Source: a virus. Taken from it: a stretch of DNA of 64,000 bases. A program made the position numbers and the translations under genes. This document shows, piece after piece, positions 1 through 64,000 of this stretch. Numbering within the stretch: position 1 is the stretch's first letter; every line of letters starts with the position of its first letter. Below the pieces are notes generated by a model. That model was not told where the DNA came from, made no database searches, and was given only the letters and a program-made list of their open reading frames with translations. The stretch is taken from the IMG/VR virus record IMGVR_UViG_3300029564_000003, positions 69,289 to 133,288 of that record; one strand, written 5' to 3'.

Positions 1-128
1 ATCTTATAATGCTCAGGGGTGTCGCAATGAATCTTCCAATGCTTCGACACATCACCCTTGTCACACGAAAGGCACATCTTGTAACCCTTACCGCAGATAG
101 CGCAAGTGGCGTTATTCTTATTAGCCAT
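1..128 (-). CDS. small Cys-rich (zinc-ribbon-like) protein; 3' end lies outside window
   Basis: rc ATG at 126-128 preceded by GGAGGTG RBS; reads MANKNNATCAICGKGYKMCLSCDKGDVSKHWKIHCDTPEHYK... and runs off the window start. Confidence 0.4.
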   Translation of the reverse strand, partial: MANKNNATCAICGKGYKMCLSCDKGDVSKHWKIHCDTPEHYK

Positions 129-340
129 ATTTACACCTCCATGAAGGGATACAGGATATCCCCGTTGATAACAGTGTTGCATTATTAAAATATATATATT
201 GTGCTATTTTAAATAGCACGGTATTTCTTTGCTACGCAAAGCCATGTATTTACCACACAGTCATGTTGCAGCAAATGAGCGACATACGTTGAAAGGAATA
301 AAAGACATATGCCGCTCATTTGACACAACATGAACAACGA

Positions 341-392
341 TTGAAAAAAGAGGAGTGGAATCGTATAAAACAATCCCACTCCTCCAAAGAAG
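341..392 (-). terminator. rho-independent terminator after tail gene
   Basis: 9-bp stem GAGGAGTGG/CCACTCCTC with T-run on minus strand immediately 3' of the 426..1217 gene. Confidence 0.45.
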
Positions 393-425
393 CTAAAACA
401 ATAAGCAAACAACCTATCGTCTATA

Positions 426-1217
426 CTACGCGGCGTCACCAGCGACAACGATGGAGAACAGCTCAGCGCCCTCATCGCAGTAGTCCTTGTTAAGCTTCAT
501 CTCGAAAGGATGCTTGCCAGTAGAGGTGAGGGCAAGCTCGATGGACTCGGGGTTAATCTTCGCCTTGGGAATGATAACCTGACCAGAGATGAGCTTGTCG
601 GTGCAAACATCGCGGAAGTACACATAGAGAACGGCAGAGAAAGCCTCGGGGAAGTCCTCAGACATGTTGGCAACACGGACAGCCTCAGAAGACTCATAGG
701 TGTACTCGATTAGCAGCTGACCCTTGAAACCAGTCGGAGGAACAAGCTTGTTCTCGTTAATCTGGAACTCGGTGCCAGAAGGAGCAGAACCAGCCGTGAA
801 GCTACGACCGACATCCTTCTTCACAATCTCGTACACATACTTAATTGCCTCGGCATCTGCGGGCTTATGAGCAAGCGCAATGCCAGCGGCATCGTTATCG
901 CCAAAGGTAAGAACCTCATAGGTATAAGTTAGAATCTTATGGCTCTCATCGGCGACCTTCTTCTTGGAACCGAACTGCGTGGCAGCAAGGTCAAGAGAGA
1001 AGAGGGAGTTGGTCGCGGAGAAGGTGCCAGTCTTGGCACGGTAAATAGTAGTAATGACGGAACCGAGCGCGTCGGTAACGTCCTCGCCCTCAGAAGCGGT
1101 GTTGAGGGAAGGCTCCTCAAGCTGGGTAAGCTGGAACAGCATCTCGCCAGTCTCAAGGTCATGCGCAGTCATGCGACGGACACGGTCGATGACAAGCTCG
1201 TTAGCATTAAAAGCCAT
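426..1217 (-). CDS. putative major tail (tube) protein
   Basis: 263-aa ORF at the distal end of the head-to-tail gene order; compositionally typical of siphovirus tail tube proteins; no diagnostic motif. Confidence 0.35.
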   Translation of the reverse strand: MAFNANELVIDRVRRMTAHDLETGEMLFQLTQLEEPSLNTASEGEDVTDALGSVITTIYRAKTGTFSATNSLFSLDLAATQFGSKKKVADESHKILTYTYEVLTFGDNDAAGIALAHKPADAEAIKYVYEIVKKDVGRSFTAGSAPSGTEFQINENKLVPPTGFKGQLLIEYTYESSEAVRVANMSEDFPEAFSAVLYVYFRDVCTDKLISGQVIIPKAKINPESIELALTSTGKHPFEMKLNKDYCDEGAELFSIVVAGDAA

Positions 1218-1285
1218 AATAATGACCTCCTTGTATAATAAACGTCTATTATATTAATCATATCGAGCCACAAGCAAGACAATCA

Positions 1286-2113
1286 TCAGATATCGCCAGT
1301 CCAGTTTAAGCGGTCGGAATCGACCCCCTTAAGACTTGCGAATCCAGAATAGGCACCTTGCAAAAGCAACTGCGAATCTTGAATCTTGTTCGCTCGTTTG
1401 ATACTATCAAAGAACATACCAACGGGCATGTCCCATATACGCCTATCTCCGCACATACCCGTTTTGACGGAAAGTGCGGAAATCAGCGGTTTGAGGATGC
1501 TCTTATATGGCTTATTGGCGTTCCTCATAGCCTCTTCTCTAGCGTCGTCAATCAAATCCATCTTCGTGATTTCATTGGCTGGCATCTCGTTGTTGCGCTT
1601 GAACCCGTGAATTTGACGCACGGCACCAACCATCCTGATATAGGTTGGCCTATCGATTGTAATATCGTGTTCGACATCATACAGCACAACCTGCTCGGCA
1701 TCATTGTTCATGCACGGTATAAAATCAGCCAAATCGACATTCAGCGTCAACTCCAAAGGATTGACCAGCATAGCATCAAGTTCGTCCTCAGACAATCCAT
1801 CGAGCTGCTCTGCATATTCAGGATTGTCAACAAGCTCCTTATGAATCCTTTTCCTGCTAGAGACGAGCTGGGATATAAATTTCACGAATAGCTCATAATC
1901 GTCTATCTCCGTATAATCTATCCCAGCGTAATCGCAAAGCTGCCACTTTAAATCAGCTCCAACCGCCGTAAGGGTATGTACGGCGCTGAAATATTTGCGC
2001 TCACCGAAATCGGCAATCTGAGCTATCGTAGGCTGCTTCACAACTATATCATCGGTAATAACCATGTCATCACCGCGATACACTTTTAATTCATCAAATT
2101 CACACTCTGACAT
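1286..2113 (-). CDS. hypothetical structural/assembly protein
   Basis: 275-aa acidic ORF in the late operon between connector-region genes and the putative tail tube. Confidence 0.4.
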   Translation of the reverse strand: MSECEFDELKVYRGDDMVITDDIVVKQPTIAQIADFGERKYFSAVHTLTAVGADLKWQLCDYAGIDYTEIDDYELFVKFISQLVSSRKRIHKELVDNPEYAEQLDGLSEDELDAMLVNPLELTLNVDLADFIPCMNNDAEQVVLYDVEHDITIDRPTYIRMVGAVRQIHGFKRNNEMPANEITKMDLIDDAREEAMRNANKPYKSILKPLISALSVKTGMCGDRRIWDMPVGMFFDSIKRANKIQDSQLLLQGAYSGFASLKGVDSDRLNWTGDI

Positions 2114-2138
2114 ACTTCACACCCACCGTATGTTTTTA

Positions 2139-2630
2139 TCACTCAAACTCGCACAGCGAATCGTTCAAGTCGAGACCTTGGAATACGAGCGCCCTGTAAA
2201 GATAATCCTTTTGCGACGAACCCTCGATATTGCTGATTAACTTGAGCTTACCGATTCCGAAATCATCTCGACCGTTAAGCCTTTCGTCTATCAGCCTAGA
2301 CAAATAATCATTCCTGTTCTCAGTGACCTTCGGCACGTTGTCGACATTCATATGTTGCTCATGTGAGCAAATCCATATCTCTATGGTTGGCTGAACGTGA
2401 ATCTTACTGTCGAAGCGGTAGGGTTGAGGTATGTTGACCTGAACCGTGATGAATGTTTTGACATCGTTTATTGTGTTTGGATTCTGATGATAGTTGAAGA
2501 TATGAGTGTTGACGAGCTTCTCGCCCGTCTCGCCAGTAGAACATCCAAGCGCCGCGACAATCTCGGGGTCTTTGATAAACTCCTTGATTATCTTGTTTTT
2601 GGCTTTTCCTATTATAGAACTGTTAGCCAT
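2139..2630 (-). CDS. hypothetical head-tail protein
   Basis: ORF 2139..2672 trimmed to internal Met (MANSSIIGK) so that the start abuts the stop of the upstream gene. Confidence 0.35.
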   Translation of the reverse strand: MANSSIIGKAKNKIIKEFIKDPEIVAALGCSTGETGEKLVNTHIFNYHQNPNTINDVKTFITVQVNIPQPYRFDSKIHVQPTIEIWICSHEQHMNVDNVPKVTENRNDYLSRLIDERLNGRDDFGIGKLKLISNIEGSSQKDYLYRALVFQGLDLNDSLCEFE

Positions 2631-3685
2631 TATAACAACGACTCCACAGATATCACAATAGACGACACACACTGGCTGCGGTCGTCGGAAAGCACGAGCT
2701 TGAAGTCCTCGTCGATATATGCGTCGTCATCAATGCCAATGAGTATGTCGTTATCGACAATCTCGACATCAAGTGCATCCCTGAAGGAAGATATGATATT
2801 CCATCTTGGTACGATATGCGGCAACACGGTGCCGTTCTCATCATAGAACACCGCCGTAAATCGCTTAGCATCTCCACCAGATTTTATCACATCTGAATCG
2901 TGCTCGATTACAGAACGCATCACATCTGATTCAACGATATCATCCTGTTCGCCCAAAGGCTCGAAGTAATCGCAAATACCCAAATCTATACGGTCTGTAT
3001 AATGATTGAACACATTCTCAGTAACCGTTACGCGAACGATTCCTTTTTTTCCGTAGCCATAGCTCGTCGTATCGTTCTGCGTTACGATGAACACGCTCGG
3101 ACTTTCCATATTTTTATCCAAGAATATACGCTTGGGCGTCTTCAACTTTACCGTGTTTTCATCACACGGCAATGTCAACATGTGCTGCGAAGAGCCGATT
3201 GTGAACTGCCTATTCGACTGCTCACCAGAGTTATACTGTGTTGTGTTGATGTCGTAACACGGATACTCCCAAATAACCCCATCGGCATCCTGCCATTTCA
3301 GAATCCAATTGCACATAGTTAACTTTCCCTGCCAATGCACGCCATCAATATCGAACGACTCGGTGCATATATAATGCTCATCGGCATTGGAGTCATATAA
3401 TAGGTCGCCCACCATAACCTGCGTATCATACAGGGTTTGAAATTTCATGGTGACGCCTTGCGCTGCTGAGAAGCTGCGCTTGAAGATTCGTATGGCGATA
3501 CCATCATCGCCGACATAGTCTTCAGCACATCTCTTCCCGTGCCGCCAGAAATAAACACCGGGCGTGAGAGATGCGTCATCGAAGAACGTATCGCCCATGA
3601 GCATCCTACTGTTGTAAATATGCTCTTCTCTGAGTGAGTTTCCGCCCATACGCATCTTTGCGTTGAACTTATCAAGTCCTCTCAC
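2630..3685 (-). CDS. hypothetical virion structural protein
   Basis: 351-aa ORF, co-oriented and tightly packed in the late module. Confidence 0.4.
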   Translation of the reverse strand: MRGLDKFNAKMRMGGNSLREEHIYNSRMLMGDTFFDDASLTPGVYFWRHGKRCAEDYVGDDGIAIRIFKRSFSAAQGVTMKFQTLYDTQVMVGDLLYDSNADEHYICTESFDIDGVHWQGKLTMCNWILKWQDADGVIWEYPCYDINTTQYNSGEQSNRQFTIGSSQHMLTLPCDENTVKLKTPKRIFLDKNMESPSVFIVTQNDTTSYGYGKKGIVRVTVTENVFNHYTDRIDLGICDYFEPLGEQDDIVESDVMRSVIEHDSDVIKSGGDAKRFTAVFYDENGTVLPHIVPRWNIISSFRDALDVEIVDNDILIGIDDDAYIDEDFKLVLSDDRSQCVSSIVISVESLL

Positions 3686-3720
3686 AAACGCACCCCCAAT
3701 CCAATATCATTTCCAAAAAA

Positions 3721-4173
3721 TTATTTCTCGTAACCCGCATCCAAGGTAATGCCAGCCTCATCGACACCAAGCCACGCATATCTCATGACAAGTGACTCAT
3801 TCTCAGCGACATACGCCTTTCGCATAGCCATGAGCTTGTCGAGCATGTTCGCAGATGAATACGCCTTGAAATCAGTCGAACCCATCGACGCTTTAAGCAA
3901 CGATGGCGTCCTAATGTATGTTGAATCGACGTATTCTACAAGCATATAATTGGCGATGATATCCATCTCGATTTCGGACAGCTCGCAATTAAAGCGCTGG
4001 ATGATATCATCCCTGTTGTTCAGGTCTTTTCTGCAAACATGAAACTTCGCTAGGGCTGGAACCAAGTAGTCATGCAGCATATCCTTGACATCCTCTTCGG
4101 ACATCCTCGGGATATCCCAGTCACGAAATTTAGTAAGCACCCTGTCATACAGGTTTTCGTATGTAGTGTACAT
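3721..4173 (-). CDS. hypothetical head-tail connector/adaptor-like protein
   Basis: 150-aa ORF downstream of the capsid gene, position typical of head completion proteins. Confidence 0.35.
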   Translation of the reverse strand: MYTTYENLYDRVLTKFRDWDIPRMSEEDVKDMLHDYLVPALAKFHVCRKDLNNRDDIIQRFNCELSEIEMDIIANYMLVEYVDSTYIRTPSLLKASMGSTDFKAYSSANMLDKLMAMRKAYVAENESLVMRYAWLGVDEAGITLDAGYEK

Positions 4174-4201
4174 GTATACTCACCAACCCTACGATAAAGT
4201 A

Positions 4202-4762
4202 TTAGAGCACAGACACCAAATCGACACCGAGGCGCTTCTCAATGGTACGAATAACAGCGATATCAATAATATCGCCAGACTCAATCATACCCTTAATCTT
4301 CTGAAGCACAGTAAGCTTAGCGCCAGAACCGAGAGCTTTAATCTTCTCACAAGTTGCGCCGACACACTCACGGGTATATGCATCGACAGACATGAACTCT
4401 TCGGTCTTATCGCATAGCTTGGAGAGATTCAGTTTATTGATAACGCGCTCGTCAGTTGGCATGACCTCCATCTTCTCGAAATAGCTCGGGAAGTTGCGGC
4501 GCATACGAGTAAGAGTCTCAAGGGTCATATACTGAACCTCGCCGACGCTTTCCCATACGTACTTATCGGCTGTTGCTTTATCCTCATAACTCACACGATA
4601 GGGTACATTGGATGCAACCTCGACCTCATCTGACGGAGAAAGCTCCTTTTGCTTCGGAGCAGACTTGACAGGGGGCGCAGTCTTCTCTACAACCACAGCC
4701 TCATCAACGATGGGGGTCTCATCTGCCTTTTTGGTAGTGGTACTCTTCTTTGCAGCAGGCAT
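4202..4762 (-). CDS. hypothetical structural protein (Lys/Pro/Ala-rich N-terminus)
   Basis: 186-aa ORF immediately downstream of the capsid gene; low-complexity N-terminus PAAKKSTTTKKADETP. Confidence 0.4.
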   Translation of the reverse strand: MPAAKKSTTTKKADETPIVDEAVVVEKTAPPVKSAPKQKELSPSDEVEVASNVPYRVSYEDKATADKYVWESVGEVQYMTLETLTRMRRNFPSYFEKMEVMPTDERVINKLNLSKLCDKTEEFMSVDAYTRECVGATCEKIKALGSGAKLTVLQKIKGMIESGDIIDIAVIRTIEKRLGVDLVSVL

Positions 4763-4841
4763 ATTCCTACCACCTTTCTTAGACTAAATTCAAAACAGAG
4801 CGGGCGTGTTATGCAACACACCCGCGAAATCAATCAAAAGA

Positions 4842-5870
4842 TTAACCGTTGAAGGTAAACTTGCCGAAGCCGCGCTCAGGAAGCAGAAGACCGAGACCGA
4901 ACTTGGTCTGAACCTGAAGGTCGACAGAGCCATCGTTGCGCTTGCCAGACATATCCTCGGTAGTGCGGGTGTCACCGATAATCTCAAGCTTGATGGGCTT
5001 GGAATCACCAGCGATGATAAACACATCCTTGTCGTTCAGGGCGAACTCCATGGTGCCAGACTTGAAGGTCTGAGGAATCACCATAAGGTCGATGCCCTCC
5101 CAAGAGCCGATGGTGCCAGTGTTTGCACGCGCCTCCTTCTGAGAATCGGCGAACAGCTTGTCGGGAACAAGGTTGGCAACCTTGCGAAGAGCGGGCTTGG
5201 TGCCAGCGATGGTGACATCGGAACCGTTGGCGGTGGCGACGAAATCGCAAAGGCGGGCAAGCTCGTCAAGGCTGTTGCCAGAAGCGGTGAACTCATTCGC
5301 CACAGCATCGGAGACAGACTGGAACTGGGTGTAAATGCGGTCAGTCATATACTTGTTCATTGACTTGTAGACCTTGTCAATCACCTTCTCGAAGGGGATG
5401 ACACCGAGCAGCCAGCGCTCAAAGTCCTCGTAAACATGAATGAACATCCACTCAGAGGGTAGCTTGAAGGACGAACCGAGGTCGACCATCTGACGGTTGG
5501 TATCCCAGTGGTTGCCAGCAAACGTGGCGACGGTCAGGAAGCTAGAACCCTCAGAGTAGAACTCGGTATCATCACCGAGAGCACGGTTCTTGACCTCGAC
5601 GAAACGCTCGATGAACGGAGAGTTCATGATGTTCTCGCCGATAGAGGTGGTGACGACATCCTCGACAATCTCGAAGATGGCATCCTTGTTGCGACGCCAA
5701 GCCTGATACATGGTCATACCATGGGTAATCTCATCGTTAATCTTGTCGCGCAGGGCGTTCTGAAGCTCGAAAGTGCTCAGGCCGTCGGAGCCGGAGAAGT
5801 TGACGAGCGAAAGGTCGTGAGCCATATCAAAGGCCATGGACTCAGCGGCGCTAAAGTTAGTCTTAGGCAT
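4842..5870 (-). CDS. putative major capsid protein (HK97-fold-like)
   Basis: 342-aa ORF placed after the protease/scaffold and decoration genes in the canonical portal-protease-scaffold-MCP order; Gly-rich C-terminal half. Confidence 0.45.
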   Translation of the reverse strand: MPKTNFSAAESMAFDMAHDLSLVNFSGSDGLSTFELQNALRDKINDEITHGMTMYQAWRRNKDAIFEIVEDVVTTSIGENIMNSPFIERFVEVKNRALGDDTEFYSEGSSFLTVATFAGNHWDTNRQMVDLGSSFKLPSEWMFIHVYEDFERWLLGVIPFEKVIDKVYKSMNKYMTDRIYTQFQSVSDAVANEFTASGNSLDELARLCDFVATANGSDVTIAGTKPALRKVANLVPDKLFADSQKEARANTGTIGSWEGIDLMVIPQTFKSGTMEFALNDKDVFIIAGDSKPIKLEIIGDTRTTEDMSGKRNDGSVDLQVQTKFGLGLLLPERGFGKFTFNG

Positions 5871-5891
5871 AAATAATCTCCTCCTTTTCCA

Positions 5892-6425
5892 TTAAGCTAC
5901 GACACGAAGCTCGAACAGCTCGTAAGTGTCGCCGTAGGTGTGAGCGGTAGTGACAAGCGTGGCACCAAGGGTGCGCTTGCGCATAATCTTGCAATAAGAA
6001 CCAGACTCGGGCTGCTCGGCCTGAGCCTTGAAGCGACCAGAAGCGTCGGCAACGGCATAAGCGCCAACCTTTACCTGCTCGGCAGAATCAGAGGTGAAGC
6101 CAGCCTTGGAGATGCCAAACTCGTCGTTGCGAGCGAGCACGCGGACGCGGAAAACGGTACCAGCGGGAATGACGAAAGCGTCGCGGCGCTGGTTCACGGA
6201 GCGGGAAGTATCGGCGTCCCAGACGGGCTGGTCGACGATAACATAGGTGTGGTCTGCGGGAACACCCTGCTTAAACTTATAAACATGTGACATGCCCTCG
6301 GCAAGCTCGCCAAGGCCGCCAATCATGCCATTCTCAATATCCTCGGTAGCAACGCAGTCAAAGATGCGCTCGGCACCGATGGTGGACTGCATGTTCGTGG
6401 ACTCGAACACAGTACGAATAGCCAT
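5892..6425 (-). CDS. putative head decoration / auxiliary capsid protein
   Basis: 177-aa ORF between the scaffold and capsid genes. Confidence 0.3.
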   Translation of the reverse strand: MAIRTVFESTNMQSTIGAERIFDCVATEDIENGMIGGLGELAEGMSHVYKFKQGVPADHTYVIVDQPVWDADTSRSVNQRRDAFVIPAGTVFRVRVLARNDEFGISKAGFTSDSAEQVKVGAYAVADASGRFKAQAEQPESGSYCKIMRKRTLGATLVTTAHTYGDTYELFELRVVA

Positions 6426-6484
6426 ATCTATTCCTCCTTAAATAAGGTAAAATCAAATTAAAATATATAGATAAACATAAAAGC

Positions 6485-7966
6485 TTATCGGTTGACCTTG
6501 ATATAGCCGTACTTCGTGTTCACGTAGCCGTCCATATCCTCGTGGTCGTCAATCACGCCGACAGTGGTATCACCATCATCGACCTTGCTGAACTGCGCCT
6601 TCGCGCGATTCTGCTTAACATAGAGGACTGCGCACTCCTTCTCGATTTCATCGACGGAAAGCTCGTCCTTCTTATCCTTGATTGCGGCAAAAGCCTCGTT
6701 CTCGCCAAGGGAATCCTCGTACTCACCGAGCTTAGCGTCCTTCTCGGCGTTCAGCTCATCAGCCTTGCGCTGCTCATCTGCGGCGAAAAGCTCCTCGTAC
6801 TTGGGCTTCATCTCGTCAAACTCGGCCTTCACAGCCTCAAACTCGGCCTCGACCTGCTCCTTGGCAGACTCGGCCTCAGCAATCTTCTCGACAGACTCGT
6901 TCACCTTCTCAGTGAACTTGTCCTCAATCTCAGAAATATGCTGACCGAAATCAAATGCACCCTCGGGCGCTGCGGTGCCATCCTCGTAATCAGAGTAAGT
7001 AACCTTCTTGCGCTTAGCGCACGCAAAGTCCAGCACTGGCTTGTCGCCCTCCATCGTAAACGGCACGCCGTAATAATGGTAGTTGTCTTTCGTGTCGACG
7101 ACAATCACCTCGTCGTCCTGCACGTCGGTAGCGTAGAAACGCGAAACCTCCATGCCCCAGAACTCATCGGTATACGTCTCATGCTCACGAACAATCAGAG
7201 CGATATCCTCGAACTGCTGCATGATGGTCTGTGAAAAATCATGGTTTGGCATATTCCCAACACCTCCTTGCACATCTTCTTCGTCTAACAGCTTTGTAAA
7301 AGCCGCAAACTTATCATTCAAATCACTACGGACGCTCTGTGCGAACTCATCCATAGAAAAATTAACCTCTTTAATTGCGACACCTGCATCAACCATGGCT
7401 GGTGTAACATCAGAACCGAGCAAACAAGCACCATCGAAAGAAAACGAGGTGAAGTGGAAGAGACCATCCGTCTCATCCTCGTATCCGTCAATCGAATCTG
7501 GATAAAGTTCCATCGACTCATGTTTCTCAGTGTCACGCTTCATGATTCCAGTTGCGTCAGAAAACTTTTCCCACATGAGGCCATCGACCTGAAGGAACTC
7601 GCGAACCTCGCCGTCCTCGCACTCACTTGACACCCATCTGGGGTTGCAACTCTCAGGGATTACCCCGAAACATTGCCCTTTATAATATCTCTCGTAACCG
7701 TTATCGGTCTTCTTGATATCGTACTCATGACCCTTGAAATCATCTTCGCCAGTATACTTGTCATGCTCGATGAACCCGAGTATCGGCGTATTGTAAATCG
7801 TATCGATGTACTTATCGACAACCTGCTTTGAGAAGTAGCTTCCATTGCGGTTGGCCCCCGTATGCATCAGATTGATTGTCACACGCAAGAATCGAGTGTC
7901 GTTATCGGACACCTCGCCATCGATTGAGTACGTCGCATGTAGAGGCTTGTTCTTATCGTAGGGCAT
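6485..7966 (-). CDS. putative prohead protease-scaffold fusion protein
   Basis: Strong GGAGGAG RBS before internal Met (MPYDKNKPLH); C-terminal ~150 aa is highly charged coiled-coil (KAEFDEMKPKYEELFAADEQRKADELNAEKDAK) typical of scaffolds; N-terminal globular domain; sits between portal and capsid. Confidence 0.4.
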   Translation of the reverse strand: MPYDKNKPLHATYSIDGEVSDNDTRFLRVTINLMHTGANRNGSYFSKQVVDKYIDTIYNTPILGFIEHDKYTGEDDFKGHEYDIKKTDNGYERYYKGQCFGVIPESCNPRWVSSECEDGEVREFLQVDGLMWEKFSDATGIMKRDTEKHESMELYPDSIDGYEDETDGLFHFTSFSFDGACLLGSDVTPAMVDAGVAIKEVNFSMDEFAQSVRSDLNDKFAAFTKLLDEEDVQGGVGNMPNHDFSQTIMQQFEDIALIVREHETYTDEFWGMEVSRFYATDVQDDEVIVVDTKDNYHYYGVPFTMEGDKPVLDFACAKRKKVTYSDYEDGTAAPEGAFDFGQHISEIEDKFTEKVNESVEKIAEAESAKEQVEAEFEAVKAEFDEMKPKYEELFAADEQRKADELNAEKDAKLGEYEDSLGENEAFAAIKDKKDELSVDEIEKECAVLYVKQNRAKAQFSKVDDGDTTVGVIDDHEDMDGYVNTKYGYIKVNR

Positions 7967-8167
7967 ATATCTCCTCCAAATATCAGAACAGGCACTTCTT
8001 GAGCGTTTCCTCATAAAGTTTTATATTCGCGTCAATCGTATCGTCATACTCGAACACATACTTGCCATTATGCATGGCAATCATCTTCGAACCGTTGTTC
8101 TTTAGAAACGAAGCAACCGATAAATCATTGACGATAAATTCTTTATTTTTCATATCAAACACCTCGG

Positions 8168-9703
8168 TTACATGTCGTTCTTACCAAGGTCTTTTGTTTC
8201 CTCACCTTCATCGGAAAGGGACTCGCCCTTGTCCTCTGCTGTAGGACGACCACCCTCAGACTCCTGAACTGCGGCTGATGCGTTATATGCCGATGTAAGA
8301 GGAACGAGCGTATTCACATAATCGAACACATTCTCGCTCAAGATGTTGTAACCGAACATCTCGGCGGGGGTGACGCCAGAAGCGGCAATCCACTTATCTT
8401 TAGCCAGACCCAATGCGGCATTTTCCTTAAGCTCTTTCATGACAGCAGTCTTGTTGAACACGGTCATGTCGTTGATGTAAAATTTAAATGTCGCCTTCGG
8501 CATATTGAGCTTGCGAAGCTTTATGAATCGATTGACCCATCGCTCGAACTGACGGTATACGCCATACACGATACCAGCGTCATTCTCGACTGAAAGTGTC
8601 ATAGAAGTGGCGGTTCCACCGCTGTTGAACAGCTCCTTGCTTGTTCCGCTCGCATTGTAAATCTCATCGACGGCATCGCCGACGTTATTGCGGGTGTTCG
8701 CAGAATCTTTGAAGCTAATCGCCTCACCCTTTGAGCCGAGGGTATGAATCATACCAATATCCTTCGACATGCTCTCTCTATTGAGGTTTGCAAATACGCT
8801 CAATACGTTAGGGGAGAGAAGAGGGGTGTCGACTTTACTCTCATCAATGGGAACCTCTACCAATATCGCCTTGTAATTGTCGGTTCGAGCAGATTGAAGC
8901 TTAAGTTTCTTATAGACATCCAAATCCAAAATATCGCGCACCAAACTTATGAGGATTGGGAACGGATACGTCCATTGGCTGTTCATCTTGATGCAAATCT
9001 GCTTATCGGCAGGTGGCAGATACCAGTTGGTCTGCGATTTGCCTTCTATGTAATCAACATAAGCATCTTGAATATATGATGGATACGCCTTAATCTCAGT
9101 AGCCTTGATGCTACCTAGGTTGATTCTAAAGTTATAGAGACCGTCTTGAATCTGATACAATTTGCATATATTGTAATCAATCTTCTGGAAGAAGAAATCC
9201 CCCAAATCATTCTCGACTACAAGGCCGCAATACACATCTTGATAGGGGAGGGTGCGCATGATTTTAGAAAACTCATGCTTGATATTCATCGCATCGAGCT
9301 TCATCGCAACCTTGCCATATCGTTCAGCAATCTTGTTGACATTCGGTTTGGCGAATGGGTTAGTTGAAATGCTGATTCCCCAATTAAACAACGCCATATT
9401 TGCATATAACGTATTAAGCCTATTGTAATGCGGGCTGATATGCATTAATATATTCGACGCTTGAACAAGTACGCGCCACATCGCGCTTGGATGCTCTAAC
9501 GCCTTCTCAACATCCTCAAGGCGAATATGTCCTATACAATGCGTCTCGATGATTTGGGAATTCGTTATTACATCTTTAAGCATCTGACGCTTAAATTCCG
9601 AGAAGTCTATCTTGCCTTCTTTAAAATCGTTTTCGAGCTTCTGCTCTGATTGGAGAACCGATACCATATCGGCGTCGTTCCCGAATTCTATGTTATCGGG
9701 CAT
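8168..9703 (-). CDS. putative portal protein
   Basis: ~511 aa, immediately downstream of the terminase large subunit; GGGAGGTG RBS before MPDNIEF start. Confidence 0.45.
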   Translation of the reverse strand: MPDNIEFGNDADMVSVLQSEQKLENDFKEGKIDFSEFKRQMLKDVITNSQIIETHCIGHIRLEDVEKALEHPSAMWRVLVQASNILMHISPHYNRLNTLYANMALFNWGISISTNPFAKPNVNKIAERYGKVAMKLDAMNIKHEFSKIMRTLPYQDVYCGLVVENDLGDFFFQKIDYNICKLYQIQDGLYNFRINLGSIKATEIKAYPSYIQDAYVDYIEGKSQTNWYLPPADKQICIKMNSQWTYPFPILISLVRDILDLDVYKKLKLQSARTDNYKAILVEVPIDESKVDTPLLSPNVLSVFANLNRESMSKDIGMIHTLGSKGEAISFKDSANTRNNVGDAVDEIYNASGTSKELFNSGGTATSMTLSVENDAGIVYGVYRQFERWVNRFIKLRKLNMPKATFKFYINDMTVFNKTAVMKELKENAALGLAKDKWIAASGVTPAEMFGYNILSENVFDYVNTLVPLTSAYNASAAVQESEGGRPTAEDKGESLSDEGEETKDLGKNDM

Positions 9704-9717
9704 AGATTCACCTCCCG

Positions 9718-11292
9718 TCAATACATGGTCGGAGCCTGATTGAGTTGCTTCATCTGCCTTGCATAATCTTCGATGTTGAACTCGTATTTCGGTTTACGTA
9801 GATACTCACGCTCAAGCTGACACTGAACCCAGTAATTGTACGCCAGCGAGCTGTATCGGTCTTTTCGCATACCTGTGCGCTCCTTGATTTTTACATTTGT
9901 ACCCTTGACCTCATATTCAAGTTTTGTCAACTCTGTTCGAAGTAGGGTGGTTTGGATGTATGGCATCCTATATCTAAGTTGCTCTGGTGCTTGCATCTTG
10001 GCAAAGCCCTTGAAGTTCTTGGCCAACACGTCTTCGGCTGCGACCTCATCGATGAGCAGGTTTATCTTGCCAGTCTTGAAGCCGCTGCGTAGCAGGATGC
10101 AGATATCATTGTTGAACGACGCGCTGCCCTTGATAGACCATATGACCTTCGGGGCATCTGAAACCTTGCAACGTGCAGCCATGTCCTTGTCATTGCAACA
10201 CGACAATGCCGAGTAAAGTTCTCCCGTCTCTGGGTCTACAATGTCTTGAACCAGCTTGTCAAAGACTGATAAACCGACGCCAGTACAATCGACGACCAAG
10301 TCGGTACATTTGTATACGTCGAACAACCTTCTGACTATGAGCGCTAAATCATCGGCGTTCAACCCCTCATGGTTTTCCATCCATACGATATTGGCGACAT
10401 AATTACCGCTTCTTGTGGGAGTTGCGCTGTTAATGATAATCGCGCTCGCGTCGTTGTTGTGTTTGCTAGACGCCATAAGAGCAACGTCGACAGACAAAAT
10501 CCTTCGCTCATTTTCTTTAAGCTCTGGAATGGCATATGTCTTGTTCTTCATGACATATGGAGGATACATAGGATTCTTCAATCGTCTCCTGTCAGTGATG
10601 TCATCGAACGAAAAGAACGTGCCATCTTCATCCCCGTAGAACAGCGAATCCATTTCCATATACCACTTGACCTCGTCAAACGTCGTTTCCGATATTTCGT
10701 CTTCAACGGCGTGTATATCAAGCAAGTTCTCCAATATCGAAATCTGATAGGGGAGACTGCATATGAAATATTTCTTTTTATCATCAAGCATCTTGACGGT
10801 GTAGTCCTTGACCTTATCGAAAAGCCAGTGGTCTTTGTAAAACGCAGAACTCATATAGATTTCCTTGTTACGCTCCGTCAAATGCTTGTATTTAGGATTA
10901 TTGAGATACCTTGGCTGGCGCGGAGCGGTCAGGAATTTCTTAAGAACCGTGTTAATCACGTCGAGCTTTACCAGACGACACTCATCGACGATAAGTATGT
11001 TGGCTCTCTTACCTCGCGCGAAATCCGAAGCGGTCGCAGTCTTGATATACGAACCGTTCCTAAACACAATCCTACTGTCATTCTGACCAATCTTGCATTC
11101 AGATATCTCGGCCTTGAGATTCTCAGAACCCCAGCCGTATGATTTCATGAAGATATTTTCTATTTTCTCAAGCACCTCGTTCGCCTGTTTCAGCGTACCA
11201 GATACTACCACGATTTGAGTGTGTGGGTAGAGGATGCACCTGATTGTGGCGAAGAGGGCGGTGAGAAAGGTTTTCAGTATGTTATTACCCAT
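9718..11292 (-). CDS. terL: terminase large subunit, exon 2 (ATPase C-terminal part + nuclease domain)
   Basis: Contains Walker B-like ILIVDECRL and the overall TerL layout; the in-frame stretch opens only ~4 codons upstream of MGNNIL; the N-terminal P-loop part is encoded separately at 12291..12527. Confidence 0.65.
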   Translation of the reverse strand: MGNNILKTFLTALFATIRCILYPHTQIVVVSGTLKQANEVLEKIENIFMKSYGWGSENLKAEISECKIGQNDSRIVFRNGSYIKTATASDFARGKRANILIVDECRLVKLDVINTVLKKFLTAPRQPRYLNNPKYKHLTERNKEIYMSSAFYKDHWLFDKVKDYTVKMLDDKKKYFICSLPYQISILENLLDIHAVEDEISETTFDEVKWYMEMDSLFYGDEDGTFFSFDDITDRRRLKNPMYPPYVMKNKTYAIPELKENERRILSVDVALMASSKHNNDASAIIINSATPTRSGNYVANIVWMENHEGLNADDLALIVRRLFDVYKCTDLVVDCTGVGLSVFDKLVQDIVDPETGELYSALSCCNDKDMAARCKVSDAPKVIWSIKGSASFNNDICILLRSGFKTGKINLLIDEVAAEDVLAKNFKGFAKMQAPEQLRYRMPYIQTTLLRTELTKLEYEVKGTNVKIKERTGMRKDRYSSLAYNYWVQCQLEREYLRKPKYEFNIEDYARQMKQLNQAPTMY

Positions 11293-12290
11293 GAGCTTTT
11301 TATCTCATGCTCTGGGGCTTTCGCCCATTTTCATCGACTTGTCATTTCAAGCCCAGCTTGGCGTACATTTTCGTTCGTTATTGAACGTCGGACACTCTTG
11401 CCAAGATTATATTTATTCACTTGGTACGCTCTACGGTGTCAACCAGCCTTTCGCAATCTGGTTGATTACCTCGGTATTGACATATAATTTTATTACTTAG
11501 CTTTTACCGATTTTATCCGATTTTATCAGGGCAATTTTATTTTATAAATTTCTATTTATATGCAAATCTTTATTGTTATCAACATAATCGAACTTTTCTT
11601 TTTTACGAGACAAACATATACAGTCGTCTGTGTAGATATATTTCTTAAATTTTTCTATATTATCTACACCATAAATATATATGCTACAAGCATTGCTTCT
11701 TTTATCCTTTCTTGGTTCGCCCACTTTAATTCCGTTATTTATCAATATGTCTCTAACAGAAATCAAAAAGTTTTCGTTGCCACAAAAAGAACAAGAATAA
11801 CTGTGCATTCTATATTTTTTGCCTCGTTCACTATGATAATAGTCGCCTTCTGTGTATGAAACGCATCCATCACCATCAAAATATCCACGTATAAAATCTC
11901 TGATATATTGTTCTGGAACAATATCATACGTTGGGAACTCCAATGTTAAACTTTTGCATGGCGTGCATCCGAGATTAATTAAATCTCTACACATCTTCGT
12001 GTAATTAATAACAATTCGATTTGCATTGTATTTACCTGCAATTTTCCTATCCTGTATAGGAACATTGCTTTCAAGCGAGTCTCTGAACTTGATTAGGTGG
12101 TCTATATCTTGACTTTGAAGCGTTATCTCTAACGACATAGACCTCAGTTCTTCGCCTTTATAGTATCTGGTAATACATCCATCTGCATATAAAAACCCAA
12201 GCCAATATGCTTTATCAGATGAATCAATTTTCTTGAAATAATCCTTATTGTAAGTATACTTACTCATTTGTTATTCCAATCGTTCGCGGC
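11293..12290 (-). mobile_element. intron (probably group I) interrupting terL, carrying a LAGLIDADG homing endonuclease gene
   Basis: ~1 kb AT-rich insertion between the two terL coding segments; exon 1 ends ...AARGQGKL then stop, and exon 2 resumes at about 11292; contains a free-standing HEG with its own start codon. Confidence 0.6.
11542..12267 (-). CDS. LAGLIDADG homing endonuclease (double-motif)
   Basis: Two LAGLIDADG motifs: LGFLYADGC and IRGYFDGDGCV; AT-rich codon usage unlike the flanking genes. Confidence 0.8.
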   Translation of the reverse strand: MSKYTYNKDYFKKIDSSDKAYWLGFLYADGCITRYYKGEELRSMSLEITLQSQDIDHLIKFRDSLESNVPIQDRKIAGKYNANRIVINYTKMCRDLINLGCTPCKSLTLEFPTYDIVPEQYIRDFIRGYFDGDGCVSYTEGDYYHSERGKKYRMHSYSCSFCGNENFLISVRDILINNGIKVGEPRKDKRSNACSIYIYGVDNIEKFKKYIYTDDCICLSRKKEKFDYVDNNKDLHINRNL

Positions 12291-12527
12291 TTATAATTTA
12301 CCCTGTCCGCGCGCAGCGATGTAAGTCACATAATAATTGTGCATCATCGCGTACAATAATATCTTCTGAAATAACTTCAATTCGACGTTCAGATAATCCT
12401 TTGCGAACCTGTGCGGATTGCACCTGTAAAAACCAGCCCATGCCGCAATACCGTCCATAATCCGTTTCGACTTTTCGTTTGCGACTTCCTTATCTGACAA
12501 CTTATGCGTGGAATTCATAGACATCAT
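12291..12527 (-). CDS. terL: terminase large subunit, exon 1 (N-terminal P-loop segment)
   Basis: [37 protein letters not shown] = TerL N-terminus ending in the Walker A motif; a stop follows directly. Confidence 0.6.
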
Positions 12528-13588
12528 TCCATCCCGTCGTCTTCAAAGTGGTATTCTGGTATATCTTCTTCAAGATTGGTCTTGCCGAACACCGCCTCAA
12601 ACATAGATTCATCATCATCATCTTCAACGTATTCTGGTTTAGACGCGGTATATTTAGACATGAACTTATCATACAGGTTTGAGAATGCGTTCTTGATATT
12701 TACCATCTTCGCAAGATGTCCTCTAAAGAACACATCTATGTAAAGTCCGATTTTATCGACATCTCTTAAATCTTCCTCTGGCTCTGGGATTGGTCGTGTT
12801 CGCTCCCACTTATCTATAAGCGTACCCATTGTCTGATTTTCCGCCGTAGTGTCGCCGACATTCTGCTTAGGCTGCAATTTTGCAGCATCCATGAGTTTTA
12901 GATATTGCTCATTCAATTGCTTGATGTCGCCGATGTTGCCAGATGTCTCGGCCTTCAACTGCTGCAATTGAATCTTGCACAGCTGCTTGAACGTCTCCTC
13001 TTGCGCCATGGTGTTGCACTCATGACGGGCAGTCCATTCCATATATTTATCATATAAAAACACATAATCGTCTCGCGCAAAACCATTGCCGAACATCTTA
13101 ACACCCTCGCGAATGCGCACATCTTTCTCGACATCATCGTCATCATATATAGACATTGTCTTGCCAGCATCGACAGATTCCTTGAACTTATCTTTCAATG
13201 TATCGTCATATGAGCGCTGTATATATGTCTTAAGTCTAGTGCGTTGCATATAATACGACATAACCGAATGGCTACCATCGTTCTCCCAGCTCTTTATTGC
13301 TGATTGAACAAGCTTGTCACTATAATACACATCGAACATCATGCACATTCTCTCAATTGCCTTATGCTCTGGATTCGTCTTGTCTTCACTGACATACTTG
13401 TCATAATAATAATCATACATGTCATCTAGGCAATCTTGACATATTGGCAGTCTTGCATGGTTCTTGAAGAACTCGCTTCTCGTACTGTAATATTTCTTCG
13501 AATCTATCTTCTCACCGCATCGTATGCAGGTTAGTTTTGCGGGGGAGTCAAGGGTTTTGCTGCGGCTCGCATTATTAGCTATAGCCAT
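12524..13588 (-). CDS. hypothetical protein with N-terminal zinc ribbon; possible terminase small subunit
   Basis: 354-aa ORF immediately upstream of terL; CIRCGEKI...CQDC zinc-ribbon; acidic C-terminus; the call is positional only. Confidence 0.3.
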
Positions 13589-13615
13589 TCACATTCCCCA
13601 TTTCCTTCTTAGCGT

Positions 13616-13654
13616 ATATAAAAAAGGGGAGAGTCTACTGGTAGACCCTCCCCA
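13616..13654 (-). terminator. rho-independent terminator (minus strand)
   Basis: Stem GGGGAG(A)GTCTAC/GTAGAC(C)CTCCCC followed by T-run on minus strand (A-run on plus). Confidence 0.5.
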
Positions 13655-13697
13655 GTCCTGTGCGGACTTTATTATATTAATTCAATTATTAATTCAA

Positions 13698-14930
13698 TTA
13701 GAACTTGACATCATAAACGCAGTCAAGCCCGTCATTCCCGAACACGGCGATTACCTGCTCGGGCCGATTGCGCAGTCGCTTGTCCATGCAGAAGTTATCA
13801 GACCCCGAGAGACATCCGCTGGTAATCACCTTGGTATCGTACTCGGTGTGCATGGCATTGGTGTGGCGATGCGCCATAAAGATTGTTGAAGGGCGATAGT
13901 CGAGCATCATGGTAATCTTCGACACCACGCTCTTCGGGTCGTCCTTATCGCCATGTACGGCGACGACATTCGACCCACGAACGCTGAACACAGCCATCGA
14001 CTCCTCGATGTCGTTCACATGGAACACGATGTCGTTCTCGTTCTGAAGCTTCGCGCCAATATAAGGAATAATAAGATGGTCAAAGTTCTCCGCCTTCGCA
14101 AGTTCATTCTTGTTAGCGACAACGCGGGAGTGGTTGCCCGGAGTCACATATACATGCACCGTATCGACCATATCGCAAAGCTCGTAGAGGAAATCTGCGA
14201 TTAGGTCTGCCGCAGTGAGAAACTGCTCGATTACGTTCTGGTTGGACTCGATACGCAGTGGCGTATGAATGAGTCCGCTGATAATCTCAGAAATTATCAC
14301 ATGGGCGTTCTCAACGTTATGGCGCTCGGACACCTCGCAAATCTTGTCAAGGTACTTCCCAAGCCTATCCTTTAGAACATCTTCATCGAACTTATTCCAA
14401 GAGTTATCGATGACAATACCAGTATGCAGGTCGGTCAGAGTGACTACGATATCGGTATCCCCATGAAGATAGACCTTGTCCTTGTGTCCGATTCTGCGCT
14501 CGACATTATCGACAACGGCTCGCTTGACCTGCTCTACGAAACTTTCCTTGCGGGCTTGCTCGCGGAGCAGTCGCTTAAGCTCGTTGCGCTCATCACGCAA
14601 CTTGACCTTTTCCTTCTCAAGCTCGTGGCGTTGTGCCACAATCTCGGAGGACTCGTCGATTTCTCCAAATACACCAGCGTCGTGAAAACGCTTTGCCTGT
14701 TGATACGGTTTGCGGTAGGCACTTGCCGTAAATGGCATATCGCCCATATCCAACTCCTTGTTAAGGATGTCGGCGACCTCATTCCAGCTCATGTCGAGAA
14801 GACCAGAATCCTTTGCCTGACACAAACGCCAGATGAATTGCTCGTCATTCTCAAACTCTTCCTTTTTCAAATTCATAACTTCACACACCCGTCTTAGCTT
14901 GAAACGGCTCAATGGGTCAGATGCCCGCAC
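13698..14930 (-). CDS. calcineurin-like metallophosphoesterase with N-terminal coiled-coil
   Basis: Ordered motifs DxH (TDLHTG), GD, GNHS, and GHxH-like (AHRHTNAMH) of the metallophosphatase fold. Confidence 0.55.
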   Translation of the reverse strand: MRASDPLSRFKLRRVCEVMNLKKEEFENDEQFIWRLCQAKDSGLLDMSWNEVADILNKELDMGDMPFTASAYRKPYQQAKRFHDAGVFGEIDESSEIVAQRHELEKEKVKLRDERNELKRLLREQARKESFVEQVKRAVVDNVERRIGHKDKVYLHGDTDIVVTLTDLHTGIVIDNSWNKFDEDVLKDRLGKYLDKICEVSERHNVENAHVIISEIISGLIHTPLRIESNQNVIEQFLTAADLIADFLYELCDMVDTVHVYVTPGNHSRVVANKNELAKAENFDHLIIPYIGAKLQNENDIVFHVNDIEESMAVFSVRGSNVVAVHGDKDDPKSVVSKITMMLDYRPSTIFMAHRHTNAMHTEYDTKVITSGCLSGSDNFCMDKRLRNRPEQVIAVFGNDGLDCVYDVKF

Positions 14931-15300
14931 AAAGCGAGCCTCTTTCGAGTCTTTTGTTTGTATAGCACCGAATGTTTTGGACTAAACTAACCCGACCCAT
15001 CGACTTACTAACCACCACAATGGATGGCAAAACAACCCTGATGGGTTGACATATGCGGATATTGCCCCATCCGCGAATATGCTGTAACATTCATCTATCC
15101 ATACACGGGGTGGTGCCGCAACAGTTCCAAGATATAGAACAATCGCGGCACCTAGCTAAGAAAGGTGTAGGAATATGAATGATTCCCGACGGGATAAGAC
15201 ACCCGTCTATGACGCGAAATGAATCGCGCCTGTAAATGCCGCAACCCGCTTACGCGGGTCACGAAAGTATCATAATCCGCAAATGCGGGTTACTTCATGT

Positions 15301-15642
15301 TTACTCATCGCCATCTGCGCCAGCCTTGAACAATTTCCCGCAATAATGTCGGGTGATGTTCGCCTTGGCTTTAATCTTGGCGATAGTTGTAATTGTCTTG
15401 CCAGTCAAGTTGTTGACCTGCGTCTGCTCTGGGATATACTGCGAGTCAATAGTGATTCCCTCGAACAAACGAATCGATATATCAGACTTCTCATCAGCGC
15501 TAGACAGAGCCTTGAAAATCTCTTCCTCGATTGCGTTGTATACATCCTCGACAACAGACTTCCTGATTCTGGCAGACCGAGCCGCCATCTTTATGATTTG
15601 AGCCTTGGTATAGACGGTCTTCGGCTTATCATTGTTTTCCAT
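15301..15642 (-). CDS. HU/IHF-like histone-like DNA-binding protein
   Basis: 113 aa; N-terminal KAQIIKMAARSARI...VEDVYNAIEEEIFKAL and the beta-arm region match the HU/IHF family pattern. Confidence 0.7.
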   Translation of the reverse strand: MENNDKPKTVYTKAQIIKMAARSARIRKSVVEDVYNAIEEEIFKALSSADEKSDISIRLFEGITIDSQYIPEQTQVNNLTGKTITTIAKIKAKANITRHYCGKLFKAGADGDE

Positions 15643-15827
15643 TCAATCATCCTTTCCGTAAAGACCGACATGAAATCTCGGTTCAAACCTTTATTTCAAT
15701 AGAGGCTTCCATATATTGAGATTTCAAAAATCAACATATGACCTAGATTTCATGTTGTTTGTTCATTTTGGCAAAAGTTGCATATAACCTTAATTATATG
15801 CTGTTTATGTATTTTAGAGGGTAGGGT

Positions 15828-18788
15828 CTACACAGCGTTTTCCTCTCGTTTACGCTGTCGATATCTCTGCATCTTCAAACGCTTTAACTCTCTCTTATGT
15901 TCCTTCTGACACTCCTCGCAACGCTCGGTTGCAGAGTCGTACACGCTAACCTCGAACCACTCACCGCAATCAACGCACTGAACAGCCTTGGTTTGCGGAT
16001 TGAGCTTGTCAGACAGATTCTCGTAGATTACATCACCGTAGCACAACCACAGGGCTGTTTTGTTAGCAGACTTCTTGATTCCGTATAAGAACTTCACCAA
16101 GATGTCGACGACCTCTTGCTCGGTATATCCGAACTTAGACAATGCATCTCGAATCTTATCGGCGATGCGCTGATTCTTCATCTGGGTGCGCATATAACGC
16201 TCGCTCTTATCGGCCTTGCTAGATGACATCGCAGCATCGACGTTGAGATAATAAGCCTTATCGAACTTGCAATACTCGACGATGAGCGGGTCGGTTTCCT
16301 CCTCGATGATTCTTCCGTTGGATGTGAACGCGACATCGAACTCGATATTGGGGTCGTGCATCAACATCGCACAGTCTATTTTGCCGATTCCGAGTTTCCG
16401 CGTGTTGATTCTCGGATTCGGGATGACGGCCTCAAGCTTGTTGACGAAGCTGAGATTCGCATCTACGATTTGAGAATCTGTCTTGTCCTTCGCGTACTTG
16501 AAGAAGTGGGGGAGTGGTTGCCCTGTGAAGGCCGTCAGCTTCTTGTTCATATCCTTCGGACGCTCTGGTTTATAGAGGGTTTTTGCGTAATCGATAACGT
16601 AGTTGTTTTCCATACAAAGAATCTTGATTAGCTCGACAGCCTCCTTTTGCTCCTCAAGTGTTCCGTCGACAAACACGTCGCTGTTCCAAATCTTAGAGAT
16701 GTTGTTGCTGTAGATGCCGATGTTGCCACCGACGAACGCCGCATTCAATCCAGCGTATATCGCCTTGTTGTCGAGATGAACAGGGGATGCCTTCTTCATA
16801 TCGTAGTAAAGCGGGACGATATCGAACTTCTCGATGTTGCGCTTTGCCACGTCGATGATGGTCTTATCGGCCACCATGAGCAATTTGTCACCGTCGCAGT
16901 CAAATTGAAGCACCCTAGAAATAAGGTCTTTGCAGCTCGTATAAACAGCATCGGTACAATACCAGTTCCTCAGCTTATCACGACGCTCTTCATCGACACC
17001 GCGAGCGGCGACGTTCTTCCTTATCGCATGTTCCAAAAATAAGTGAGGAGACCTCAGACAATCAAGCTCATCGTTCTTCCTGAACAGCCAACAGAACACC
17101 TCGCCGTCATCGAGCAGCCCATTTGGATTGTCTGTACCCATGAACCAGTGTTCGCAAGCGGCATAGAAATCTGGGACTACGAATGTATACTTACCATGGA
17201 TATCGAGCTTTCCAGCCTTGCACCGCTTGATGATACTGTCCTTGATTCTCCTGATATGAGACTTCGTGTACTCGTCATTGATAAGCTCGGGGTATAACTC
17301 GATGCACTTCTGAAATGACGTCTTGCTCTTATTGTATGGCGTGATATCGAACATCGACTTCACGTTTCGAATAGATGAGCACATGTTCTCAAGCTTGTAC
17401 ACGGACTGTCGTGCTATCGAGGCAATCTCATCATCGGCGATATCGGTGAGCGACTGCAACATCTGGTAGTTGATGGTCGCGTCCTTTATCCGCTCTTCCT
17501 CCTCGTTTGTGAATCCTGCGGTGCATCCGTTGTCGTGGTACTTCTCCTTGTAATCATCCCAAGAGTCATAGAAACCCGAGAGCTTGAACTGACTCTTCGT
17601 GAATATCACCTGAATATCCTCATCGATTACGTCATGTTCCTCGCCGTAGATGTCCTTGATGATTGGCGAGCACCCATTTTCACGTATGAACTCGTCGAAA
17701 GGGAACGCGCACAGCAATCCCTTAATCCAAGGTATGCGCACCATCTTGTTGTTCTGCAAGATGCCGAACGCATTTGGCAGCATCATACCAGCTCCATCGG
17801 TATGCTCAATCTCACGATGGCCGCACTCTCGCGTCACGCTGTAATCGACATCGCTGACGAAGTCATAAGTTCCATATACCTCGGTCGCGAAGTCATCGAT
17901 GACGATGCACTTGTCGATATCAAACTCTTCCCACACATCGGTGGCAGAATTCGATAAGGCGTTGTAGGCGAGATACTTGTTCGGATTTATTCCACCCTTT
18001 GCATTGATATCATCGAGTGTCAAACCGCACATGATTGACTTCTCGCATCTGCGCCACACGGACTCCTTGACGAACACGCACTTCTTCGTTCGAATCTGAC
18101 CAGCGGAAGAGGTGAAGTAGATATACCTCTCACCCTTGTAGGTGAATCCGTTGAAAATCAAATCCTTGAGGACGTCGAAGTAGAACACCCGCACAATCAT
18201 GAAGTCATCGGTGAATTCGTCAATCTCCGCACCGATAGTCCTCGTGAAATACGAATCGAACACGGCGATTACGTCATCCTCGGACACAGTCGACTCGTCA
18301 AGCTTCCTGATGTGATGATGCCGGTTCGATGAATCGTTCGCCTCGACCTTGTTCGACAGGAGGGATAATAGCTTCTGCTTGACCTCGTTCGCCTTCTTAG
18401 TCTTCATATCCGCCAAGCTCTTGTAGTATGCGTAATCCACGGCGATGTCATTTACCGTGTCTGCATCGTCCCCGTGTATCGAGAAATCATACTCACCAGA
18501 CATCATGAGCTTGATATCCGACACGTCCACTCCGAACTCCGCCAGCTGAGACTCAAGCTGTCTGGTGCCAGTTATCGTTCTCTTGACACCGTTGGCGTTC
18601 ACTATGAACCCGCCGTTGACCAGCCTGTTGCGCTCAGCCCTCAGCTTGTGGTTGAGCATGTGGAGTCGGCGCTCGCGCTTGCTGTAGAAATTCGAGGTAT
18701 CTACATTGAGTATCTTCACCTGCTTATCTAGCGCCAATAAGAACACATCCTTCCATTTCCGAAACCTTTCTTTCCCCGTTTGAAACAA
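15828..18788 (-). CDS. large protein with DxDGD metal-binding motif and C-terminal zinc ribbon; candidate non-canonical single-subunit (two-barrel/YonO-like) RNA polymerase
   Basis: 986 aa; motif QFDCDGDKLLMV resembles the universal DxDGD catalytic loop of multisubunit-type RNAPs; C-terminal CVDCGEW...CEECQ zinc ribbon; first gene of the late-strand unit next to the divergent control region; the family assignment is inference. Confidence 0.35.
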   Translation of the reverse strand: MFQTGKERFRKWKDVFLLALDKQVKILNVDTSNFYSKRERRLHMLNHKLRAERNRLVNGGFIVNANGVKRTITGTRQLESQLAEFGVDVSDIKLMMSGEYDFSIHGDDADTVNDIAVDYAYYKSLADMKTKKANEVKQKLLSLLSNKVEANDSSNRHHHIRKLDESTVSEDDVIAVFDSYFTRTIGAEIDEFTDDFMIVRVFYFDVLKDLIFNGFTYKGERYIYFTSSAGQIRTKKCVFVKESVWRRCEKSIMCGLTLDDINAKGGINPNKYLAYNALSNSATDVWEEFDIDKCIVIDDFATEVYGTYDFVSDVDYSVTRECGHREIEHTDGAGMMLPNAFGILQNNKMVRIPWIKGLLCAFPFDEFIRENGCSPIIKDIYGEEHDVIDEDIQVIFTKSQFKLSGFYDSWDDYKEKYHDNGCTAGFTNEEEERIKDATINYQMLQSLTDIADDEIASIARQSVYKLENMCSSIRNVKSMFDITPYNKSKTSFQKCIELYPELINDEYTKSHIRRIKDSIIKRCKAGKLDIHGKYTFVVPDFYAACEHWFMGTDNPNGLLDDGEVFCWLFRKNDELDCLRSPHLFLEHAIRKNVAARGVDEERRDKLRNWYCTDAVYTSCKDLISRVLQFDCDGDKLLMVADKTIIDVAKRNIEKFDIVPLYYDMKKASPVHLDNKAIYAGLNAAFVGGNIGIYSNNISKIWNSDVFVDGTLEEQKEAVELIKILCMENNYVIDYAKTLYKPERPKDMNKKLTAFTGQPLPHFFKYAKDKTDSQIVDANLSFVNKLEAVIPNPRINTRKLGIGKIDCAMLMHDPNIEFDVAFTSNGRIIEEETDPLIVEYCKFDKAYYLNVDAAMSSSKADKSERYMRTQMKNQRIADKIRDALSKFGYTEQEVVDILVKFLYGIKKSANKTALWLCYGDVIYENLSDKLNPQTKAVQCVDCGEWFEVSVYDSATERCEECQKEHKRELKRLKMQRYRQRKREENAV

Positions 18789-19202
18789 TATTTGTTTTTA
18801 TATGTTTTCACTTTGTTTATCAACAAAAAACATTGTTTATAAACAAAAGCATCATAAAAACAAATACATTTTACAATTATAGCATATATATTCGCCAGTT
18901 AAAACCATCATCTATCACATCCATGGAAATAACATCGACATTCAACATGGCTAATAATACACATGCTTAATCGCGCACGTTGATATCCGTATACCCAGTT
19001 ATCAAAGTTTTATACGGTCGTATCTCTTCTTCACGAAATCTACATATAGCAACAACTAAAAGCAGTCACTTTGAAACTCGCGCCAAACTGATGGCGTAGT
19101 CTCGCCTTCGGCTCGCTACGCAGATGGGAGATAATCATACGGCCATTGGTTATAGCATACATCTATTGATTATACGATTGCAACCGTGATATCATCTTCG
19201 TC

Positions 19203-19270
19203 AAAACTTGTCACTTTGATTTCCTCGTTATAATATATATATAACGGTTTTTTCAAAGTGACAAGTTTTG
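19203..19270. repeat. 68-bp perfect palindrome, copy 1 (18-bp arms CAAAACTTGTCACTTTGA, centre CGTTATAATATATATATAACGG)
   Basis: Read directly from the sequence; identical second copy 191 bp downstream. Confidence 0.9.
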
Positions 19271-19393
19271 GAGTTGTATAATTTTGTGTTCATTCCATGA
19301 AGATGTTATATGAGTGTATAAAGTTTTAAGTTGTGGGTATAGAACCAACGACGACCAGAGATGTTTCATCGACGGTCGTTTTTAAGGAAATTT

Positions 19394-19461
19394 AAAACTT
19401 GTCACTTTGATTTCCTCGTTATAATATATATATAACGGTTTTTTCAAAGTGACAAGTTTTG
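19394..19461. repeat. 68-bp perfect palindrome, copy 2
   Basis: Identical to 19203..19270. Confidence 0.9.
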
Positions 19462-19490
19462 CTTGTATAACGATAAGGAGCCTTTGTCTT

Positions 19491-19646
19491 ATGCTGAATA
19501 ACATAAAGAATTATATGCGTTACGCCCTAAGAGATGAAATATCTCATTTTTACAGAGAATCAGTTCCTTACGTAGAATCATCTCTCATCCCCGAGGCGGA
19601 GCGCAGCGGAGACCTCGGCATCAGTTTAGCGCTAATTTCAAAGTGA
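19491..19646 (+). CDS. hypothetical small protein (51 aa)
   Basis: AAGGAG RBS 10 nt upstream of the ATG; lies between the palindromes and the iterons. Confidence 0.25.
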   Translation: MLNNIKNYMRYALRDEISHFYRESVPYVESSLIPEAERSGDLGISLALISK

Positions 19647-19770
19647 CAAGTTTGGCAACTTGAAGTGACAAATTCTTATGAATTTGAAGTGACAAACTTT
19701 TACAAGTTTGAAGTGACAAGTTTAACAACTTAAACAATAAGTTTGGCAACTTAAACAACCAAACACGTAA
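19636..19770. repeat. iteron array: 4-5 direct repeats of GAAGTGACAA(G/A)TT at ~24-bp spacing, plus GTTTGGCAACTT x2
   Basis: Seen in sequence; shares the GTGACAA core with the palindrome arms and with a single site at ~19063. Confidence 0.85.
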
Positions 19771-19788
19771 CGGCTAAGGAATGGTGGT

Positions 19789-20736
19789 ATGGCGAACGAT
19801 ATAGATGTTAGCGGGGTGATTGTGGGAGTCACCTATAAGTACAGAGAACTGTGCAATATCCTTATGGACGAGCCTTGTACTGGTAAACAGAAGATATTAC
19901 AACTAAAGCGTTGGTCTGGCTACATGAGTTGGGAGAACCCGACTACACAGAAGTACAAGATAACAGAAGTGTACGATGAGCCTACGGTTTCATCTAGGGG
20001 TGGTAAGAGGAGAAACAGCGGAAGGAAGAAGAAATTATACGATGAGTTCCTTTGGTTGTTGAACGCATTCATGCACAGGGAGTTCAACAGAAACACCTCT
20101 GGTGGACACGATGGCAAATTGTGTTCTTGCAGATTCACCGGAAACGAGATATCGAAATACTTCGGTCTGTACAACGACAACTTCCATAACGCGGTATCAG
20201 AATACTCGAAGAATCACGATGATGGGGTAGATGAGTTCTCGAAGGCGTGGTATGAGGTGTCGAAGTTGATAGCGGACATGCGCAGGAGATGGATATACAA
20301 CAGGATTGAGGACATCGACGGAGTCAAGTTCGGTTACGGAGTGATAGCGTATAAGGACAAGGATAGGTCTGAATTCGATTATCTTGACGATAAACTCGGC
20401 GATTGGAACTCGTACATGGCGAGATACATGGAGAGGCACAAGTTGAAGAACGAGGGAATGGTCGCAGATAGGGGAATGTATCTGGACATGATTAAGAACA
20501 TATCCCTCAACTTCGATGATTACGTCAGCGTCGAGAGAGTCAGGAGATTCGATTACGACATCGACATCTTGAAGGAGTATGAATTCGATGAGTATGAGGA
20601 TTACAAGAGGAAGTTCAACGATGCCGTGGTTGATGGCTTGAAGAGACACTTCGACAAGAAGGTGAGTTTAGGTGGATATGAGAATGCATACGATGGCTTC
20701 GTCAAAGTCGTCGTCGATGAATACGTGATGTTGTAA
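19789..20736 (+). CDS. hypothetical early protein (first gene of the plus-strand arm)
   Basis: 315 aa; AAGGAATGGTGG RBS; positioned immediately after the iteron array, consistent with a regulator or initiator; no recognisable motif. Confidence 0.5.
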   Translation: MANDIDVSGVIVGVTYKYRELCNILMDEPCTGKQKILQLKRWSGYMSWENPTTQKYKITEVYDEPTVSSRGGKRRNSGRKKKLYDEFLWLLNAFMHREFNRNTSGGHDGKLCSCRFTGNEISKYFGLYNDNFHNAVSEYSKNHDDGVDEFSKAWYEVSKLIADMRRRWIYNRIEDIDGVKFGYGVIAYKDKDRSEFDYLDDKLGDWNSYMARYMERHKLKNEGMVADRGMYLDMIKNISLNFDDYVSVERVRRFDYDIDILKEYEFDEYEDYKRKFNDAVVDGLKRHFDKKVSLGGYENAYDGFVKVVVDEYVML

Positions 20737-20805
20737 ATGATGTTATAAAACGACTATGGTCGTAAGACAGCTATGACAATCAGATAATACAATTGGATAT
20801 TTTTT

Positions 20806-20837
20806 GAGGGCGTCTCTTCGGAGGCGTCCTTTTTTTC
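20806..20837 (+). terminator. rho-independent terminator
   Basis: GGGCGTCTC-UUCG-GAGGCGTCC hairpin (two G-U pairs) followed by TTTTTTT. Confidence 0.6.
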
Positions 20838-21462
20838 GACGTTTTTATAAGCGCCTTTTTTTATTTGCATCTTTAAAAGACAAACAAACTTAAATACAGG
20901 GTTTATAAGCACGTCGTCTATGAAACACCCCTATGGAACGTCGATTTCAGACGGTGTGATTGTGTGACAAAACCGCTGGTAGATAGGCGTTTTTATTACT
21001 TGGTATGGGTGCGGTAATTCGTGTTTCAAGTATGAAGTTTTTATGCAGGGTATGTGTAGGAGTCTTGTTTCCGCTGGTAGACGGCTGATTACAGGGGTAG
21101 GCGAAGGTCTATTTTTGGCTGATTTTCAGTCGATTTTCAAGGCTGTTTTTGAGGTTCTCTCTAGGGCGTTTAGAGGTTCGCAAACGACAAGGGTGTTTTG
21201 GGTTCGGGTGTGATTTTGGGTTGCTGTTTGATGTGTTGCAAACGACAGGGGTGAGGGTGTGGATTTGGTGTTTTGGGTTCGGGATTTTGTGGCGTGTGTG
21301 TGGGGTGTATACGGGTTTGGTTTCAGGTTGTTTTTTGGGTCGGGGTGTGTGGGTGAAGCCCGTGGGGGGGCTGGGGCGATTCCCTAGTCGTTTACTAGGT
21401 TTAAACATGCCCCGTCCGGCACTTCGCGCCGTGCTTGTTCAAAAGTCACCGTGAGCTTTTGG

Positions 21463-21502
21463 GGATGAAAAAACGTGAGGTACCGAACATGTTTTTTCCT
21501 AC
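21463..21502. terminator. bidirectional-looking hairpin AAAAAACGTG...CATGTTTTTT
   Basis: 10-bp stem with A-run 5' and T-run 3'. Confidence 0.35.
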
Positions 21503-22495
21503 TACTTGCATAATAAAACAACCCCCTCTGTATAGTAACGCGCCGCGTTATTATATGAAACCGATTGTTAGTATATATAGTTAGAAGTTTGTCTAACAAT
21601 AGTAACGCAACGCGATACTATGCAACCCAAACCCAAACCCAAACCTTAAACCTATACTTGAACGTTAAACATAACGCCCCAAACACAACGCCTACAATCT
21701 GCCAAACCCAACTAACATATACCCCTCTGAGGGCCTCAGATGCCCCAAAAACGCCCGTTCAGTTTTCCACCTACACTTACCCCCGCCAACTGGTTATCGC
21801 CCCGTATACACGTTTCCGCAGGTAGAACCCTATATTTAGGTACCCGAACTATCGTCACTGGTATGCTGGTACGTACCAGTTGCAACACGATAGCGTACAC
21901 GTGTACGTTAAACGACACTTCGACCCGTTCTGTCGTCGATCTTATCGTGTGCTTATTTTATGTTTTCAACGTTCGACCCCTTGCATATACCTACGCTATC
22001 CGCTATATACGCGTCGCGTATGCAATATGCACGTCTAACGCGTATCCTATGCAGTCGATCGACCGCGTTTACCTGCTATTATACCGTTTACGCGCTATAT
22101 CGCCCTATTCTATGCATATCAACGCGTATACGACACCATTCTATGCAAGTACCTAAACTATGCCGTTTACCTGCGGTTTCACTAAACCATCATATATAGC
22201 ACCACTGTTTACCTGCTGTTTTGTTCAATTAAAATAGTTATTGCAATACATACCGCACCATGCGATATTGGTTTTGCCGCAAGGGGGCACGCCCCGAACG
22301 GCCGCCCGCTACGGGATGCGACCCGCGTAGCGCGTACTTTGAGAACCGAATATCGAGTTTATGAAGACTTTATGAAGACGCTAAAACGGTGCTAACATAG
22401 GGCTTGCCCCACGGGGCGGGAACCTTGATAAGAGCATACGTGGTAGGGCGCGGGGACGGGGACTGAACTGCGCCGCTACCGTGAGCGGCACTTAT

Positions 22496-22522
22496 GTTTC
22501 ACGTGAAACAGTTCACAAACAG
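22496..22522 (+). promoter_or_regulatory. operator-like element: perfect 14-bp palindrome GTTTCACGTGAAAC + AGTTCACAAACAG
   Basis: Seen in sequence; near-identical copy at 22927..22953. Confidence 0.6.
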
Positions 22523-22603
22523 GCGTGAGTACCGTTCACGGTGGGAAGACCGCCATATTCATAGGCCGTAGGGGTGAACCCTACACACACGAAAGGGGTT
22601 ATT

Positions 22604-22873
22604 ATGCCTACCATCAAGTACCACGACGCGTTCGAGCTCACGTCTCACGTGAACGACCTATGCGTGGCGCACGACGTTGCGAGTATGCATAGCGCTATGT
22701 TGTTCGGCGTGAGACTGGGCGGCATGAAAGCGGGAGACGTGTTGAACGTCTACGGTGGTTCTACGCTCACGTCCACGTTCTGTGAGTGCCCTATATTGGG
22801 CGCTGTTAAGTTCCAACTGCGAGTTATCAAGCTGTCAAACGGCAAGGGCTACGCTGTCGAGCGCGTGGCATAG
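22604..22873 (+). CDS. hypothetical protein
   Basis: AAAGGGG RBS then ATG (MPTIKYHDAFEL...). Confidence 0.5.
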   Translation: MPTIKYHDAFELTSHVNDLCVAHDVASMHSAMLFGVRLGGMKAGDVLNVYGGSTLTSTFCECPILGAVKFQLRVIKLSNGKGYAVERVA

Positions 22874-22926
22874 CACAGACCCTGGTAGCCCGTCAAACGG
22901 GCGGGCTACACCTACAATTCGCCAAC

Positions 22927-22953
22927 GTTTCACGTGAAACCATTCACAAACAG
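22927..22953 (+). promoter_or_regulatory. operator-like element GTTTCACGTGAAAC + CATTCACAAACAG (copy 2)
   Basis: Directly upstream of the RBS of the 22966 gene. Confidence 0.6.
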
Positions 22954-22965
22954 AAAGGTATCATT

Positions 22966-23181
22966 ATGTACGTTCCGTATTCTGAGCCGTTCCCCTACGT
23001 CAAGGGTATGCCTACCGTTATCCGCGTGACCGTTCACGAGCTTGACGCGCAAGACCGCCCGAATCGTTCCAAGCAGGTGCGTTATTGGGCGTGCTCTGAC
23101 GGGTTCTACCGCCCTGACGATGATGATATGCGCATCACGGGACTGTCTGTTGATAACGCATACTATTGCGCCAATTGCTAG
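22966..23181 (+). CDS. hypothetical protein (71 aa)
   Basis: GAAAGG RBS; complete ORF. Confidence 0.5.
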   Translation: MYVPYSEPFPYVKGMPTVIRVTVHELDAQDRPNRSKQVRYWACSDGFYRPDDDDMRITGLSVDNAYYCANC

Positions 23182-23282
23182 GCTGTTAATCCAATCCGCC
23201 CACTTGAAAAACAGTGGGCGGGCATGGGCGAACAGTCCAACATACCAACATGGGCAACATGCCCCGACCGAAAGGAACCATC

Positions 23283-23603
23283 ATGCACGTTACCAACATG
23301 AACAGCCCGCGCACGGGTAAGCCCGTGGCCAATCAGTTCATCATCACGGACGGCGGTATTACCGTGTTTCAGTCCTACAATTCTACCATCGCAACCATCG
23401 ACCGAAAGGAACATACTATCACGCTTGGCAAGAATTGGGACTATTCCGTTACAACTGCGAAATACCGCAACTTGTTTTTCGAGGGCGAGGGCTTTAGCCA
23501 CTTGCGGACGACGCAGAAAATCGAATCATATTTGAATTTGGTTGACCGTGGCGGGTACGTCTATGACGATTGGGGCGTTGAGTACTATATCGAGCTTGCA
23601 TAA
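23283..23603 (+). CDS. hypothetical protein (107 aa)
   Basis: GAAAGGAACC RBS before internal ATG of ORF 23214..23603. Confidence 0.5.
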   Translation: MHVTNMNSPRTGKPVANQFIITDGGITVFQSYNSTIATIDRKEHTITLGKNWDYSVTTAKYRNLFFEGEGFSHLRTTQKIESYLNLVDRGGYVYDDWGVEYYIELA

Positions 23604-23647
23604 TTTTTTCAAGCTAACAACGCGCAAAATAATTTTGCGCTAACCAC

Positions 23648-23677
23648 TTGACAACAACATAGACATGGGTTTACAAT
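23648..23677 (+). promoter_or_regulatory. sigma70-like promoter TTGACA-N18-TACAAT preceded by the palindrome GCGCAAAATAATTTTGCGC
   Basis: Hexamers and spacing read from the sequence; about 30 nt upstream of the 23708 gene. Confidence 0.4.
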
Positions 23678-23707
23678 GAACCTGTAAGAAAAACCATGAG
23701 GAAAACC

Positions 23708-24061
23708 ATGCAAACCCCTGATAGTTTCACGATGAATGGCCGCGACGCTCTGCGGAAAGTTCTGCGGAAGTTTACCGTCACGGACGAGGGCGCGGACGGC
23801 ATGGGTACGCTGTCAAATCTTTCCACGGAATTTTCATACAATGACAACCCGTGGTATAGCGTTGTCGTGGATGAAACGCGAGACGAGGAAAATTGCTACG
23901 GAATTTTGTACGTCACCCTGTATTACACAAACCCCGAGTGGGGCGTGTGTATCGCGGCGGAAAATGAATGCCGCTATGACGGTATGCACGAGCGCACGGA
24001 GATTTTGGCGCGTGAGCTTGTTGAGTGCGTCGGAATTATCGAAACTCAACTTATGGAATAA
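23708..24061 (+). CDS. hypothetical protein
   Basis: GAGGA RBS; 118 aa. Confidence 0.5.
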   Translation: MQTPDSFTMNGRDALRKVLRKFTVTDEGADGMGTLSNLSTEFSYNDNPWYSVVVDETRDEENCYGILYVTLYYTNPEWGVCIAAENECRYDGMHERTEILARELVECVGIIETQLME

Positions 24062-24167
24062 ACGGTTGTGCGGAAAATGTGGGGGTGGAAAAACCAAACC
24101 ATCCCCAACCCGCGCGGCATGATACAATAGACCCGACGGAAAAACAATCAGTAGGAAGGCTGGAAAA

Positions 24168-24416
24168 ATGACGCTGAAAGCGTTCACGGAAAAATGGATG
24201 GGACACGCTGATAACGGCTATACCGTCAATCGGTGCTTCTCATTCAAGCCTTGGTTCGGAGAATTTGAGGGGCAGACCGTGTACGTGGCTGCGGAATATT
24301 CCCGTGGCTGGTGGGAGGCGGTTCATGCCGAGACGAAAGACGGAAAATCTTTCGAGATGACGTGTACGAACGGAGAATCTAAATCAGACCTAATCAATAT
24401 GATTATGGGTTGCTAG
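24168..24416 (+). CDS. hypothetical protein (82 aa)
   Basis: Preceded by the conserved leader ACGGAAAAACAATCAGTAGGAAGGCTGGAAAAATG. Confidence 0.5.
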   Translation: MTLKAFTEKWMGHADNGYTVNRCFSFKPWFGEFEGQTVYVAAEYSRGWWEAVHAETKDGKSFEMTCTNGESKSDLINMIMGC

Positions 24417-24452
24417 ATTGCACGGAAAAACAACAGTAGGGAGAACGGAAAA

Positions 24453-24677
24453 ATGTATACTGGTTATCTTATGCCCATCGAGCAGGACATTGTCAACTGG
24501 CGCATGGAAAATCCCATGCTTGACACCATCATCACCATCATCATGTTGCTGCTCACCATCGCCGCAATCGTCTACATGCTGTCGCTCATGCGGAAAAATC
24601 AGCTCATTGAGGAGGAGCGTAGGCGCGAAGAGCGTAGGCGTAAGCGCGCGTGGATTCGCGCCAACGGCGGGCTGTAA
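24453..24677 (+). CDS. small membrane protein (one TM helix, basic C-terminus)
   Basis: Hydrophobic stretch LDTIITIIMLLLTIAAIVYMLSL; the same conserved leader as the 24168 gene. Confidence 0.5.
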   Translation: MYTGYLMPIEQDIVNWRMENPMLDTIITIIMLLLTIAAIVYMLSLMRKNQLIEEERRREERRRKRAWIRANGGL

Positions 24678-24750
24678 TAAAGCCAACGGCGGACTTTAGG
24701 CACGGCGGAAAAACACACACACAAACACACACGAGAGAGGACACGGAAAA

Positions 24751-24942
24751 ATGACTGTTAAAGAGTTCGTGGGCGCTCAGTCCACTCTGGAAAACCCCAT
24801 GAAGTTCAAAATCATCGCGCCCAATGTCAACGGCACTGGGGAAAAACTGACGGTGGAGAACTACGCAACGTTCGCGCCCATGGAAATTTTGATGTGGACT
24901 GCAACACCTGGTGGTAGTTATATCAACCTGTTCGTGGGTTAG
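24751..24942 (+). CDS. hypothetical protein (63 aa)
   Basis: ACGGAAAAATG start context. Confidence 0.45.
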   Translation: MTVKEFVGAQSTLENPMKFKIIAPNVNGTGEKLTVENYATFAPMEILMWTATPGGSYINLFVG

Positions 24943-24951
24943 GCGGAAGAT

Positions 24952-25245
24952 ATGAACAACAAGAAAAAGACTTGGCTTGCAATGATTATCATCGGATATA
25001 TCGTTGTCCTCATGGCGTATGTTATCAATGTTGTCGCGGAAAATCAGTACGCTAGTACTGCGGAAAATAAACCTACCGCCGCTGCGGAAAATACATCCGC
25101 TGTCGCGGAAGATTTGCCTACCGCTATCGAGTGCGGTTCGTGCGGTGCGCATGTGTACGAATACTGGTACTGGGAAAATATCAATGACGGTACGCCTGTA
25201 AAGATATGCCGTTACTGCTATGAGAACTGTATAGAGAATCAGTAG
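24952..25245 (+). CDS. membrane-anchored small protein with AEN repeats and C-terminal Cys cluster
   Basis: N-terminal TM helix; repeated AENxx peptides are encoded by repeated GCGGAAAAT DNA motifs. Confidence 0.45.
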   Translation: MNNKKKTWLAMIIIGYIVVLMAYVINVVAENQYASTAENKPTAAAENTSAVAEDLPTAIECGSCGAHVYEYWYWENINDGTPVKICRYCYENCIENQ

Positions 25246-26040
25246 CGGAGAACACCGCCACGGAGAATTAGTTGCCGATACGCTACCGCTTGCCGCTACG
25301 GAAAATCTCTAGCCCTACGCTGTCGCGTGGGGCTTCTGTGCTGTCGCGTTGGCGCGTGGAACTTTTCGCCATCGCGGAAAAATCGGTATGTTAGTACCAT
25401 CAATTTATAAAGTTAACCAACGGTAACAATGTAGTAGTATCAATATGTTAACCAACTATAACTATTAAGTTAACCATAGTTAACAAATGCACCATGCACC
25501 ACGCGACCCATCGTGCCACGTATCCACGCGCCACACGGAAAATCGGCCCAACGGAAAATTAGACGCGCTACAATCGCGCATCAGACGAGCAACACCACGC
25601 GCCACACAACGCCCTGGAACGCCACGGAATAACGCAAGCCTACCCACACACCCGAGACGCACGCAACGGCGGAAATATAGGCATCACAAGCCGTCACGGA
25701 AGATTGTACGTGCTGGCTCTAGCCGCTCACAGTCCATCGGCCACACGGAAAATCATACTGTGATTCAATTGTGTGGAATGTGTGAACCTATTGCAACCAC
25801 AAGGACAATCATATATATTGTAATCAATCGGTAGTCGAGCCGCTGGAAAATCAGAACATATCCAACGGAGGGGCATGGAAGAACCGTTACACTTTCTCTA
25901 CAGTTGTGCCAATATCTGCGGGTATCTCTACGCTTGTGTACCTACCAACGCTCACACGGAAAATATGTAGACCATGTGAATCTCTATATATATCTTGCGC
26001 CGCCACGGAAAATCAGATAGAGTATAACCACTAGATACAA
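25240..26040 (+). repeat. non-coding array dense in ACGGAAAAT(C)-type motifs (~14 copies / 800 bp)
   Basis: No convincing ORF; motif copies at ~25299, 25375, 25537, 25554, 25669, 25697, 25747, 25844, 25957, 26007 plus variants. Confidence 0.7.
25412..25484. repeat. four GTTAAC(C) palindromic repeats within ~75 bp
   Basis: AGTTAACCAACGGTAACAATG ... TGTTAACCAAC ... AGTTAACCATAGTTAACAAATG. Confidence 0.8.
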
Positions 26041-26062
26041 TCATCAACGGATAGGGTGAGCA

Positions 26063-26329
26063 ATGTATAATCCACTGCACAACGCGCACAACCAATACCA
26101 TCCCGCCATCGACCGCGCGGATAAAATCATGTGCCACTATCGCCGCGTTGGCGGAACTGTTGCAAGGCTTGTCGGAAAATATATCTGCACAGGATACAAC
26201 ATGCCCTGTATCGTCATATACAAGCGCGCTGACGGAAAATGTACCATCAAGAAATATGCCAAGGTACCTAAGTGTTATGCCCAAGCAGTAGCCCAAGCGG
26301 AAAATGATACCTACGAGCCATACTATTAG
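26063..26329 (+). CDS. hypothetical Cys-containing protein (88 aa)
   Basis: AGGGTGAG RBS; three ACGGAAAAT motifs lie inside it in different reading frames. Confidence 0.4.
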   Translation: MYNPLHNAHNQYHPAIDRADKIMCHYRRVGGTVARLVGKYICTGYNMPCIVIYKRADGKCTIKKYAKVPKCYAQAVAQAENDTYEPYY

Positions 26330-26452
26330 GTGGTGGCTTGAGTTGTGTGCATATATGTAGGCTTTGTGAATCTGCAAACAACAGTTGCACGGAAAATCAT
26401 TTGGTGTAATATATAAGTCGTAAGCAAGAGTGCAACCACGAGAGGAAACACC

Positions 26453-26662
26453 ATGCGTGAAATCTGGGTCAACCCCAAGAATCTCCCCAGGTTCATCAAT
26501 CTCAATGACATGATTACTGTGTATGACAACGATGATGATGTGTACGCCACCCTCAAGGTGCATTACAGCGGAATCTTTGAGAGCGGCGGGCTAGAGGGGG
26601 CTGAGTGGTTCATTGCCACGAACATTGATACGGGTGAAATCGTGCGTATCGTGATTGAGTAG
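26453..26662 (+). CDS. hypothetical protein (69 aa)
   Basis: GAGAGGAAACACC RBS. Confidence 0.5.
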   Translation: MREIWVNPKNLPRFINLNDMITVYDNDDDVYATLKVHYSGIFESGGLEGAEWFIATNIDTGEIVRIVIE

Positions 26663-26670
26663 AGGGCGCG

Positions 26671-26699
26671 GGTAGGTGAGAGCCTACCCTCTTTTTTTA
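26671..26699 (+). terminator. rho-independent terminator
   Basis: GGGTAGG-TGAGAG-CCTACCC + TCTTTTTTT. Confidence 0.65.
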
Positions 26700-26712
26700 T
26701 AGACGGAATAAA

Positions 26713-26773
26713 GTTAGCTTACGCTAACAATATAAGTTAGCTTTAGCTAACAATAAGTTAGTTAAAGCTAACA
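26713..26773. promoter_or_regulatory. three tandem 16-bp palindromic operator-like sites: GTTAGCTTACGCTAAC / GTTAGCTTTAGCTAAC / GTTAGTTAAAGCTAAC
   Basis: Seen in sequence at 26713-28, 26736-51, 26758-73; each is followed by AATA. Confidence 0.7.
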
Positions 26774-27257
26774 ATAAAATGCTACCAACGAATAACCAAT
26801 TTAATGAACACATTATGAAGATTCAATGAATACACAGGCAACACTTGACAACCACAACGCAATCAGGTTGTCAAGCAATCCGACACGGAAAAATCTAATT
26901 ATGTATTTATGCACAGTTCTCTACACAACTCAACCCAAACAACAAAACCGCAGGTAAACATAGCCGTTAGAATCGCGTGTATGGGAATATACATAACATA
27001 TGCCTATACTGTCTAGGATATGCAAACATCGCCCCAAATAGGCACATCACAGAGACGTACAAGACCATGCGATTGCGGAAGATTCGGACGATATGCACAG
27101 ACAACGAGCCAAACAACAACCATATGTGTAGCAATTGTGATGAAAAACATATACATAGTTTTCATCTTGACACACAGCGACAAAACCACATACAATATAG
27201 CCAACGCAACCAACAAAGGTTGCTAACGCAACCAACCGATAAGAGAGGACATACACC

Positions 27258-27572
27258 ATGCGTGAGTACACCGTAAGCGTTTACGCCATGAAGCACGATG
27301 ATTTGTTCGGCGGGTTTGAGACCGACTACATGAGCAGCCCAATCATTGAGCATAGGTACCCCGACAAGCAGCAAGCCGCCTATGATTTCGCCTTGCTCAA
27401 GGAGTTCCCGCGTGAGTTGTACCACACTGCCAAGGCGTGCGGAGGTAAGCCCGTGGGGTACGTTGCATTTCTTGAGTGTGTGCAAGACGAAGATATCTGC
27501 GGGTATCTTGACGTTGAGACTATCGATAGCACATCGTACACCACGGATGATTACATGCTTGAGCATAACTAG
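27258..27572 (+). CDS. hypothetical protein (104 aa)
   Basis: GAGAGGACATACACC RBS. Confidence 0.5.
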   Translation: MREYTVSVYAMKHDDLFGGFETDYMSSPIIEHRYPDKQQAAYDFALLKEFPRELYHTAKACGGKPVGYVAFLECVQDEDICGYLDVETIDSTSYTTDDYMLEHN

Positions 27573-27581
27573 CAGCAATCA

Positions 27582-27610
27582 GCCTGCCTATATGGTGGGC
27601 TTTTTCTTGC
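27582..27610 (+). terminator. probable rho-independent terminator
   Basis: GCCTGCC/GGTGGGC stem (with G-U pairs) + TTTTTC. Confidence 0.35.
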
Positions 27611-27715
27611 AGCTATAGTTATGAAGATTATATGAATATACAAACCACACTAGACACAAGCGTTATCAGTGTTAATATATAGACACGTTAAGCCACGACC
27701 GAAAGGACGCACACC

Positions 27716-27946
27716 ATGGACAACGTTACCACGCTTTATGTTTCAGAGGAAAATGAGTACGGCGAGATTCAAGACTATGAGATTGCAGTCGATACCGATT
27801 GGCTCAAAAATGAAATCATCGAGGATTTCGGTTTCAGCACTATCGAGGAGTTTATGGACGAGTACACCAGTGATGAATCATCGGAGGTTTATTGTATTGC
27901 TTCTATCACTGGACACCTTGCGAAGATTTTGCCCCCGTTGATTTAA
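27716..27946 (+). CDS. hypothetical acidic protein (76 aa)
   Basis: GAAAGGACGCACACC RBS. Confidence 0.5.
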   Translation: MDNVTTLYVSEENEYGEIQDYEIAVDTDWLKNEIIEDFGFSTIEEFMDEYTSDESSEVYCIASITGHLAKILPPLI

Positions 27947-27990
27947 GATGCATAACGGATTAAGAGTTTATCTCACAGAGAGGAATAATA

Positions 27991-28251
27991 ATGCAGTATT
28001 ACGCCATTGAGTACACCGAGACGCGCACGGCAACCTTCAATGTTCAGGCTGATAGTTATGAGGACGCTTGCGAGCGTTTCGCTAACATGCTTAACAACGA
28101 TGATATCATTTACAATGTACTTGACAATACGGACTTTGTGAACACGGATACTAATTGTCTTGGAAGCATTGGCGACGAGCCAGATGATTGTTGCGATGAC
28201 ACGATTACCGATGATGATTACAAGATGGCTATTGGTATCAAGGAGGATTAA
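27991..28251 (+). CDS. hypothetical acidic protein, paralog A1 (TNCxGxIGD family)
   Basis: Paralogous to 31418..31669 (shared ADSxEEAxER...NTDTNC.G.IGD...DYK.IG pattern). Confidence 0.55.
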   Translation: MQYYAIEYTETRTATFNVQADSYEDACERFANMLNNDDIIYNVLDNTDFVNTDTNCLGSIGDEPDDCCDDTITDDDYKMAIGIKED

Positions 28252-28253
28252 CC

Positions 28254-28493
28254 GTGTGCAAGTGGGCCGTGGTTTGCGTTTGCGCCTACGATAATCAGGT
28301 TTCGAGTGTTGACTTGTTCGATAGTTATGAGGACGCTTCTAAGTTCATGGAAAGCGACGCGGCGGAATCATACGAGGAAATGAAGGAGCACAACGCTAAT
28401 ATTTATATGGAGAATTGCGGGCAATGCGCTGAAATTGTTATCAATGGAAGTACCGATTATTTCTGGAGTATCGAGCCTACTAATATCCATTAA
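28254..28493 (+). CDS. hypothetical protein, paralog B1 (WAVVC...AEIVING family)
   Basis: Paralogous to 31996..32253. Confidence 0.55.
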   Translation: MCKWAVVCVCAYDNQVSSVDLFDSYEDASKFMESDAAESYEEMKEHNANIYMENCGQCAEIVINGSTDYFWSIEPTNIH

Positions 28494-28500
28494 AAGTAAT

Positions 28501-28533
28501 GAGAATGGGCGCGTATAACACGCGCCCTATTTT
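28501..28533 (+). terminator. rho-independent terminator
   Basis: GGGCGCGT-ATAAC-ACGCGCCC + TATTTTT. Confidence 0.7.
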
Positions 28534-28602
28534 TCTTGTCTCATAAAGTTATGAAGAAGTTATGAACTTAACAATCACACTAGACACAACACGGCACAGT
28601 GC

Positions 28603-28690
28603 TATTATATAGTTAATCGGTAGTCGCAGGTTGGCAATACCAACCCAAGGGGCAGATAAGAGCCGTGATTTATTGAGCTACAGTTGTGCG
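28603..28690 (+). repeat. ~90-bp conserved intergenic element, copy 1 (TATTATATAGTTAATCGGTAG...GAGCCGTGATTTAT..AGCTACAGTT)
   Basis: Near-identical copy at 35102..35180; partial copy ~25826..25900. Confidence 0.75.
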
Positions 28691-29038
28691 TATTTGTAAA
28701 ACACATGCACAACATCGAACTAGTGTTCTATCTGACTACATAAGCATAAGCCAATGAGAGCCGATTTAAGGCGTTGTATTTCCGATACTGGACACTTACA
28801 CCACACACGCCACGAACGCCCGAAATATCGCAACGTAAAGCGTTTTAGTACGTTAATCCTGGTATCAGTACGGCATTGATAGAGCGCATATATACGCGAT
28901 TGGCGCAATGGTTCTAAAGATTGGGATATGTGTTGAAGTTGTGAAGATGAAATATCCCGATGAGCAACGCCAAGACATGCGATATAGTGTAGTCACGCCG
29001 AGCGGATAGGGCGCGGCACGATTGAAAAGAGGATATTA

Positions 29039-29206
29039 TGTGGAGCAACTTCGATGACGATGATTTCATCATCATTTTCAGCAACGGCGAGTATCTTTAC
29101 GAGGGTCTTGTAAAGGACATGCCCGAGAATTTCAAGCATGATTCATACGATTGGTACGCGCTTGGAAGGACGGAGCGTGCCGATTACCTGTTGATTGAGT
29201 TCTAAC
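29039..29206 (+). CDS. hypothetical protein (55 aa)
   Basis: AAGAGGA RBS; followed by a terminator. Confidence 0.4.
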
Positions 29207-29250
29207 CACGAGAGGGCGCGGGATACTTAGGTACCCGCGCTTTTCTTTTG
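29207..29250 (+). terminator. rho-independent terminator
   Basis: GCGCGGG(A)TAC...GTACCCGCGC + TTTTCTTTT. Confidence 0.6.
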
Positions 29251-29325
29251 TGTATTATTATGTAGATTATATGAATGATAATGATGTGTGGTATAGTGTA
29301 TTCAACGTTATTAGAAAGGATTGAC

Positions 29326-29592
29326 ATGCACGATACGAAGCTCACCTTTGATAACTGCACGTTGTTCGATTGCTGGAACCAGCCGCATATGCTCATTCCC
29401 ATTGACATGTTCGGAATCCCAATCTACCCAGATGATGTGGTGTATGACGAGTGCGACCGCGATAAGACCAAGCCTATTAAGGTCATGGCAATTCGCACAT
29501 ATGATGACGAGGATGATACGCAGCAACATATCATCGACTATGAGGGCAATTGGCATTATGGAGACGAGTGTTTTCATGAATGGTATTGCTAA
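29326..29592 (+). CDS. hypothetical protein (88 aa)
   Basis: GAAAGGATTGAC RBS before internal ATG. Confidence 0.45.
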   Translation: MHDTKLTFDNCTLFDCWNQPHMLIPIDMFGIPIYPDDVVYDECDRDKTKPIKVMAIRTYDDEDDTQQHIIDYEGNWHYGDECFHEWYC

Positions 29593-29594
29593 AT

Positions 29595-29630
29595 ATGGCG
29601 CGGGTGCAAAGGCATCCGCGCTTTTCTTTA
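29595..29630 (+). terminator. rho-independent terminator
   Basis: GCGCGGGTGC...GCATCCGCGC + TTTTCTTT. Confidence 0.6.
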
Positions 29631-29712
29631 CAAAAACAATTGTGAAGAAAACATGAATACGCTTGATGTGTGATATAGTATAGACGTGTTGAGCCAAGAG
29701 AAAGGAAGCGAC

Positions 29713-30177
29713 ATGCTTTACGAGTTCAGCGGTAACATCCCCCAAGAAATGCGCTATTGGTCTAACGGGTGTGCCGATTTGTCGGGCGATATTTGCGAGT
29801 ACGATTTGCCAATGGAGCTTAGGCGCGTACTTGATGACCTGTGGACTGACGCATATGTTACGCGCTGCTACCTATTCGAGTTCAAAGGTCGATACGGCGT
29901 TGCGATTGAAGCCGAATACGAAGCGGATTATGCGCGTGATTTGGGAATCTCACCCGACACGCTGGAAGATTACGCGCATAGCATCGCAAGAGCAACAGCC
30001 GATAGGTACGGCAAGTACGATGTTATGTTCTGTAATCAATTAAACATATGGGGCGGTAATGCAAACTATAACGACAGTCTTGTGACCGTGTTCATGCCAT
30101 GGAATATCGACAAGAATGAATTTACGGCGGTTGCAAGGTGGTTCGATGATAATTGTTACCTGAGCATCGACATATAA
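29713..30177 (+). CDS. hypothetical protein (154 aa)
   Basis: GAGAAAGGAAGCGAC RBS. Confidence 0.5.
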   Translation: MLYEFSGNIPQEMRYWSNGCADLSGDICEYDLPMELRRVLDDLWTDAYVTRCYLFEFKGRYGVAIEAEYEADYARDLGISPDTLEDYAHSIARATADRYGKYDVMFCNQLNIWGGNANYNDSLVTVFMPWNIDKNEFTAVARWFDDNCYLSIDI

Positions 30178-30292
30178 ATATGTAGAGATTGTGAAGCCAT
30201 ATATTCTCAATGACACGATGGTTGTTTTGCTGTATATTATAGACAACGAAAAGGCGCGTATGACACGCGAGAACCGACCGAGAGGAATCGAC

Positions 30293-30856
30293 ATGTTCAC
30301 CAAGAAGCAGCTCACGGCAATCAAGCGCATTGCAGCCAAGGGCACCAAGGCGGAGAGCCGTACCACGCATTGCACCACGCTTGCCTGTGGCGGCGATAAG
30401 CTGGCAGCTGTCAACAATTACGCTGTGGTGCTGTTCGGCTATGACGCTTTTGACGATGGCGATATGGACGCGATTAAGGCAGACCCCGCCTATTTCTACA
30501 ATGAGAAGATAGGCGAAACCATGAGGGTCGAACGCCTGTTCGCAAACTTTGACGATTACATGGCGAATGGCGATAACGAATGGTATTGCGACACACTATG
30601 TGAATTTCTTACACCTGGTGATGTTGACAGGCTGTGCAATGATGCTACGAGTGTATTCGGTTGCGCAAAGCCCTGTATCGTTCGTGAGTTCGGAAACGAG
30701 CCGCGCAACAACGTTACGAGGTTTGCTGTCAACGCCAAGTATTTCAGGGACGCTTGCCATGCTGTTGGCGGCAACGTGTTCGTGAACTGGTCTATGAACG
30801 GCATTGTTGTTGATGGTTATCAAAGCAAGGCAATCGTCATGCCTGTTCGCCTGTAA
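30293..30856 (+). CDS. hypothetical protein (187 aa)
   Basis: GAGAGGAATCGAC RBS before internal ATG of ORF 30191..30856. Confidence 0.5.
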   Translation: MFTKKQLTAIKRIAAKGTKAESRTTHCTTLACGGDKLAAVNNYAVVLFGYDAFDDGDMDAIKADPAYFYNEKIGETMRVERLFANFDDYMANGDNEWYCDTLCEFLTPGDVDRLCNDATSVFGCAKPCIVREFGNEPRNNVTRFAVNAKYFRDACHAVGGNVFVNWSMNGIVVDGYQSKAIVMPVRL

Positions 30857-30959
30857 GGCAATTATGTAGACGGTGTGGAGACGTAGAATCCCAAACACCA
30901 CACCGTCTCACCGTGGTATAGTGTAACCACAGAGAGACAAACCAACCCGAAAGGAATCA

Positions 30960-31154
30960 ATGATGGATACCAAGGCCGCAGCAACCAAGGCTCATAGGCT
31001 CATTGCAGACATTACCGCAGCGCTTGACATGGCATATGAAGCGCAGTATGACGTGATGGACGAGGAATCTATCGAGATTTTCGAGCGCATCGAGCGCAAG
31101 CTGAACGGCGCGCACGACAACGCGCATGAGCTGTTCGATATGCTTAGTGAGTAG
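30960..31154 (+). CDS. hypothetical helical protein (64 aa)
   Basis: GAAAGGAATCA RBS. Confidence 0.45.
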   Translation: MMDTKAAATKAHRLIADITAALDMAYEAQYDVMDEESIEIFERIERKLNGAHDNAHELFDMLSE

Positions 31155-31164
31155 GAGGTTTGAC

Positions 31165-31371
31165 ATGGAGTGCGTCATTATCGAAGCCGAGCGCACGGGA
31201 TACGCGCCCGAGCAGTGCGGTGAGACGATGACCGTTGGCGAGCTGGTCGAGCTGGTCGAGTCGCTGTCTGGTTATGACGATGACGTTCCCGTGTACCTGT
31301 CACACGACAACGGATACACATACGGCAGCATCAATGAGTGCAACATCAGCCGTATGACCGTCGCTGTTTAA
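31165..31371 (+). CDS. hypothetical protein (68 aa)
   Basis: GTAGGAGGTTTGAC RBS. Confidence 0.5.
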   Translation: MECVIIEAERTGYAPEQCGETMTVGELVELVESLSGYDDDVPVYLSHDNGYTYGSINECNISRMTVAV

Positions 31372-31417
31372 GATTAAACCAAGCATCCACACAACGAGGT
31401 TTCTTAAGGAGTTTACC

Positions 31418-31669
31418 ATGGCTTACTTTGCTTTTGAGATTACAGAGCTTAAAGTGGTGACACTGGCAATCGAAGCAGACAGTGACGAAGAAGCATATGA
31501 GAGACTGTTGGATATTGATAGCTCGAGTGATGTTCTAGTTGACGCAATCGCCGCCGCGCATCCGTTCGATAACAACACCAATTGCTTTGGAGAGATATTA
31601 GGAGACGTGATTGGAAATGTGATAATTTCAGACGGCGATTATAAGCGCATCATAGGCGAGTATTATTAG
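31418..31669 (+). CDS. hypothetical acidic protein, paralog A2
   Basis: Paralog of 27991..28251. Confidence 0.55.
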   Translation: MAYFAFEITELKVVTLAIEADSDEEAYERLLDIDSSSDVLVDAIAAAHPFDNNTNCFGEILGDVIGNVIISDGDYKRIIGEYY

Positions 31670-31690
31670 GTAATCAGGTAGGTAACGGAT

Positions 31691-31948
31691 ATGGACACTG
31701 GAAACGAGCATACGCACCATGCGGAGCATGAGTACCCGCAACTCACAGGGCACACCGATGATACCACTCTTGCTTTCATCGACACATCCGACACCTACGG
31801 GTTGCCGATGGGCATGGTTCTCAAGCTGTGGACGTGTATGGGCAGACCGCGCAACATCGACACGGTAAGGCAAGAGGTCGAACGTCTGTTCGATGAGTTC
31901 GGGACGGAAGAATTGCTGTACGGCCTTGCTTTGTCATGGCTGGACTGA
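31691..31948 (+). CDS. hypothetical His-rich protein (85 aa)
   Basis: GGTAGGTAACGGAT RBS-like; N-terminal HTHHAEHE. Confidence 0.45.
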   Translation: MDTGNEHTHHAEHEYPQLTGHTDDTTLAFIDTSDTYGLPMGMVLKLWTCMGRPRNIDTVRQEVERLFDEFGTEELLYGLALSWLD

Positions 31949-31995
31949 CGGAAAAATAATCGACAATCTTGTGGAAAATCTGTGGAGGTATTGAC

Positions 31996-32253
31996 ATGTG
32001 GGCTGTTGTGTGTATGGGCATTTACGATTACACGATTTTAAGCGTCAACCTATTTGACGATTTCGACAAGGCAACGCGGTTCGTTCGCAACGATGTGGAA
32101 GAAAGCTACCGTGAAATGAGTGAATGTAACGACAATATCAGTATTGAAGCAGATTATTCGGCTGGGTATGCGGAAATCGTTATCAACGGAGAGGTTAAAT
32201 ATATTTGGGGTACCGACTTTGTTGGTGATGTGTGTGTGGATTGTGAAGATTAG
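31996..32253 (+). CDS. hypothetical protein, paralog B2
   Basis: TGGAGGTATTGAC RBS; paralog of 28254..28493. Confidence 0.55.
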   Translation: MWAVVCMGIYDYTILSVNLFDDFDKATRFVRNDVEESYREMSECNDNISIEADYSAGYAEIVINGEVKYIWGTDFVGDVCVDCED

Positions 32254-32348
32254 CAAGGTCGGAAAATCTCACGCTCCATGGTCGGAAAATCTGATATAGT
32301 ATAACCAACGAGAAGCAACAGGACGCCGAGCGGAAGTAGGTTGTTACC

Positions 32349-32642
32349 ATGCGATACTACGCTTTTCACCACACTTACGGAATCAACACCGCCGACACGC
32401 GCGGAAATATCATCGGTAGGCTGTATGTTTTCGACACAAGGCAGGATGCCGCACGTTGGGTTTCCGAAGATGTGTGGGACGGAAATTATCACCGCTCGAC
32501 TATCAGCTCAAAAGACGCGCGTAAGTACCTGGAAGATATGTGGTTTGATTTCGGATTGCGCAATAAAGCGGACGCAAGGTATATGAGCATGGGCAGTCTT
32601 GTGGATAGATACACGGATTGGGCGCGTGAGGAATATATGTAG
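32349..32642 (+). CDS. hypothetical protein (97 aa)
   Basis: Complete ORF with ATG start; Trp/Tyr-rich. Confidence 0.45.
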   Translation: MRYYAFHHTYGINTADTRGNIIGRLYVFDTRQDAARWVSEDVWDGNYHRSTISSKDARKYLEDMWFDFGLRNKADARYMSMGSLVDRYTDWAREEYM

Positions 32643-32733
32643 GAACTGTGAATCGGAATATTCCCGATACAAACACAGTCTAGTTTTGATATAGTATAAC
32701 CAAGGTAAAGGAGCCGAGAGGAAGGCGCTGACA

Positions 32734-32949
32734 ATGACGTGGCAAGAGCTGGCAGACTTCATCAACAACGAGATGCCCGAGTGCAACAGGAACCAAACTG
32801 CGAATGTCTGGGATGCGAGTTGTGACGAACCCACTGGCGGCAACTGGTATGAGGTTAAGGACATTAGTCCTTATGACGCTGACGAGCGGCCTAACGAGCA
32901 CAACTTCTATTCCATCGACATTAACACCGAGCTTGGAGCGTACAATTAG
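32734..32949 (+). CDS. hypothetical protein (71 aa)
   Basis: AAAGGAGCCGAGAGGAAGG RBS. Confidence 0.5.
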   Translation: MTWQELADFINNEMPECNRNQTANVWDASCDEPTGGNWYEVKDISPYDADERPNEHNFYSIDINTELGAYN

Positions 32950-33063
32950 AAACAAACTTTCAACGGAAGGAACAACTATGAAGAACGTTGTTGTTAATAG
33001 CGAGGACATTATTAACGCCCTGGTGTCTATCGGAGATTGTTTTGATAAGTAGGAAGGCTTACA

Positions 33064-33654
33064 ATGGGCTACATAATCGCTACCGAAAATAATCAGTATT
33101 TGCAGTTGCTCGATGTTAATTTCGGAAAGTATGGTCTTACGGATGATGTATGCAAGGCGAAAAGATGGGGCACCAGCAAGCAAGCCCACAGGTCGCTAAA
33201 GACAATCAAGAATCAGTTTAAGGGCATGTGCATATCGTTCTGTGTCAAGAACGAGGATGCCATGCACGTCACGCGAGAGCCTATTGATAACATAGAGCCG
33301 CTGTCTTTTGATATTTCCGATACAGCGGATAACCTACTTGCCATATCGAGACAGGCGGAAAATTACAAGCGGTATCTTGATGAATGTTTGAGTACCATAG
33401 ACATGGAGATTGTAGACATTGAACATGCGGCAGAGTTCTACGAGCTTAATGCTTCACAAGGTTACAAGATATACAAGATGTTGCACGATGCCAGAGTTAA
33501 GCGGCGTATCATCAAAAACAACATGGAGATTGTCAAGAAGTTTTTAGGTACAACGTTGCAGAGCGGGAGCATCGAGAGCTTGAAAGATTGCATCGACGGC
33601 ATTGATAGCAAGACTTATAATCCGCGCGTAAACAAAGAACTGTTCGGTGTGTAG
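33064..33654 (+). CDS. hypothetical protein (196 aa)
   Basis: GTAGGAAGGCTTACA RBS. Confidence 0.5.
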   Translation: MGYIIATENNQYLQLLDVNFGKYGLTDDVCKAKRWGTSKQAHRSLKTIKNQFKGMCISFCVKNEDAMHVTREPIDNIEPLSFDISDTADNLLAISRQAENYKRYLDECLSTIDMEIVDIEHAAEFYELNASQGYKIYKMLHDARVKRRIIKNNMEIVKKFLGTTLQSGSIESLKDCIDGIDSKTYNPRVNKELFGV

Positions 33655-33737
33655 TAAACGAGCGTTCCGTATGTTGTTTATCAACACACCGATAATTAAG
33701 CCCGTATTTGATAAAGAGGATAACGAGAGGAACGACT

Positions 33738-34316
33738 ATGGACACCACGTATCTGGACGAGCTTGTTAAGCTGAGCGACAGCGCGGATAAAATTGTAGCC
33801 GAGGTGCATAAGGTGAACAAGCATTTGCGTGACGAGTACGAGGACATGGAGGTTGCCGCGCTGGAAAAATTCATCGATGACATGCGCGGGCTTGGTGAGT
33901 ATGCGAAGAAATTTGAGCATTGGGCGTTTTATACTGGTATCACGCTTGATTATCATCGCAATAGCTTTGATTCATATGCAGAACTCATAGTGAGATTCTA
34001 TAAAGACGGAACTTTTGCGTTGAAATCAAACGCATACAGAACTTATCCATATATCTACAACGATAGGTATTCCAATTGCGGAAAAATAATGACAAACTTT
34101 GGAGATACTTATCGCGGAGCGACTAAATGTGTCGATGGGTGGTCTTGGGAAATCAATGAGAGCAAGCGCTTTATCGCGCTCAACGCGGACAAGATTTACA
34201 ATCGCGTGTATGATATGATTTGCGAGCGTCTCGCAGAAGACACCAAGCGGAAGATTGAAGCTGTACGCAAGCAGAACGAGCAGCTTATTAAGGACATTGA
34301 GCGACTGGAAGCCTAA
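33738..34316 (+). CDS. hypothetical protein (192 aa)
   Basis: GAGAGGAACGAC RBS before internal ATG. Confidence 0.5.
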   Translation: MDTTYLDELVKLSDSADKIVAEVHKVNKHLRDEYEDMEVAALEKFIDDMRGLGEYAKKFEHWAFYTGITLDYHRNSFDSYAELIVRFYKDGTFALKSNAYRTYPYIYNDRYSNCGKIMTNFGDTYRGATKCVDGWSWEINESKRFIALNADKIYNRVYDMICERLAEDTKRKIEAVRKQNEQLIKDIERLEA

Positions 34317-34469
34317 AAGCGTAAGGGCGCGATACACAAGGGCATATGATTGTCCTGTACCTAACTATCTTGTGTTGATATTGTGAACGCGAAGATTCAC
34401 GATGCACCGACACCGTAAGTCTGATATATTCAAGTTGTCAAAGCCAAGGACAAAGAGAAGGGAACCATA

Positions 34470-34925
34470 ATGGCTGACACGAACGATATTCCCAATTGTG
34501 ATATTTGCCCGATTGGTAAGAGGTACAATTATCGCCGTTGCCCATATAGCCATCATAAGTTCCGAAATGGGAAGCGGGGTAAGCTACAATGCGACTATAA
34601 GGGCGAGATTAAGGACGAGCCTAGATGCGGTGACTGTGCTCATTGGCAGGGACATTTGTGCCACCCAAATAATAATAACGGGAGACATGATTTCTTTGGA
34701 AATTGCTATTACAAGATAGGAAATTGGAATGCTTGTAAGCCCGTAGGTGACTGTCCTCATTACATCGAGCGCAAAGATGGTGAACTTGCTCACACTGATT
34801 GGATTGAGCAGCGTGTAGGCGAGCTTGGCGGAACACATGATTCTTCGCCTAAGTCGCGTGAGTTGAGGATGCAAGTTCGTAAAGAGTGGGAAGATAACCA
34901 TATTCATCGACAAGGCGGCGTGTGA
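34470..34925 (+). CDS. Cys/His-rich putative zinc-binding protein (151 aa)
   Basis: Multiple CxxC/HxxC clusters (CDICPIG, CPYSHH, CGDCAHWQGHLCHP, CPHY). Confidence 0.5.
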   Translation: MADTNDIPNCDICPIGKRYNYRRCPYSHHKFRNGKRGKLQCDYKGEIKDEPRCGDCAHWQGHLCHPNNNNGRHDFFGNCYYKIGNWNACKPVGDCPHYIERKDGELAHTDWIEQRVGELGGTHDSSPKSRELRMQVRKEWEDNHIHRQGGV

Positions 34926-35101
34926 CGAGTTCGATACGCCCGCTTGTTAATCGTTTCGCCTGTATCTTTTCAGATTTCTGGTGTGCTGTTGCGACTTGCA
35001 GCACACCAGATTTTGCGTTACGCGCAATTGTGTGTGAAATATGGATGCTGAATTATTTCCAATTCTCAGTATGAATGTACGCCGAGTCTGGTATTATATA
35101 G

Positions 35102-35180
35102 TTAATCGGTAGCCGAGACGAACCCAAATAGGGGAAGCAGGGGCAAGAAGGAGCCGTGATTTATCTAGCTACAGTTCTAT
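35102..35180 (+). repeat. ~90-bp conserved intergenic element, copy 2
   Basis: See 28603..28690. Confidence 0.75.
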
Positions 35181-35299
35181 AGAAACTACAAATCATGGCT
35201 AAATGTGTTGGGTTTATGAATTGGAAATCGTCACCGAAACACAGCGCGAGGCAGGGTAATATATCCATGTGGTCAAAACAGCAAGAGAAAGGAACCACA

Positions 35300-35836
35300 A
35301 TGGCGTACAACGAGAACAACAGCGAGTACAAAGAGCTGGTAGACGAGGAGCGCGAGCTTCTGGACTTGGAGGAGAGCGAGCGGTCGGGCAAGATTCTCGA
35401 TGTGCTGGCCGAGCTGGATGACAAAGACGTGTATGACATCATGCGCGATTTCATGGCGTGGGATGGTTCGTTCGATAATTTTGTTGACTACTCTGATTTC
35501 AGCGAGTACGTTAGCACGATGACGGACGGTAAGAGCGGCAATGAGCTTGTTCGTTTCATCATGGACGTTGCAAAAGCCGTCAATGAGTATGACGGCTCCG
35601 ATGTTGAGTACGCCGCCATCGGCTATGAGCGTGGTCTTTACCTTGTGATTAAGGACTGGGAGGACGTGTACAGCGATTGCGCCGAGTACGCCGACGAACT
35701 TGCAGACCATATCATCGACGACCCTTGTGCGCAGTCTCACGTCGATTTACCGTCTGAAATCACCGACATGCTTGACCTGTGGGTGCGCGAGGATGATGGT
35801 GAGTTCGAGTATGAGGATGAGGACGAGGACGAGTAA
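35300..35836 (+). CDS. highly acidic protein with poly-Glu/Asp C-terminus (possible DNA mimic)
   Basis: GAGAAAGGAACC RBS; C-terminus EDDGEFEYEDEDEDE; overall strongly acidic. Confidence 0.45.
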   Translation: MAYNENNSEYKELVDEERELLDLEESERSGKILDVLAELDDKDVYDIMRDFMAWDGSFDNFVDYSDFSEYVSTMTDGKSGNELVRFIMDVAKAVNEYDGSDVEYAAIGYERGLYLVIKDWEDVYSDCAEYADELADHIIDDPCAQSHVDLPSEITDMLDLWVREDDGEFEYEDEDEDE

Positions 35837-35941
35837 CCCAATTGTGTGGGTTATATGAATCGCCTATTGTCGGTTAGTTTGTTCGCTTGCTCTGGTAATA
35901 TAAGTGTTGTCAGGGCAAGCGACTAGTGAAAGGTTCAAATC

Positions 35942-36118
35942 ATGTCGCGTGTTTACATCGTAATGTCCGAGCTGAACGGGTACAAGAGGGTCGAGTCCGT
36001 GTACGCGAACGAGGACAATGCTTGGGCGTACCGCAACGAGCTTGCGAACGATTGGCATTACGACCGTCACGACCTGTACGTTGTCGAGTATCACGTAATG
36101 GACATGCCCGTTGGATAG
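35942..36118 (+). CDS. hypothetical protein (58 aa)
   Basis: GAAAGGTTCAAATC RBS; not in the ORF track because it is under 60 aa. Confidence 0.4.
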   Translation: MSRVYIVMSELNGYKRVESVYANEDNAWAYRNELANDWHYDRHDLYVVEYHVMDMPVG

Positions 36119-36194
36119 ACCGAGTTGAAGGCGTGGGGCGGCGATTAACCTGCCCCACATGATAGAACCGTCACGATAAACAAGGAGAATAACA

Positions 36195-36827
36195 ATGCGT
36201 ACCATCGCCATCACCGCGAACGTATACAAGTATAACGAACTGAATACCAAAGCGCAGGAGCGCGTAATGGAGTGGTATGTTGCAAACTACCGCACGCCCG
36301 AGCTGTTCAGCGAGATGCTTGCCGATGATTTGGAAATAGTGTTCGGCGAGAACGATTTGGACGTAGAGTATTCGCTCAGCAATTCCCAGGGCGATGGTCT
36401 GAATGTCTACGGCTCTATCTCGTTGACGCAGATTCTCGATGAAGCAGAGCGGTGCAGTTGGATTACGTACTTCGATGCTTTCCGCAACTGTTTTACAGCA
36501 GACGAGAAGGCGCTTATCAGGAGATACGCTGAGGATTACGACACTGTGAACATCCCGCGTAACACAAGCAATATGTATCATTATTGCCATGCAGACCACA
36601 TCGACTATGTATATGATTACATGACCATGACGAACGCTGGTGAGGACGACGATACTGATTTGCTGAATCGAGTCAATGCCGCATTGATTTCCTTGTTTTC
36701 GGAGCTATGTGCATCTTATAAGGAGTGGGGATATGAATTCCTCTATGATGTTGACGATGATACACTATCAGAGGTGTGCGAGGCGAACGGCTGGGAGTTC
36801 ACCGAGGATGGTGAGTTGTACGTGTGA
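36195..36827 (+). CDS. acidic protein, possible ArdA-like antirestriction protein
   Basis: N-terminal ITANVYKYNELNTKAQERVMEWY resembles the ArdA N-terminal YIANLGKYNEGEL pattern; strongly acidic composition; weak. Confidence 0.3.
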   Translation: MRTIAITANVYKYNELNTKAQERVMEWYVANYRTPELFSEMLADDLEIVFGENDLDVEYSLSNSQGDGLNVYGSISLTQILDEAERCSWITYFDAFRNCFTADEKALIRRYAEDYDTVNIPRNTSNMYHYCHADHIDYVYDYMTMTNAGEDDDTDLLNRVNAALISLFSELCASYKEWGYEFLYDVDDDTLSEVCEANGWEFTEDGELYV

Positions 36828-36938
36828 TTGAGTTGCGCCGTATGGCATAATTTCTTACCGAGCGGTAAGTTTTGTATCATACGGTGCATTTCTTCCCGAA
36901 CGGTAATAAATCTTAGACGATAACAGAAAGGCGAAACA

Positions 36939-37241
36939 ATGTCTCACGAGCTGTACATTTCCGACTGGTGCTGCAAGGCTGGTTACACCCCCGAGAACGA
37001 TTACGACCCGCGCTATTACGATGCTGGCGGTAGCCTGTCGGTGGATGACTTGTGTTACATCGGCGAGGAATTCGGCTATGATTCGTTCTCTATTCCGATT
37101 GACACCGTGCTGTACACCGAGAATATCAACGTCATGCGCTACATGCAGGACGATGCGCTAATCGCGCCAATGTGGTTCGATGTGTGCGGCGATGATGTCA
37201 ACACCGTTGACGAACTGCATAAATCTGGCTGGACGTGGTAG
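36939..37241 (+). CDS. hypothetical protein (100 aa)
   Basis: AGAAAGGCGAAACA RBS. Confidence 0.5.
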   Translation: MSHELYISDWCCKAGYTPENDYDPRYYDAGGSLSVDDLCYIGEEFGYDSFSIPIDTVLYTENINVMRYMQDDALIAPMWFDVCGDDVNTVDELHKSGWTW

Positions 37242-37317
37242 CCGTTGACGCTTGACATATTCCGCACATGCGCTTAACATGGAGGTATGAATAATAACAT
37301 GGGGGAGCTGTGCGGAT

Positions 37318-37533
37318 ATGTCGAGCATCAAAAGCGAGATTGGAAAGGTCGATAGAACACCGTTCAACACGACGATAAGAACCGACCTATTGAATGACTT
37401 CAAACGATACTCAAAGGACACTGGCGTTCCTATGAACGTGCTTGTAGAGCTATTCATGGCTGGTGTCGTAGACGGAAAATTCGATATCGCCATAGTCAAA
37501 GGCGGGGTTCATCTGGATTTTCAGGAAGAATGA
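37318..37533 (+). CDS. putative ribbon-helix-helix (CopG/Arc-like) regulator
   Basis: N-terminal beta-strand segment RTPFNTTIRTDLL followed by two predicted helices; 71 aa. Confidence 0.4.
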   Translation: MSSIKSEIGKVDRTPFNTTIRTDLLNDFKRYSKDTGVPMNVLVELFMAGVVDGKFDIAIVKGGVHLDFQEE

Positions 37534-37596
37534 CAACTGTGTTGATTTCGTGTAGCCCAAAATGACTGTATAAAACATGTGATATATGGGTATGAG

Positions 37597-37788
37597 ATGC
37601 ACGTTGCGGAAAATCTGAACGAAGGGATTACCATGTACGAGGACGATGTTAAGGACGAGTTGCGGAAAATCGCGGAAAGCATGGTCGATGCGTCCGATGG
37701 CCTGACGGTTGCCGATGCGATGGATGCGATTCGTTATTATCTCGATGTGATTCTCAATGACATTCAGCGAGAGTTGGAGGACAAGTAA
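37597..37788 (+). CDS. hypothetical acidic protein
   Basis: Internal start of ORF 37579..37788; an alternative ATG at 37633 has a better RBS. Confidence 0.4.
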   Translation: MHVAENLNEGITMYEDDVKDELRKIAESMVDASDGLTVADAMDAIRYYLDVILNDIQRELEDK

Positions 37789-38039
37789 TGCCAAGGTGCG
37801 CACATGAGCGCGTGTGTACCGAGTACATGCGCCGCTACGGAAAAATCCTATCGAAGCATTGCCCGAATCCGAGTCGATGCCCGTTCTATCAGAAGGAGAA
37901 CACCGTGACAATCAAGGAGTTCATGGATGATTTCATGGACGGCATGGCGGATGCGTTCTGTGTCAATGACAACGGCGTTACCAAGGTGAAGCGCAAGACC
38001 GTTCCCAGGGACATGGTCGATGATTGCTACGGTGTGTGA
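37788..38039 (+). CDS. hypothetical Cys-rich protein (83 aa)
   Basis: CxxxC...CPxxxRC pattern. Confidence 0.45.
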   Translation: MPRCAHERVCTEYMRRYGKILSKHCPNPSRCPFYQKENTVTIKEFMDDFMDGMADAFCVNDNGVTKVKRKTVPRDMVDDCYGV

Positions 38040-38434
38040 TTGATGTGGAGACATTTGACTGGGACGATGGATTCTATTGTGAATACGATGTAAACCAAGA
38101 GGGGCGATTTGAATCTTCGTTCAATGATAAGCTCTTCGCGACGCTGTTCACGACACTGGTCGTAGCTACATTGCTGTTCGTTATCGTCAGTCTTGGACTG
38201 TCTAGCTGTGCGGACAAACATGAAGCGCAGGAAGCGACAAATGATACGGAACTTGCAACCATTTATGATACGGCAAAAGAAGATGATGGTTTCTTGTATG
38301 AAGGTCGCGGACTGTGTTCTGAGTGCGGCAGGGAGGGCTACACGATTGACGATAACATCGTGTGCCGTAACGAGGATTGCCCTAATTACGGCCTTGCAGC
38401 ACCAGCAATCATGACGGGGACGGAAAATCAATAG
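38024..38434 (+). CDS. membrane/lipoprotein-like protein with C-terminal zinc ribbon
   Basis: TM segment FATLFTTLVVATLLFVIVSLGLSSC (lipobox-like LSSC); CSECG...CRNEDC; start codon uncertain (TTG/GTG). Confidence 0.35.
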   Translation: MLRCVIDVETFDWDDGFYCEYDVNQEGRFESSFNDKLFATLFTTLVVATLLFVIVSLGLSSCADKHEAQEATNDTELATIYDTAKEDDGFLYEGRGLCSECGREGYTIDDNIVCRNEDCPNYGLAAPAIMTGTENQ

Positions 38435-38457
38435 ACGATTCTGATTGAGAGGTTCAC

Positions 38458-38952
38458 ATGCTTACCGAAGACGAGGTTGTGCAGAGCGTGCGCAATGATA
38501 TCATAAGGGCTAGCATCCTGCTTGGCAAGGCTCTTGAATCCATGAGCAAGCCGAATAAGGATTATAAGAAGTGCTGGGGTTATCTCAATACAGCGAACCA
38601 TCATTCGCGCAACGCGGAAAATATGTGCTTCGATAGAGCGAATTGGGTGAGAGGTGAAATAGTGGTTGACATCTATAAAGTGGTAGACGATAACATTGCC
38701 GACAAGTGGTTCAAGGCTACGTTTGTCGGAGAGAAAACATATCTCAAAGGACTTACAGTTGTGAACGGTCGAGAGTACCATATCAAATTCATGGGTAAGT
38801 TCGGTGATAAGGGATGGCTTTGGTTTGTGATTCGTGACCCGAACACCAACGCTGTATATAAGCTGATGCTCGGATACAAGGAGGCCCAATGCCCGTATAG
38901 CAGCATCGGTACATTCCTGTCGAACTGGAAGATTGCCGATTGGGTTGATTGA
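38458..38952 (+). CDS. hypothetical protein (164 aa)
   Basis: GAGAGGTTCAC RBS. Confidence 0.5.
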   Translation: MLTEDEVVQSVRNDIIRASILLGKALESMSKPNKDYKKCWGYLNTANHHSRNAENMCFDRANWVRGEIVVDIYKVVDDNIADKWFKATFVGEKTYLKGLTVVNGREYHIKFMGKFGDKGWLWFVIRDPNTNAVYKLMLGYKEAQCPYSSIGTFLSNWKIADWVD

Positions 38953-39009
38953 TATTTAGCAACATACATATAGTTACGATAACTAGACGGAAAATCTAAG
39001 GAGTTACAA

Positions 39010-39183
39010 TGGGTGCAATCAAGAAGCTGTTCGGGCGCAAGAGCAAGACGTGTCACAACATCTCGCTTGAGGACGGAAAATTTACCTGCTCGCGCTGCAA
39101 TGGCAGTGTCGAGTTCAAGGGTCGGGATGATTTGGCAATCGCCTACTGCCCGATGTGCGGCAAGCCCGTGGTGAAGGGGTAGA
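39010..39183 (+). CDS. small zinc-ribbon protein (57 aa)
   Basis: AAGGAG RBS; CSRCNG...CPMCG. Confidence 0.45.
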
Positions 39184-39186
39184 GGT

Positions 39187-39375
39187 ATGGAAATTAATAT
39201 CGGTGCGCCTGAAGCGATATACTTATCCATACTCATTATAGATGCTATTTTTAGAGTTTACCGAGATGCTGTAGAATCAACCAATAGAATCGACCTGGCG
39301 GCGAGCATCGTAGCTACCGTCCTGTCTGTTTGTATCGATACTGCTATTCTTATCTGGGGCGGATTCTTCTCGTAG
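39187..39375 (+). CDS. small hydrophobic membrane protein (62 aa)
   Basis: Two hydrophobic segments; GGTAGAGGT RBS. Confidence 0.4.
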   Translation: MEINIGAPEAIYLSILIIDAIFRVYRDAVESTNRIDLAASIVATVLSVCIDTAILIWGGFFS

Positions 39376-39466
39376 AAATATTGTTATTTTATGTATAATA
39401 TATGTTGTTTTATACAAGTACAGTCTGACGGAAAATCTGTGGTAAGATGACGCATGTATTCTGTCT

Positions 39467-40186
39467 GTGCCTATGAGAACGGATGTTGAGATGGGTGTTA
39501 AATCTGCGAATTTCAGCTATGGCGCTATGAGCCTTGTTGGCCTGTATCATACGGGCAATGTGTCCATCAAGATGACGACATACGTCGAGGGTGAATCGAC
39601 AAGGGGCTTGCCAATCACAATCTATATGGCGAAGGCAGCGGACATGGAAAATATGTATAACAATTCCGATGTATGGGTCAACCTGACAAATGGAATAGAA
39701 GCTGTCAGAGACCTTGACAGCTATGATTGTACTTATAATTTCTGTCGCTTTCAATCAACCAGCTTCGAGCAGCGCGACTGGGGAGCGGCAATTGACTCAA
39801 TGCCCGATGACATGCTTGTGAATCTGGCTGTCGGAAAACCTCAGACGATTATCGACTTCGGTGCCAACAAGAACTGTCCTCGTGCGATGCGTCAAGGCAT
39901 CCCGATTGCAGCTGATATTCTAGCACGTGCTTGGGATATCGAGACAGATGATAAGCTGCGTATCTTCAGCCGAGACGGAAAAAATATCATCACGGTAGAC
40001 GATGATACGCGAATGGATATACTGCGCAGCATGACCAAGCGTCAGCGCAGTAGGCTGAATTATTTCAAGAAGTATGTTTGCACCGACAAGATTGAGTTCA
40101 ATTTGTTGTGCGGAAAAACCACGCACGATAACGACTACGATTTCCATGTCGATATGCTGCATAACTGTTCCAAGTGTATCGAGTAG
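39467..40186 (+). CDS. hypothetical protein (239 aa)
   Basis: GTG start in the track; alternative ATGs at 39473 and 39491. Confidence 0.4.
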   Translation: MPMRTDVEMGVKSANFSYGAMSLVGLYHTGNVSIKMTTYVEGESTRGLPITIYMAKAADMENMYNNSDVWVNLTNGIEAVRDLDSYDCTYNFCRFQSTSFEQRDWGAAIDSMPDDMLVNLAVGKPQTIIDFGANKNCPRAMRQGIPIAADILARAWDIETDDKLRIFSRDGKNIITVDDDTRMDILRSMTKRQRSRLNYFKKYVCTDKIEFNLLCGKTTHDNDYDFHVDMLHNCSKCIE

Positions 40187-40227
40187 ACATATCATAGGTC
40201 AGACGGAGAATTTATCAATCGTGGAGG

Positions 40228-40262
40228 ATTCGTGTATACGGGTTCTCCACGATTTATTTTGA
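40228..40262 (+). terminator. rho-independent terminator
   Basis: ATCGTGGAG...CTCCACGAT stem + TTTATTTT. Confidence 0.55.
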
Positions 40263-40337
40263 GCAAACTACTTGCCAACCATGTGCTAACCATGTTACTA
40301 TCTACTTGTAAGGAGAGAACGATAGGAGGTTTTCGAT

Positions 40338-41132
40338 ATGGGAAATGCGGCATACGATTTCAATCGGAATAACTATTACAAGAAGAACAACATCATCGAC
40401 TTCGACTTTCGAGCGAAGCAGGTCGTGGCACCGAAGGCGGAAGCGCCGACTGGCGAGTACGACAATCGAGCGGGAAAGAAGACCGAGGTTTACGCAATCC
40501 GCACGGATGAAGAGGTCAAGGCTATGATTGACGTGCTGGACAAGCATATCGAGGAGGCCAACACGCCTACGCTCAAGCGTGTTGCGGCCAGGAATAAGAT
40601 GCTGTTCATCGTGGGAATCAACGTTGGTCTGCGCGCCAGCGACTTGCGCCTGTTGACTTGGGATTTCTTTTTTAAACAGATGCCAGATGGAAAATTTGAG
40701 TTCCGCGATGGATATAGTTTGCGACCCAAGAAGACGGCGCGATATCAGAAGCATGTCAATCTCCATTTCAATTCCGCCGTTAAGAAGGTTATCAGCTGGT
40801 ATGTTGAGCAGTATCCTATTGACGATATCAAGGGTTATGTTTTCCGTTCACGTCAGCTTGATAAGCCAATCACTGTAAATGCCATGTGCCGAGTTGTGAA
40901 AGAAACGGGTGAAGAAGCTGGAATCAAACAGCCGCTTGGCAGTCATTCGATGCGCAAGACTCTTGGATATAGGATGTATCATGACGCAGATAACAAGACG
41001 GAAGCCCTTATTATTCTTCAGTCAATCTATGGGCATAGCGCACCAAGTACAACGCTCAAGTACATTGGCATATCAAATGATGAAATCGAGAGTGCGTTCG
41101 GTGATTTGAACATCGGTATTGATTATATTTAG
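40338..41132 (+). CDS. int: tyrosine recombinase / phage integrase (XerC/D-like, 264 aa)
   Basis: R-box GLRASDL, HxxR (HSMRKT) and catalytic Tyr context LKYIG; TAGGAGGTT RBS. Confidence 0.75.
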   Translation: MGNAAYDFNRNNYYKKNNIIDFDFRAKQVVAPKAEAPTGEYDNRAGKKTEVYAIRTDEEVKAMIDVLDKHIEEANTPTLKRVAARNKMLFIVGINVGLRASDLRLLTWDFFFKQMPDGKFEFRDGYSLRPKKTARYQKHVNLHFNSAVKKVISWYVEQYPIDDIKGYVFRSRQLDKPITVNAMCRVVKETGEEAGIKQPLGSHSMRKTLGYRMYHDADNKTEALIILQSIYGHSAPSTTLKYIGISNDEIESAFGDLNIGIDYI

Positions 41133-41234
41133 GGCGGAAATTTATGAATACACGGGGTTGATATATTCTACTCCGTGTATTATCATAAATATATATGCAA
41201 TACACAATAATCAGAATGGAAAGGTCGAGATTAT

Positions 41235-42152
41235 GTGGCGAGAGAGTATGATGCATTTGTTGATTCGATAGAATCTGAGAACACGGCGAAGATAGCGCGG
41301 TCTATGTCGTACATAGGGGAACACGATTACGATTGCGTGACACCTCCGATGATTGACGCTGTCGTGTTGGATATGAAACCAAAGAGCATGAAAGATATCA
41401 CAACGACTTTGTATATCATGTCATTATATGCCGTGTATCTCGGTAATAGAGATATGGAATACATGATAAGAGGTGTCGATAGGAAACTGTTGTGGAGAAT
41501 GGCCAAGCCACATGCGCCAAAGAAGTTCATATCGTCAGCTGAGTTCGAAGATATATACGACAGTATCTTAAGACACGAGGAACATAACGCATTGTATTAT
41601 GCATCTTTATTTGCAAGCATATACTATGGCATATACTCAGACGATTTGAGTGCGCTCAAGAATCTGCGTGCGTCCGATATAGACGGAACATCGGTACGTG
41701 TCGGCGATATCGTCATCGATGTGCCAATCGAGTTGTCAAGAAATCTTTTATCTCTGGCTGACAGCAATGCATGGTGGCGCAATAATAGATACGGCGCGTA
41801 CAAGGTTGTCACCAAAGGTTTGCATGATGATTCGTGCTTCAAGGTTGAGAGCAGGAACGGAACGACAGAATACACGTACAGATACAGTTATTATAGGATG
41901 CTGAGGAAGATAGCCAAGGAATATATCGGCAGGGGATTGACGCCATTGCAGTTATATGTGAGCGGCATAATGTACAGGCTGTCGAAAAGACTTGATGATA
42001 TCGGTGTCACATTGGAAGATGCGTTCGGTGACAACAATAAGAACAGGTCTGTGAGCAGAATCATACGTGATGAATTGGATTATTCTGGATATGATATAGA
42101 GGTTCGCAACTTTCGTGAGATTGTCAAAGGCCATATAGATACATTTACATGA
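41235..42152 (+). CDS. divergent tyrosine-recombinase-like protein
   Basis: GTG start; LRASDIDGT echoes the integrase R-box; Tyr-rich C-terminus; weaker match than the int gene. Confidence 0.35.
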   Translation: MAREYDAFVDSIESENTAKIARSMSYIGEHDYDCVTPPMIDAVVLDMKPKSMKDITTTLYIMSLYAVYLGNRDMEYMIRGVDRKLLWRMAKPHAPKKFISSAEFEDIYDSILRHEEHNALYYASLFASIYYGIYSDDLSALKNLRASDIDGTSVRVGDIVIDVPIELSRNLLSLADSNAWWRNNRYGAYKVVTKGLHDDSCFKVESRNGTTEYTYRYSYYRMLRKIAKEYIGRGLTPLQLYVSGIMYRLSKRLDDIGVTLEDAFGDNNKNRSVSRIIRDELDYSGYDIEVRNFREIVKGHIDTFT

Positions 42153-42182
42153 GAGATTGTGAAGATGTTATTAAGAACACTT

Positions 42183-42220
42183 GATAGCACATCGACAGTG
42201 TGCTATCATTTTTTTCGATA
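42183..42220 (+). terminator. rho-independent terminator
   Basis: GATAGCACA...TGTGCTATC 9-bp stem + ATTTTTTT. Confidence 0.65.
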
Positions 42221-42236
42221 AAAATTCTACGGAGGA

Positions 42237-42584
42237 ATGTTCGTTATGGATTTGAATTTAGAAAAATATGGTTACGAAAAACATTACATAGACCACACCA
42301 AGCGCAGTGGTAAAATTGCACATGTATCTGGTAGCGTGTTCACAATCAACGGTTATAATCTGATAACAAAGGTGGACATGCGTGATTTGAAATTTATTCA
42401 AGATGACGAACGTGTTATAGTGCATGATTGTCAAAACGATATCGTCATGGATGTCAAGCTGGATGACATCGTCGATTGGCAAATCAAAAATTGGGGAGAA
42501 AATATGGAGGAGCACGTATTTACGTTGGTTGACAGGGATTTTTATTGTAAGATGTTGGTAAGCGGATACGAGGAGACGTACTGA
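42237..42584 (+). CDS. hypothetical protein (115 aa)
   Basis: GGAGGAATGTTCGTT RBS. Confidence 0.5.
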   Translation: MFVMDLNLEKYGYEKHYIDHTKRSGKIAHVSGSVFTINGYNLITKVDMRDLKFIQDDERVIVHDCQNDIVMDVKLDDIVDWQIKNWGENMEEHVFTLVDRDFYCKMLVSGYEETY

Positions 42585-42694
42585 TATCTGATTCGATTAA
42601 TTGTGTTCAGATTGTGAATCTCCGAACTATCTGAATGGAACGATGGTCATTGGGTATAAGATATAAGACAGTGAACGAGAGAACAGGGGACGAA

Positions 42695-43240
42695 ATGGAA
42701 GTCGAAATCAACGTGTTTATCGAGAAGCGCGATAAGGACACTGGCAAATGGCACGCACTTTCCACCTATTACGATGCGGTATACGAAGGTCGAGACTACG
42801 GCTTGTTCGGGTTGTTAGCTGGCGTCCGCAGTACCAGCGGTATGCTTCAGCCTGTAAGGGGCTTGCCAGAGGACGTTTCAGATGAGCTGCGTAAGTTGTA
42901 TGATGAATATGATTACTTCCCCTACGAATCCCGTAATGAATATGGTTACTTCTCTGCTACTTACTATGACTTCTGTGAGCTTGAGCTTGCATCGTATATC
43001 ATGTCTCAGTGGGCTGAATTTCTTGTGGAGAATGGCTTGGCATTACGAGATTATGATTATTGTCTGGTGAGTATGTCTGGTGTTGAAATCGCAAACTCAA
43101 TCGGGTATAATCTTAACCAGTTTGATTCTCTTGCATCGTTTATCGATGATGTTAAGAAATTCATTCGCTCACATGACGAATGTGATGTTGACAAAATCGT
43201 GCCGAACGATTATCGTATCGTCATATGGTTCAACTGTTAA
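42695..43240 (+). CDS. hypothetical protein
   Basis: AGGGGACGAA RBS before internal ATG of ORF 42635..43240. Confidence 0.45.
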   Translation: MEVEINVFIEKRDKDTGKWHALSTYYDAVYEGRDYGLFGLLAGVRSTSGMLQPVRGLPEDVSDELRKLYDEYDYFPYESRNEYGYFSATYYDFCELELASYIMSQWAEFLVENGLALRDYDYCLVSMSGVEIANSIGYNLNQFDSLASFIDDVKKFIRSHDECDVDKIVPNDYRIVIWFNC

Positions 43241-43413
43241 GTCGTATCTTCGACTGCTAAGGTATGATTGTTGGATTATGGAGGAAATATGGAGACGTAA
43301 ATTCTCGGTTGACCTCTTAGTCCGAATATGGTATAATACCATCAACAAACGGCGCGCATACTAGTAAATATATATGCGTACATACGTTAAAGTTCAAAGA
43401 AAGGAAGAACATT

Positions 43414-44064
43414 ATGACTACCGAGACTATGAATATGCACAAGGCTCTTGTCGAGCGCAAGATTCTGCCTGACCGCATTTACAAGTTGCAGCGTGAGTGC
43501 GAGTTCATCAAGGCAGTTAAGAATAACTCCAAGAAGATTGGAGGCAAGACGGTTCGCGAGCTTGAGGAGGCTATGAAGGCCAACGACCAGAAGCTCAGTG
43601 ACCTTGAGAATCGACTTAACGCTCTTGACGATGCCATTACGATGTCTAATGGCGAGACCACGGTTACAATCAATGGCGAGACCATTACCGTTTCCGTGGC
43701 AATTGAGCGAAAGAAGAAGCGCGTTGCTCGTCTTCAGGCTCGTCGCGACTCACTTATTATGCAGTATCGTGATGCCATGAGTACCTACGATATGAATAGC
43801 GGGGATGTTCTTGAGGATGAGGCCAACGAGTATGTTCAGCGCATCCTTCGCTCTCAGGGTGGCACCGCAGAGAAGTCTGATGATAAGTTCATCAAGGCTC
43901 TTCATGATTCTTACATCGAGAATAACGAGTTCAAGCTTATCGACCCGCTTGGCGTCAAGGATAGAATCGCATCTCTTGATGATGAGATTGCCGAGCTTGA
44001 GTCTGAGTACGATGCTGCGCTCAGCGTGAGCAATGCGATTACCGTGATTGAGTTCTCCTACTAG
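43414..44064 (+). CDS. coiled-coil protein (216 aa)
   Basis: GAAAGGAAGAAC RBS; heptad-rich central region. Confidence 0.5.
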   Translation: MTTETMNMHKALVERKILPDRIYKLQRECEFIKAVKNNSKKIGGKTVRELEEAMKANDQKLSDLENRLNALDDAITMSNGETTVTINGETITVSVAIERKKKRVARLQARRDSLIMQYRDAMSTYDMNSGDVLEDEANEYVQRILRSQGGTAEKSDDKFIKALHDSYIENNEFKLIDPLGVKDRIASLDDEIAELESEYDAALSVSNAITVIEFSY

Positions 44065-44220
44065 CCATCAACGATGAACTTGTTGCAAGCCGAAAACCTA
44101 GAACGGCTGTTCATCTTATGCTTGCCGTTGAGAGATGTAAAATATTATAACGTGCTCCATTTATCTTATATATAAGTGCCATTGATAAAGGCGCTCTTCA
44201 AGGGGAAGAGAATTTTCCGC

Positions 44221-44365
44221 AAAGTTCAAACCTCAAAGATTAAGGTTCATGGTTCAACGCTTAAAGTTCTACATCTCATTTGCATGATTGGTGTTTACGG
44301 ATTTTTATATCGTGCAAATGAACGCAAAGTTCAATCTTCAAGCACAAACGTTCAAGTCTATATCA
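44221..44365. repeat. iteron cluster AAAGTTCAA(A/T)C / CGTTCAAG (5-6 copies)
   Basis: Seen in sequence; non-coding. Confidence 0.7.
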
Positions 44366-44650
44366 AATCCTTGGGTTTCGGTTATTCGTTTAACAGCCAA
44401 CGACGATAGGTTATCCACAAGGCTGGCTTGTAACAAGTTCTTTCTTGACGATATGCGCCAAGACGCATCGACTGATACCGACAGTCGGAAAATAAACGGT
44501 ATGCTGAGCGGTCTTGGAAACGCTCAGGTTTAGATATTGTCTGTGTAGACTTTGCGCATGTTCTACTAAGTGTCCAGTAAGCGGCGAACCTCAGTGTACA
44601 ATAAGGGGAGCAAAGAGGAAACAGCAGACATTATTTTGATTGTGACACGT

Positions 44651-44734
44651 CCGAGGCTGGCGAAATTGGCAGACGCATCGGACTTAAAATCCGACGGTAG
44701 CAATACCATACGAGTTCGACTCTCGTGCTTCGGA
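44651..44734 (+). tRNA. tRNA-Leu (anticodon TAA), class II with long variable arm; no encoded CCA
   Basis: Manual fold: 7-bp acceptor CCGAGGC/GCTTCGG, U8, 3-bp D-stem with 11-nt D-loop, anticodon stem TCGGA/TCCGA, loop CTTAAAA (U33, A37), 15-nt variable arm, T-arm ACGAG-TTCGACT-CTCGT. Confidence 0.6.
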
Positions 44735-44897
44735 CGTGTCACAATTGACACTGTTGTTGGAGTGCGCGAGGTGGGCGCATCGTATAAGTTGACAAGACAG
44801 GCGACTTATAATCGCCAGATGCAGGAGCGTGGCCTGCTGCGCCTACCTCCCGTACTCCAACAATTCGGAAATTTTATTGGCTAAGAAAGGAAACACA

Positions 44898-45827
44898 ATG
44901 CTCTTTTTCATCGCAGGTTGCCTCTTGGCAATCATTGGAATCGTGCTTACCATCGCTCTTGTTCGAGCAAACAAGAAGAACGACAACGATTCTACGACCC
45001 CTATCGGCGGACTTGTTGTTCTTGCCATCGGTCTCGTTCTTATCCTGCTGTCTAGCATTTATACTCAGGATGTTGGTGAGACTGTTGTTCTTCGCAACCT
45101 TGGCGGTTCCGTTGCTGGCCATTCCGAGGATGCTGGTTTCCACTTCAAGGCGCCTTGGCAGGACACTATCAAGTATGATACCCGTAACAACCTTATCAAT
45201 ATGTACGGTGACACGGAATATTCTTACGATGGTGGTTCGGCTCAGGGTTCTAAGGTCACTATCAACGATGCGTCTGGTGCCAAGGCGAACATTGATATTC
45301 AGGTGAATTATTCGCTTGACCCGTCCACTGCGGAATATCTTTACAGTGAGTATGGCACTCAGACCGTGTTCACTCAGAACTACGTGTCGCAGGATGTTCG
45401 CTCTGTCGCTCGTGAGCAAGCTGGCAAGTTCGACACCATCACGCTTCTCACCGACCGCGCTCAGTACACCAAGGCAATCACCGATGCGCTGACCGCAAAG
45501 TGGGATAAGATTGGACTGACCGTTGAGCAGGTCACTGTTCAGGATATCTCTTATCCTCAGTCCATCACCGATGCATATGCTCGCTCTCAGGAGGCCGAGG
45601 TTGAGAAGCAGACCGCCCTCAACGAGCAGGAGACCGCTAAGGTTAAGGCTGAGACAAAGGTCGTTGAGGCTGAGAAGGAGGCGGAGGCCAACCGCAAACT
45701 TGCCGAGTCTCTTACTCCCGAGGTTTTGACGAAGCAGTACTATGATACTCTTTCTGAGCTTGGCAAGAATGGCAATGTTGTCGTGACCGATGGTCGTAGC
45801 ACTCCCATTGTTAACGTCGGTAAGTAA
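44898..45827 (+). CDS. SPFH/band-7 (prohibitin/HflK-C-like) domain membrane protein
   Basis: N-terminal TM helix, then an SPFH-like core and an Ala/Glu/Lys-rich coiled-coil (QEAEVEKQTALNEQETAKVKAETKVVEAEKEAEANRKLAE) typical of band-7 proteins. Confidence 0.6.
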   Translation: MLFFIAGCLLAIIGIVLTIALVRANKKNDNDSTTPIGGLVVLAIGLVLILLSSIYTQDVGETVVLRNLGGSVAGHSEDAGFHFKAPWQDTIKYDTRNNLINMYGDTEYSYDGGSAQGSKVTINDASGAKANIDIQVNYSLDPSTAEYLYSEYGTQTVFTQNYVSQDVRSVAREQAGKFDTITLLTDRAQYTKAITDALTAKWDKIGLTVEQVTVQDISYPQSITDAYARSQEAEVEKQTALNEQETAKVKAETKVVEAEKEAEANRKLAESLTPEVLTKQYYDTLSELGKNGNVVVTDGRSTPIVNVGK

Positions 45828-46414
45828 TATGTTATTCATCGCCTCGGTATCCTTCGGGTAGTCCGTGAAAGATGATATGGCTTTGGCTATATCACGAAAG
45901 CGAAACTGTCAGAGCTAAAACCTTTGCTGGTGGTATAGGCTAAACCAGCACCTTCTGTGGAATATATTGAGCCACTCCGCCGCATTTGCAGTCAGTTCAA
46001 GCAAACGAAGAATATTAGAGAATTCCTTCATAGCTCTTGTTGGCAACGGTTAAATATATTCCACAGAGGGTTTCATCTGCAAGGCGCACATGTACGCGGC
46101 ACTATAACCACTTGTCCATATGGCTTTCTCCTTACTACTATTTGCTGTTACTTATTATTGTGGTTTTCCTCTCTTTGTGACGTGTATGTTTTTCCTTTCT
46201 CTCGCGTAATTAACTCTCTTTGGCCCGTGCGTGTGCGTCTTGCAGATGAAATCTCTCTGATATGCATCTCTACCGTGTGTAGATGATGCCCTCTGGAAGC
46301 GTCTAATCGGCGCTTCCTGTTTGGAGTGGATAACCAGTGGGGAACTGGGCTGGACTGCTAATCCAAGCGTGCCATTTGTGGCATTGGTGTCGGATACCAA
46401 TCGCTCCGCCAAAT

Positions 46415-46494
46415 GCGCCTATAGGGTAATGGAGAACCCACCTGTCTTCTAAACAGGAATTTTAATCTCAGTTCGACTCTGAGTAGGCGTACCA
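46415..46494 (+). tRNA. tRNA-Arg (anticodon TCT), CCA encoded, unusually long 9-nt variable loop
   Basis: Manual fold: acceptor GCGCCTA/TAGGCGT (G1-U72), U8, D-arm GGGT-AATGGAGA-ACCC, anticodon arm CCTGT-CTTCTAA-ACAGG, T-arm CTCAG-TTCGACT-CTGAG, discriminator A + CCA. Confidence 0.55.
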
Positions 46495-46535
46495 GCTGTA
46501 ATTGCAGAGCGACTAGTCAGAAAGTAGCTAGTCTG

Positions 46536-47138
46536 ATGAAAGGTGAAACTCGCACACCCGTCGCTCTGCTTACAAATATTGCGAGAGATTGCGAGATTTA
46601 TATGGATGAATCCAATTCATATGAACTATGGAAAGAGTTGGTGTATCAATCAGAAAACTATCCTAAATTTGAAGTATCTAATACTGGTCAATTAAGAAAC
46701 TCAAAAACAAAACACATATACAAACAACATCTAAATCATCAAGGATATTATCAGGTATGTGTTTCACTTGGCAGTAGAAGTAGCAAAAAGGTTTTCAAGA
46801 TACACAGAGCTGTTGCGGAAACATTTGTAGAAAATCCATATAACAAGCAAATTATAAATCATATAGATGGCATAAAAACAAACAATAATGCAGCTAATCT
46901 TGAATTTGTAACGCATCAAGAAAATACAATTCATGCAGTTAAAAATGGATTGACACATTATCATTATGGGGAAGATATACATAATGCAAAGTTTACAAAT
47001 GATGAAGTAAGACATATAAGAGAAATATATATTGAAAACGATAAGGAATTTGGATGTTGTGCCTTGGCAAAGAAGTACAACGTTAATCATTCTGTTATAT
47101 CAAGAATAATTCATAATAAGCATTATGCCCATGTCTAA
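46536..47138 (+). CDS. HNH homing endonuclease (phage HNH_3 type)
   Basis: GYYQVCV...KIHRAVAETFVENPYNKQIINHIDGIKTNNNAANLEFVTHQEN = HNH_3 signature; AT-rich relative to neighbours; adjacent to a tRNA. Confidence 0.7.
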   Translation: MKGETRTPVALLTNIARDCEIYMDESNSYELWKELVYQSENYPKFEVSNTGQLRNSKTKHIYKQHLNHQGYYQVCVSLGSRSSKKVFKIHRAVAETFVENPYNKQIINHIDGIKTNNNAANLEFVTHQENTIHAVKNGLTHYHYGEDIHNAKFTNDEVRHIREIYIENDKEFGCCALAKKYNVNHSVISRIIHNKHYAHV

Positions 47139-47147
47139 GGAGCAACC

Positions 47148-47534
47148 ATGAGTGACCTCAAGCAAGAATACCTCGATGCAAAGTATGCGGATTATGACGA
47201 TGAATCTGATGCTCCATATCATCGAAAGCGCAAGCACAGCAAGCCAAAGAAATCAAGTCATAAACACGAGTATGTAAATATGGTAGTCGTGAACCCAGAA
47301 AAGGAGGATGACTTTCACCTTGTTGGTGCGTGTAAGCAGTGTGGTAAGATAGGCAATGTTCAAACAGATAAAAGAATTGAACGGAAATTTCCCAATATCA
47401 AATATAAATCATACATGATTTGCCATTCTGTTGGACACGAAAGTGAATATGATGAGTTTGTGAAGTGGTGCAAAGACAACTATGAGGTTGTTGAAATCGA
47501 TTATGATGATATGTGGGATTTGAAATACATCTGA
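47148..47534 (+). CDS. hypothetical protein with basic N-terminal patch and CxxC...H.H cluster
   Basis: 128 aa; GGAGCAACC RBS. Confidence 0.45.
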   Translation: MSDLKQEYLDAKYADYDDESDAPYHRKRKHSKPKKSSHKHEYVNMVVVNPEKEDDFHLVGACKQCGKIGNVQTDKRIERKFPNIKYKSYMICHSVGHESEYDEFVKWCKDNYEVVEIDYDDMWDLKYI

Positions 47535-47551
47535 TGTAGAAAGGTTTTTAT

Positions 47552-48004
47552 ATGTTTAACAGCTTCGATATGAGGATGTTTAACGAAGCTAAGAAAGAAG
47601 CCGAGAAGAGCGATTTCGATAAGTTTCATTTCGGAGCAGTGATAACATATAAAAACCGTATTATCGGCAGGGGGCATAATAGCGACAAGACGGACACAAT
47701 GCAATGTAGATATAATATCTATCGTCATTTCAACAACTTCGATGGAATAAATTATGTAAAGCACAGTATCCACGCTGAAATCAGCGCTATCAAAAGCATA
47801 CCATATGTTACTGGCAAAGAGGTTGATTTCTCTAAGTGCAGTATATATATTTACAGGATATGCGATGGCAACGAAAACGGATTCGGCAACAGTATGCCAT
47901 GTCCAGCGTGTCGTCATGCGCTTATTGATATGGGTATTACAAATATATATTACACATCTCAATATGGGTATTCATATACGAAGCTGTCGGAAGGAAAGTT
48001 ATGA
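47552..48004 (+). CDS. dCMP/cytidine deaminase-like zinc enzyme
   Basis: HAEISAI ... PCPACRHALIDMGI = the H(A/C)E and PCxxC zinc-binding motifs of the CDA fold. Confidence 0.55.
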   Translation: MFNSFDMRMFNEAKKEAEKSDFDKFHFGAVITYKNRIIGRGHNSDKTDTMQCRYNIYRHFNNFDGINYVKHSIHAEISAIKSIPYVTGKEVDFSKCSIYIYRICDGNENGFGNSMPCPACRHALIDMGITNIYYTSQYGYSYTKLSEGKL

Positions 48005-48504
48005 GAACCGTTCTTGTATCGTCTGCCAATACGATTAACGAAGACCTTGATGGACTGTGTAAATATATCGGTAAAGAACCCAAAGGTGCGTATGTGATAT
48101 CAATTACATCATCCATTCATCCTTACATAGACGCATATTATGTACGTGGTCTTTTGAAGTTGACGTTTGACGATGTTGAGTATGGTGATGAGTTCGATGG
48201 TTGTCGTGGCATCACGAAGGAAGACGCTGATGCAATCGTTGATTTCTTTGTAAACACGCCAGATGATGCTATTATAATCGTGCAATGCGACGGAGGCATC
48301 TCGCGTTCTGCTGGTGTTGCTGCGGCACTACTTCATATCGACCATGGTGGGGAAGATTTTGTCTTCATGAATCCGCTGATGTGTCCGAACAAGCTGTGTT
48401 TCACCACAGTATTGCAAAGTTATCACGACCACGAGGTGTCATGTCTTATGGATAAGTTCAAGCTTAACGAGCGTTTGAATAAGACATACAGAAAATATTA
48501 TTAA
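48001..48504 (+). CDS. CX5R protein-tyrosine/dual-specificity phosphatase-like enzyme
   Basis: P-loop VQCDGGISRSAG matches the C-x5-R(S/T) signature. Confidence 0.5.
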   Translation: MRTVLVSSANTINEDLDGLCKYIGKEPKGAYVISITSSIHPYIDAYYVRGLLKLTFDDVEYGDEFDGCRGITKEDADAIVDFFVNTPDDAIIIVQCDGGISRSAGVAAALLHIDHGGEDFVFMNPLMCPNKLCFTTVLQSYHDHEVSCLMDKFKLNERLNKTYRKYY

Positions 48505-48519
48505 CAATAAAGGAGGTGA

Positions 48520-48768
48520 GTGCATGTGCAAGATTTCGTAATGAATGATGAGCAACGAGAGCTGGCAGAGAAACACCACGACCTTATCTATAAGGTTGCA
48601 AATGAATGGGGTTTTGATGTAGATGAGTATTACGGAGATATGGCAATCGGTTTATGCTATGCTGTAGGAGCTATCGGTAAGTGCTGTAAGAGCGCCGATT
48701 TCGACAAGATAGCCACGGCATTCATGGTGGCAGAATGTTATAGGCCAACTTCTAAATATTACTATTAA
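48520..48768 (+). CDS. hypothetical protein (82 aa)
   Basis: AAAGGAGGTGAG RBS. Confidence 0.5.
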   Translation: MHVQDFVMNDEQRELAEKHHDLIYKVANEWGFDVDEYYGDMAIGLCYAVGAIGKCCKSADFDKIATAFMVAECYRPTSKYYY

Positions 48769-48813
48769 GGTTATATGCTAGTATGTATATTAGCCATGAG
48801 AAAGGTGAAGGAA

Positions 48814-49422
48814 ATGAGCAAGTATAAAATCAGCGATGTCATCAAGGATATCGATGAGCAGCTTGACGCGTGTGTTTTGTGCGAAGGCTCTTTCGTTGGT
48901 TGTAGCGAGTACGACCAGCTTTGGAAGCGACGTGACATGCTGCAAAAGTTTGACGAGTGGGGCTATGAGTTTGTCGATGAAAACGACAACCGAATCCTGG
49001 ATAACGGCATAATCGTTCCGATTCCAGACAGGTATCGTAGCATTGGTGATGACAACGACGATGTTTCCGATTCCATCAACGATGATGGCGATGACGTGGA
49101 TGAAGAGGATGTAGACCTTGCCGTTGCCGCTCTTGAGGATGTTCTCGATATCATGGATGTGTCTGACAAGGTTCTCGATATCCTTGGCGATGCTGAGTTC
49201 GAGACCCATGTCATTACCGCAGATACCTATGATTCTGTGAACGTCTCCGTCACAACAGACTTCGGCTACAGCACCGCTGTCGGGAAGACGTATCCGTACA
49301 ACATTTGCGACAACAACGAACTTCTTTCGTCTGTTGTGTTCGACCTTGTTCGTGATATCGTTATCGAGCTTGAGGGCAACTATACATATATGCGTCTCAT
49401 GTTCGAGAACTGTGTCGACTAA
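48814..49422 (+). CDS. hypothetical highly acidic protein
   Basis: GAAAGGTGAAGGAA RBS before MSKYKISD; Asp-rich central region. Confidence 0.45.
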   Translation: MSKYKISDVIKDIDEQLDACVLCEGSFVGCSEYDQLWKRRDMLQKFDEWGYEFVDENDNRILDNGIIVPIPDRYRSIGDDNDDVSDSINDDGDDVDEEDVDLAVAALEDVLDIMDVSDKVLDILGDAEFETHVITADTYDSVNVSVTTDFGYSTAVGKTYPYNICDNNELLSSVVFDLVRDIVIELEGNYTYMRLMFENCVD

Positions 49423-49434
49423 GGAGTATGAAAA

Positions 49435-50619
49435 GTGTATCTTGATAACGCGGCCACGACTAAAATCAAAGACGAAGTCCTTGATGCCATGATGCCGTAT
49501 CTTACAGAGCAATTCTACAATCCATCCTCTCTGTACTCAGAGTCGGTAAAGGTTAAAGAGGCAGTTGACAATGCTCGCTCAATGGTCGGAGAATTCATCG
49601 GTTCAAAGCCGAATGAGATTTACTTCACGAGTGGTGGCAGCGAAGCTAACAGCTGGGCTATTCAAGGCTTCGTCAATAGCCGACTGAATAAGAAGCGGTT
49701 GCCGTATATCATCACCACTGATATCGAGCACAAGTCAATTCTTGATTGTGTGAAGAATCAGACCTTGGCAACCAAGTATCATCTTGGCGTTGATTATGAG
49801 GGTTACGTCTCCAAGGACGAACTCAATGATGCAATTGCGCTCATGATTAACAGCGGTGCAAATCCCGCCGATATTCTCGTGTCTATTCAGTTCGCCAACA
49901 ACGAGGTTGGAAGCATCCAGAATATCGAGGAGCTGTCAGAGGTCGCGCATATGTACGGCTGCGTGTTCCACACCGATGCCGTTCAGGCTTTTGGACAGCT
50001 GAAGATTGATGTGAATGACATGGGTATCGATATGCTCACGGCATCTGCTCACAAGATTGGTGGAGCCAAGGGCACTGGATTCCTGTATATCAAGAACAAG
50101 ATTCGCAGCAAGTACAAGTTCGCACCTCTTGTCTATGGCAGTCAGATGGGCAATCTTCGAGGCGGTACCGAGAACGTGGCTGGCATTGTGGGTATGGCTA
50201 AGGCCGTCGAGCTTATCAAGGATAAGTGGAAGGATGGTGCCGCACTTGCCATGACACGAGATTATTTCATCAATAAGCTCATCGTCATGGGTTGCGATGT
50301 GAATGGCGCTGTTCCAACTGGTGATGATGGTATCAACGACCGTCTTCCGAACAACGTGAACGTCATTCTTCCCGATGGTGTAGCGGCGGAGAATCTGCTG
50401 TATGCGCTTGATTCTGATGGGGTTAAAATCGGAACTGGTTCCGCTTGCAACTCGAAGTCTGTCAAGCCGTCATATGTTTTGAAGGCTATGCACAAGACTG
50501 ATGATGAGTGTTCGCGTAGCATCCGCATCACCATTCCAGATGATATGACTATGAGTGATGTCGATGAGGTTGTCGAGGTAATCGACAAGAATATCGCCGT
50601 GCTTAAGAACATTGGTTAA
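49435..50619 (+). CDS. iscS: cysteine desulfurase (IscS/NifS-like, class V aminotransferase fold)
   Basis: PLP-lysine motif SAHKIGGAKGTGFLYI and catalytic-Cys loop GSACNSKSVKPSYVLKAM closely match IscS motifs; GTG start with AAGGAG RBS. Confidence 0.75.
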   Translation: MYLDNAATTKIKDEVLDAMMPYLTEQFYNPSSLYSESVKVKEAVDNARSMVGEFIGSKPNEIYFTSGGSEANSWAIQGFVNSRLNKKRLPYIITTDIEHKSILDCVKNQTLATKYHLGVDYEGYVSKDELNDAIALMINSGANPADILVSIQFANNEVGSIQNIEELSEVAHMYGCVFHTDAVQAFGQLKIDVNDMGIDMLTASAHKIGGAKGTGFLYIKNKIRSKYKFAPLVYGSQMGNLRGGTENVAGIVGMAKAVELIKDKWKDGAALAMTRDYFINKLIVMGCDVNGAVPTGDDGINDRLPNNVNVILPDGVAAENLLYALDSDGVKIGTGSACNSKSVKPSYVLKAMHKTDDECSRSIRITIPDDMTMSDVDEVVEVIDKNIAVLKNIG

Positions 50620-50635
50620 AATATTGTGTATGTTT

Positions 50636-50690
50636 TATGGTCGTCAATTGTATATGCTGTGATATCGTTGACGACCATATTATTTTATAG
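50636..50690 (+). terminator. possible terminator hairpin
   Basis: ATGGTCGTCAA...TTGACGACCAT 11-bp stem, long loop, ATTATTTTA. Confidence 0.3.
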
Positions 50691-50710
50691 ATTTGAAGTG
50701 AGGTGTGTAT

Positions 50711-51889
50711 ATGATTGTAAATGGCGAACGCGCACTAGCCTATATCGTTAATGTCGATAGCATCACGCCTATCGACGGCGCAGACAACATCGAGCTTGCG
50801 CATGTCGGCGGATGGAGTCTGATTACCAACATAGGACAGTTCAAGGCTGGTGATGAAGCGGTCTTCTTCGAAATCGATTCGCTGCTTCCAGAGGCGGAGT
50901 GGTCTGAGTTCCTGCGTCCTAAGAAGTTCCGAATTAAGACCCTTCGTCTTAATAAGTTCGGTGTGTGGTCTCAGGGCTTGCTCATGCCGATGGATATCCT
51001 GCCGAAGGGTAAGTCGTTCAAAGTCGGCGATGATGTAACCAAGGTTCTCGGCGTGAAGTATTACGTCGCAGAGGACAATGAGCGCAAGGCGAAGAACCCA
51101 AATCCAAATCAGAAGTACAACCGCATGTGCGCACGCAATCCCAAGCTTGCTCAGAAACCTTGGTTCAAGTGGCTCATGAAGCGCCTGTGGGGTCGCAAGC
51201 TGCTGTTCGTCTTCTTCGGACATAAGAGCGATAATCCAAAGAAGTTCCCGCAGTGGATTAAACGGACTGATGAAGATAGGGTGGAGAATGTCATGTGGCT
51301 ACTCGATGACAAATCACCATATGTAGTAACCGAGAAAATCGATGGAACTTCGCTGACGGTATTCCTAGATTTGACTGGTCGTAAACCAGACTTCGGGGTG
51401 TGTTCTCGTAACGTACGTCAGATTGATATGTATAAAGAGAACTTCCATACTGAATCAGCTGGCACCAACGTATACTGGGAGGCAGCGCTTCGGTATGACC
51501 TCAAGACCGTGTGCGAGAAGATTGCAAAGGAGACTGGCAGCAAGCGCGTTGTGATTCAGGGCGAGGTGTACGGTGAGGGCATTCAGGGCAATCCATTACA
51601 TATCGACCACCGCGACCTAGCCGTGTTTAATCTTGTGCTTGACGGCGTGCGTCTTGGCTCCATTGAGGCCGATAATATCTTATGGAAGTACGGTGTCCCG
51701 TTCGTTCCGATTCTCGATGAATCCTTTATTCTCCCCGACAAGGAGGACTTCGAGGACTTCAAGTTGTACGCGGACGGTAAAAGCGTAATTAATAAGAAGT
51801 GTCTGCGTGAAGGTGTCGTATGCCGTAGTCAAGATGGTCAGAAGTCGTTTAAGAACGTCAGTCGCAAATGGCTGATGCAGCATGAGTAG
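50711..51889 (+). CDS. ATP-dependent polynucleotide ligase; RNA ligase-like with N-terminal OB-like domain (Rnl5/DraRnl-like architecture)
   Basis: Nucleotidyltransferase motif I KIDGT (EKIDGTSLTV) ~200 aa from the N-terminus, motif III-like VIQGEVYGEG, motif V-like REGVVCR...K. Confidence 0.5.
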   Translation: MIVNGERALAYIVNVDSITPIDGADNIELAHVGGWSLITNIGQFKAGDEAVFFEIDSLLPEAEWSEFLRPKKFRIKTLRLNKFGVWSQGLLMPMDILPKGKSFKVGDDVTKVLGVKYYVAEDNERKAKNPNPNQKYNRMCARNPKLAQKPWFKWLMKRLWGRKLLFVFFGHKSDNPKKFPQWIKRTDEDRVENVMWLLDDKSPYVVTEKIDGTSLTVFLDLTGRKPDFGVCSRNVRQIDMYKENFHTESAGTNVYWEAALRYDLKTVCEKIAKETGSKRVVIQGEVYGEGIQGNPLHIDHRDLAVFNLVLDGVRLGSIEADNILWKYGVPFVPILDESFILPDKEDFEDFKLYADGKSVINKKCLREGVVCRSQDGQKSFKNVSRKWLMQHE

Positions 51890-51897
51890 GTGAAGAT

Positions 51898-52344
51898 ATG
51901 ATTGGCATGTATCGCGTATTTGATAAGAATAAGCAAGAATATGTCGATGGTTTCTATACGGCTAACGATGGCGCTTTGTGCCATATGAAGAAGCGTAAAC
52001 TTCTTCCCGACAAGCTCGTATATGTTCATGGGATTGATGAGAATGCAGACCGATTCGCACTGCAATATGCGACAGGAATCCGTGATAAGAACGACCGACT
52101 GATTTATGAGGGTGATATCTGCAAGTTGTATAATTTGCCAGATGGAACTGCTCGCGCGGTCATTTCTTGGAGCGATGAGATTGGGTTGTTCTGCGCATTC
52201 GACTTCGATAATGAGAAGTATTACAGCATTTATGGTAATGCATCATCCGATAATATCGAGGTCGTAGGCGATATCTGTACGGGTAACTATCAGGATGTTG
52301 CCATCGAAGACGATAATGACGAGGAGGTTGATAGCGATGGCTAA
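51898..52344 (+). CDS. hypothetical protein (possibly YopX-like)
   Basis: 148 aa; acidic C-terminus; weak. Confidence 0.4.
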   Translation: MIGMYRVFDKNKQEYVDGFYTANDGALCHMKKRKLLPDKLVYVHGIDENADRFALQYATGIRDKNDRLIYEGDICKLYNLPDGTARAVISWSDEIGLFCAFDFDNEKYYSIYGNASSDNIEVVGDICTGNYQDVAIEDDNDEEVDSDG

Positions 52345-53212
52345 GCTTCTAAAGGGCGCTGATATTCGTGCTATTGTAGAAGAGTATGTAAGCAAGAACA
52401 CGAGTATGCTGAAGAAGTTTAACAAGCCTCCCGTGCGTCTAGCTGTCGTTCTCGTTGGCAATGATATGGCATCGAGCGTGTACGTCAGGAATAAGACGAG
52501 GGCTTGCGAGCGATGTGGTATCGAGTGCAAGAACTATGTCCTCGATGAGTTTTCAAGCGCAGATGATATCATCATGCTTATCAAGAAGCTGAACCACGAT
52601 GACAATGTGAATGGAATCTTGTTGCAACTTCCGCTGCCAGAACACCTCAAGGAGGACGAAGAGCGAATCTTGCAGTCAATCAACCCGAATAAGGATGTTG
52701 ATGGATTCTGCTACAACAATGTCGGTAAACTTCATCGTGGCCGACTGAAAGATGCACTCATTCCATGTACAGCAGCTGGTATCATGTACATGTTGAAGTA
52801 TAATCAAATCGATATCGCAGGTAAGCATTGCGTTATCGTGGGCAGGAGCAACATCGTCGGCAAGCCCCTTGCTGGGCTGATGCTTGATAATGATGCTACT
52901 GTTACAGTATGTCATTCTAAGACGGAGAACCTGAAGGATATCTGCAAGCAAGCGGATATCTTGGTGTGCGCAATTGGCAAGCCAAAGTTTTTCGATGAAT
53001 CTTATGTGAAGGATGGTGCCACAGTTATCGATGTGGGCATAAACAGGGATGAGAACGGCGAGCTGTGCGGCGATGTTGATTTTAACTCGGTGTTTGACAA
53101 GGCATCGGCAATCACGCCTGTTCCTGGCGGTGTCGGTGTTCTTACTGTGACAGAGCTTATGCGTAATTGTCTGAGGGCCTGGGAAATCCAGCATAAGAGA
53201 GGATGGTTTTGA
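52337..53212 (+). CDS. folD: bifunctional 5,10-methylene-tetrahydrofolate dehydrogenase/cyclohydrolase
   Basis: Near-diagnostic FolD blocks: VLVGNDMASSVYVRNKTRACE, GILLQLPLP, DKDVDGF, GRSNIVGKP, VGKP, VIDVGINR. Confidence 0.88.
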   Translation: MAKLLKGADIRAIVEEYVSKNTSMLKKFNKPPVRLAVVLVGNDMASSVYVRNKTRACERCGIECKNYVLDEFSSADDIIMLIKKLNHDDNVNGILLQLPLPEHLKEDEERILQSINPNKDVDGFCYNNVGKLHRGRLKDALIPCTAAGIMYMLKYNQIDIAGKHCVIVGRSNIVGKPLAGLMLDNDATVTVCHSKTENLKDICKQADILVCAIGKPKFFDESYVKDGATVIDVGINRDENGELCGDVDFNSVFDKASAITPVPGGVGVLTVTELMRNCLRAWEIQHKRGWF

Positions 53213-53676
53213 TGGGAAAAGGAGCATCATTGAAGGTGTACCTTGCTGGGAAGATGAGCGGGTTGTCATGGGATGAGATGCAGCAGTGGCGTAGGGAGTT
53301 CTCACAGCATGTAAATGAGCATACGCACAATTGCAACATGCAAAACAAAGTCCGTATCTTCAATCCGTGTGATTATTATAACCCGCTATTGTCAGAGGAT
53401 GATGTTGATGGATTCATCGACCGAGAGGCAATGCAGTTCGATATCTACCATCTGAAGGATTCCGATATCGTAGTGGCAAATCTCGATGGCGATAGCATCG
53501 GAACGGCAATGGAGGTCGCGATTGCCAAAGACAACGGCATTCCTGTAATAGGCATATGCCACGATAAGTCAGCGCTGCATCCATGGCTCAAAGAAAGCTG
53601 TATGGCTTTGTGCAATTCGCTGTATGATGCAGAGGCATATGTGTGCGACTATCTCATCCTTCCGATGATGGCATAG
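53212..53676 (+). CDS. nucleoside 2-deoxyribosyltransferase-like / DNPH1-like (NDT-fold) protein
   Basis: VYLAGKMSG ... GTAMEVAIAKDNGIPVIG fits the NDT-family YLAG...G(T/S)xxExGxA pattern; ATG overlaps the folD stop. Confidence 0.45.
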   Translation: MGKGASLKVYLAGKMSGLSWDEMQQWRREFSQHVNEHTHNCNMQNKVRIFNPCDYYNPLLSEDDVDGFIDREAMQFDIYHLKDSDIVVANLDGDSIGTAMEVAIAKDNGIPVIGICHDKSALHPWLKESCMALCNSLYDAEAYVCDYLILPMMA

Positions 53677-53679
53677 CAA

Positions 53680-53925
53680 TGTGTCTTTTATGTGTTGTAA
53701 TTGTTTTGGTATAGACCGATATTGACTTTTTGTATAATATGTTGTATAATACCGCTTGTAAATAGATAAGGTTATATGCAATTGAGTCATGTGCGATATA
53801 ATGCAAATGGCAATATTTTGCGAAACCGAACGGTCGCAATATTATGCGACAATCAACGTGTGTAAAGTTTTGCATATTGTGCGAAATGCAAAAGTATGCA
53901 AGCTAAGAAAGAAATAGGAGGATAT
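53680..53925 (+). promoter_or_regulatory. regulatory intergenic region with repeated TTGCGAAA/TCGCAATATT/TTGCATATTGTGCGAAATGCAAA palindromic motifs
   Basis: Near-palindrome AATATTTTGCGA-N11-TCGCAATATT at ~53806-53840; precedes the replication module. Confidence 0.45.
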
Positions 53926-53927
53926 GT

Positions 53928-55073
53928 ATGGCAAAGCAAGGTGAGAAGCTGGGTAAGAAGAACTGGGTTTCCAAGTTCAAGCTGGTTGGCAAGGCGAAGG
54001 TGAATGATTATACCTTCAAGCTCGATGAGCAGTCCAAGAGTTCTTCGTGGGTTTACAATTCCATGAACCTCGGTATCGACTGTGGTGACAAGTACGGCAT
54101 GTGCTACTGCTCAATGATGGGTGGCTACTCTCCCGACCGAGAGACCACTATTTACGCGAACATGAAGGATGACTTTACCAAGACCGCTAAGATTGCATGG
54201 GAAGACCGCAACGACCCCGATATTCTCGATGAGCTGCACTTCTCGAACTTCATCAGCGTCGCTCTTGAGGTCGATAGCAACGGCAAGAACTACAAGCGAG
54301 AGTTCCTCAGCCCCTATGATGCAATCAAGGCAATTCACAAGCTGCTCAAGGACGGTATGACCGTGTGCGTGGTTGGCAACCTTCAGTATCGCGAGTACAA
54401 CGGCACCGTTCAGATGGACAAGGTCGCGACTGGTATCTTCCTTTCCACCAAGGAGCCAGAGGAGTTCGAGGCAACGTTCACTCAGAGCGTCCTGCTTGGC
54501 AAGGATTCCGTGTCTCCCGCAGATTTCGATAAGATGACTGGCATCCTTCCTGTTGACGGCATCGTTCTCGATTACGTCAAGGAGGTCAACGGCCACGAGG
54601 TCAAGACCAACTATCCGATGCACTTCAATTTCGAGTGCCAGTTCGATAAGCCCGATGTGCTCAAGGCGTTCTATAAGAACATCCTGAAGGTTAAGAAGGA
54701 CTACACTCAAATCAACTTCGTCGGCGAGTTCGTGTCTAGCGGCAGCACCGTCGCGCCAACTCTCGATGACGTTGACGATGACATTCGAAGCCTTATCGGC
54801 GTGTGCTACACCGAGGAGGAGGTGCTTCGTATGTGCGCTGGTAGCGGTTCTCGTGAGCATCACGTTTTCCTGCGCCGACCCAACATTGAGAACATCACCA
54901 CCGATGACGGAATCGTTCATCACAACATGCAGCGTTACGAGGAGCGCTACACCGAGGATGAGATTGATTTCTCTTGGACTATGGTCAACGACGATGAGCC
55001 TCCGTTCGATGAGACCGTCGAGGTTCACTCTGGTGACGACGATGATTTCGATTCTTTCCTGAACGACCTGTAA
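53928..55073 (+). CDS. putative ssDNA-binding/annealing protein with acidic C-terminal tail
   Basis: 381 aa; C-terminus SGDDDDFDSFLNDL resembles SSB-type acidic tails; first gene of the replication module. Confidence 0.3.
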   Translation: MAKQGEKLGKKNWVSKFKLVGKAKVNDYTFKLDEQSKSSSWVYNSMNLGIDCGDKYGMCYCSMMGGYSPDRETTIYANMKDDFTKTAKIAWEDRNDPDILDELHFSNFISVALEVDSNGKNYKREFLSPYDAIKAIHKLLKDGMTVCVVGNLQYREYNGTVQMDKVATGIFLSTKEPEEFEATFTQSVLLGKDSVSPADFDKMTGILPVDGIVLDYVKEVNGHEVKTNYPMHFNFECQFDKPDVLKAFYKNILKVKKDYTQINFVGEFVSSGSTVAPTLDDVDDDIRSLIGVCYTEEEVLRMCAGSGSREHHVFLRRPNIENITTDDGIVHHNMQRYEERYTEDEIDFSWTMVNDDEPPFDETVEVHSGDDDDFDSFLNDL

Positions 55074-55103
55074 TCAGCAGGTTTCAGATAGTTTTGGATT
55101 GCA

Positions 55104-55134
55104 TGGAGGGCGGTTTGATTCGCCCTCCTTCTTT
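55104..55134 (+). terminator. rho-independent terminator
   Basis: GGAGGGCG-GTTTGATT-CGCCCTCC + TTCTTTTG. Confidence 0.55.
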
Positions 55135-55165
55135 TGACAGTTGAATATAAGAAAGGTGAATGAAT

Positions 55166-56251
55166 ATGGGTAAATTTGGCAAGAAGAACCACGTATCTCT
55201 TAACCCGCTCGATGCGAATATCTGCCTTCTCGGTACTCCAAAGGTTGGTAAGACAACTCTTATGAAGGAGGTGGCAGAGGAGCTTGTCGGCGAGGATGGA
55301 TATATGTTCTTGGAGATGTACCGCGAGAATGGTCACAAGTACATCGAAGACCTTATGTACGAAGAGGTCCCAGATTGGACTACGTTCGTTGAGATTATCG
55401 ACGATATCGTTGACAACAAGACCGAAGACTATCCTGACCTGAAGGTTGTCTTTATCGACACCATCGATAACGCTATTTTGCTTGCCGAGCAGGAATCGAT
55501 TCGACTTTGGAATAAGGAGAATCCGACCAAGAAGACCAGTGCAATCAATGCTGCTTGGGGTGGATATATGAAGGGCCAAGACAAGGCAATGGAGCTGTTT
55601 CAGGAACAGATTTTCCGCCTTCGCACAGTAGGTGTTGCATTTCAGCTAATCGGACACGTCCGTGTGGCTACCGTAACAGACCCTGTTACTGGTGATACCT
55701 ATCAGCAGCTCAGTTCCGATGTGTCTCAGCGCTACTTCAATCAGCTCAAAAAGAATATCGACCTTGTCGGTATCGCATACATCGACCGTGAGATTGTAAA
55801 GGACAATAAGAAGAATAGCGTTGTCAAGTCTGAGACCCGCAAGATTAAGTTCCGCGATTCCAGTTATTGCGTCGATAGCGGTGGTCGTATGGCTCACATC
55901 GTTGACGAGATTGAGTTCGGCGCGAAACAATTTATCAAGGCTATGCGAGATGCTCTTGAGGCCGCTGTTCGCGATGGTGGAAAGTCAATCAAAGACCGCT
56001 ATCAGGAGAACAAGGAGCAGGAGGAGGACTTCGAGAAGGAAGTTGCCCAGAAGGAGTCGGCTGCAAAGAAGCGGAAGGAGCTTGATGACACCATCAACAA
56101 TATCGTCATGTTCTTCACCGACAATCGAGATAATCGAGATATTCTGAAGCCTATTATGAAGGCAATCAAGGATATGGGCTACACCAGCCCCAAGGAGATT
56201 GACAATATCGACGATGCTGATAAGATTATGAAGCTCATCGACGAGGCTTAA
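55166..56251 (+). CDS. RecA-like/AAA ATPase (Sak4-type recombination/replication ATPase)
   Basis: Walker A LLGTPKVGKTT, Walker B KVVFIDTID. Confidence 0.45.
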   Translation: MGKFGKKNHVSLNPLDANICLLGTPKVGKTTLMKEVAEELVGEDGYMFLEMYRENGHKYIEDLMYEEVPDWTTFVEIIDDIVDNKTEDYPDLKVVFIDTIDNAILLAEQESIRLWNKENPTKKTSAINAAWGGYMKGQDKAMELFQEQIFRLRTVGVAFQLIGHVRVATVTDPVTGDTYQQLSSDVSQRYFNQLKKNIDLVGIAYIDREIVKDNKKNSVVKSETRKIKFRDSSYCVDSGGRMAHIVDEIEFGAKQFIKAMRDALEAAVRDGGKSIKDRYQENKEQEEDFEKEVAQKESAAKKRKELDDTINNIVMFFTDNRDNRDILKPIMKAIKDMGYTSPKEIDNIDDADKIMKLIDEA

Positions 56252-56260
56252 GGAGATTTT

Positions 56261-56418
56261 ATGAACGATTCCGATATTTTTATCGACGGTCGCATCAAGG
56301 TTCTTGAAGAGCGTTACAATCGACTGGTGCGCAACGGCAAGAACACCGATGGCGAGGGTGTGCTTCGACGTATTCGACGCACCATCAACAAGGCCAAGCG
56401 TGGCGTCGTCCTAGCGTA
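56261..56418 (+). CDS. small basic protein (52 aa)
   Basis: AAGGAG RBS; followed by a GGAGGTGGGG...CCCACCTCC hairpin. Confidence 0.35.
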
Positions 56419-56480
56419 AGGCAGGGACATAACGGAGGTGGGGCTGAACTCCCACCTCCTATATTCGAAGGAGGTGTAAC

Positions 56481-57029
56481 ATGATGGAGGACGAGCTTCC
56501 AACTGTTGAGCAGAAGCCAAAGCGAAAACGAAGGCGCAAGACGTATCCTCAAATGCCGATTAAGGAAAGAGATGCGTGGAATGAGCTTGATATGTTCATT
56601 CGCAAAAACGTCATGGGATATGATGATGTCAAAGGATTGACTACCAACATGGTGCTGCGTCTCAAAGGACTGCGCTGGGGTCAATCAACTGCAAACCTAG
56701 ATGTTTATAAGCGCTCTGATTACACCTTCGAGACGATATTAACGGCATATAAGGCATACATATACGAGATACGTCGAGCCATGTCGAACAAGACATTTGA
56801 GAACGATGAGCAGAAGTTCGCATATGCGCTCAAGATAGTAGAGAATCATGTGCCAGAGATATATCAGCGCATGAAGAATATGCGGGAAGCTAAGAAGAAT
56901 GCGGAACAACACGTAAAAGAAACAGTCGAAGATAATTCATCTAAGCGCAATAACCAGAATGGTCTTGACTGTTTCAGGCAAGTCAAGGACAATGTTCGAC
57001 GCCAGCAGATGTTTGAAGAATTTTGGTAA
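56481..57029 (+). CDS. hypothetical protein with basic N-terminus (KPKRKRRRK)
   Basis: GAAGGAGGTG RBS; 182 aa. Confidence 0.5.
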   Translation: MMEDELPTVEQKPKRKRRRKTYPQMPIKERDAWNELDMFIRKNVMGYDDVKGLTTNMVLRLKGLRWGQSTANLDVYKRSDYTFETILTAYKAYIYEIRRAMSNKTFENDEQKFAYALKIVENHVPEIYQRMKNMREAKKNAEQHVKETVEDNSSKRNNQNGLDCFRQVKDNVRRQQMFEEFW

Positions 57030-57032
57030 GGG

Positions 57033-58535
57033 GTGACGTTCAGACATATGGCCGAGAAGAATAAGGCAAATCCCGTAGATGAATACAGGGTGCAGATTGC
57101 CAAGGAGATTATCTCTCAGACAGCCAATATCGAAGGTCAGATTGTATGTTGTATCTACAATGAGCCGAGTTTGCTCTATGAGTTGAACCTCACGCTCAAT
57201 GACTTCCATACGAACACTTGGCGCGTTTATTTCGAGATAGCCCGTGCGCTTGTCGTCGATGAGCGCAAAGAGGTAATCAATGATATCGAGGTCGGACTGT
57301 ATCTTAATCGACACGATAAGCTCAAGAAGGAATATACCGAGAGCGGTGGCTACGATGTAATTGATGAGCTTAAGAACTACACTGAGCGTGACAACCTAGA
57401 TTCATATATCTCCACGCTCAACAAGTGGAATGCCGTATTGCAACTTATCAAGAATGGATTCGTCGTAACAGAAGCCGATAAGAAGAAATTCGAGGATATG
57501 TCGCTTGACGATATCCACGACTGGTATATGCTCAAGTTCGGCAAGGTTTTCATTGATACGGATGAGAATATCCATAAGTACAATGGATATGAAGGAATGA
57601 AGGAGCTTGTCGATAAGCTTGACGAGGGCGAGGGTGGAGGCATACCGTTTCACAACTGCCCATTGCTCAACGATGAGACTGGCGGACTGATGCCAGGAAG
57701 TATCACTGGCATCGGTGGTAGTTCTGGCGCAGGTAAGTCAACCTTGGCTGTCAACTATATCTTCCCAACCGTGACGCAAGAGAACCTTAAAGCTTTGTTC
57801 ATCATCAATGAGGAAGATGAGACGAAATTCAAGAAAGAAGCCCTCATTTGGTATTGTAACAATGATGACGGTATGCAATCTAAGCTTAAAGGTAAGCGGA
57901 TTACAAAGAAGATGCTGCGCAAAGGCAACTTCGATGACGATGTGAAACAGGCTTTATATGACGCTTCAGCATGGTACGACAGTATCAAAGAGAAACAGAA
58001 CATCACCATCATTCCTCTTGAACAGTACAAGGCTTGCACTGTAATCAAGCTTCTCAAGCAGTACACCAAGATGGGGTGGGATATCATCGTGCTCGATACG
58101 CTCAAGGAGAGCGCTGATTCTCGCGATAAGGAAGCGTGGAAATCGATGATGAATGATTGCGTCGGATTCTATGATGTAATCAAGCACAGCAATACCGCCA
58201 TGGTAATCACGTACCAGCTTGTGAAGAACCGCAGCCGCTATCTGAGCAGTGCAGACATCGGTGTGTCCAAGGGAATCTTGGATGTGTTTTCACTCAACTT
58301 GTTTTTCCGCAGACCGTTTCAAGACGAACTTGAGGGTAAAAACGTGTACTTGTGGCAGGTTGGCAATAATGGCAGCACGCTCCCAAAGAGCTTTGAGGAG
58401 AATGTTGATTATATGATTTGCTTCATTAGCAAGAACCGATTCGGCAGGTCTAATATCCAGATAGCAAGTGAAGCCGATTTCTCAGTCAACCGTTATCAAG
58501 ACTATGCTTATTGTACTATCCCACAGGACTTCTAA
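57033..58535 (+). CDS. dnaB: DnaB-family replicative helicase
   Basis: Walker A GIGGSSGAGKSTLAV, Walker B IIVLDTL, plus a DnaB-like N-terminal helical domain; start may be the ATG at 57048. Confidence 0.6.
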   Translation: MTFRHMAEKNKANPVDEYRVQIAKEIISQTANIEGQIVCCIYNEPSLLYELNLTLNDFHTNTWRVYFEIARALVVDERKEVINDIEVGLYLNRHDKLKKEYTESGGYDVIDELKNYTERDNLDSYISTLNKWNAVLQLIKNGFVVTEADKKKFEDMSLDDIHDWYMLKFGKVFIDTDENIHKYNGYEGMKELVDKLDEGEGGGIPFHNCPLLNDETGGLMPGSITGIGGSSGAGKSTLAVNYIFPTVTQENLKALFIINEEDETKFKKEALIWYCNNDDGMQSKLKGKRITKKMLRKGNFDDDVKQALYDASAWYDSIKEKQNITIIPLEQYKACTVIKLLKQYTKMGWDIIVLDTLKESADSRDKEAWKSMMNDCVGFYDVIKHSNTAMVITYQLVKNRSRYLSSADIGVSKGILDVFSLNLFFRRPFQDELEGKNVYLWQVGNNGSTLPKSFEENVDYMICFISKNRFGRSNIQIASEADFSVNRYQDYAYCTIPQDF

Positions 58536-58592
58536 CATTTCTGTGTTATGATATAAGGCACCATATATTCGCTTTAAAGGAGGGCGCGTTCA

Positions 58593-59675
58593 ATGGATGT
58601 CCAATCTCTAAAATCATACATATATGAGAACGGCAAGATTGAACGTGTCCTCGATGAGCTTGGGTGCCACAACATACGGCACAATGAAGGGCGCGGTTAT
58701 TATGCCGCGACCATGCCAGACGGCGACAATCCAAGTGGAGTTGTCGTATCAGATAATAAATGGCTCGACTTCAGAAGCTATTCACGAGGCATCGGACTCG
58801 ATGACCAACAGGATATAATCAACCTGATTCAAATCGTGTTGGATATTGGTTTCGTAGATGCAATCAAGTGGTTGCATTCGCTATTTGATTTGGAATTCAT
58901 TCCATATGTCAAAGAAGTGAGACCGCCAAAGGAACATTGTCTGCAAACATTCAGAGATATCAAGGATGCTCGCGGTGCCGTAATTGATGCGTCTGAAATC
59001 AGGGAGATATCCGAAGAGGCTTTTGATGATTACACGCCGATACTTCATATCGACTGGTTCAGAGAAGGAATCATGCCTTGGGCTGCTGACAAGTTCGAGC
59101 TGTGCTATTCGTATAAACATAAGAGAATGGTGATACCTCTAAGATATTGGGCTGATGGTAGGCTGCTCGGATTTAACCAGCGTACTATGATTGACAACTA
59201 CAAAGAGCTTGGAGTCTCGAAATACTTCATCACTCCATCTTACAGGAAAGGTGTGAACCTGTATGGATTGTGGGAGAACAAGGATGAAATCGAGAAGGCC
59301 AAGCGTGTAGTCGTGGTAGAATCTGAGAAGTCCGTGCTCAAACGGTTCTCACACGGAGACCCGACATGCGTCGCACTGCAAGGTAAGACCATGACATATG
59401 AACAGATGAGAATCATACGCGGACTTAACGTCAACGAGGTAATCATCGCTCTCGACAAAGATGTTGATATCAATGATGTCAGATGTATGTGCGATAAGTT
59501 TTATAAGGCAGTCAAAGTGTCTTATGTAAGGGATGACTTCGATTACATGGGCGATAAAGATAGTCCGTGCGATTGTCATAACTGGCAATACGAAGAGCTT
59601 ATAGATAATAGAGTTGAGTACGGTAAGCGTGAGCATGAGGCGTATCAGCGCTTCATCGGGAAAGGTATGGTATAA
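58593..59675 (+). CDS. dnaG: DnaG-type DNA primase (zinc-binding + Toprim)
   Basis: Toprim motifs VVVVESEKSVL (E) and IIALDKDVD (DxD); N-terminal Cys/His cluster. Confidence 0.55.
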   Translation: MDVQSLKSYIYENGKIERVLDELGCHNIRHNEGRGYYAATMPDGDNPSGVVVSDNKWLDFRSYSRGIGLDDQQDIINLIQIVLDIGFVDAIKWLHSLFDLEFIPYVKEVRPPKEHCLQTFRDIKDARGAVIDASEIREISEEAFDDYTPILHIDWFREGIMPWAADKFELCYSYKHKRMVIPLRYWADGRLLGFNQRTMIDNYKELGVSKYFITPSYRKGVNLYGLWENKDEIEKAKRVVVVESEKSVLKRFSHGDPTCVALQGKTMTYEQMRIIRGLNVNEVIIALDKDVDINDVRCMCDKFYKAVKVSYVRDDFDYMGDKDSPCDCHNWQYEELIDNRVEYGKREHEAYQRFIGKGMV

Positions 59676-59677
59676 AC

Positions 59678-59890
59678 ATGAAGGTGTATTTCCAGAACAG
59701 CAAGGGGAAAGAGCTGCTTTTGGCAGAGGTTGAAAACAGCGATGATGCCGAATCCGTAATCAAGCATTTCTTGAATGAGCGGGATTATGTCGCTCCTTAT
59801 ATGCGTCGTTGGATGCAGGATAAGGACGGCAAGACGCGCGTCTACACCGATTTCGGTAGCCATACCGAGTTCATTATCGTCGAATATTAG
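59678..59890 (+). CDS. hypothetical protein (70 aa)
   Basis: Start overlaps the primase stop. Confidence 0.45.
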   Translation: MKVYFQNSKGKELLLAEVENSDDAESVIKHFLNERDYVAPYMRRWMQDKDGKTRVYTDFGSHTEFIIVEY

Positions 59891-59904
59891 AGGAGAAGAT
59901 AGAT

Positions 59905-60351
59905 ATGTTTATGTGCAAGGCTTGTGGTGAGCTGTTTGATGGCGCGTACAGTCGATGCCCGAAGGCTTCGTGTAACGGAGGTTACGAGGAGGCGGAGGGC
60001 GCGGGTAATGACATCATTTATGTTGACGATGCTTTCGCGCCTGTAATTCAGATGTTGCATAAGAAGGGTTATGAGATTGCGTCTTCTGAGTTTGGCAACT
60101 CAGTCAACTGTCTGCGCGGATGTCCCGAGATTCGTTTCGATGACATCTTGCTGGATATCTTGGGAGAGAACGTACTTGAGTGTGCATTTGCCGACGTTCC
60201 TTCTCCTTGGACTTACGGTGTTTACAATGGTCATCCTATGCTAACCGCATTTATCTTCGAAACAGACCCAGTTGAGCGTTATCATATGTTCCTTATGGCA
60301 CATGCCGCACTTGCAGATTGGGCGAATGAGGTAAATGAGCTTGAATATTAG
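59905..60351 (+). CDS. zinc-ribbon protein (148 aa)
   Basis: CKACG...CPKASC. Confidence 0.45.
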   Translation: MFMCKACGELFDGAYSRCPKASCNGGYEEAEGAGNDIIYVDDAFAPVIQMLHKKGYEIASSEFGNSVNCLRGCPEIRFDDILLDILGENVLECAFADVPSPWTYGVYNGHPMLTAFIFETDPVERYHMFLMAHAALADWANEVNELEY

Positions 60352-60361
60352 GAGGGGTTAG

Positions 60362-61540
60362 ATGGCTCGGCTTTCTTTTGAGCAGCTGAATGAGATTAAA
60401 GAGATGTATGACGTTGACAGACTATGGTCTTACAGTCGCGTATCAACGTATATGACCAGTCAATATGAGTATTATTTGAAGTACGTCAAGCGTGAGAAGG
60501 AAGACCGTACAGATTGCGCATATGCCAGTCTTGGTACGATTTGCCACGACACCCTCGATGATTATTATGAGGGAAAGATTGAGTATGATGATATGCTCGG
60601 TCAGTTCGAAGACGGTTGGATGGTTGCGGTCGATGTATCTGGTCTCAAACTAGACCGAAACGATGCGGAACACGATAAGCAGTTGAAGGCAAAATATAAG
60701 GAATGTATCGAACACTTCTTCAAGAACCACGTCAGATACAAGCACAAGCTTCTTATTGAGAAGCCTATTACGGCTAAACTTGGCAAGAACGCATTTATCG
60801 GATATATCGATGCCATGTTCAAAGATGATGACGATGTGTGGAACATCGTAGATTTCAAGACCAGCTCAAAGTATTCTGGTAAATCACTTGAGGAGCATTC
60901 TGGACAGTTGATTACATATGCTGTTGGTATGAATCAAAAGGGTGTTCCATTCGACAAAATCAAGTGTTGCTTCAACTTCCTCAAGTACTGCGATATTCAG
61001 TATACTCAGGCAAATGGCAAGACGAAGACCCGCCAGGTTGAGCGTTGCAAGATTGGCGAATCACTTCAGACGAATGCGCGTATGTGGCTCAAGAAGCTCG
61101 GTTACGAGGATGAGACAGACAATTATCTGATGGAGCTTGCAAGCTCAAATAGCATCGATGTGCTGCCATATGATGTTCGCGAGAAGTATGTAATCTCTGA
61201 CTGCTTTGTGTATGTTCCTTTAACAGAAGAGCTTATCAACCGTTGGATTGATGATATCATCAACACCATTGATGAGATTGAATCCAAGGAGTATGAGTAC
61301 AAGCAGACGCATGACGAGATGCTGTTCTGGGATAGTGATGAAAACCTCAAGTCTCAGAGCTATTATTTCGCCACGCTTATGGGATATTCGCCTAAGAAGC
61401 ATAAGCCTTATGGCAAGTATCTCGACGAGCTTGACAAGAAGAACAATTGTGATTTCCTATTCATGCCGAAGAATAATGTCAATGTAGAGACAAGCAACGA
61501 CGATGACGATGATTTGTCCTGGTTGGATTCACTTGTATAA
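60362..61540 (+). CDS. PD-(D/E)xK nuclease (RecB/Cas4-like exonuclease)
   Basis: GYIDAMF...WNIVDFKTS (D...D/E-x-K) and QLITYAV (QxxxY) motifs. Confidence 0.5.
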   Translation: MARLSFEQLNEIKEMYDVDRLWSYSRVSTYMTSQYEYYLKYVKREKEDRTDCAYASLGTICHDTLDDYYEGKIEYDDMLGQFEDGWMVAVDVSGLKLDRNDAEHDKQLKAKYKECIEHFFKNHVRYKHKLLIEKPITAKLGKNAFIGYIDAMFKDDDDVWNIVDFKTSSKYSGKSLEEHSGQLITYAVGMNQKGVPFDKIKCCFNFLKYCDIQYTQANGKTKTRQVERCKIGESLQTNARMWLKKLGYEDETDNYLMELASSNSIDVLPYDVREKYVISDCFVYVPLTEELINRWIDDIINTIDEIESKEYEYKQTHDEMLFWDSDENLKSQSYYFATLMGYSPKKHKPYGKYLDELDKKNNCDFLFMPKNNVNVETSNDDDDDLSWLDSLV

Positions 61541-61543
61541 GGA

Positions 61544-61801
61544 GTGCGTATGAACGTTGAAGAGATTCCGCAGAATCAGGCGGATAACTTGGTTGAGATT
61601 ATCGACGGGTATATGGTCAAAGGCGGACATCACATCAATGTGAATGTATTTGACCGTGAGACGCTTATTGATGCTCAGAAGCATCCTGAGAAGTATCCTC
61701 AACTCACTATACGTGTATCGGGATATTGCGTGGCGTTCAATAACCTCACCAAGGAACAGCAAGACGAGGTTATCGCTCGCACGTTCCATGAAAATATGTA
61801 A
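61544..61801 (+). CDS. grcA: autonomous glycyl-radical cofactor (GrcA/YfiD-like; PFL C-terminal domain mimic)
   Basis: [59 protein letters not shown] aligns nearly residue-for-residue with the GrcA/PFL glycine-radical motif RVSGY. Confidence 0.85.
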
Positions 61802-61904
61802 AATATGAATAATGTATGTAGGCTTGTTTACTTAGTAAGCGAGTCTACATACTGCTAACTATATATGCTATAAATATATGACATGACGAAAAGGAGATTG
61901 CCTT

Positions 61905-62198
61905 ATGTTTGGATTTACAGTAGAGGACATTCTCACTGGGCAATTCGAGATATTCGAATGCACGATTGAGATTGATGTTGCGGGTAACATTCATCGCAAC
62001 ACGGTACAGGCACCTCGTATTTTAATACAACAAGACTTCTTGCGGCTTGTACAACAGGCTGTTAATGATAATAAGCCTGTAAAGGTAAAATTGAGCAGGA
62101 TGGTTGAGTGTGAAAACGATTGGACTGGCGAAGTTAAATTGAGGGAGGCCAGTGTTGCGTTTATGAACAGGTCATATGTTGATAATGTGGGAGTGTAG
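61905..62198 (+). CDS. hypothetical protein (97 aa)
   Basis: AAAAGGAGATTGCC RBS. Confidence 0.5.
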   Translation: MFGFTVEDILTGQFEIFECTIEIDVAGNIHRNTVQAPRILIQQDFLRLVQQAVNDNKPVKVKLSRMVECENDWTGEVKLREASVAFMNRSYVDNVGV

Positions 62199-62990
62199 AT
62201 GTTTCAGATTTACAATGACGACTGTCTAAATGTGTTGAAAGACATGGACGATAATTGTATTGATTTGACGGTTACATCACCACCATATGACAAGCTTAGG
62301 AAATACAACGGCAGTATCGAACAGTGGAGCTTTGATAAGTTCATGGATATCGCGCATGAGCTTTACAGGGTGACTAAAGACGGCGGTGTCGTTGTATGGA
62401 TTGTCAATGATTCTACTGTCAACGGAAGTGAGACTGGCACGTCGTTTAAACAGGCATTGTATTTCATCGAGTGTGGGTTTAGGTTATATGACACTATGAT
62501 TTGGGAGAAGCCGAGTCCAGCTGCGCCAACGCAAGATAGATATTACGACGTGTTCGAGTATATGTTCGTGTTCTCAAAGGGCAAACCAAAGTCGATACAT
62601 CTGCTTGAAGACAGAAAGAACAAGTCTGCTGGTACAAAGTCGCATAGGGAGACGAGGTCGTGCAGGGAAGACAGAAAGATTAAAGAAGAGATGCGTACTG
62701 TGAAGGAATACGGCAGAAGGTTCAATGTGTGGCATGTGTCCAGAGGTTTGAACAAGACGAAGCACCCAGCTGTATTCCCAGAGCAACTTGCGCAAGACCA
62801 CATTCTGTCTTGGAGCAACGAGGGCGACGTTGTCCTAGACCCGTTCATGGGGAGCGGCACCACTGGCAAGATGGCATTGTTGAATAATAGAGATTTTGTA
62901 GGCTGCGAGATAGATTCGGATTATTACGATATTGCGTATGATAGAATCTTAGATTGTCAATTGGAAAAGTGCGTAGATAGGTTGGTGTAG
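62199..62990 (+). CDS. DNA methyltransferase, beta-class (N4-cytosine or N6-adenine), SPPY motif
   Basis: Motif IV TSPPY near the N-terminus and motif I VLDPFMGSGTTG near the C-terminus. Confidence 0.7.
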   Translation: MFQIYNDDCLNVLKDMDDNCIDLTVTSPPYDKLRKYNGSIEQWSFDKFMDIAHELYRVTKDGGVVVWIVNDSTVNGSETGTSFKQALYFIECGFRLYDTMIWEKPSPAAPTQDRYYDVFEYMFVFSKGKPKSIHLLEDRKNKSAGTKSHRETRSCREDRKIKEEMRTVKEYGRRFNVWHVSRGLNKTKHPAVFPEQLAQDHILSWSNEGDVVLDPFMGSGTTGKMALLNNRDFVGCEIDSDYYDIAYDRILDCQLEKCVDRLV

Positions 62991-63114
62991 TTAAATGGAG
63001 ATGGTAAAAGCAACGGGACAAGGCACATGATTAACATTGCAAAAAACCATAATATAAATACACATGTCATTAAATACAATACAAACGAGTACGGTGATAT
63101 TACAGAGGTTGAAC

Positions 63115-63558
63115 ATGTTTAACGACGAGTCTGATGATATTAAAAATAAATTCGATACAACTGGCAAGGTGTTTGTTGTGTGGTACGACAACGGAGAAGA
63201 GTATGAAGACCATGATGAATGGGTAGATACAGTCTTCTCAACTTATCAAGCTGCTGAGAAGTATCTTGATGGTATCTATGGATACGAACGCAAAACTGTC
63301 GAATATCTAAATGATAAGCATATCGAGTGGCACGTTAAATCGCCATCGTGTCCTATGGATGATAGCGGTGGTAAGATTATATATCGCAACGGCCATCCAA
63401 AATGTTTTAATGGCTGTATTGATTGCCCTAGCCTTAAGTTCAATTCCGATGGAGTAAACACATGTGATAATTTTGAGGATGTTTACAGTGATGTAATTTG
63501 GAATGATGACAACTATTACTATATCGTTGAGTATGATGTATTGGCCGATAAGGAGTAG
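63115..63558 (+). CDS. hypothetical Cys-containing protein
   Basis: GAGGTTGAAC RBS before internal ATG of ORF 63064..63558. Confidence 0.45.
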   Translation: MFNDESDDIKNKFDTTGKVFVVWYDNGEEYEDHDEWVDTVFSTYQAAEKYLDGIYGYERKTVEYLNDKHIEWHVKSPSCPMDDSGGKIIYRNGHPKCFNGCIDCPSLKFNSDGVNTCDNFEDVYSDVIWNDDNYYYIVEYDVLADKE

Positions 63559-63560
63559 AT

Positions 63561-64000
63561 ATGGATAAAGAAACAATCGAAGCTCGTCTTCAAGAGCATC
63601 TTAGCGAGGCTATGGTCAATGAGAATATCTCAGACTGGTTCGTCATCGCATCGAATGGCAGTGTGAACTACGGACTTGACAATGAGGATTCCGATATCGA
63701 CTCCAAGTTGCTCACAGTGCCGAGCCTCAAGAAGCTCATTGAGAACAAGCGCGACAACACCACTTATTTTATGAAAGATAACTGGGAGCACGTCGAGGTA
63801 AAGGATGTTGCGCTCTATATGAACACTATCTTGAAGCAGAACATCAACTTCGTAGAGACGCTGTTCGCAAAGGCAGTTATCGTAAACCCGCGTTACAAGA
63901 ACGACTGGGAGATGCTGTATGAGAATCGCGAGCTTATCGCGCGATACGATACCAAGCGGGCTGTCAAGTGCATGTACGGCATGATGGTTCAGAAGCGCAA
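63561..64000 (+). CDS. Pol-beta-superfamily nucleotidyltransferase, 5' part (truncated by window end)
   Basis: GS...DxD signature: IASNGSVNYGLDNEDSDIDSKLL. Confidence 0.45.
   Translation, partial: MDKETIEARLQEHLSEAMVNENISDWFVIASNGSVNYGLDNEDSDIDSKLLTVPSLKKLIENKRDNTTYFMKDNWEHVEVKDVALYMNTILKQNINFVETLFAKAVIVNPRYKNDWEMLYENRELIARYDTKRAVKCMYGMMVQKR

Follow-up and report, generated by a model that had tools for sequence, protein, structure and literature searches.

A predicted mobile group I intron of subgroup IA type between the glycine and lysine codons of the Walker A motif in the terminase gene of an SPbeta-like phage

How can a phage obtain its packaging ATPase from a gene that is interrupted in the middle of the ATP-binding loop? 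This question is raised by the gene for the large terminase subunit (terL) in the stretch of viral DNA analysed here (64,000 nucleotides, hereafter the window). In the window, as well as in many related metagenomic phages and in Mammaliicoccus phage phi127, terL has been called as two or three unrelated ORFs. In the window these are an ORF of 78 aa, a LAGLIDADG endonuclease ORF that begins 23 bases further on and, after 249 non-coding bases, an ORF of 524 aa (Table 1). The first-pass annotation had interpreted this arrangement as a terL gene split inside its Walker A region by an intron that carries a LAGLIDADG gene, and this interpretation has held: the GQGKT motif is restored when the flanks are joined, the insert contains a group I core, and its ORF product has an endonuclease fold in the structure model. 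The insert is almost certainly a mobile group I intron of phage IA-like type, which separates the Gly codon from the Lys codon of Walker A in the TerL of an SPbeta-like phage.

Joining position 12300 (the U of GGU) to position 11274 (the first A of AAA) yields an in-frame TerL of 594 aa that reads ...IAARGQG/KTFLTALF... across the junction; the corresponding predicted spliced message reads ...CGCGGACAGGGU followed by AAAACCUUUCUC. The GGU/AAA join restores the Walker A motif GQG/KT, and no residue is gained or lost compared to intron-less homologues. Behind KTF, which completes Walker A, exon 2 continues with the Walker B motif ILIVDE and then the nuclease domain. It had been proposed that exon 1 covers 12291..12527 and that exon 2 starts at about 11292. 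The assignment of the terL N-terminus to the former and of the remaining ATPase and the nuclease to the latter stands, but both inner ends have to be moved: exon 1 truly ends at 12300 and exon 2 truly starts at 11274, the true Walker A lysine being the first codon of exon 2 (AAA, 11274..11272). The terminal "K L stop" of the 78-aa ORF and the initial "MGNNIL" of the 524-aa ORF are intron-encoded read-through and do not belong to TerL. The ATG at 11292 lies inside the 3' strand of ribozyme helix P9.1, lacks a ribosome-binding site and is not a real start.

Alignment to intron-less terL homologues, suggested earlier as a way to define the exact splice sites, gave a gap-free join at GGU/AAA. YonF of SPbeta matches residues 20-579 of the spliced TerL as a single piece across the junction (tblastn, 44.5% identity); the alignment is gap-free at the junction, where the YonF sequence is LASRGQGKTWLTSVY. 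The likewise intron-less MT836002 shares 48% identity over residues 6-570 (tblastn). Among the PHROGs, the spliced protein matches those of TerL (phrog_2, 5.6e-22, and others), and the 524-aa ORF matches terminase ATPase families weakly (Pfam). The packaging genes are arranged in the order yonG-like, terL, portal, both neighbours of terL are intact, and the ATG of exon 1 overlaps the stop codon of the upstream yonG-like gene (ATGA). Only after splicing does this packaging cluster encode a large terminase with a contiguous Walker A motif, a Walker B ATPase and a nuclease domain. Because the spliced protein matches TerL PHROGs and its neighbours are yonG-like and portal genes, we assign the window to an SPbeta-like phage; when 25 kb of it was compared to phage records by megablast, no match was obtained, and the phage itself is absent from that collection.

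Since AAA follows both the GGU of exon 1 and the last G of the intron, four junctions are possible that lead to an identical mRNA. Among these four, only the chosen one combines a U at position -1 with a G at the 3' end of the intron. The boundaries were set by the gap-free protein alignment, by the U at -1 that is paired to a G of the internal guide sequence (IGS), and by the terminal G. Placing the 5' splice site after 12300 and the 3' one after G 11275 gives an intron that extends from 12299 to 11275; it starts with AAAUUAUAA and ends with ...ACAUACUG. An in-frame stop codon UAA is found at 12293..12291, that is at intron nucleotides 7 to 9. The AT-rich insert, put at about 1 kb on first inspection, thus measures 1025 nt, and its GC content of 0.34, compared to 0.43 and 0.46 in the two exons, marks a foreign composition.

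Table 1. Coordinates of the terL locus and of the predicted intron features in the window (all on the minus strand).
Feature	Position	Strand	Remarks
terL exon 1	12300..12527	minus	76 codons, M...AARGQG
Group I intron (predicted)	11275..12299	minus	1025 nt, GC 0.34
terL exon 2	9718..11274	minus	518 codons + stop; first codons AAA ACC UUU = KTF
ORF, 78 aa	12527..12291	minus	ends ...AARGQGKL, stop
ORF, 524 aa	11292..9718	minus	rest of ATPase (ILIVDECRL) and nuclease domain
Homing endonuclease gene (predicted)	11542..12267	minus	241 aa, own ATG, in P1 loop (L1)
Portal gene	9721..8168	minus	follows terL
IGS	11527..11532	minus	GCCCUG, seven bases upstream of P3
Ribozyme core	11275..11538	minus	final 264 nt of intron
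P3	11520..11514 / 11394..11388	minus	pseudoknot with P7
P4	11510..11505 / 11476..11471	minus	
P5 and extension	11501..11480	minus	
P6	11470..11468 / 11437..11435	minus	
P6a	11465..11458 / 11446..11439	minus	
P7	11431..11425 / 11365..11360	minus	bulged A 11430; pair G 11429 - C 11361
P7.1	11424..11420 / 11405..11401	minus	CCAAG/CUUGG
P8	11387..11383 / 11376..11372	minus	
P9 domain	11356..11312	minus	
P9.1	11310..11304 / 11296..11290	minus	

Relatives of the window are polymorphic for the insert. Scanning IMG/VR with exon 2 yielded 80 related terL loci (53 to 81% identity), 79 of which hold both exons. Amino acid 76 of exon 1 directly abuts amino acid 1 of exon 2 in 56 of these 79 loci (tblastn), and the P-loop of the other 23 contains an insert, with lengths of 285 to 293, 390, 508, 1020 to 1032, 1185, 1285 and 1313 to 1334 nt. 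An orthologue of the window's intron is present in nine loci, in which the similarity extends over the whole length (68 to 72% nucleotide identity) and the endonucleases share 61 to 67% of their amino acids with that of the window. A further copy (locus L060) possesses a degenerate, truncated endonuclease ORF, and other inserts are either devoid of an ORF (285 to 293 nt in the versions at the same site) or contain different ORFs. Two pairs of near-identical alleles differ by the insert: the flanks of L059 (insert) and L061 (empty) are 98.3% and 99.4% identical, with four of the ten upstream differences located at most 16 nt from the junction, and the flanks of L024 and L021, with and without the insert respectively, are 99.3% and 96.7% identical. 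The intron-less allele (e.g. L061 or L021) reads ...CGTGGTCAGGGTAAAACATGG.... A 136-kb contig has the same gene layout as the window and an endonuclease 98% identical to the window's; phage phi127 displays the same arrangement at the same codon, annotated as separate genes.

When phage records were searched with the whole region by blastn, only the final ~220 nt of the insert (about 11495..11278) found counterparts. These belong to unrelated phages and lie in terL of Clostridium phage vB_CpeS-1181, in the helicase genes of the crAss-like phages cr6_1 and cr118_1, in the topoisomerase II genes of Yersinia phage phiR1-37 and Bacillus phages AR9/PBS1, and in Staphylococcus phages. At the match loci that we inspected, the matching stretch is preceded by an endonuclease ORF or by the first gene fragment and is followed by the restart of the interrupted gene; in AR9 the interrupted CDS is annotated as a three-piece join.

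A search for the group I core (P3-P7 and guanosine-binding site) had been recommended by the first-pass annotation, and the helices were found to co-vary. RNAalifold, run on eight related cores (alignment A2, which was not fitted to any covariance model), recovered P6/P6a, P7, P7.1, P8, P9 and P9.1, with double changes in 28 of 38 pairs. When the P3 pseudoknot, P4 and P5 were added to these helices by hand, 96.9% of the cells of A2 pair, compared to 29 to 40% when the partners are shifted; double changes are seen in 34 of the 54 pairs, and the observed values were reached by none of 500 shuffles. In alignment A3, with 30 distinct sequences, pairing is seen in 96.7% of the cells and a change on both sides in 41 of 47 pairs, figures that lean towards the structure because A3 was fitted to the model. 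A MAFFT alignment (A1), in which the divergent cores of phiR1-37, AR9 and phi127 were misaligned, was rejected, and A2 and then the model-based A3 were used instead. The core alone folds as a single sequence with a z of -4.0.

The details of P7 follow the expected pattern. Its closing pair (columns 109/196) co-varies among the eight sequences (GC in five, AU in two, CG in one); next to it is a bulged base, followed by a G-C pair without variation among the eight, an arrangement that, from established knowledge of group I introns, we take to be the guanosine-binding site. The intron ends with G 11275, and the same terminal G occurs in all eight aligned family members. J3/4 is AAA, and J4/5 and J5/4 are A-rich. 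A helix P7.1 between P7 and P3' is regarded as a marker of subgroup IA (PMC3984707), and the window's intron bears this mark in its predicted structure: all five pairs of P7.1 co-vary and its loop UGAAUAAAUAUAAU is conserved, with an additional hairpin in this loop in phi127, phiR1-37 and AR9. A second match to the loop motif in the window (TGAATTAATATAAT, 13671..13684) was discarded, being at chance level (37 of 100 shuffles give at least two matches) and promoter-like in appearance.

At the 5' end of the core, the IGS GCCCUG pairs with the end of exon 1, CAGGGU (12305..12300), in a P1 of six base pairs with a U·G at the splice site, and every same-site orthologue has GCCCUG(U) in the corresponding position. 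L019 carries its ORF in L5 instead, and there exon and IGS close a 10-nt hairpin. In other relatives the introns occupy a second site (RG^QGK), which lies 6 nt further upstream, and their IGS, which is GCCGU, GUCUU or GCUCU, occupies a fixed position and in each case matches the intron's own exon. P10 comprises 2 bp at most.

A covariance model built from A2 (R1) gave a single match in the window (11525..11275, 194 bits), which ends exactly at 11275, and no second intron of the R1 family. Among 62 loci, R1 matched every insert-bearing locus and no intron-less one; in the insert-bearing loci the matches reach the predicted 3' splice site or stop 2 to 7 nt before it. The general Rfam model RF00028 (Intron_gpI) matched the isolated core (351 nt searched) over its full length with 20.1 bits (E = 0.005), below its gathering threshold of 50, and placed P3, P4 and P8 as in the proposed structure. 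Rfam searches gave no match on 2 kb around the insert, and on the whole window at gathering thresholds only two tRNAs and no group II match; no Rfam group I match was obtained in 16 relatives at gathering thresholds, in eight relatives at E <= 1, or with the ORF-less L052 intron alone. A match to RF00028 serves to detect group I introns and does not define them. As the general model misses the whole family, the number of such introns recognised in phage genomes is probably too low. Subgroup-specific models were used in a survey of Bastillevirinae, where IA2 and IA3 models account for 55 of 72 hits (PMC11878797). R1 found no match in the bnrdE/bnrdF region of SPbeta, the introns of which are annotated in the record, so that we see no direct link to these introns. 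In a 7.3-kb stretch of T4 (nrdB, nrdA, td), the best match of R1 was a weak one (12.5 bits) to the 3' ribozyme half of the td intron, in which P7, P8, P9 and P9.1 are aligned.

The ORF in the intron had been described as a free-standing double-LAGLIDADG gene with its own start, and this description is borne out by its ATG, by two motifs (LGFLYADGC and IRGYFDGDGC), by Pfam (LAGLIDADG_3, 9.8e-9; LAGLIDADG_1, 7e-6) and by the fold model. The C-terminal half of the protein is above the Pfam threshold and the N-terminal half is weak (16.5 bits); the protein matches phrog_4645, "endonuclease", at 1.4e-53. Its family comprises 7840 proteins at E <= 1e-5, and among 37 homologues D29 is invariant and D133 nearly so (at least 90%). 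An AlphaFold model computed with the 37 homologues (pLDDT 93.6) features two alpha-beta-beta-alpha-beta-beta-alpha units, consistent with a monomeric double-LAGLIDADG protein, and its best full-length fold matches in the PDB are I-AniI, I-OnuI-type enzymes and the bI3 maturase (Foldseek); a phmmer search against PDB sequences returned nothing meaningful. Homologous LAGLIDADG genes (32 to 43% identity) are present in the related introns of cr6_1, MT835539, phiR1-37 and phi127. The ORF has a weak Shine-Dalgarno sequence (UGGAA), and its frame differs from that of exon 1 (frame offset 2).

The interruption of terL can have other explanations. Genes of T4-type phages are said to be split by mob/seg endonucleases, and terL might likewise have been split by a free-standing homing endonuclease, with products of 78 and 524 aa that assemble into an active terminase in the absence of any splicing. 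Such a reading would agree with the gene callers, which report three separate ORFs, the third with an ATG at 11292. However, neither of the two fragments possesses a Walker A motif, because the break falls between the G and the K of the P-loop, and the ATG in question is the one within P9.1 that has no ribosome-binding site. Moreover, a free-standing endonuclease has no need for ~260 nt of conserved non-coding RNA in which 41 of 47 pairs co-vary, and ORF-less inserts of 285 to 293 nt occupy the same site; we therefore consider a split gene without splicing to be very improbable. Alternatively, the prophage could be decaying, and an insertion could have turned its terL into a pseudogene. The gene does look interrupted, but neither exon is damaged, the two are in phase when joined, and the adjoining packaging genes (yonG-like and portal) are intact. 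Many phage genomes of 120 to 160 kb have also retained the insert, in which the RNA shows compensatory changes and the endonuclease ORF is intact (61 to 98% amino acid identity), which leaves very little probability for decay.

The remaining candidates are an intein, a group II intron and a translational bypass element. LAGLIDADG inteins have been reported in TerL of some crAss-like phages (PMC7886860), and the first-pass annotation had already preferred a group I intron over an intein at this site; the co-varying core and the IGS confirm that preference. The endonuclease is not part of an intein, since it is encoded in a frame other than that of exon 1, from its own start, and since the UAA at nucleotides 7 to 9 of the insert precedes it; nor did Pfam detect a Hint domain. 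A group II intron is contradicted by the lack of a reverse transcriptase and of a group II match in Rfam, and with 1025 nt the insert far exceeds any known bypass. These three readings are refuted on sequence grounds, and their probability is close to nil.

If the insert is a mobile group I intron, as we conclude, the following course of events can be envisaged. The terL region would be transcribed as one RNA, in which the IGS, situated some 770 nt beyond the 5' splice site, would pair with CAGGGU to form P1, while the endonuclease ORF loops out. The core would fold, and the P7 site (bulged A and invariant G-C pair) would bind a free guanosine, which would attack behind the U that is paired to G; subsequently the terminal G 11275 would replace the guanosine and the exons would be ligated at GGU/AAA, which would result in an mRNA for the intact TerL of 594 aa. 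Unspliced RNA would give rise to the 78-aa fragment only, because of the early UAA. We infer that the endonuclease, translated from the same RNA, is active and cuts intron-less terL near GGT^AAA during co-infection; repair of the cut allele would then copy the intron into it (homing). Homing is indicated indirectly by the near-identical alleles with and without the insert, by the clustering of their differences at the junction, and by the degenerate copy in L060. A maturase role is conceivable as well, in that the protein may aid RNA folding like its structural neighbours I-AniI and bI3.

These observations suggest that terL should be annotated as one spliced gene. If splicing takes place as proposed, the production of phage particles depends on the splicing of the message for the packaging ATPase. 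The polymorphic population provides a natural system for the homing cycle, with alleles that possess an endonuclease, a degenerate one, an intron without ORF, or no intron at all, and the second insertion site 6 nt away adds to this system. The current understanding of group I introns is left unchanged by the terL intron. A tentative idea, which we consider possible but rather unlikely, is that this family of ribozymes with LAGLIDADG genes has repeatedly colonised the P-loop codons of unrelated phage ATPases. Its members are inserted at RG^QGK and GQG^K (6 nt apart, SPbeta-like TerL) and at GSG^KS (crAss-like helicase-like gene), and at the TerL and crAss-like P-loop sites the intron always follows GGU. 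Where it could be identified, i.e. in the terL introns, the IGS is re-tuned to the local exon; in cr118_1 only a tentative pairing of 4 bp is seen. If the idea were true, the near-universal coding of Walker A as GGN-GGU-AAA would constitute a shared landing pad for ectopic intron transposition, and the route would be reverse splicing or a relaxed specificity of the endonuclease.

Group I introns in terL are already known, and in its kind the element is not new. We found no paper in the literature that joins group I intron, large terminase and Walker A, and none on terL introns of SPbeta-like phages. Reviews name terminases among the typical targets of group I introns (PMC3984707), the prophages of the Bacillus cereus group contain the terminase introns term-IVS1 and term-IVS2, in which early in-frame stops and a P1 re-tuned to new homing sites have been described (PMC2504315), and in Bastillevirinae, e.g. 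in terL of SIOphi, splicing has been demonstrated (PMC11878797). The window's intron resembles the Bastillevirinae and B. cereus-group introns in its IA type, its presumed self-splicing, its conserved terL site, a loop that often holds a homing endonuclease gene, a stop codon within the first 27 nt, and an IGS/P1 that fits the homing site. It differs in that its TerL belongs to the YonF-like lineage of SPbeta and in that it is inserted exactly between the G and the K of Walker A. Its endonuclease is of the LAGLIDADG type, in contrast to the HNH/Vsr-like terminase-intron cluster described in the consulted passages on Bastillevirinae (PMC11878797).

The closest counterparts are phi127 (PV389080) and the IMG/VR relatives L024, L027, L028, L059, L064 and L085-L087, the introns of these IMG/VR relatives being orthologous to that of the window; all of them share the GGT^AAA boundary and the ribozyme family of the window (R1, 109 to 172 bits). 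In phi127 the ORF lies in the same place, with a more distant endonuclease (34% amino acid identity); it differs in that a P2 helix is present, P5 and P7.1/P7.2 are enlarged, and, unlike the window's ORF, that of phi127 extends into the IGS/P2 region. Its record lists three separate genes and no intron. The td intron of T4 (subgroup IA2, I-TevI) is likewise a phage group I intron, in a gene of the nucleotide-metabolism type, and has the same order of helices as the window's intron (P7, P7.1, P3', P8, P7', P9, P9.1), with a very low sequence similarity (12.5 bits). The td ORF sits in P6 and encodes a GIY-YIG enzyme. On the side of the protein, the nearest structures, I-AniI and the bI3 maturase, are monomeric double-LAGLIDADG proteins of mitochondrial group I introns, and they resemble the phage endonuclease in fold (Foldseek E about 4e-11, TM 0.62 to 0.66) at a sequence identity of only about 15%.

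A second site in the TerL P-loop, 6 nt upstream of the one used in the window, is taken by the window's intron family in seven of the compared IMG/VR relatives (loci L017, L030, L052, L072, L076, L080 and L090). The exon at this second site is matched by an altered guide sequence in four of them (L017, L030, L052 and L090); in L072 and L080 the 5' splice site may have been mis-assigned.

Variant copies are also found at the codon boundary that the window's intron occupies. The closest IMG/VR relatives, L015 and L016, carry there a 293-nt intron without an ORF (2708..3000), with an exon end of GGGC and an apparent guide sequence of ACCC, so that the 5' splice site would have a C·A pair in place of the usual U·G. 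In the orthologous intron copy of L060 the LAGLIDADG ORF is cut to 189 aa, compared to 239 aa in the near-identical L059 and L064, as would be expected of decay within the homing cycle.

Some relatives (L077, L014 and L008) possess two copies of the window's ribozyme family in a single gene region; the terL of L077 has a second intron near residue 150. Two ribozyme copies are present in the topoisomerase II gene of phage AR9, consistent with the annotation of its CDS in three pieces.

In ERZ27273514, a near-identical relative contig (L095, 1609..2552), the yonJ-like and yonG-like genes are separated by a 56-aa ORF and a free-standing GIY-YIG endonuclease gene; at the corresponding place (13589..13697) the window contains nothing more than a spacer of 109 nt. 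Within this spacer, upstream of the yonG-like gene, TGAATTAATATAAT (13671..13684, minus strand) equals the conserved P7.1 loop motif with one mismatch. As a second ribozyme site it was rejected: the match lies within chance expectation, the sequence resembles a -10 region, and no ribozyme was detected at these positions. Elsewhere in the window, two of the three tRNA genes, Leu(TAA) and Ile(TAT), are confirmed by Rfam.

Positions of introns, ribozyme copies and tRNA genes in the compared loci and in the window
Feature	Position	Strand	Remarks
Second-site introns, 7 IMG/VR relatives	directly upstream of locus position 3001		CGC GGT^CAA GGA AAA = RG^QGK
L077 ribozyme copies	1321..1534 and 2768..2989
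L014 ribozyme copies	201..441 and 1766..1980
L008 ribozyme copies	1364..1624 and 1819..2080
cr118_1 (L009) helicase-like gene intron	about 1660..2000		GISGSG^KSS, GGT^AAA
cr6_1 (L005) helicase-like gene intron	about 1200..2216
tRNA Leu(TAA)	window 44651..44735	+	confirmed by Rfam
tRNA Ile(TAT)	window 44773..44847	+	confirmed by Rfam
tRNA Arg(TCT)	window 46415..46494	+

The same ribozyme family is found in other phage genes. In Clostridium phage vB_CpeS-1181 (L004, 1040..2212; 172 bits) it lies inside an unrelated terL, for which the annotation gives a pair of 'terminase large subunit' genes on either side of a hypothetical ORF, and the insertion point of the ribozyme, after ...IIAD, differs from that in the window. 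The helicase-like genes of the crAss-like phages cr118_1 and cr6_1 hold the family again between the G and K of a P-loop, and the LAGLIDADG gene in cr6_1 is 43% identical to that of the window.

Follow-up and report, generated by a model that had tools for sequence, protein, structure and literature searches.

A YonO-family RNA polymerase gene and a candidate late-promoter region in a metagenomic phage

YonO-type enzymes are the smallest known kin of the cellular RNA polymerases and serve as models for the ancestral transcription machine. To our knowledge, only one member has been characterised, the YonO protein of the Bacillus phage SPbeta. This is a strictly DNA-dependent RNA polymerase that is required for plaque formation and for 37 late genes, whose transcription begins at a single start site downstream of yonN, at position 2225998 of the B. 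subtilis 168 chromosome (Forrest et al. 2017; PMC5467207). The sequence of the YonO promoter was left open in the same paper. Two-barrel polymerases of the same Pfam family (PF05183) are found in eukaryotes, where QDE-1 and RDR2 copy RNA in gene silencing, whereas YonO, the characterised phage member, uses DNA.

Here we describe a YonO relative encoded in a 64,000-nucleotide stretch of viral DNA (IMG/VR record IMGVR_UViG_3300029564_000003, positions 69,289 to 133,288), referred to below as the window. A preliminary description had proposed that the gene encodes a phage non-canonical two-barrel RNA polymerase of the YonO, crAss-like or QDE-1 type. Profile matches, direct homology, the presence of a second barrel and the predicted fold all support this proposal, and the gene product is a clear relative of YonO, so that the enzyme type is one already known. 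Very probably, this YonO-family two-barrel polymerase is itself transcribed by the host enzyme and reads the downstream late genes from the gap between an HU-like and a YonJ-like gene. The features on which this account draws are collected in Table 1.

Table 1. Features of the polymerase locus, in window coordinates
Feature	Position	Strand	Basis
Divergent control region: at least 9 copies of a ~16-nt motif AAACTTGTCACTTTGA, including two identical 68-nt palindromic units	19052..19755	.	Direct-repeat and inverted-repeat search
TGcTATAAT, extended -10-like; candidate host-type promoter of the polymerase gene, ~140 nt upstream of its probable start	18876..18884	-	Consensus match only
YonO-family single-subunit two-barrel RNA polymerase gene	15828..18788 (maximal ORF, 986 aa); probable CDS 15828-18737 (969 aa, TTG start)	-	YonO homology, PF05183, phrog_8308, AlphaFold model
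Beta-like (second) barrel residues: D331 in HTDGAG; R351 and K356 in MVRIPWIKG	17721..17798	-	Invariant in A3 and A6
R579-S-P581 (LRSPHL), universal Arg-x-Pro of the beta-prime-like barrel	17046..17054	-	Invariant in A3 and A6
Catalytic Asp triad D630-x-D632-G-D634 (FDCDGD), beta-prime-like barrel	16887..16901	-	Invariant in A3 and A6
C-terminal four-Cys zinc ribbon (C938, C941, C957, C960)	15909..15977	-	Invariant in A3
HU-like DNA-binding protein gene, positional equivalent of SPbeta yonN	15301..15642	-	PF00216, 25.0 bits (cut-off 22.4); phrog_379
Conserved block A TTCATATTCCTACACCTTTCTTAGCT, candidate late-promoter or leader element in the HU-YonJ gap	15154..15179	-	Alignment A2
Hairpin starting 6 nt after block A, predicted in late-strand RNA	15112..15152	-	Per-sequence folding
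YonJ-like exonuclease gene, first of the presumed polymerase-dependent late unit	13698..14930	-	phrog_284, E 2e-57
YonG-like gene	12524..13588	-	PHROGs matches for the YonG-terminase-portal genes (phrog_3314, phrog_15503, phrog_2, phrog_2739)
Split terminase gene, after the YonG-like gene	12291-12527 and 9718-11292	-	PHROGs
Portal gene, after the YonG-like gene and terminase	8168-9721	-	PHROGs

The polymerase gene and its family

A tblastn search of phage records identified the yonO gene of SPBc2 (39.5% identity, 86% coverage, E 2e-170) and a homologue in Clostridium phage D-1873 (CLG_B2308; 43.8% identity). The profile search that the preliminary description had recommended gave a single Pfam match above the curated score cut-off, to PF05183 (RdRP), with 30.8 bits against a gathering threshold of 23.8 (E 1.6e-7), extending over residues 201-767 of the protein and positions 52-560 of the 582 in the profile. 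In the PHROGs collection, phrog_8308 matches with an E value of 6.5e-231. No curated NCBIfam model matches the protein, HMMER searches of PDB sequences, whether started from the protein alone or from a profile of 57 sequences, gave no homologue (RDR and QDE-1 included), and 10-30 kb of window DNA had no megablast match among phage records. Homologues number in the thousands, the closest being found on phage-like contigs of 110-167 kb from animal-gut Clostridia; identities are 54-59% for contigs from genome collections and 60-79% for full-length metagenomic proteins. Prophages of Mediterraneibacter and Lientehia carry relatives of about 50% identity. One relative (P0130), 96% identical to SPbeta YonO, is labelled 'DNA-directed RNA polymerase YonO' by NCBI.

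The gene had been described as encoding 986 amino acids. The open reading frame is indeed uninterrupted over that length when counted from the first in-frame TTG, but a TTG at 18737 (residue 18) is probably the true start, making a product of 969 residues likelier. This start is preferred because relatives start there, because a Shine-Dalgarno sequence (GGAAGGA) lies 10 nt upstream and because residues 1-19 of the longer product have pLDDT values below 50 in the AlphaFold model. The N-termini of relatives fall at residue 18, where the window protein would read MALDKQV and P0017 reads MALDKQI, and the called TTG start of P0004 aligns with the TTG at 18737. In several relatives, insertions that contain LAGLIDADG are present just ahead of FDxDGD and close to IDYAKTL, positions at which the window gene is uninterrupted.

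Four-way and 57-way alignments are colinear from an N-terminal DTSxFY motif to the C-terminal zinc ribbon. The larger of these (A3) comprises 57 family sequences of 40-79% identity; a further alignment (A6) adds phage homologues of 23-24% identity, from PMBT24 and TR-TP1. Two-barrel polymerases have eight invariant residues, as listed for QDE-1 and RNA polymerase II (Rpb1/Rpb2) (PMC2919709); the window protein keeps all of them, and they are likewise invariant in A3 and in A6. The DxDGD motif that had been picked out beforehand (LQFDCDGDKLLMV) is real and lies within SRVLQFDCDGDKLLMVA (residues 624-640); in YonO, changing the three equivalent aspartates to asparagine abolished RNA synthesis (PMC5467207). 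The second barrel is likewise present, with its invariant aspartate and Arg/Lys pair. Matched by spacing and alignment rather than by superposed coordinates, R579 and P581 have counterparts in R962/P964 of QDE-1 and R446/P448 of Rpb1 (PMC2919709), and the spacing of 5 between R351 and K356 equals that of QDE-1 R738/K743. The preceding Asp-to-Arg spacing is 20 in the window protein and 29 in PMBT24, the latter as in QDE-1 (D709/R738).

The C-terminal zinc ribbon (CVDC...CEEC), also noted previously, is found in SPbeta YonO as CCICG...CQSCG and is missing from the PMBT24 and TR-TP1 homologues in A6. Neither the Asp triad nor the four-Cys motif is a chance match, since all seven residues are invariant across 57 sequences of 40-79% identity.

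The AlphaFold2 model (pLDDT 87.4, pTM 0.81) places beta strands at residues 301-361. When it was compared with the PDB using Foldseek, as the preliminary description had suggested, 11 significant matches were obtained, all of them to RDR2 or QDE-1 (E 1e-14 to 3e-9), and its structural matches as a whole are to two-barrel polymerases only: RDR2, QDE-1, the Thermus phage gp62 and gp96 proteins and the crAss phage polymerase. Two double-psi beta-barrels are predicted in one polypeptide of ~100-110 kDa, without further domains of the multisubunit enzymes; its sole Pfam match above cut-off is PF05183.

Gene order and the role of the enzyme

The division of the window into minus-strand genes, running from 18788 down to 426, and plus-strand genes, starting at 19789, is as first described, with ~1 kb of repeat-rich intergenic DNA between the two. 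The neighbouring HU-like gene was also correctly recognised, scoring above the PF00216 cut-off (Table 1), and in SPbeta, D-1873, Perkons and about 34 of the loci compared, too, the polymerase gene is followed immediately by an HU gene. The order polymerase, HU-like, YonJ-like, YonG-like, terminase, portal is that of SPbeta and is repeated in metagenomic relatives, which carry the Pfam domains YonJ_N, and YonG_N with YonG_C, at the corresponding genes. A strong terminator-like hairpin is located 3' of the YonJ-like gene (13626-13653). Searches of Rfam, at gathering thresholds over the whole window and at E <= 1 over 11100-15900, returned two tRNAs only; the HU-YonJ gap matched none of the known RNA families, and the terminase insert none of the group I intron models.

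How might such an enzyme work? By homology to YonO, the barrel at residues ~300-360 would supply D331, R351 and K356, and that at ~575-640 would supply R579, P581 and the Mg-binding triad D630/D632/D634, the two together forming one active site in which RNA is made on a DNA template. The host polymerase would read the gene itself early or midway through infection, using a sigmaA-type promoter beside the operator-rich divergent region; in relatives, TTGACA-17-TAnnnT is found at the position aligned with the extended -10-like element of the window. From a promoter of its own, within the 370 nt that separate the HU-like from the YonJ-like gene, the enzyme would then transcribe the same-strand structural and packaging genes that lie further downstream (YonJ-like, YonG-like, terminase, portal and others). 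For the window phage, the template specificity and the range of genes transcribed are taken from a protein 39.5% identical to it, the one characterised enzyme. The polymerase gene does stand first on the late strand, as had been stated, but is probably host-transcribed and would in that case lie outside the unit that its product transcribes.

A further argument, that a phage polymerase would explain a lack of obvious sigma70 promoters in the late arm, finds no support. A consensus scan of positions 1-15300 gave 38 promoter-like sites compared with 28.3 +/- 5.3 in shuffled sequences, leaving no depletion to be explained; sigma70-like consensus matches in the late arm say little for or against promoters there.

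An active two-barrel polymerase could have another job, making a specific non-coding RNA or replication primers or serving no more than a small portion of the late arm. An unannotated non-coding RNA follows the YonO start site in SPbeta, and YonO-like genes are also found in bacterial chromosomes, where their role is unknown (PMC5467207). The highly structured HU-YonJ gap and the terminator-like hairpin after the YonJ-like gene fit such a job too, yet we consider it very improbable, given that SPbeta-type synteny with packaging and structural genes is kept across many relatives and that DnaB-like and Toprim-like replication proteins are already encoded in the early arm (where ORF 58593-59675 has a weak Toprim_4 match).

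It is very improbable that the enzyme is RNA-dependent, copying or amplifying RNA rather than transcribing phage DNA. The only Pfam match is to a family named 'RdRP' and 'RNA-dependent RNA polymerase' is the annotation given to the homologues in phages Perkons, PMBT24 and TR-TP1, but these labels are inherited from the Pfam name. Whilst the best structural matches are to the eukaryotic RNA-dependent enzymes RDR2 and QDE-1, the window protein is only 12-16% identical to these, as against 39.5% to YonO, the sole characterised bacterial or phage member, which strongly prefers DNA templates and drives late-gene transcription (PMC5467207). The conserved place of the gene at the head of the structural-gene strand also fits a transcriptase. 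As to the remaining suggestion, that of a Toprim-type primase or other metal-dependent nucleic-acid enzyme resembling DxDGD by chance, acidic DxD motifs do occur in Toprim and other Mg-dependent enzymes, but its probability is negligible and we reject it: there is no Toprim or primase match in Pfam (E <= 1), PHROGs or NCBIfam, the significant fold matches are all to two-barrel polymerases with no primase fold among them, and the motif aligns with the experimentally tested YonO triad.

A conserved block and hairpin in the HU-YonJ gap

The HU-YonJ gap, where the YonO-family polymerase would have its promoter, contains a conserved element, block A, whose 16-mer is unique within the window. Variants of block A are present at the same place in 11 related loci. 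The exact 16-mer has 74 matches in IMG/VR, most of them unrelated to this type of phage; four lie between HU and YonJ, in a YonO-HU-YonJ context. Read in reverse complement, block A matches the phage's typical Shine-Dalgarno sequence followed by ATG, with the variable spacing of a Shine-Dalgarno. A small antisense gene was considered and rejected: the opposite-strand ORFs are of 6-38 amino acids only and share just MN(E/A)KK. A second block (block B), adjoining the YonJ start, is kept in the closest sub-clade only.

Block A is followed by a predicted RNA hairpin. Each sequence was folded on both strands, RNAalifold having given no consensus because MAFFT misaligned hairpins of differing length. 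The hairpin was found in 11 of 11 loci with stem sequences that differ, and in every one the late strand gave the more stable fold; G-U pairs in the predicted folds number 33 for the late strand and 6 for the opposite strand.

Block A and the hairpin are common to a close clade of relatives. In more distant YonO clades no block A was detected 3' of the polymerase gene, and a relaxed scan for motif plus hairpin in these clades gave 18 matches on the sense strand and 23 on the control strand. In SPbeta, a motif like block A (ATATCTACTCCCTTCTTTTCT) occurs within the 194 bp enclosed by the primers of the published P_YonO primer extension, a placement in that interval rather than at the start site itself; scanning SPbeta DNA against genome contigs to place the published start site gave no match.

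Tentatively, and with more doubt than confidence, we suggest that TTCAT-N5-9-ACCTTTCT together with a co-varying, late-strand-specific RNA hairpin 5-8 nt later may constitute the recognition and start region of a YonO-type late promoter. Block A and the hairpin (15112-15179) might then mark the start site, with the hairpin perhaps serving as a stabilising 5' structure on the transcript. Were this true, it would be the first sequence definition of a promoter for YonO-type polymerases. The practical value of the locus is modest: it offers a short, conserved intergenic candidate for the missing promoter.

Comparison with known systems

Other phage two-barrel enzymes are more distant. The gp62-type non-virion enzymes of Thermus phages P74-26 and P23-45, the tape-measure-fused gp96 of P23-45 and the virion enzyme of crAss-like phi14:2 (6VR4) have no similarity to the window protein detectable by HMMER. 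These minimal enzymes (Thermus, crAss-like phi14:2) also differ in size, being either of 592 amino acids or fused in giant virion proteins of 2166 to ~5000, and were not found with SPbeta-type gene order. The window protein is not a crAss-like virion RNA polymerase of the phi14:2 gp66 type, a giant protein of more than 2000 amino acids packaged in the virion. It has the eight catalytic residues in common with eukaryotic QDE-1 and RDR2, with matching spacing, but at 12-16% identity (structural alignments) it does not belong with these silencing polymerases by close sequence relationship, and the zinc ribbon and N-terminal helical region are not shared with them.

SPbeta YonO (NP_046615; Forrest et al. 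2017, PMC5467207) is colinear with the window protein over its full length. The motifs SSAGQIRTKK, HTDGxG, RxPWxKG, RSPHLxxEH, QFDxDGDK and IDxAKTL and the C-terminal CxxC...CxxC are common to the two, and the genes have the same neighbours (HU-like, YonJ, YonG, terminase and portal) and the same place beside a divergent regulatory region. The window protein is ~130 amino acids longer (969-986 compared with 839), owing to insertions at residues ~57-107, 716-725 and 830-843 and a longer C-terminal tail, whereas the HU-like gene stands closer to the first late gene, at 370 nt compared with 1.7 kb in SPbeta. The probable host, a gut bacterium of the Clostridia or Lachnospiraceae, differs from the Bacillus host of SPbeta.

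Among the homologues from Clostridia phages and prophages, D-1873 included, and from ruminant-gut MAG contigs of 110-167 kb, the members of the close clade have proteins of ~960-970 amino acids with the same insertions and the same synteny. Annotations of such genes as 'hypothetical' or 'RdRP' should be changed to 'YonO-like DNA-directed RNA polymerase'. The window adds to the YonO type a member that is well preserved and uninterrupted and that comes from a large clade of phages of gut Clostridia, ~110-170 kb in size, and suggests that the SPbeta strategy of using a phage's own polymerase for its late genes is widespread beyond Bacillus.

Identity of the polymerase

The preliminary description had proposed, from raw sequence, a phage-encoded two-barrel RNA polymerase at the head of the late arm, and this is correct. 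Its account of the locus is accurate, since the uninterrupted ORF, the DxDGD-type motif (residues 624–640 read ...SRVLQFDCDGDKLLMVA...), the C-terminal zinc ribbon (CVDC...CEEC; C938, C941, C957 and C960), the HU-like neighbour and a run of minus-strand genes extending from the polymerase, beside the divergent region, to position 426 were all confirmed. The protein is probably 969 amino acids long, starting at TTG 18737, rather than the 986 of the maximal ORF, because the N-termini of close relatives read M(A)L(D/N/S)(K/S)Q(V/I), the TTG called as the start of the database homologue P0004 aligns with TTG 18737 (giving MALDKQV), GGAAGGA lies 10 nt upstream of this codon and model residues 1–19 have pLDDT values below 50.

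The single above-threshold Pfam match is PF05183 'RdRP' (30.8 bits vs a cut-off of 23.8, residues 201–767), and the PHROGs match is phrog_8308 (E 6.5e-231), annotated 'unknown function'. A tblastn search of 50,697 phage records matched 40, headed by Clostridium phage D-1873 (43.8% identity) and followed by all the SPbeta-group Bacillus phages (39–40% identity over 85–88% of the query), including SPBc2 yonO (39.5%, E 2e-170); in the Goe phages the homologue is annotated 'yonO: DNA-directed RNA polymerase'. The family is very large: at E ≤ 1e-5 the polymerase of the window matches more than 3,250 database proteins, and YonO more than 4,600. The nearest relatives in genome collections (54–59% identity) lie on contigs of 110–167 kb that were binned with Lachnospiraceae or Clostridia and come from the guts of buffalo, yak, deer and other animals; clear prophage copies (~50%) occur in Mediterraneibacter and Lientehia isolates and more distant copies in Paenibacillus, Bacillus and others. 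The enzyme type is already known, by prediction since 2003 and by experiment since 2017, and databases already contain homologues from phages of gut Clostridia, most of them entered as 'hypothetical' or 'RdRP'.

Alignment with YonO, D-1873 and Psychrobacillus phage Perkons, or with 56 database homologues, is colinear from an N-terminal DTSxFY to the zinc ribbon. Every two-barrel polymerase shares eight invariant residues, which in QDE-1 are D709, R738, K743, R962, P964, D1007, D1009 and D1011 (Ruprich-Robert and Thuriaux, PMC2919709). Their equivalents here, with matched spacing, are D331 (HTDGAG), R351 and K356 (MVRIPWIKG), R579 and P581 (LRSPHL) and D630/D632/D634; none of the eight varies in the 57-sequence alignment, and all are also kept against the 23–24% identical polymerases of Enterocloster phage PMBT24 and Thomasclavelia phage TR-TP1, the Asp-to-Arg distance being 29 in both PMBT24 and QDE-1.

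An AlphaFold2 model built on the 57-sequence alignment (mean pLDDT 87.4, pTM 0.81) has beta-rich segments at 300–361 and 528–639 and a terminal zinc-ribbon hairpin; the second, lysine-containing barrel whose absence would have told against a polymerase is present, with basic residues. Foldseek returned 11 significant PDB matches, all to the two-barrel polymerases RDR2 or QDE-1 (E 1.2e-14 to 2.7e-9, ~850 aligned columns), with no other PDB entry below E = 3; the BFVD matches were phage proteins labelled RNA-dependent RNA polymerase. HMMER searches of PDB sequences, with the single protein and with a family profile, matched none; the PDB appears to hold no deposited YonO structure. By homology, the two barrels would form one Mg-dependent active site making RNA on a DNA template. 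Several annotations label such proteins as RNA-dependent. That label derives from the Pfam name, not from data, and is at odds with biochemical work on YonO (Forrest et al. 2017, PMC5467207), a strict DNA-dependent RNA polymerase. The Toprim-like primase offered earlier as an alternative is rejected on the Pfam and structure searches; a weak Toprim-like ORF lies elsewhere in the window.

Gene order and neighbouring elements

Genes and sequence elements of the window
Feature	Position	Strand	Remarks
Polymerase	15828..18788	-	uninterrupted ORF, 986 aa from first in-frame TTG
HU-like gene	15301-15642	-	next after polymerase; PF00216, 25.0 bits vs cut-off 22.4
Block A, TTCATATTCCTACACCTTTCTTAGCT	15154-15179	-	conserved; in 370-nt gap between HU-like and YonJ-like genes
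Hairpin	15112-15152	-	begins 6 nt after block A
Block B, GATGGGTCGGGTTAGTTTAG...GGTGCTATACAAACAAAAG	14940-15010	-	just upstream of YonJ-like start; common only to closest relatives (L004-L007)
YonJ-like exonuclease		-	after HU-like gene; phrog_284
Terminator-like hairpin	13626-13653	-	between YonJ-like and YonG-like genes; 12 bp, 7 GC pairs, then TTTTTT
YonG-like gene		-	after YonJ-like gene; phrog_3314
Terminase large subunit	exon 1 12291-12527; exon 2 9718-11292	-	adjoining parts of phrog_15503
Portal		-	after terminase; phrog_2739
Divergent-region repeats	19052-19755	both	at least 9 copies of ~16-nt motif AAACTTGTCACTTTGA
SPFH/Band 7 protein	44829-45827	+	early arm
Class-V aminotransferase	49435-50619	+	early arm
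RNA ligase	50705-51889	+	early arm
FolD-type methylene-THF dehydrogenase/cyclohydrolase	52295-53212	+	early arm

The order from polymerase to portal recurs in metagenomic contigs with 67–70% identical polymerases, which match Pfam YonJ_N, YonG_N and YonG_C, and in many of 80 loci from bacterial genomes and MAGs. The terminase gene (9718–12527, minus strand) is split by a ~1 kb insert with a LAGLIDADG homing-endonuclease ORF (11542–12267), a layout shared by related loci L004, L006 and L007; no Rfam group I or II intron model matched this insert.

The polymerase gene is intact in the window and interrupted in several relatives (L103, 1351–5750; L094; L122; L035, L083 and L086; SPbeta-like phages). 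One break follows ...SRILQ (residues ~628–631) and immediately precedes the catalytic FDxDGD; another is near the conserved IDYAKTL (~733–745). The ORF at the breaks is of LAGLIDADG type, or GIY-YIG in Bacillus phages, and mobile elements seem to target the gene's most conserved motifs. A 167 kb MAG contig (JAFTFU010000002.1; L013 and L023) carries the same polymerase locus twice, 109 kb apart, which points to a ~109 kb phage genome assembled as a concatemer or in circularly permuted form.

Transcription control and the HU–YonJ gap

Judged from its upstream sequence, the polymerase gene is itself probably transcribed by the host enzyme: TGcTATAAT is found ~140 nt before the start, and at the aligned position relatives have TTGACA-17-TAnnnT. 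The supposed lack of sigma70 promoters in the late arm found no support, a scan giving 38 matches vs 28.3 ± 5.3 expected. Plus-strand genes start at 19789, ~1 kb of intergenic DNA separating the two arms, and the AAACTTGTCACTTTGA copies fill the divergent region from the polymerase gene to the first of them. They include two identical 68-nt palindromic units (19203–19270 and 19394–19461) and probably form an array of operators for the phage repressor.

As in SPbeta, the polymerase would then have a promoter of its own downstream of the HU-like gene and initiate there. Block A and its hairpin recur in 11 related loci, 56–126 nt past the HU stop. Stem sequences vary between loci, the late-strand stem is the more stable in all 11 (by 2–11 kcal/mol) and, of the G-U pairs in the predicted folds, 33 are on the late strand and 6 on the opposite one. 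Four further IMG/VR loci also have the exact block A 16-mer in the HU–YonJ gap, and in SPbeta ATATCTACTCCCTTCTTTTCT falls within the 194-bp interval between the published P_YonO primer-extension primers, the interval to which the SPbeta start site was placed. More distant clades gave no match to the motif. As a late-promoter element the arrangement is suggestive but unproven; that it defines YonO-type promoters is unlikely.

Reverse-complemented, block A also gives the phage's usual Shine-Dalgarno plus ATG, with SD-like, variable spacing; its plus strand reads as a textbook AAGAAAGGTG-N7-ATGAAT, kept in the 11 loci. The ORFs opening there are of 6–38 amino acids and unrelated, sharing only MN(E/A)KK. 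The plus-strand reading may be a translated mini-ORF, the late RNA may carry an anti-SD-like sequence, or the likeness may be the coincidence of a pyrimidine-rich promoter.

The hairpin after the YonJ-like gene, which resembles a strong intrinsic terminator, lies inside the presumed polymerase-dependent late unit. A narrower role for the polymerase, such as transcribing a unit that stops there or a specific non-coding RNA, is an unlikely alternative.

The early arm and comparison with SPbeta

An ORF-poor stretch of ~1.7 kb (20750–22500) has strong strand asymmetry, its GT-rich repeats TTTTGGGTTCGGG... (21190–21350) and CA-rich AACCCAAACCCAAACC (21620–21650) forming an imperfect inverted repeat with several other short repeats nearby. 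Gene-free gaps occur in relatives at a comparable position (L004, 1957–4143), and the stretch could be a putative replication origin or non-coding RNA region. Further along the early arm (44651–61540, plus strand) are three tRNAs (Leu-TAA, Ile-TAT, Arg-TCT) and replication/recombination genes (AAA_24, DnaB-like, weak Toprim, PD-(D/E)XK). Aminotransferase and FolD together make an unusual metabolic cargo.

YonO is a single chain of ~100 kDa that forms stable elongation complexes, is killed by changing its Asp triad to Asn and is required for plaque formation; 37 late genes need it, in one operon starting upstream of yonK and downstream of yonN (PMC5467207). SPbeta YonO likewise has a zinc ribbon, as CCICG...CQSCG, and the SPbeta order yonO-yonN-...-yonJ-...-yonG-yonF-yonE is reproduced by the minus-strand genes of the window. 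Beyond SPbeta, the window adds only clade-specific insertions (residues ~57–107, 716–725 and 830–843) and a compact, conserved HU–YonJ leader.

Follow-up and report, generated by a model that had tools for sequence, protein, structure and literature searches.

Conserved palindromic units between divergent operons of an uncultured SPbeta-like phage: a candidate promoter-operator control region

The window, which is the whole 64,000-nucleotide stretch of DNA that was analysed, derives from an uncultured, SPbeta-like phage with a YonO-type RNA polymerase gene. This gene lies on the minus strand and is separated by a gap of ~1 kb from a plus-strand gene encoding a protein of 315 amino acids (Table 1). 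The mechanical open reading frame of the polymerase extends to 18788; alignment of its N-terminus with those of relatives pointed to a start at TTG 18737, which leaves 970 codons. The polymerase showed ~40% identity to SPbeta YonO and 44% identity to the Clostridium phage D-1873 homologue, and matched PF05183 and phrog_8308. The leftward gene block encodes the polymerase, HU, an exonuclease, terminase and portal, while the rightward block consists of small genes followed by replication genes. The primase gene (phrog_47) is found at 58593-59675, and a DnaB-like helicase is also encoded by the phage. The gap coincides with the cumulative GC-skew minimum of the window.

A search of 50,697 phage records with 18700-20800 returned no DNA similarity, and no relatives were found in species genomes or JGI metagenomes (two scans each). 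The comparison set comprised 13 distinct related phage contigs (handles beginning with L) encoding homologues 35-91% identical to the 315-aa protein; the clade is one of uncultured phages of roughly 120-135 kb. Wherever the relatives' contigs span the region, the order of polymerase (minus strand), palindromes and 315-aa homologue (plus strand) was retained. The polymerase gene adjoined the flank elements described below in 12 of the 13 relatives, and in L011 it was absent from the 5 kb fetched on that side. The preliminary description of the region as a control region is supported; it sits between divergent operons. It defines a conserved, testable control module beside a YonO-type polymerase gene.

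Table 1. Features of the gap and of the two genes that border it.
Feature	Position	Strand	Remarks
YonO-type single-chain RNA polymerase gene	15828..18737	-	likely start TTG 18737, GGAAGGA before it
AT-rich imperfect palindrome, 78 nt	18789..18866		presumed 5' leader of polymerase gene
TGCTATAAT, extended -10 promoter-like element into polymerase gene	18876..18884	-	syntenic motif TATARCATATA
Left flank element	19063..19121	-	hairpin 19121-19094, box CATCAGTTTGGCGC 19093-19080, half-site TTTCAAAGTGACTG 19076-19063
Palindrome unit 1	19202..19271		18-bp arms, TTGTCA in both orientations, (TA)n centre
Terminator-like hairpin followed by TTTTT, between units	19351..19384	+	-8.4 kcal/mol, z = -2.1
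Palindrome unit 2	19394..19461		identical to unit 1
51-codon ORF with AAGGAG ribosome-binding site	19491..19646	+	doubtful gene
Right flank element	19591..19653	+	hairpin 19591-19618, box CATCAGTTTAGCGC 19619-19632, half-site TTTCAAAGTGACAAGTTT 19636-19653
Array of four direct arm-type half-sites and two degenerate units	19636..19770	+	AAGTGACAA at 19641, 19663, 19687 and 19711
315-aa multi-winged-helix protein gene	19789..20736	+	uncharacterised family; probable arm binder

An alignment of 19203-19270 with 19394-19461 showed 100% identity over 68 nt, as previously claimed, and the flanks of the two units differ. The units had been called perfect palindromes, which was wrong in detail, as their overall complementarity was 81%. 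The arms of unit 1 form a perfect inverted repeat (19202-19219, CAAAACTTGTCACTTTGA, and 19253-19270) of the length first described, but those of unit 2 are 17 bp long. The centre had also been thought to be palindromic; the only pairing within its 33 nt was a 7-bp inner stem (CGTTATA/TATAACG) with a 7-nt loop and 6x6 internal loops. Folded as a single DNA strand, the unit gave -21.6 kcal/mol compared to -3.7 in shuffles (z = -10.5). Across the 13 relatives, 1-3 palindromes of about 70 bp preceded the homologue of the 315-aa gene, and each combined an A-tract and TTGnnn arms with a (TA)n centre at 16-18 bp from the arm. This centre, 13-19 bp long and AT-rich as in an unwinding element, was present in every palindrome examined.

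The motif AAGTGACAA occurred eight times in the 64 kb, with all copies between 19208 and 19719 (~510 bp); 0.71 copies were expected, and none of 100 shuffles reached eight. The bare 7-mer GTGACAA had 11 further copies in the window outside 19208-19719, which is at chance level, so that only the longer motif is specific. A GTGACAA core had been reported at ~19063; the site there is TTTCAAAGTGACTG on the minus strand, which has GTGAC and not GTGACAA. Of the four to five direct repeats at ~24 bp first described, four copies were recovered, spaced 22, 24 and 24 bp, but the sequence given for them, GAAGTGACAA, is exact in three only, the first copy being AAAGTGACAA. Tandem Repeats Finder reported a period of 24 with 2.5 copies at 19660-19719. 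The relatives L002/L003, whose 315-aa homologue is 91% identical, have one full copy and degenerate TAACAA repeats. No tandem array was present in the other relatives, among which L014 carries a single additional arm copy, 29 nt beyond its palindrome. Comparison with related phages, a check that had been suggested, thus showed that the palindromes are kept but that the tandem array is not. Iterons of an origin would be expected as three or more direct repeats of 17-22 bp with helical phasing that relatives share, and on this count the interpretation of the array as iterons is not supported.

The arm motif recurs without a following -10 in both flank elements and in the array, and all arm copies within one genome are of the same variant. 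Judged from these sequences, the motif behaves like a protein-binding site, which supports the earlier suggestion. It is hardly credible that the array and the second palindrome arose by recent neutral duplication, or make up a miniature inverted-repeat mobile element, and lack a function of their own. The identity of the units between differing flanks, the absence of the array from the closest relative and a 77-nt inverted repeat around the whole cluster would agree with such an origin; however, 13 relatives, with protein identities as low as 35% and with diverged sequence, have this plan at the corresponding place, and the window contains no further copies.

Between the polymerase gene and the left flank element, the 78-nt palindrome contains two TTGTTTAT(C/A)AACAA boxes (18813-18826 and 18833-18846) and folds at -17 kcal/mol compared to -6.5 in shuffles (z = -5.5). 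TATARCATATA, of which there are only two copies in the 64 kb (0.05 expected), was found upstream of the polymerase gene at the syntenic place in the window, L004, L005, L018 and L019. The relatives' sequences showed no counterpart of the terminator-like hairpin. The 51-codon ORF was dismissed as the conserved feature: it has 33 codons in the 91% relative, following a 13-codon deletion and a frameshift, and is absent in more distant ones. Its 3' part has an inverted copy on the left, which lies in a different frame.

The 315-aa protein has three domains, and its residue 33 starts a predicted recognition helix that precedes a beta-wing. The whole-protein phylogeny does not follow arm type. This mismatch was at first counted against the protein as the binder, and a column-wise test reversed that. 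Alignment column 65, which corresponds to residue 33, was the only column specific to the TATCC-arm group and one of five columns specific to the GTGAC-arm group. Asp33 was found with a T-A arm base in 4/4 loci, and other residues with T-G in 11/11 (T-A in 0/11); these 15 related loci, two of which were fetched afterwards as tests, amount to about three independent contrasts. As residue 33 covaries with one arm base, the 315-aa protein probably binds the palindrome arms, in agreement with its earlier nomination as the likely binder. We propose a one-residue/one-base recognition rule and a probable DNA-binding role for this unannotated protein family. At 50% identity the family falls into about 1,100 clusters, and other proteins also make use of its N-terminal domain. 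For proteins that have only this domain in common with the family, the Pfam context was limited to one HNH endonuclease and the only PHROGs match was phrog_36702, of unknown function. A tblastn search with the 315-aa protein against phages and plasmids gave no matches.

We give an even chance to the interpretation that the region consists of bidirectional sigma-A-type promoter-operator units autoregulated by the 315-aa protein, and that it forms the hub controlling divergent early transcription in an SPbeta-like phage. Every ~70-bp palindrome would be a pair of sigma-A-type promoters firing in opposite directions. The A-tract and the TTGnnn hexamer of each arm would provide an UP element and a -35, and the shared (TA)n centre would provide two -10 hexamers side by side, at 16-18 bp from the respective arm. 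TCAA-N3-T[G/A]NNCAA, the outer arm sequence, overlaps the -35 and would be the binding site of the 315-aa protein, the product of the first rightward gene. Because of this overlap the protein would regulate its own promoter as well as transcription to the left, in the simplest case by blocking the -35. On this view the GTGACAA "iterons" would be additional direct half-sites within the leader of the gene for the binder itself, and would represent an expansion, specific to this lineage, that reinforces autoregulation. The repeats, their conservation and the protein-DNA covariation are seen in the sequences; promoter activity and the sign of this regulation we infer.

The geometry of the units is consistent with this promoter-operator interpretation. 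A consensus scan picked up TTGTCA-17-TAATAT on the plus strand, and TTGTCA-17-TATATA is present on the minus strand, both with modest scores (9/12). Of 44 halves tabulated, most pair an arm TTGnnn with a TA-rich hexamer at 16-18 bp, the -35/-10 distance of a sigma-70/sigma-A bidirectional promoter, which is thus found on both strands. The arm hexamers were TTGTCA, TTGAAC, TTGACA, TTGAAA, TTGTCC, TTGTCG and TTGACT. Where the centre has an insertion (about 28 bp in L007/L010 and about 100 bp in L020), the spacing of each half is kept while the arm-to-arm distance is changed; L020 also has a lone half-unit. The proposal of divergent promoters is therefore upheld as sigma-70-like geometry in both directions, but TATAAT, which had been placed on both strands, is on the plus strand only (19229-19234), the minus strand having TATATA, TATTAT and TATAAC. 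The same scan found promoter-like sites to be no commoner here than in shuffles (5 vs 4.6), and -10 matches are cheap because the centre is AT-rich. TATCC-type arms give a poor -35 (TTAGGA), and the 17-bp spacing is not kept in L011. Leftward promoters in the palindromes are not required, as the polymerase gene has its own conserved TGCTATAAT promoter-like element. At three domains, the 315-aa protein is also large for a simple repressor. If only the promoter-operator interpretation holds, the region belongs to an ordinary class of element, though its form is unusual.

The left flank element is the left arm of a 77-nt inverted repeat (74%) with 19571-19647, which brackets both palindromes; this repeat and the neighbouring YonO-type polymerase were overlooked in the preliminary description. 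The left hairpin reads GCGTAG-CGA-GCC-GAA-GGC-GAGA-CTACGC and the right one CCGAGG...GC-GCA-GC...CCTCGG, and the box that follows was found at only these two places in the 64 kb. GC hairpins with GNA or GNRA loops flank the palindromes in most of the relative loci and are often exactly GCGAAGC or CCGAAGG. Most loops are GNA triloops and some are GNRA (GTAA, GGAA, GCAA); the stems, of 2-7 bp, have internal loops. Among the stems listed, all pairs are Watson-Crick and none G-U, and the two halves covary (half-swap permutation test). Single-sequence fold z-scores of these short hairpins were weak (+0.9 to -4.4). In every case the hairpins lie on the outward (sense) strand, where they follow the outward-facing promoter halves and precede the first genes. 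The left hairpin is absent in L013/L014, and in L011 the module is still symmetric though there is no leftward gene, which also speaks against the promoter-operator interpretation.

Any role of these hairpins would be a presumptive one. That they act in RNA, as leaders of both divergent transcripts that load an antitermination or stabilising factor for long operons in the manner of lambda nutL/nutR, we consider unlikely. Their constant sense-strand position, the GNRA loops and the long operons would suit such a function, and hairpins do lie in both presumed leaders; however, no boxA and no N-like protein were found, most loops are GNA triloops, which are notable in DNA rather than RNA, and G-U pairs are lacking among the listed stems. 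RNAalifold returned no consensus structure from MAFFT alignments of the flank elements, since stem and loop lengths differ between loci. Only tRNAs in the window exceeded the gathering score in Rfam 15, with sub-threshold microRNA-hairpin matches alone in the region itself; searching by E-value likewise brought up nothing relevant. The left element of L011, moreover, has no leftward gene to serve.

The main rival interpretation, which we regard as possible though clearly the weaker, is a replication origin. The winged-helix protein would be the initiator, its inverted sites would lie on either side of a (TA)n unwinding element, the direct copies would be iterons, and the opposite-strand mini-hairpins would be single-strand initiation (priming) signals like those of RSF1010 oriV. 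Such an origin may also have promoter activity, from which the initiator gene is expressed. The strictly (TA)n centre is kept in all relatives, and GCGAAGC and CCGAAGG are "mini-hairpin DNA" sequences, as reported at the G4 primase site and at RSF1010 ssiA (PMC13037366). The hairpins would lie on the lagging-strand template of outward-moving forks, and their Watson-Crick stems with covarying halves, the symmetry of the L011 module, the position at the GC-skew minimum and the phage's own primase and DnaB-like helicase all favour an origin. Against it, the tandem array is absent from the 91% relative and elsewhere, the replication genes lie at a distance of about 37 kb, the GC skew switches where gene orientation does, and L013/L014 lack the left hairpin. 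The fixed TTG-to-TATA spacing of 16-18 bp would also have no obvious reason at an origin. A milder form of the proposal that follows, in which the hairpin-plus-box elements are primase signals of a new origin-and-initiator family, we count under this origin interpretation and hold to be equally possible.

By analogy with phage N4, the hairpin-plus-box elements might instead be single-stranded hairpin promoters for the phage's YonO-type polymerase, driving the polymerase gene itself and the rightward genes; we consider this distinctly improbable. N4 early promoters include mini-hairpins with a GNA cap (PMC13037366), the promoter sequence of YonO is not known (PMC5467207), and in each direction the elements precede the first gene, beside the polymerase gene in 12 of 13 relatives. 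However, there are only two copies in 64 kb and none upstream of late genes, the SPbeta region with a mapped YonO start shows no such element, L011 has the elements with no polymerase gene within 5 kb, and YonO is unrelated to the N4 enzyme. It would similarly be a long shot that the paired elements are ssDNA initiation signals of the YonO-type two-barrel polymerase, with the winged-helix protein and the easily melted (TA)n palindromes aiding extrusion; if true, this polymerase family would gain its first defined promoter type. The paired mini-hairpins are candidates for either the origin or the polymerase signals of SPbeta-like phages.

Some bidirectional sigma-70-type promoters share a symmetric -10 region, with the operator of an autoregulator overlapping. 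The units resemble these in their divergent reading from one AT-rich centre with a -35-like hexamer on each side at 16-18 bp, and in having the regulator gene first downstream, with its candidate sites over the -35. They differ in that the units of the window clade are 68-72 bp long, are repeated 1-3 times and have symmetry that extends through the spacer, with -10 hexamers that are adjacent rather than overlapping and with a candidate binder that is a 315-aa multi-winged-helix protein of an unknown family. In the iteron replicons of plasmids (F RepE, R6K pi, pPS10 RepA), the protein binds direct iterons as a monomer, whereas its dimer occupies an inverted operator at the rep promoter. The same site is likewise direct and inverted beside a winged-helix gene here, and the 315-aa protein gave weak fold matches to RepE and pi; however, no Rep_3 sequence signal was found in it, and the array is in one lineage only.

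In SPbeta, the yonP/yonO-yonR region also has a regulator gene that is transcribed divergently from the yonO operon, about 1 kb apart from it, and the yonO operon promoter is bound by a repressor, as proposed for the window phage. SPbeta was nevertheless rejected as a model, as its yonP-yonR gap and yonN-yonK spacer show neither such palindromes nor the hairpin-plus-box. SPBRE operators, a 15-bp element over about 10 promoters, are bound by MrpR in SPbeta (PMC10516654). These are dispersed, whereas the window motif is confined to one gap, and the proteins of the two systems are unrelated.

The flank hairpins are similar to phage N4 early promoters in having a short GC stem and a GNA triloop upstream of early genes (PMC13037366). 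An N4-type hairpin promoter would have a 5-7 bp stem with a 3-nt purine-centred loop; in the window clade GNA loops are frequent, but the stems are 2-7 bp with internal G/A loops, some loops are GNRA, a palindromic box is added and there are only two elements per genome region. The polymerase is YonO-type (PF05183) and not a T7-like virion RNA polymerase. Mini-hairpin DNA is so far known from primase sites and N4 promoters.

RSF1010 oriV, in the outline given by PMC13037366 (citing Honda et al. 1991), comprises iterons for RepC and an AT-rich stretch, with ssiA and ssiB located on opposite strands. The window clade differs in that its iterons are not conserved and its sites are mostly inverted ones within palindromes; homology to RepC, RepA or RepB' is absent, and the region belongs to a phage of about 125 kb. 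In common with RSF1010, the phage encodes its own primase and helicase, and the region combines direct repeats of a candidate initiator site and an AT-rich element with two inverted hairpin signals of the CCGAAGG mini-hairpin type, one on each strand, capped by GCC-GAA-GGC (left) and GC-GCA-GC (right).

The palindrome region of the window lies in a gap of ~1 kb between two divergent gene blocks, since the gene of a YonO-type single-chain RNA polymerase and the minus-strand genes downstream of it (HU-like, exonuclease, LAGLIDADG endonuclease, large terminase and portal) are read leftward and the genes from 19789, beginning with that of the 315-aa multi-winged-helix protein, are read rightward. 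After many small ORFs, the rightward genes encode an integrase-fold protein, tRNAs and an RNA ligase, and further on a Sak4-like protein, a DnaB-like helicase and a primase. The polymerase had ~40% identity to SPbeta YonO and 44% to its Clostridium phage D-1873 homologue, and comparison with relatives placed its start at a TTG at 18737. No GenBank phage gave a DNA match to the region. The non-coding spacer between the HU-like and exonuclease genes was dense with GC hairpins (for example GACCCGC-GTAA-GCGGGTT) and matches in position the SPbeta yonN-yonK spacer, where a YonO start has been mapped and an unannotated RNA lies (PMC5467207). The 264-aa integrase-fold protein matches tyrosine integrases in the catalytic fold only (PF00589, phrog_216) and could, by analogy with SPbeta, be a MrpR/YopR-type recombinase-fold repressor. 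The GTTTCACGTGAAAC repeats sit in a ~2-kb stretch with few called genes after the 315-aa gene, and most relatives had no called genes in the corresponding stretch. The motif TTATGAAGATTATATGAAT, which recurs between small early genes, may mark gene starts or act in regulation.

Coordinates of features in the window and, where a locus is named, in related metagenomic contigs (L numbers) encoding homologues of the 315-aa protein
Feature	Position	Strand	Remarks
LAGLIDADG endonuclease gene	11542-12267	-	adjoins large terminase gene
Spacer with GC hairpins	14931-15300	-	
HU-like gene	15301-15642	-	
YonO-type polymerase ORF, 986 codons	15828-18788	-	PF05183, phrog_8308 matches
AT-rich imperfect palindrome, 78 nt	18789-18866		two TTGTTTAT(C/A)AACAA boxes; fold z = -5.5
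Extended -10 TGCTATAAT of polymerase gene	18876-18884	-	conserved in five loci
Extended -10, L004	5196-5206		
Extended -10, L005	5076-5086		
Extended -10, L018	3658-3668		
Extended -10, L019	3577-3587		
Second window copy of TATAGCATATA	61862-61872	-	
Left flank element	19063-19121	-	
Right flank element	19591-19653	+	
Inverted repeat, 77 nt	19065-19141 / 19571-19647		74%
Palindrome unit 1	19203-19270		
Palindrome unit 2	19394-19461		
Direct half-site array	19636-19770	+	
315-aa protein gene	19789-20736	+	
27-nt repeat with perfect palindrome GTTTCACGTGAAAC	22496-22522, 22927-22953		431 nt apart
Conserved part of GTTTCACGTGAAAC stretch	22884-22951		91% in L002
Conserved part of GTTTCACGTGAAAC stretch	22884-22909		96% in L004
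TTATGAAGATTATATGAAT motifs	26808-29658		at ~26814, 27620, 28550, 29258, 29640
264-aa integrase-fold protein gene	40338-41132	+	
Three tRNA genes	44651-46494		Leu-TAA, Ile-TAT, Arg-TCT
HNH endonuclease gene	46536-47138	+	
Extra ORF, L006	867-1196		109-131 aa in the three loci
Extra ORF, L018	3990-4355		
Extra ORF, L019	3979-4374		
Module of L011 (ERR10447102 contig)	4868-6314		palindrome, both hairpin elements, 437-aa homologue

The two 68-nt units were 100% identical, as the preliminary description had claimed. It had also called them perfect palindromes; the 18-bp inverted arms are indeed perfect (copy 1) but the whole units are not, and pairing in the 33-nt centre was limited to a 7-bp inner stem around a 7-nt loop. 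Copy 1 folded as single-stranded DNA at -21.6 kcal/mol (z = -10.5). TATAAT, reported on both strands, was found on the plus strand only, and the site near 19063 has GTGAC rather than the GTGACAA core ascribed to it. There were eight copies of AAGTGACAA in the 64 kb against 0.71 expected, all inside 19208-19719. The array was recovered as four direct copies at 22, 24 and 24 bp spacing; its conservation among relatives was not. L002 and L003, whose homologue is 91% identical, had the first copy only, followed by degenerate TAACAA repeats, and other relatives had a single arm-like half-site ending each flank element (L014 with one extra arm copy). The four-copy array is thus a conserved single site that has expanded locally.

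Homologues of the 315-aa protein were present in metagenomic assemblies, from which 13 distinct related loci were fetched (35-91% identity to the window protein). Where the contig extends far enough, the order polymerase (-), gap, homologue (+) was found in all loci except L011, and every covered gap contained one to three palindromes of ~68-73 bp, all built alike from an A-tract, TTGnnn and an inner TTGA, followed by a 13-19-bp (TA)n centre. It is scarcely credible, given this recurrence, that the repeats are a neutral duplication or a mobile element. At position 1, the short metagenomic contigs L002, L003 and L024 end precisely at the midpoint of a palindrome; the units probably interrupt assembly, as a hairpin repeat would. 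Nothing resembling the palindromes was seen in the SPbeta yonP-yonR gap at the same position. Three loci encode an extra ORF in the interval separating the polymerase gene from the palindromes, with only faint HTH_Crp_2 and HTH_36 matches (E ~0.02-0.04), which is not in the window. In L011 the neighbours of the module are a resolvase, a PycTM (Pycsar) gene, a tyrosine integrase and host genes; the 5 kb of sequence retrieved on that flank held no polymerase gene, so the module can travel without it.

The 315-aa protein, named in the preliminary description as the candidate binder, had no sequence match in Pfam, PHROG or PDB, and that proposal gained support from residue 33, which follows the arm variant across 15 loci. 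Arm copies inside one genome are all of the same variant, and arm-type half-sites also occur without a following -10, in the flanks and the array. Whole-protein similarity does not track the variant: the 77% identical proteins of L018 and L019 accompany TATCCTA and TGGACAA arms respectively, and the window and L011 proteins (37% identical) both accompany GTGACAA. Alignment column 65 (residue 33) does track it, being the sole column specific to the TATCC group (Asp) and one of five specific to the GTGAC group (Lys or Arg), which also include residue 37 of the same helix. In an AlphaFold2 model (pLDDT 83), residue 33 opens helix 33-42, which in the N-terminal winged helix comes before the beta-hairpin wing. 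Two additional Asp33 proteins were fetched afterwards as tests. That of L025 had TATCCTG and TATCCTA arms, and that of L024, which shares 82% identity with L004's Asn33 protein, had TAGTCAA arms as against TGTTCAA in L004. Over the 15 loci, Asp33 occurred with T-A at one arm position in 4/4 and other residues with T-G in 11/11 (T-A in 0/11); Fisher's exact test gave p ~7e-4 with relatedness ignored, and there are approximately three independent contrasts between close relatives. A putative chemical basis is that Asp could accept a hydrogen bond from the adenine amino group, and Lys, Arg or Asn could donate one to guanine. The arms are therefore likely to be sites of the neighbouring protein, as judged from this covariation. 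Its N-terminal winged-helix domain (profile positions 6-81) turns up in hundreds of proteins (75-608 aa) that are otherwise unrelated; among those designated P0071-P0172, P0072 is an HNH/NUMOD4 endonuclease and several match phrog_36702 (function not annotated).

The arms and centre together directly support a sigma-A promoter geometry at the sequence level. A consensus scan detected TTGTCA-17-TAATAT in both units, and most of 44 tabulated halves had an arm TTGnnn hexamer (TTGTCA, TTGAAC, TTGACA, TTGAAA, TTGTCC, TTGTCG or TTGACT) with a TA-rich hexamer at 16-18 bp. Centre insertions of ~28 bp in L007 and L010 and ~100 bp in L020 altered the arm-to-arm distance and left each half with its own TTG-to-TATA spacing; as L020 also carries a lone half-unit, this favours two independent half-promoters rather than one dimer-bound palindrome. 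Against a promoter, TATCC-type arms make a poor -35, the spacing is broken in L011, and the polymerase gene already has a conserved extended -10 (TGCTATAAT or TGYTATAAY, 45-140 nt upstream in five loci), which suggests a host-type promoter of its own. Also against a promoter, the sites that the consensus scan called promoter-like in the region were not in excess over shuffles. The 78-nt imperfect palindrome begins approximately where a transcript from the extended -10 of the polymerase gene would start and could be a leader hairpin or operator of that gene; L004 and L005 showed no counterpart. With arms as protein sites and sigma-A geometry combined, we propose with moderate confidence an autoregulated bidirectional promoter-operator, for which the array would supply extra operators within the leader of the binder gene.

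Overlooked in the preliminary description was an inverted repeat bracketing the palindromes, each arm of which, read outward, has a GC hairpin, then the box CATCAGTTT(A/G)GCGC and then the half-site TTTCAAAGTGAC. A 51-codon ORF that overlaps the right arm was rejected as a conserved feature; it is truncated in the closest relative and the left arm is in another frame, so the conserved part of the repeat is not a protein. In most loci the GC hairpin, always on the outward-reading strand, lies immediately 5′ of a near-palindromic box (mostly ATAA(G/C)TTAT, but ATCAGTAT.GCGAT for the group of the window), with an arm-like TCAA half-site ~12 nt after it. The box is confined to the flanks; the window, L004, L005 and L006 have two copies apiece, one to the left and one to the right of the palindromes. 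The left element was absent from L013 and L014. Apical loops were C-GNA-G (14) or C-GNRA-G (4) in 18 of 20 tabulated hairpins, often exactly GCGAAGC or CCGAAGG, and outer stems varied between loci, remaining Watson-Crick in those listed (GCGTAG/CTACGC, CCGAGG/CCTCGG, CAGT/ACTG, CGAC/GTCG, CCGTGG/CCACGG, TTGACC/GGTCAA, GTTGC/GCAAC). Single-sequence fold z-scores were weak and RNAalifold gave no consensus structure for the elements. When 3′ halves were exchanged between instances, the mean energy rose from -4.39 to -2.21 kcal/mol and 0/2000 permutations reached the observed value, which supports selection on the pairing. GCGNAGC and GCGNNAGC are "mini-hairpin DNA", found at the G4 primase site, RSF1010 ssiA (CCGAAGG) and N4 early promoters (Kimoto and Hirao, PMC13037366). 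Action at the DNA level and at the RNA level both stand as readings. Nut-like RNA leaders are improbable, and hairpin promoters of the YonO-type polymerase very improbable. Both flank elements are present in L011, where there is no leftward gene.

A replication origin is the main rival; it is less likely than the promoter-operator and takes more assumptions. In its favour are the (TA)n centre, the pair of mini-hairpins, the several winged helices of the 315-aa protein, the symmetry of the module in L011 and the coincidence of the cumulative GC skew minimum with the gap; against it, the iterons are not conserved, the 315-aa protein has no Rep sequence signal and the replication genes are distant. 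Some origins of replication depend on transcription, and the two models are compatible in that sense.

Among known systems, the window element would work like a divergent promoter-operator with an autoregulator, and its layout resembles RSF1010 oriV and iteron replicons. It differs from iteron origins in lacking conserved iterons and a Rep family sequence signal, from N4 promoters in polymerase family and from SPBRE/MrpR in that its sites are not dispersed. The components are individually familiar, but no description is known of their combination: palindromic units in repeated copies, a probable binder of an uncharacterised family with a proposed residue-base rule, and flanks with paired mini-hairpins, all adjoining a YonO-type polymerase gene.
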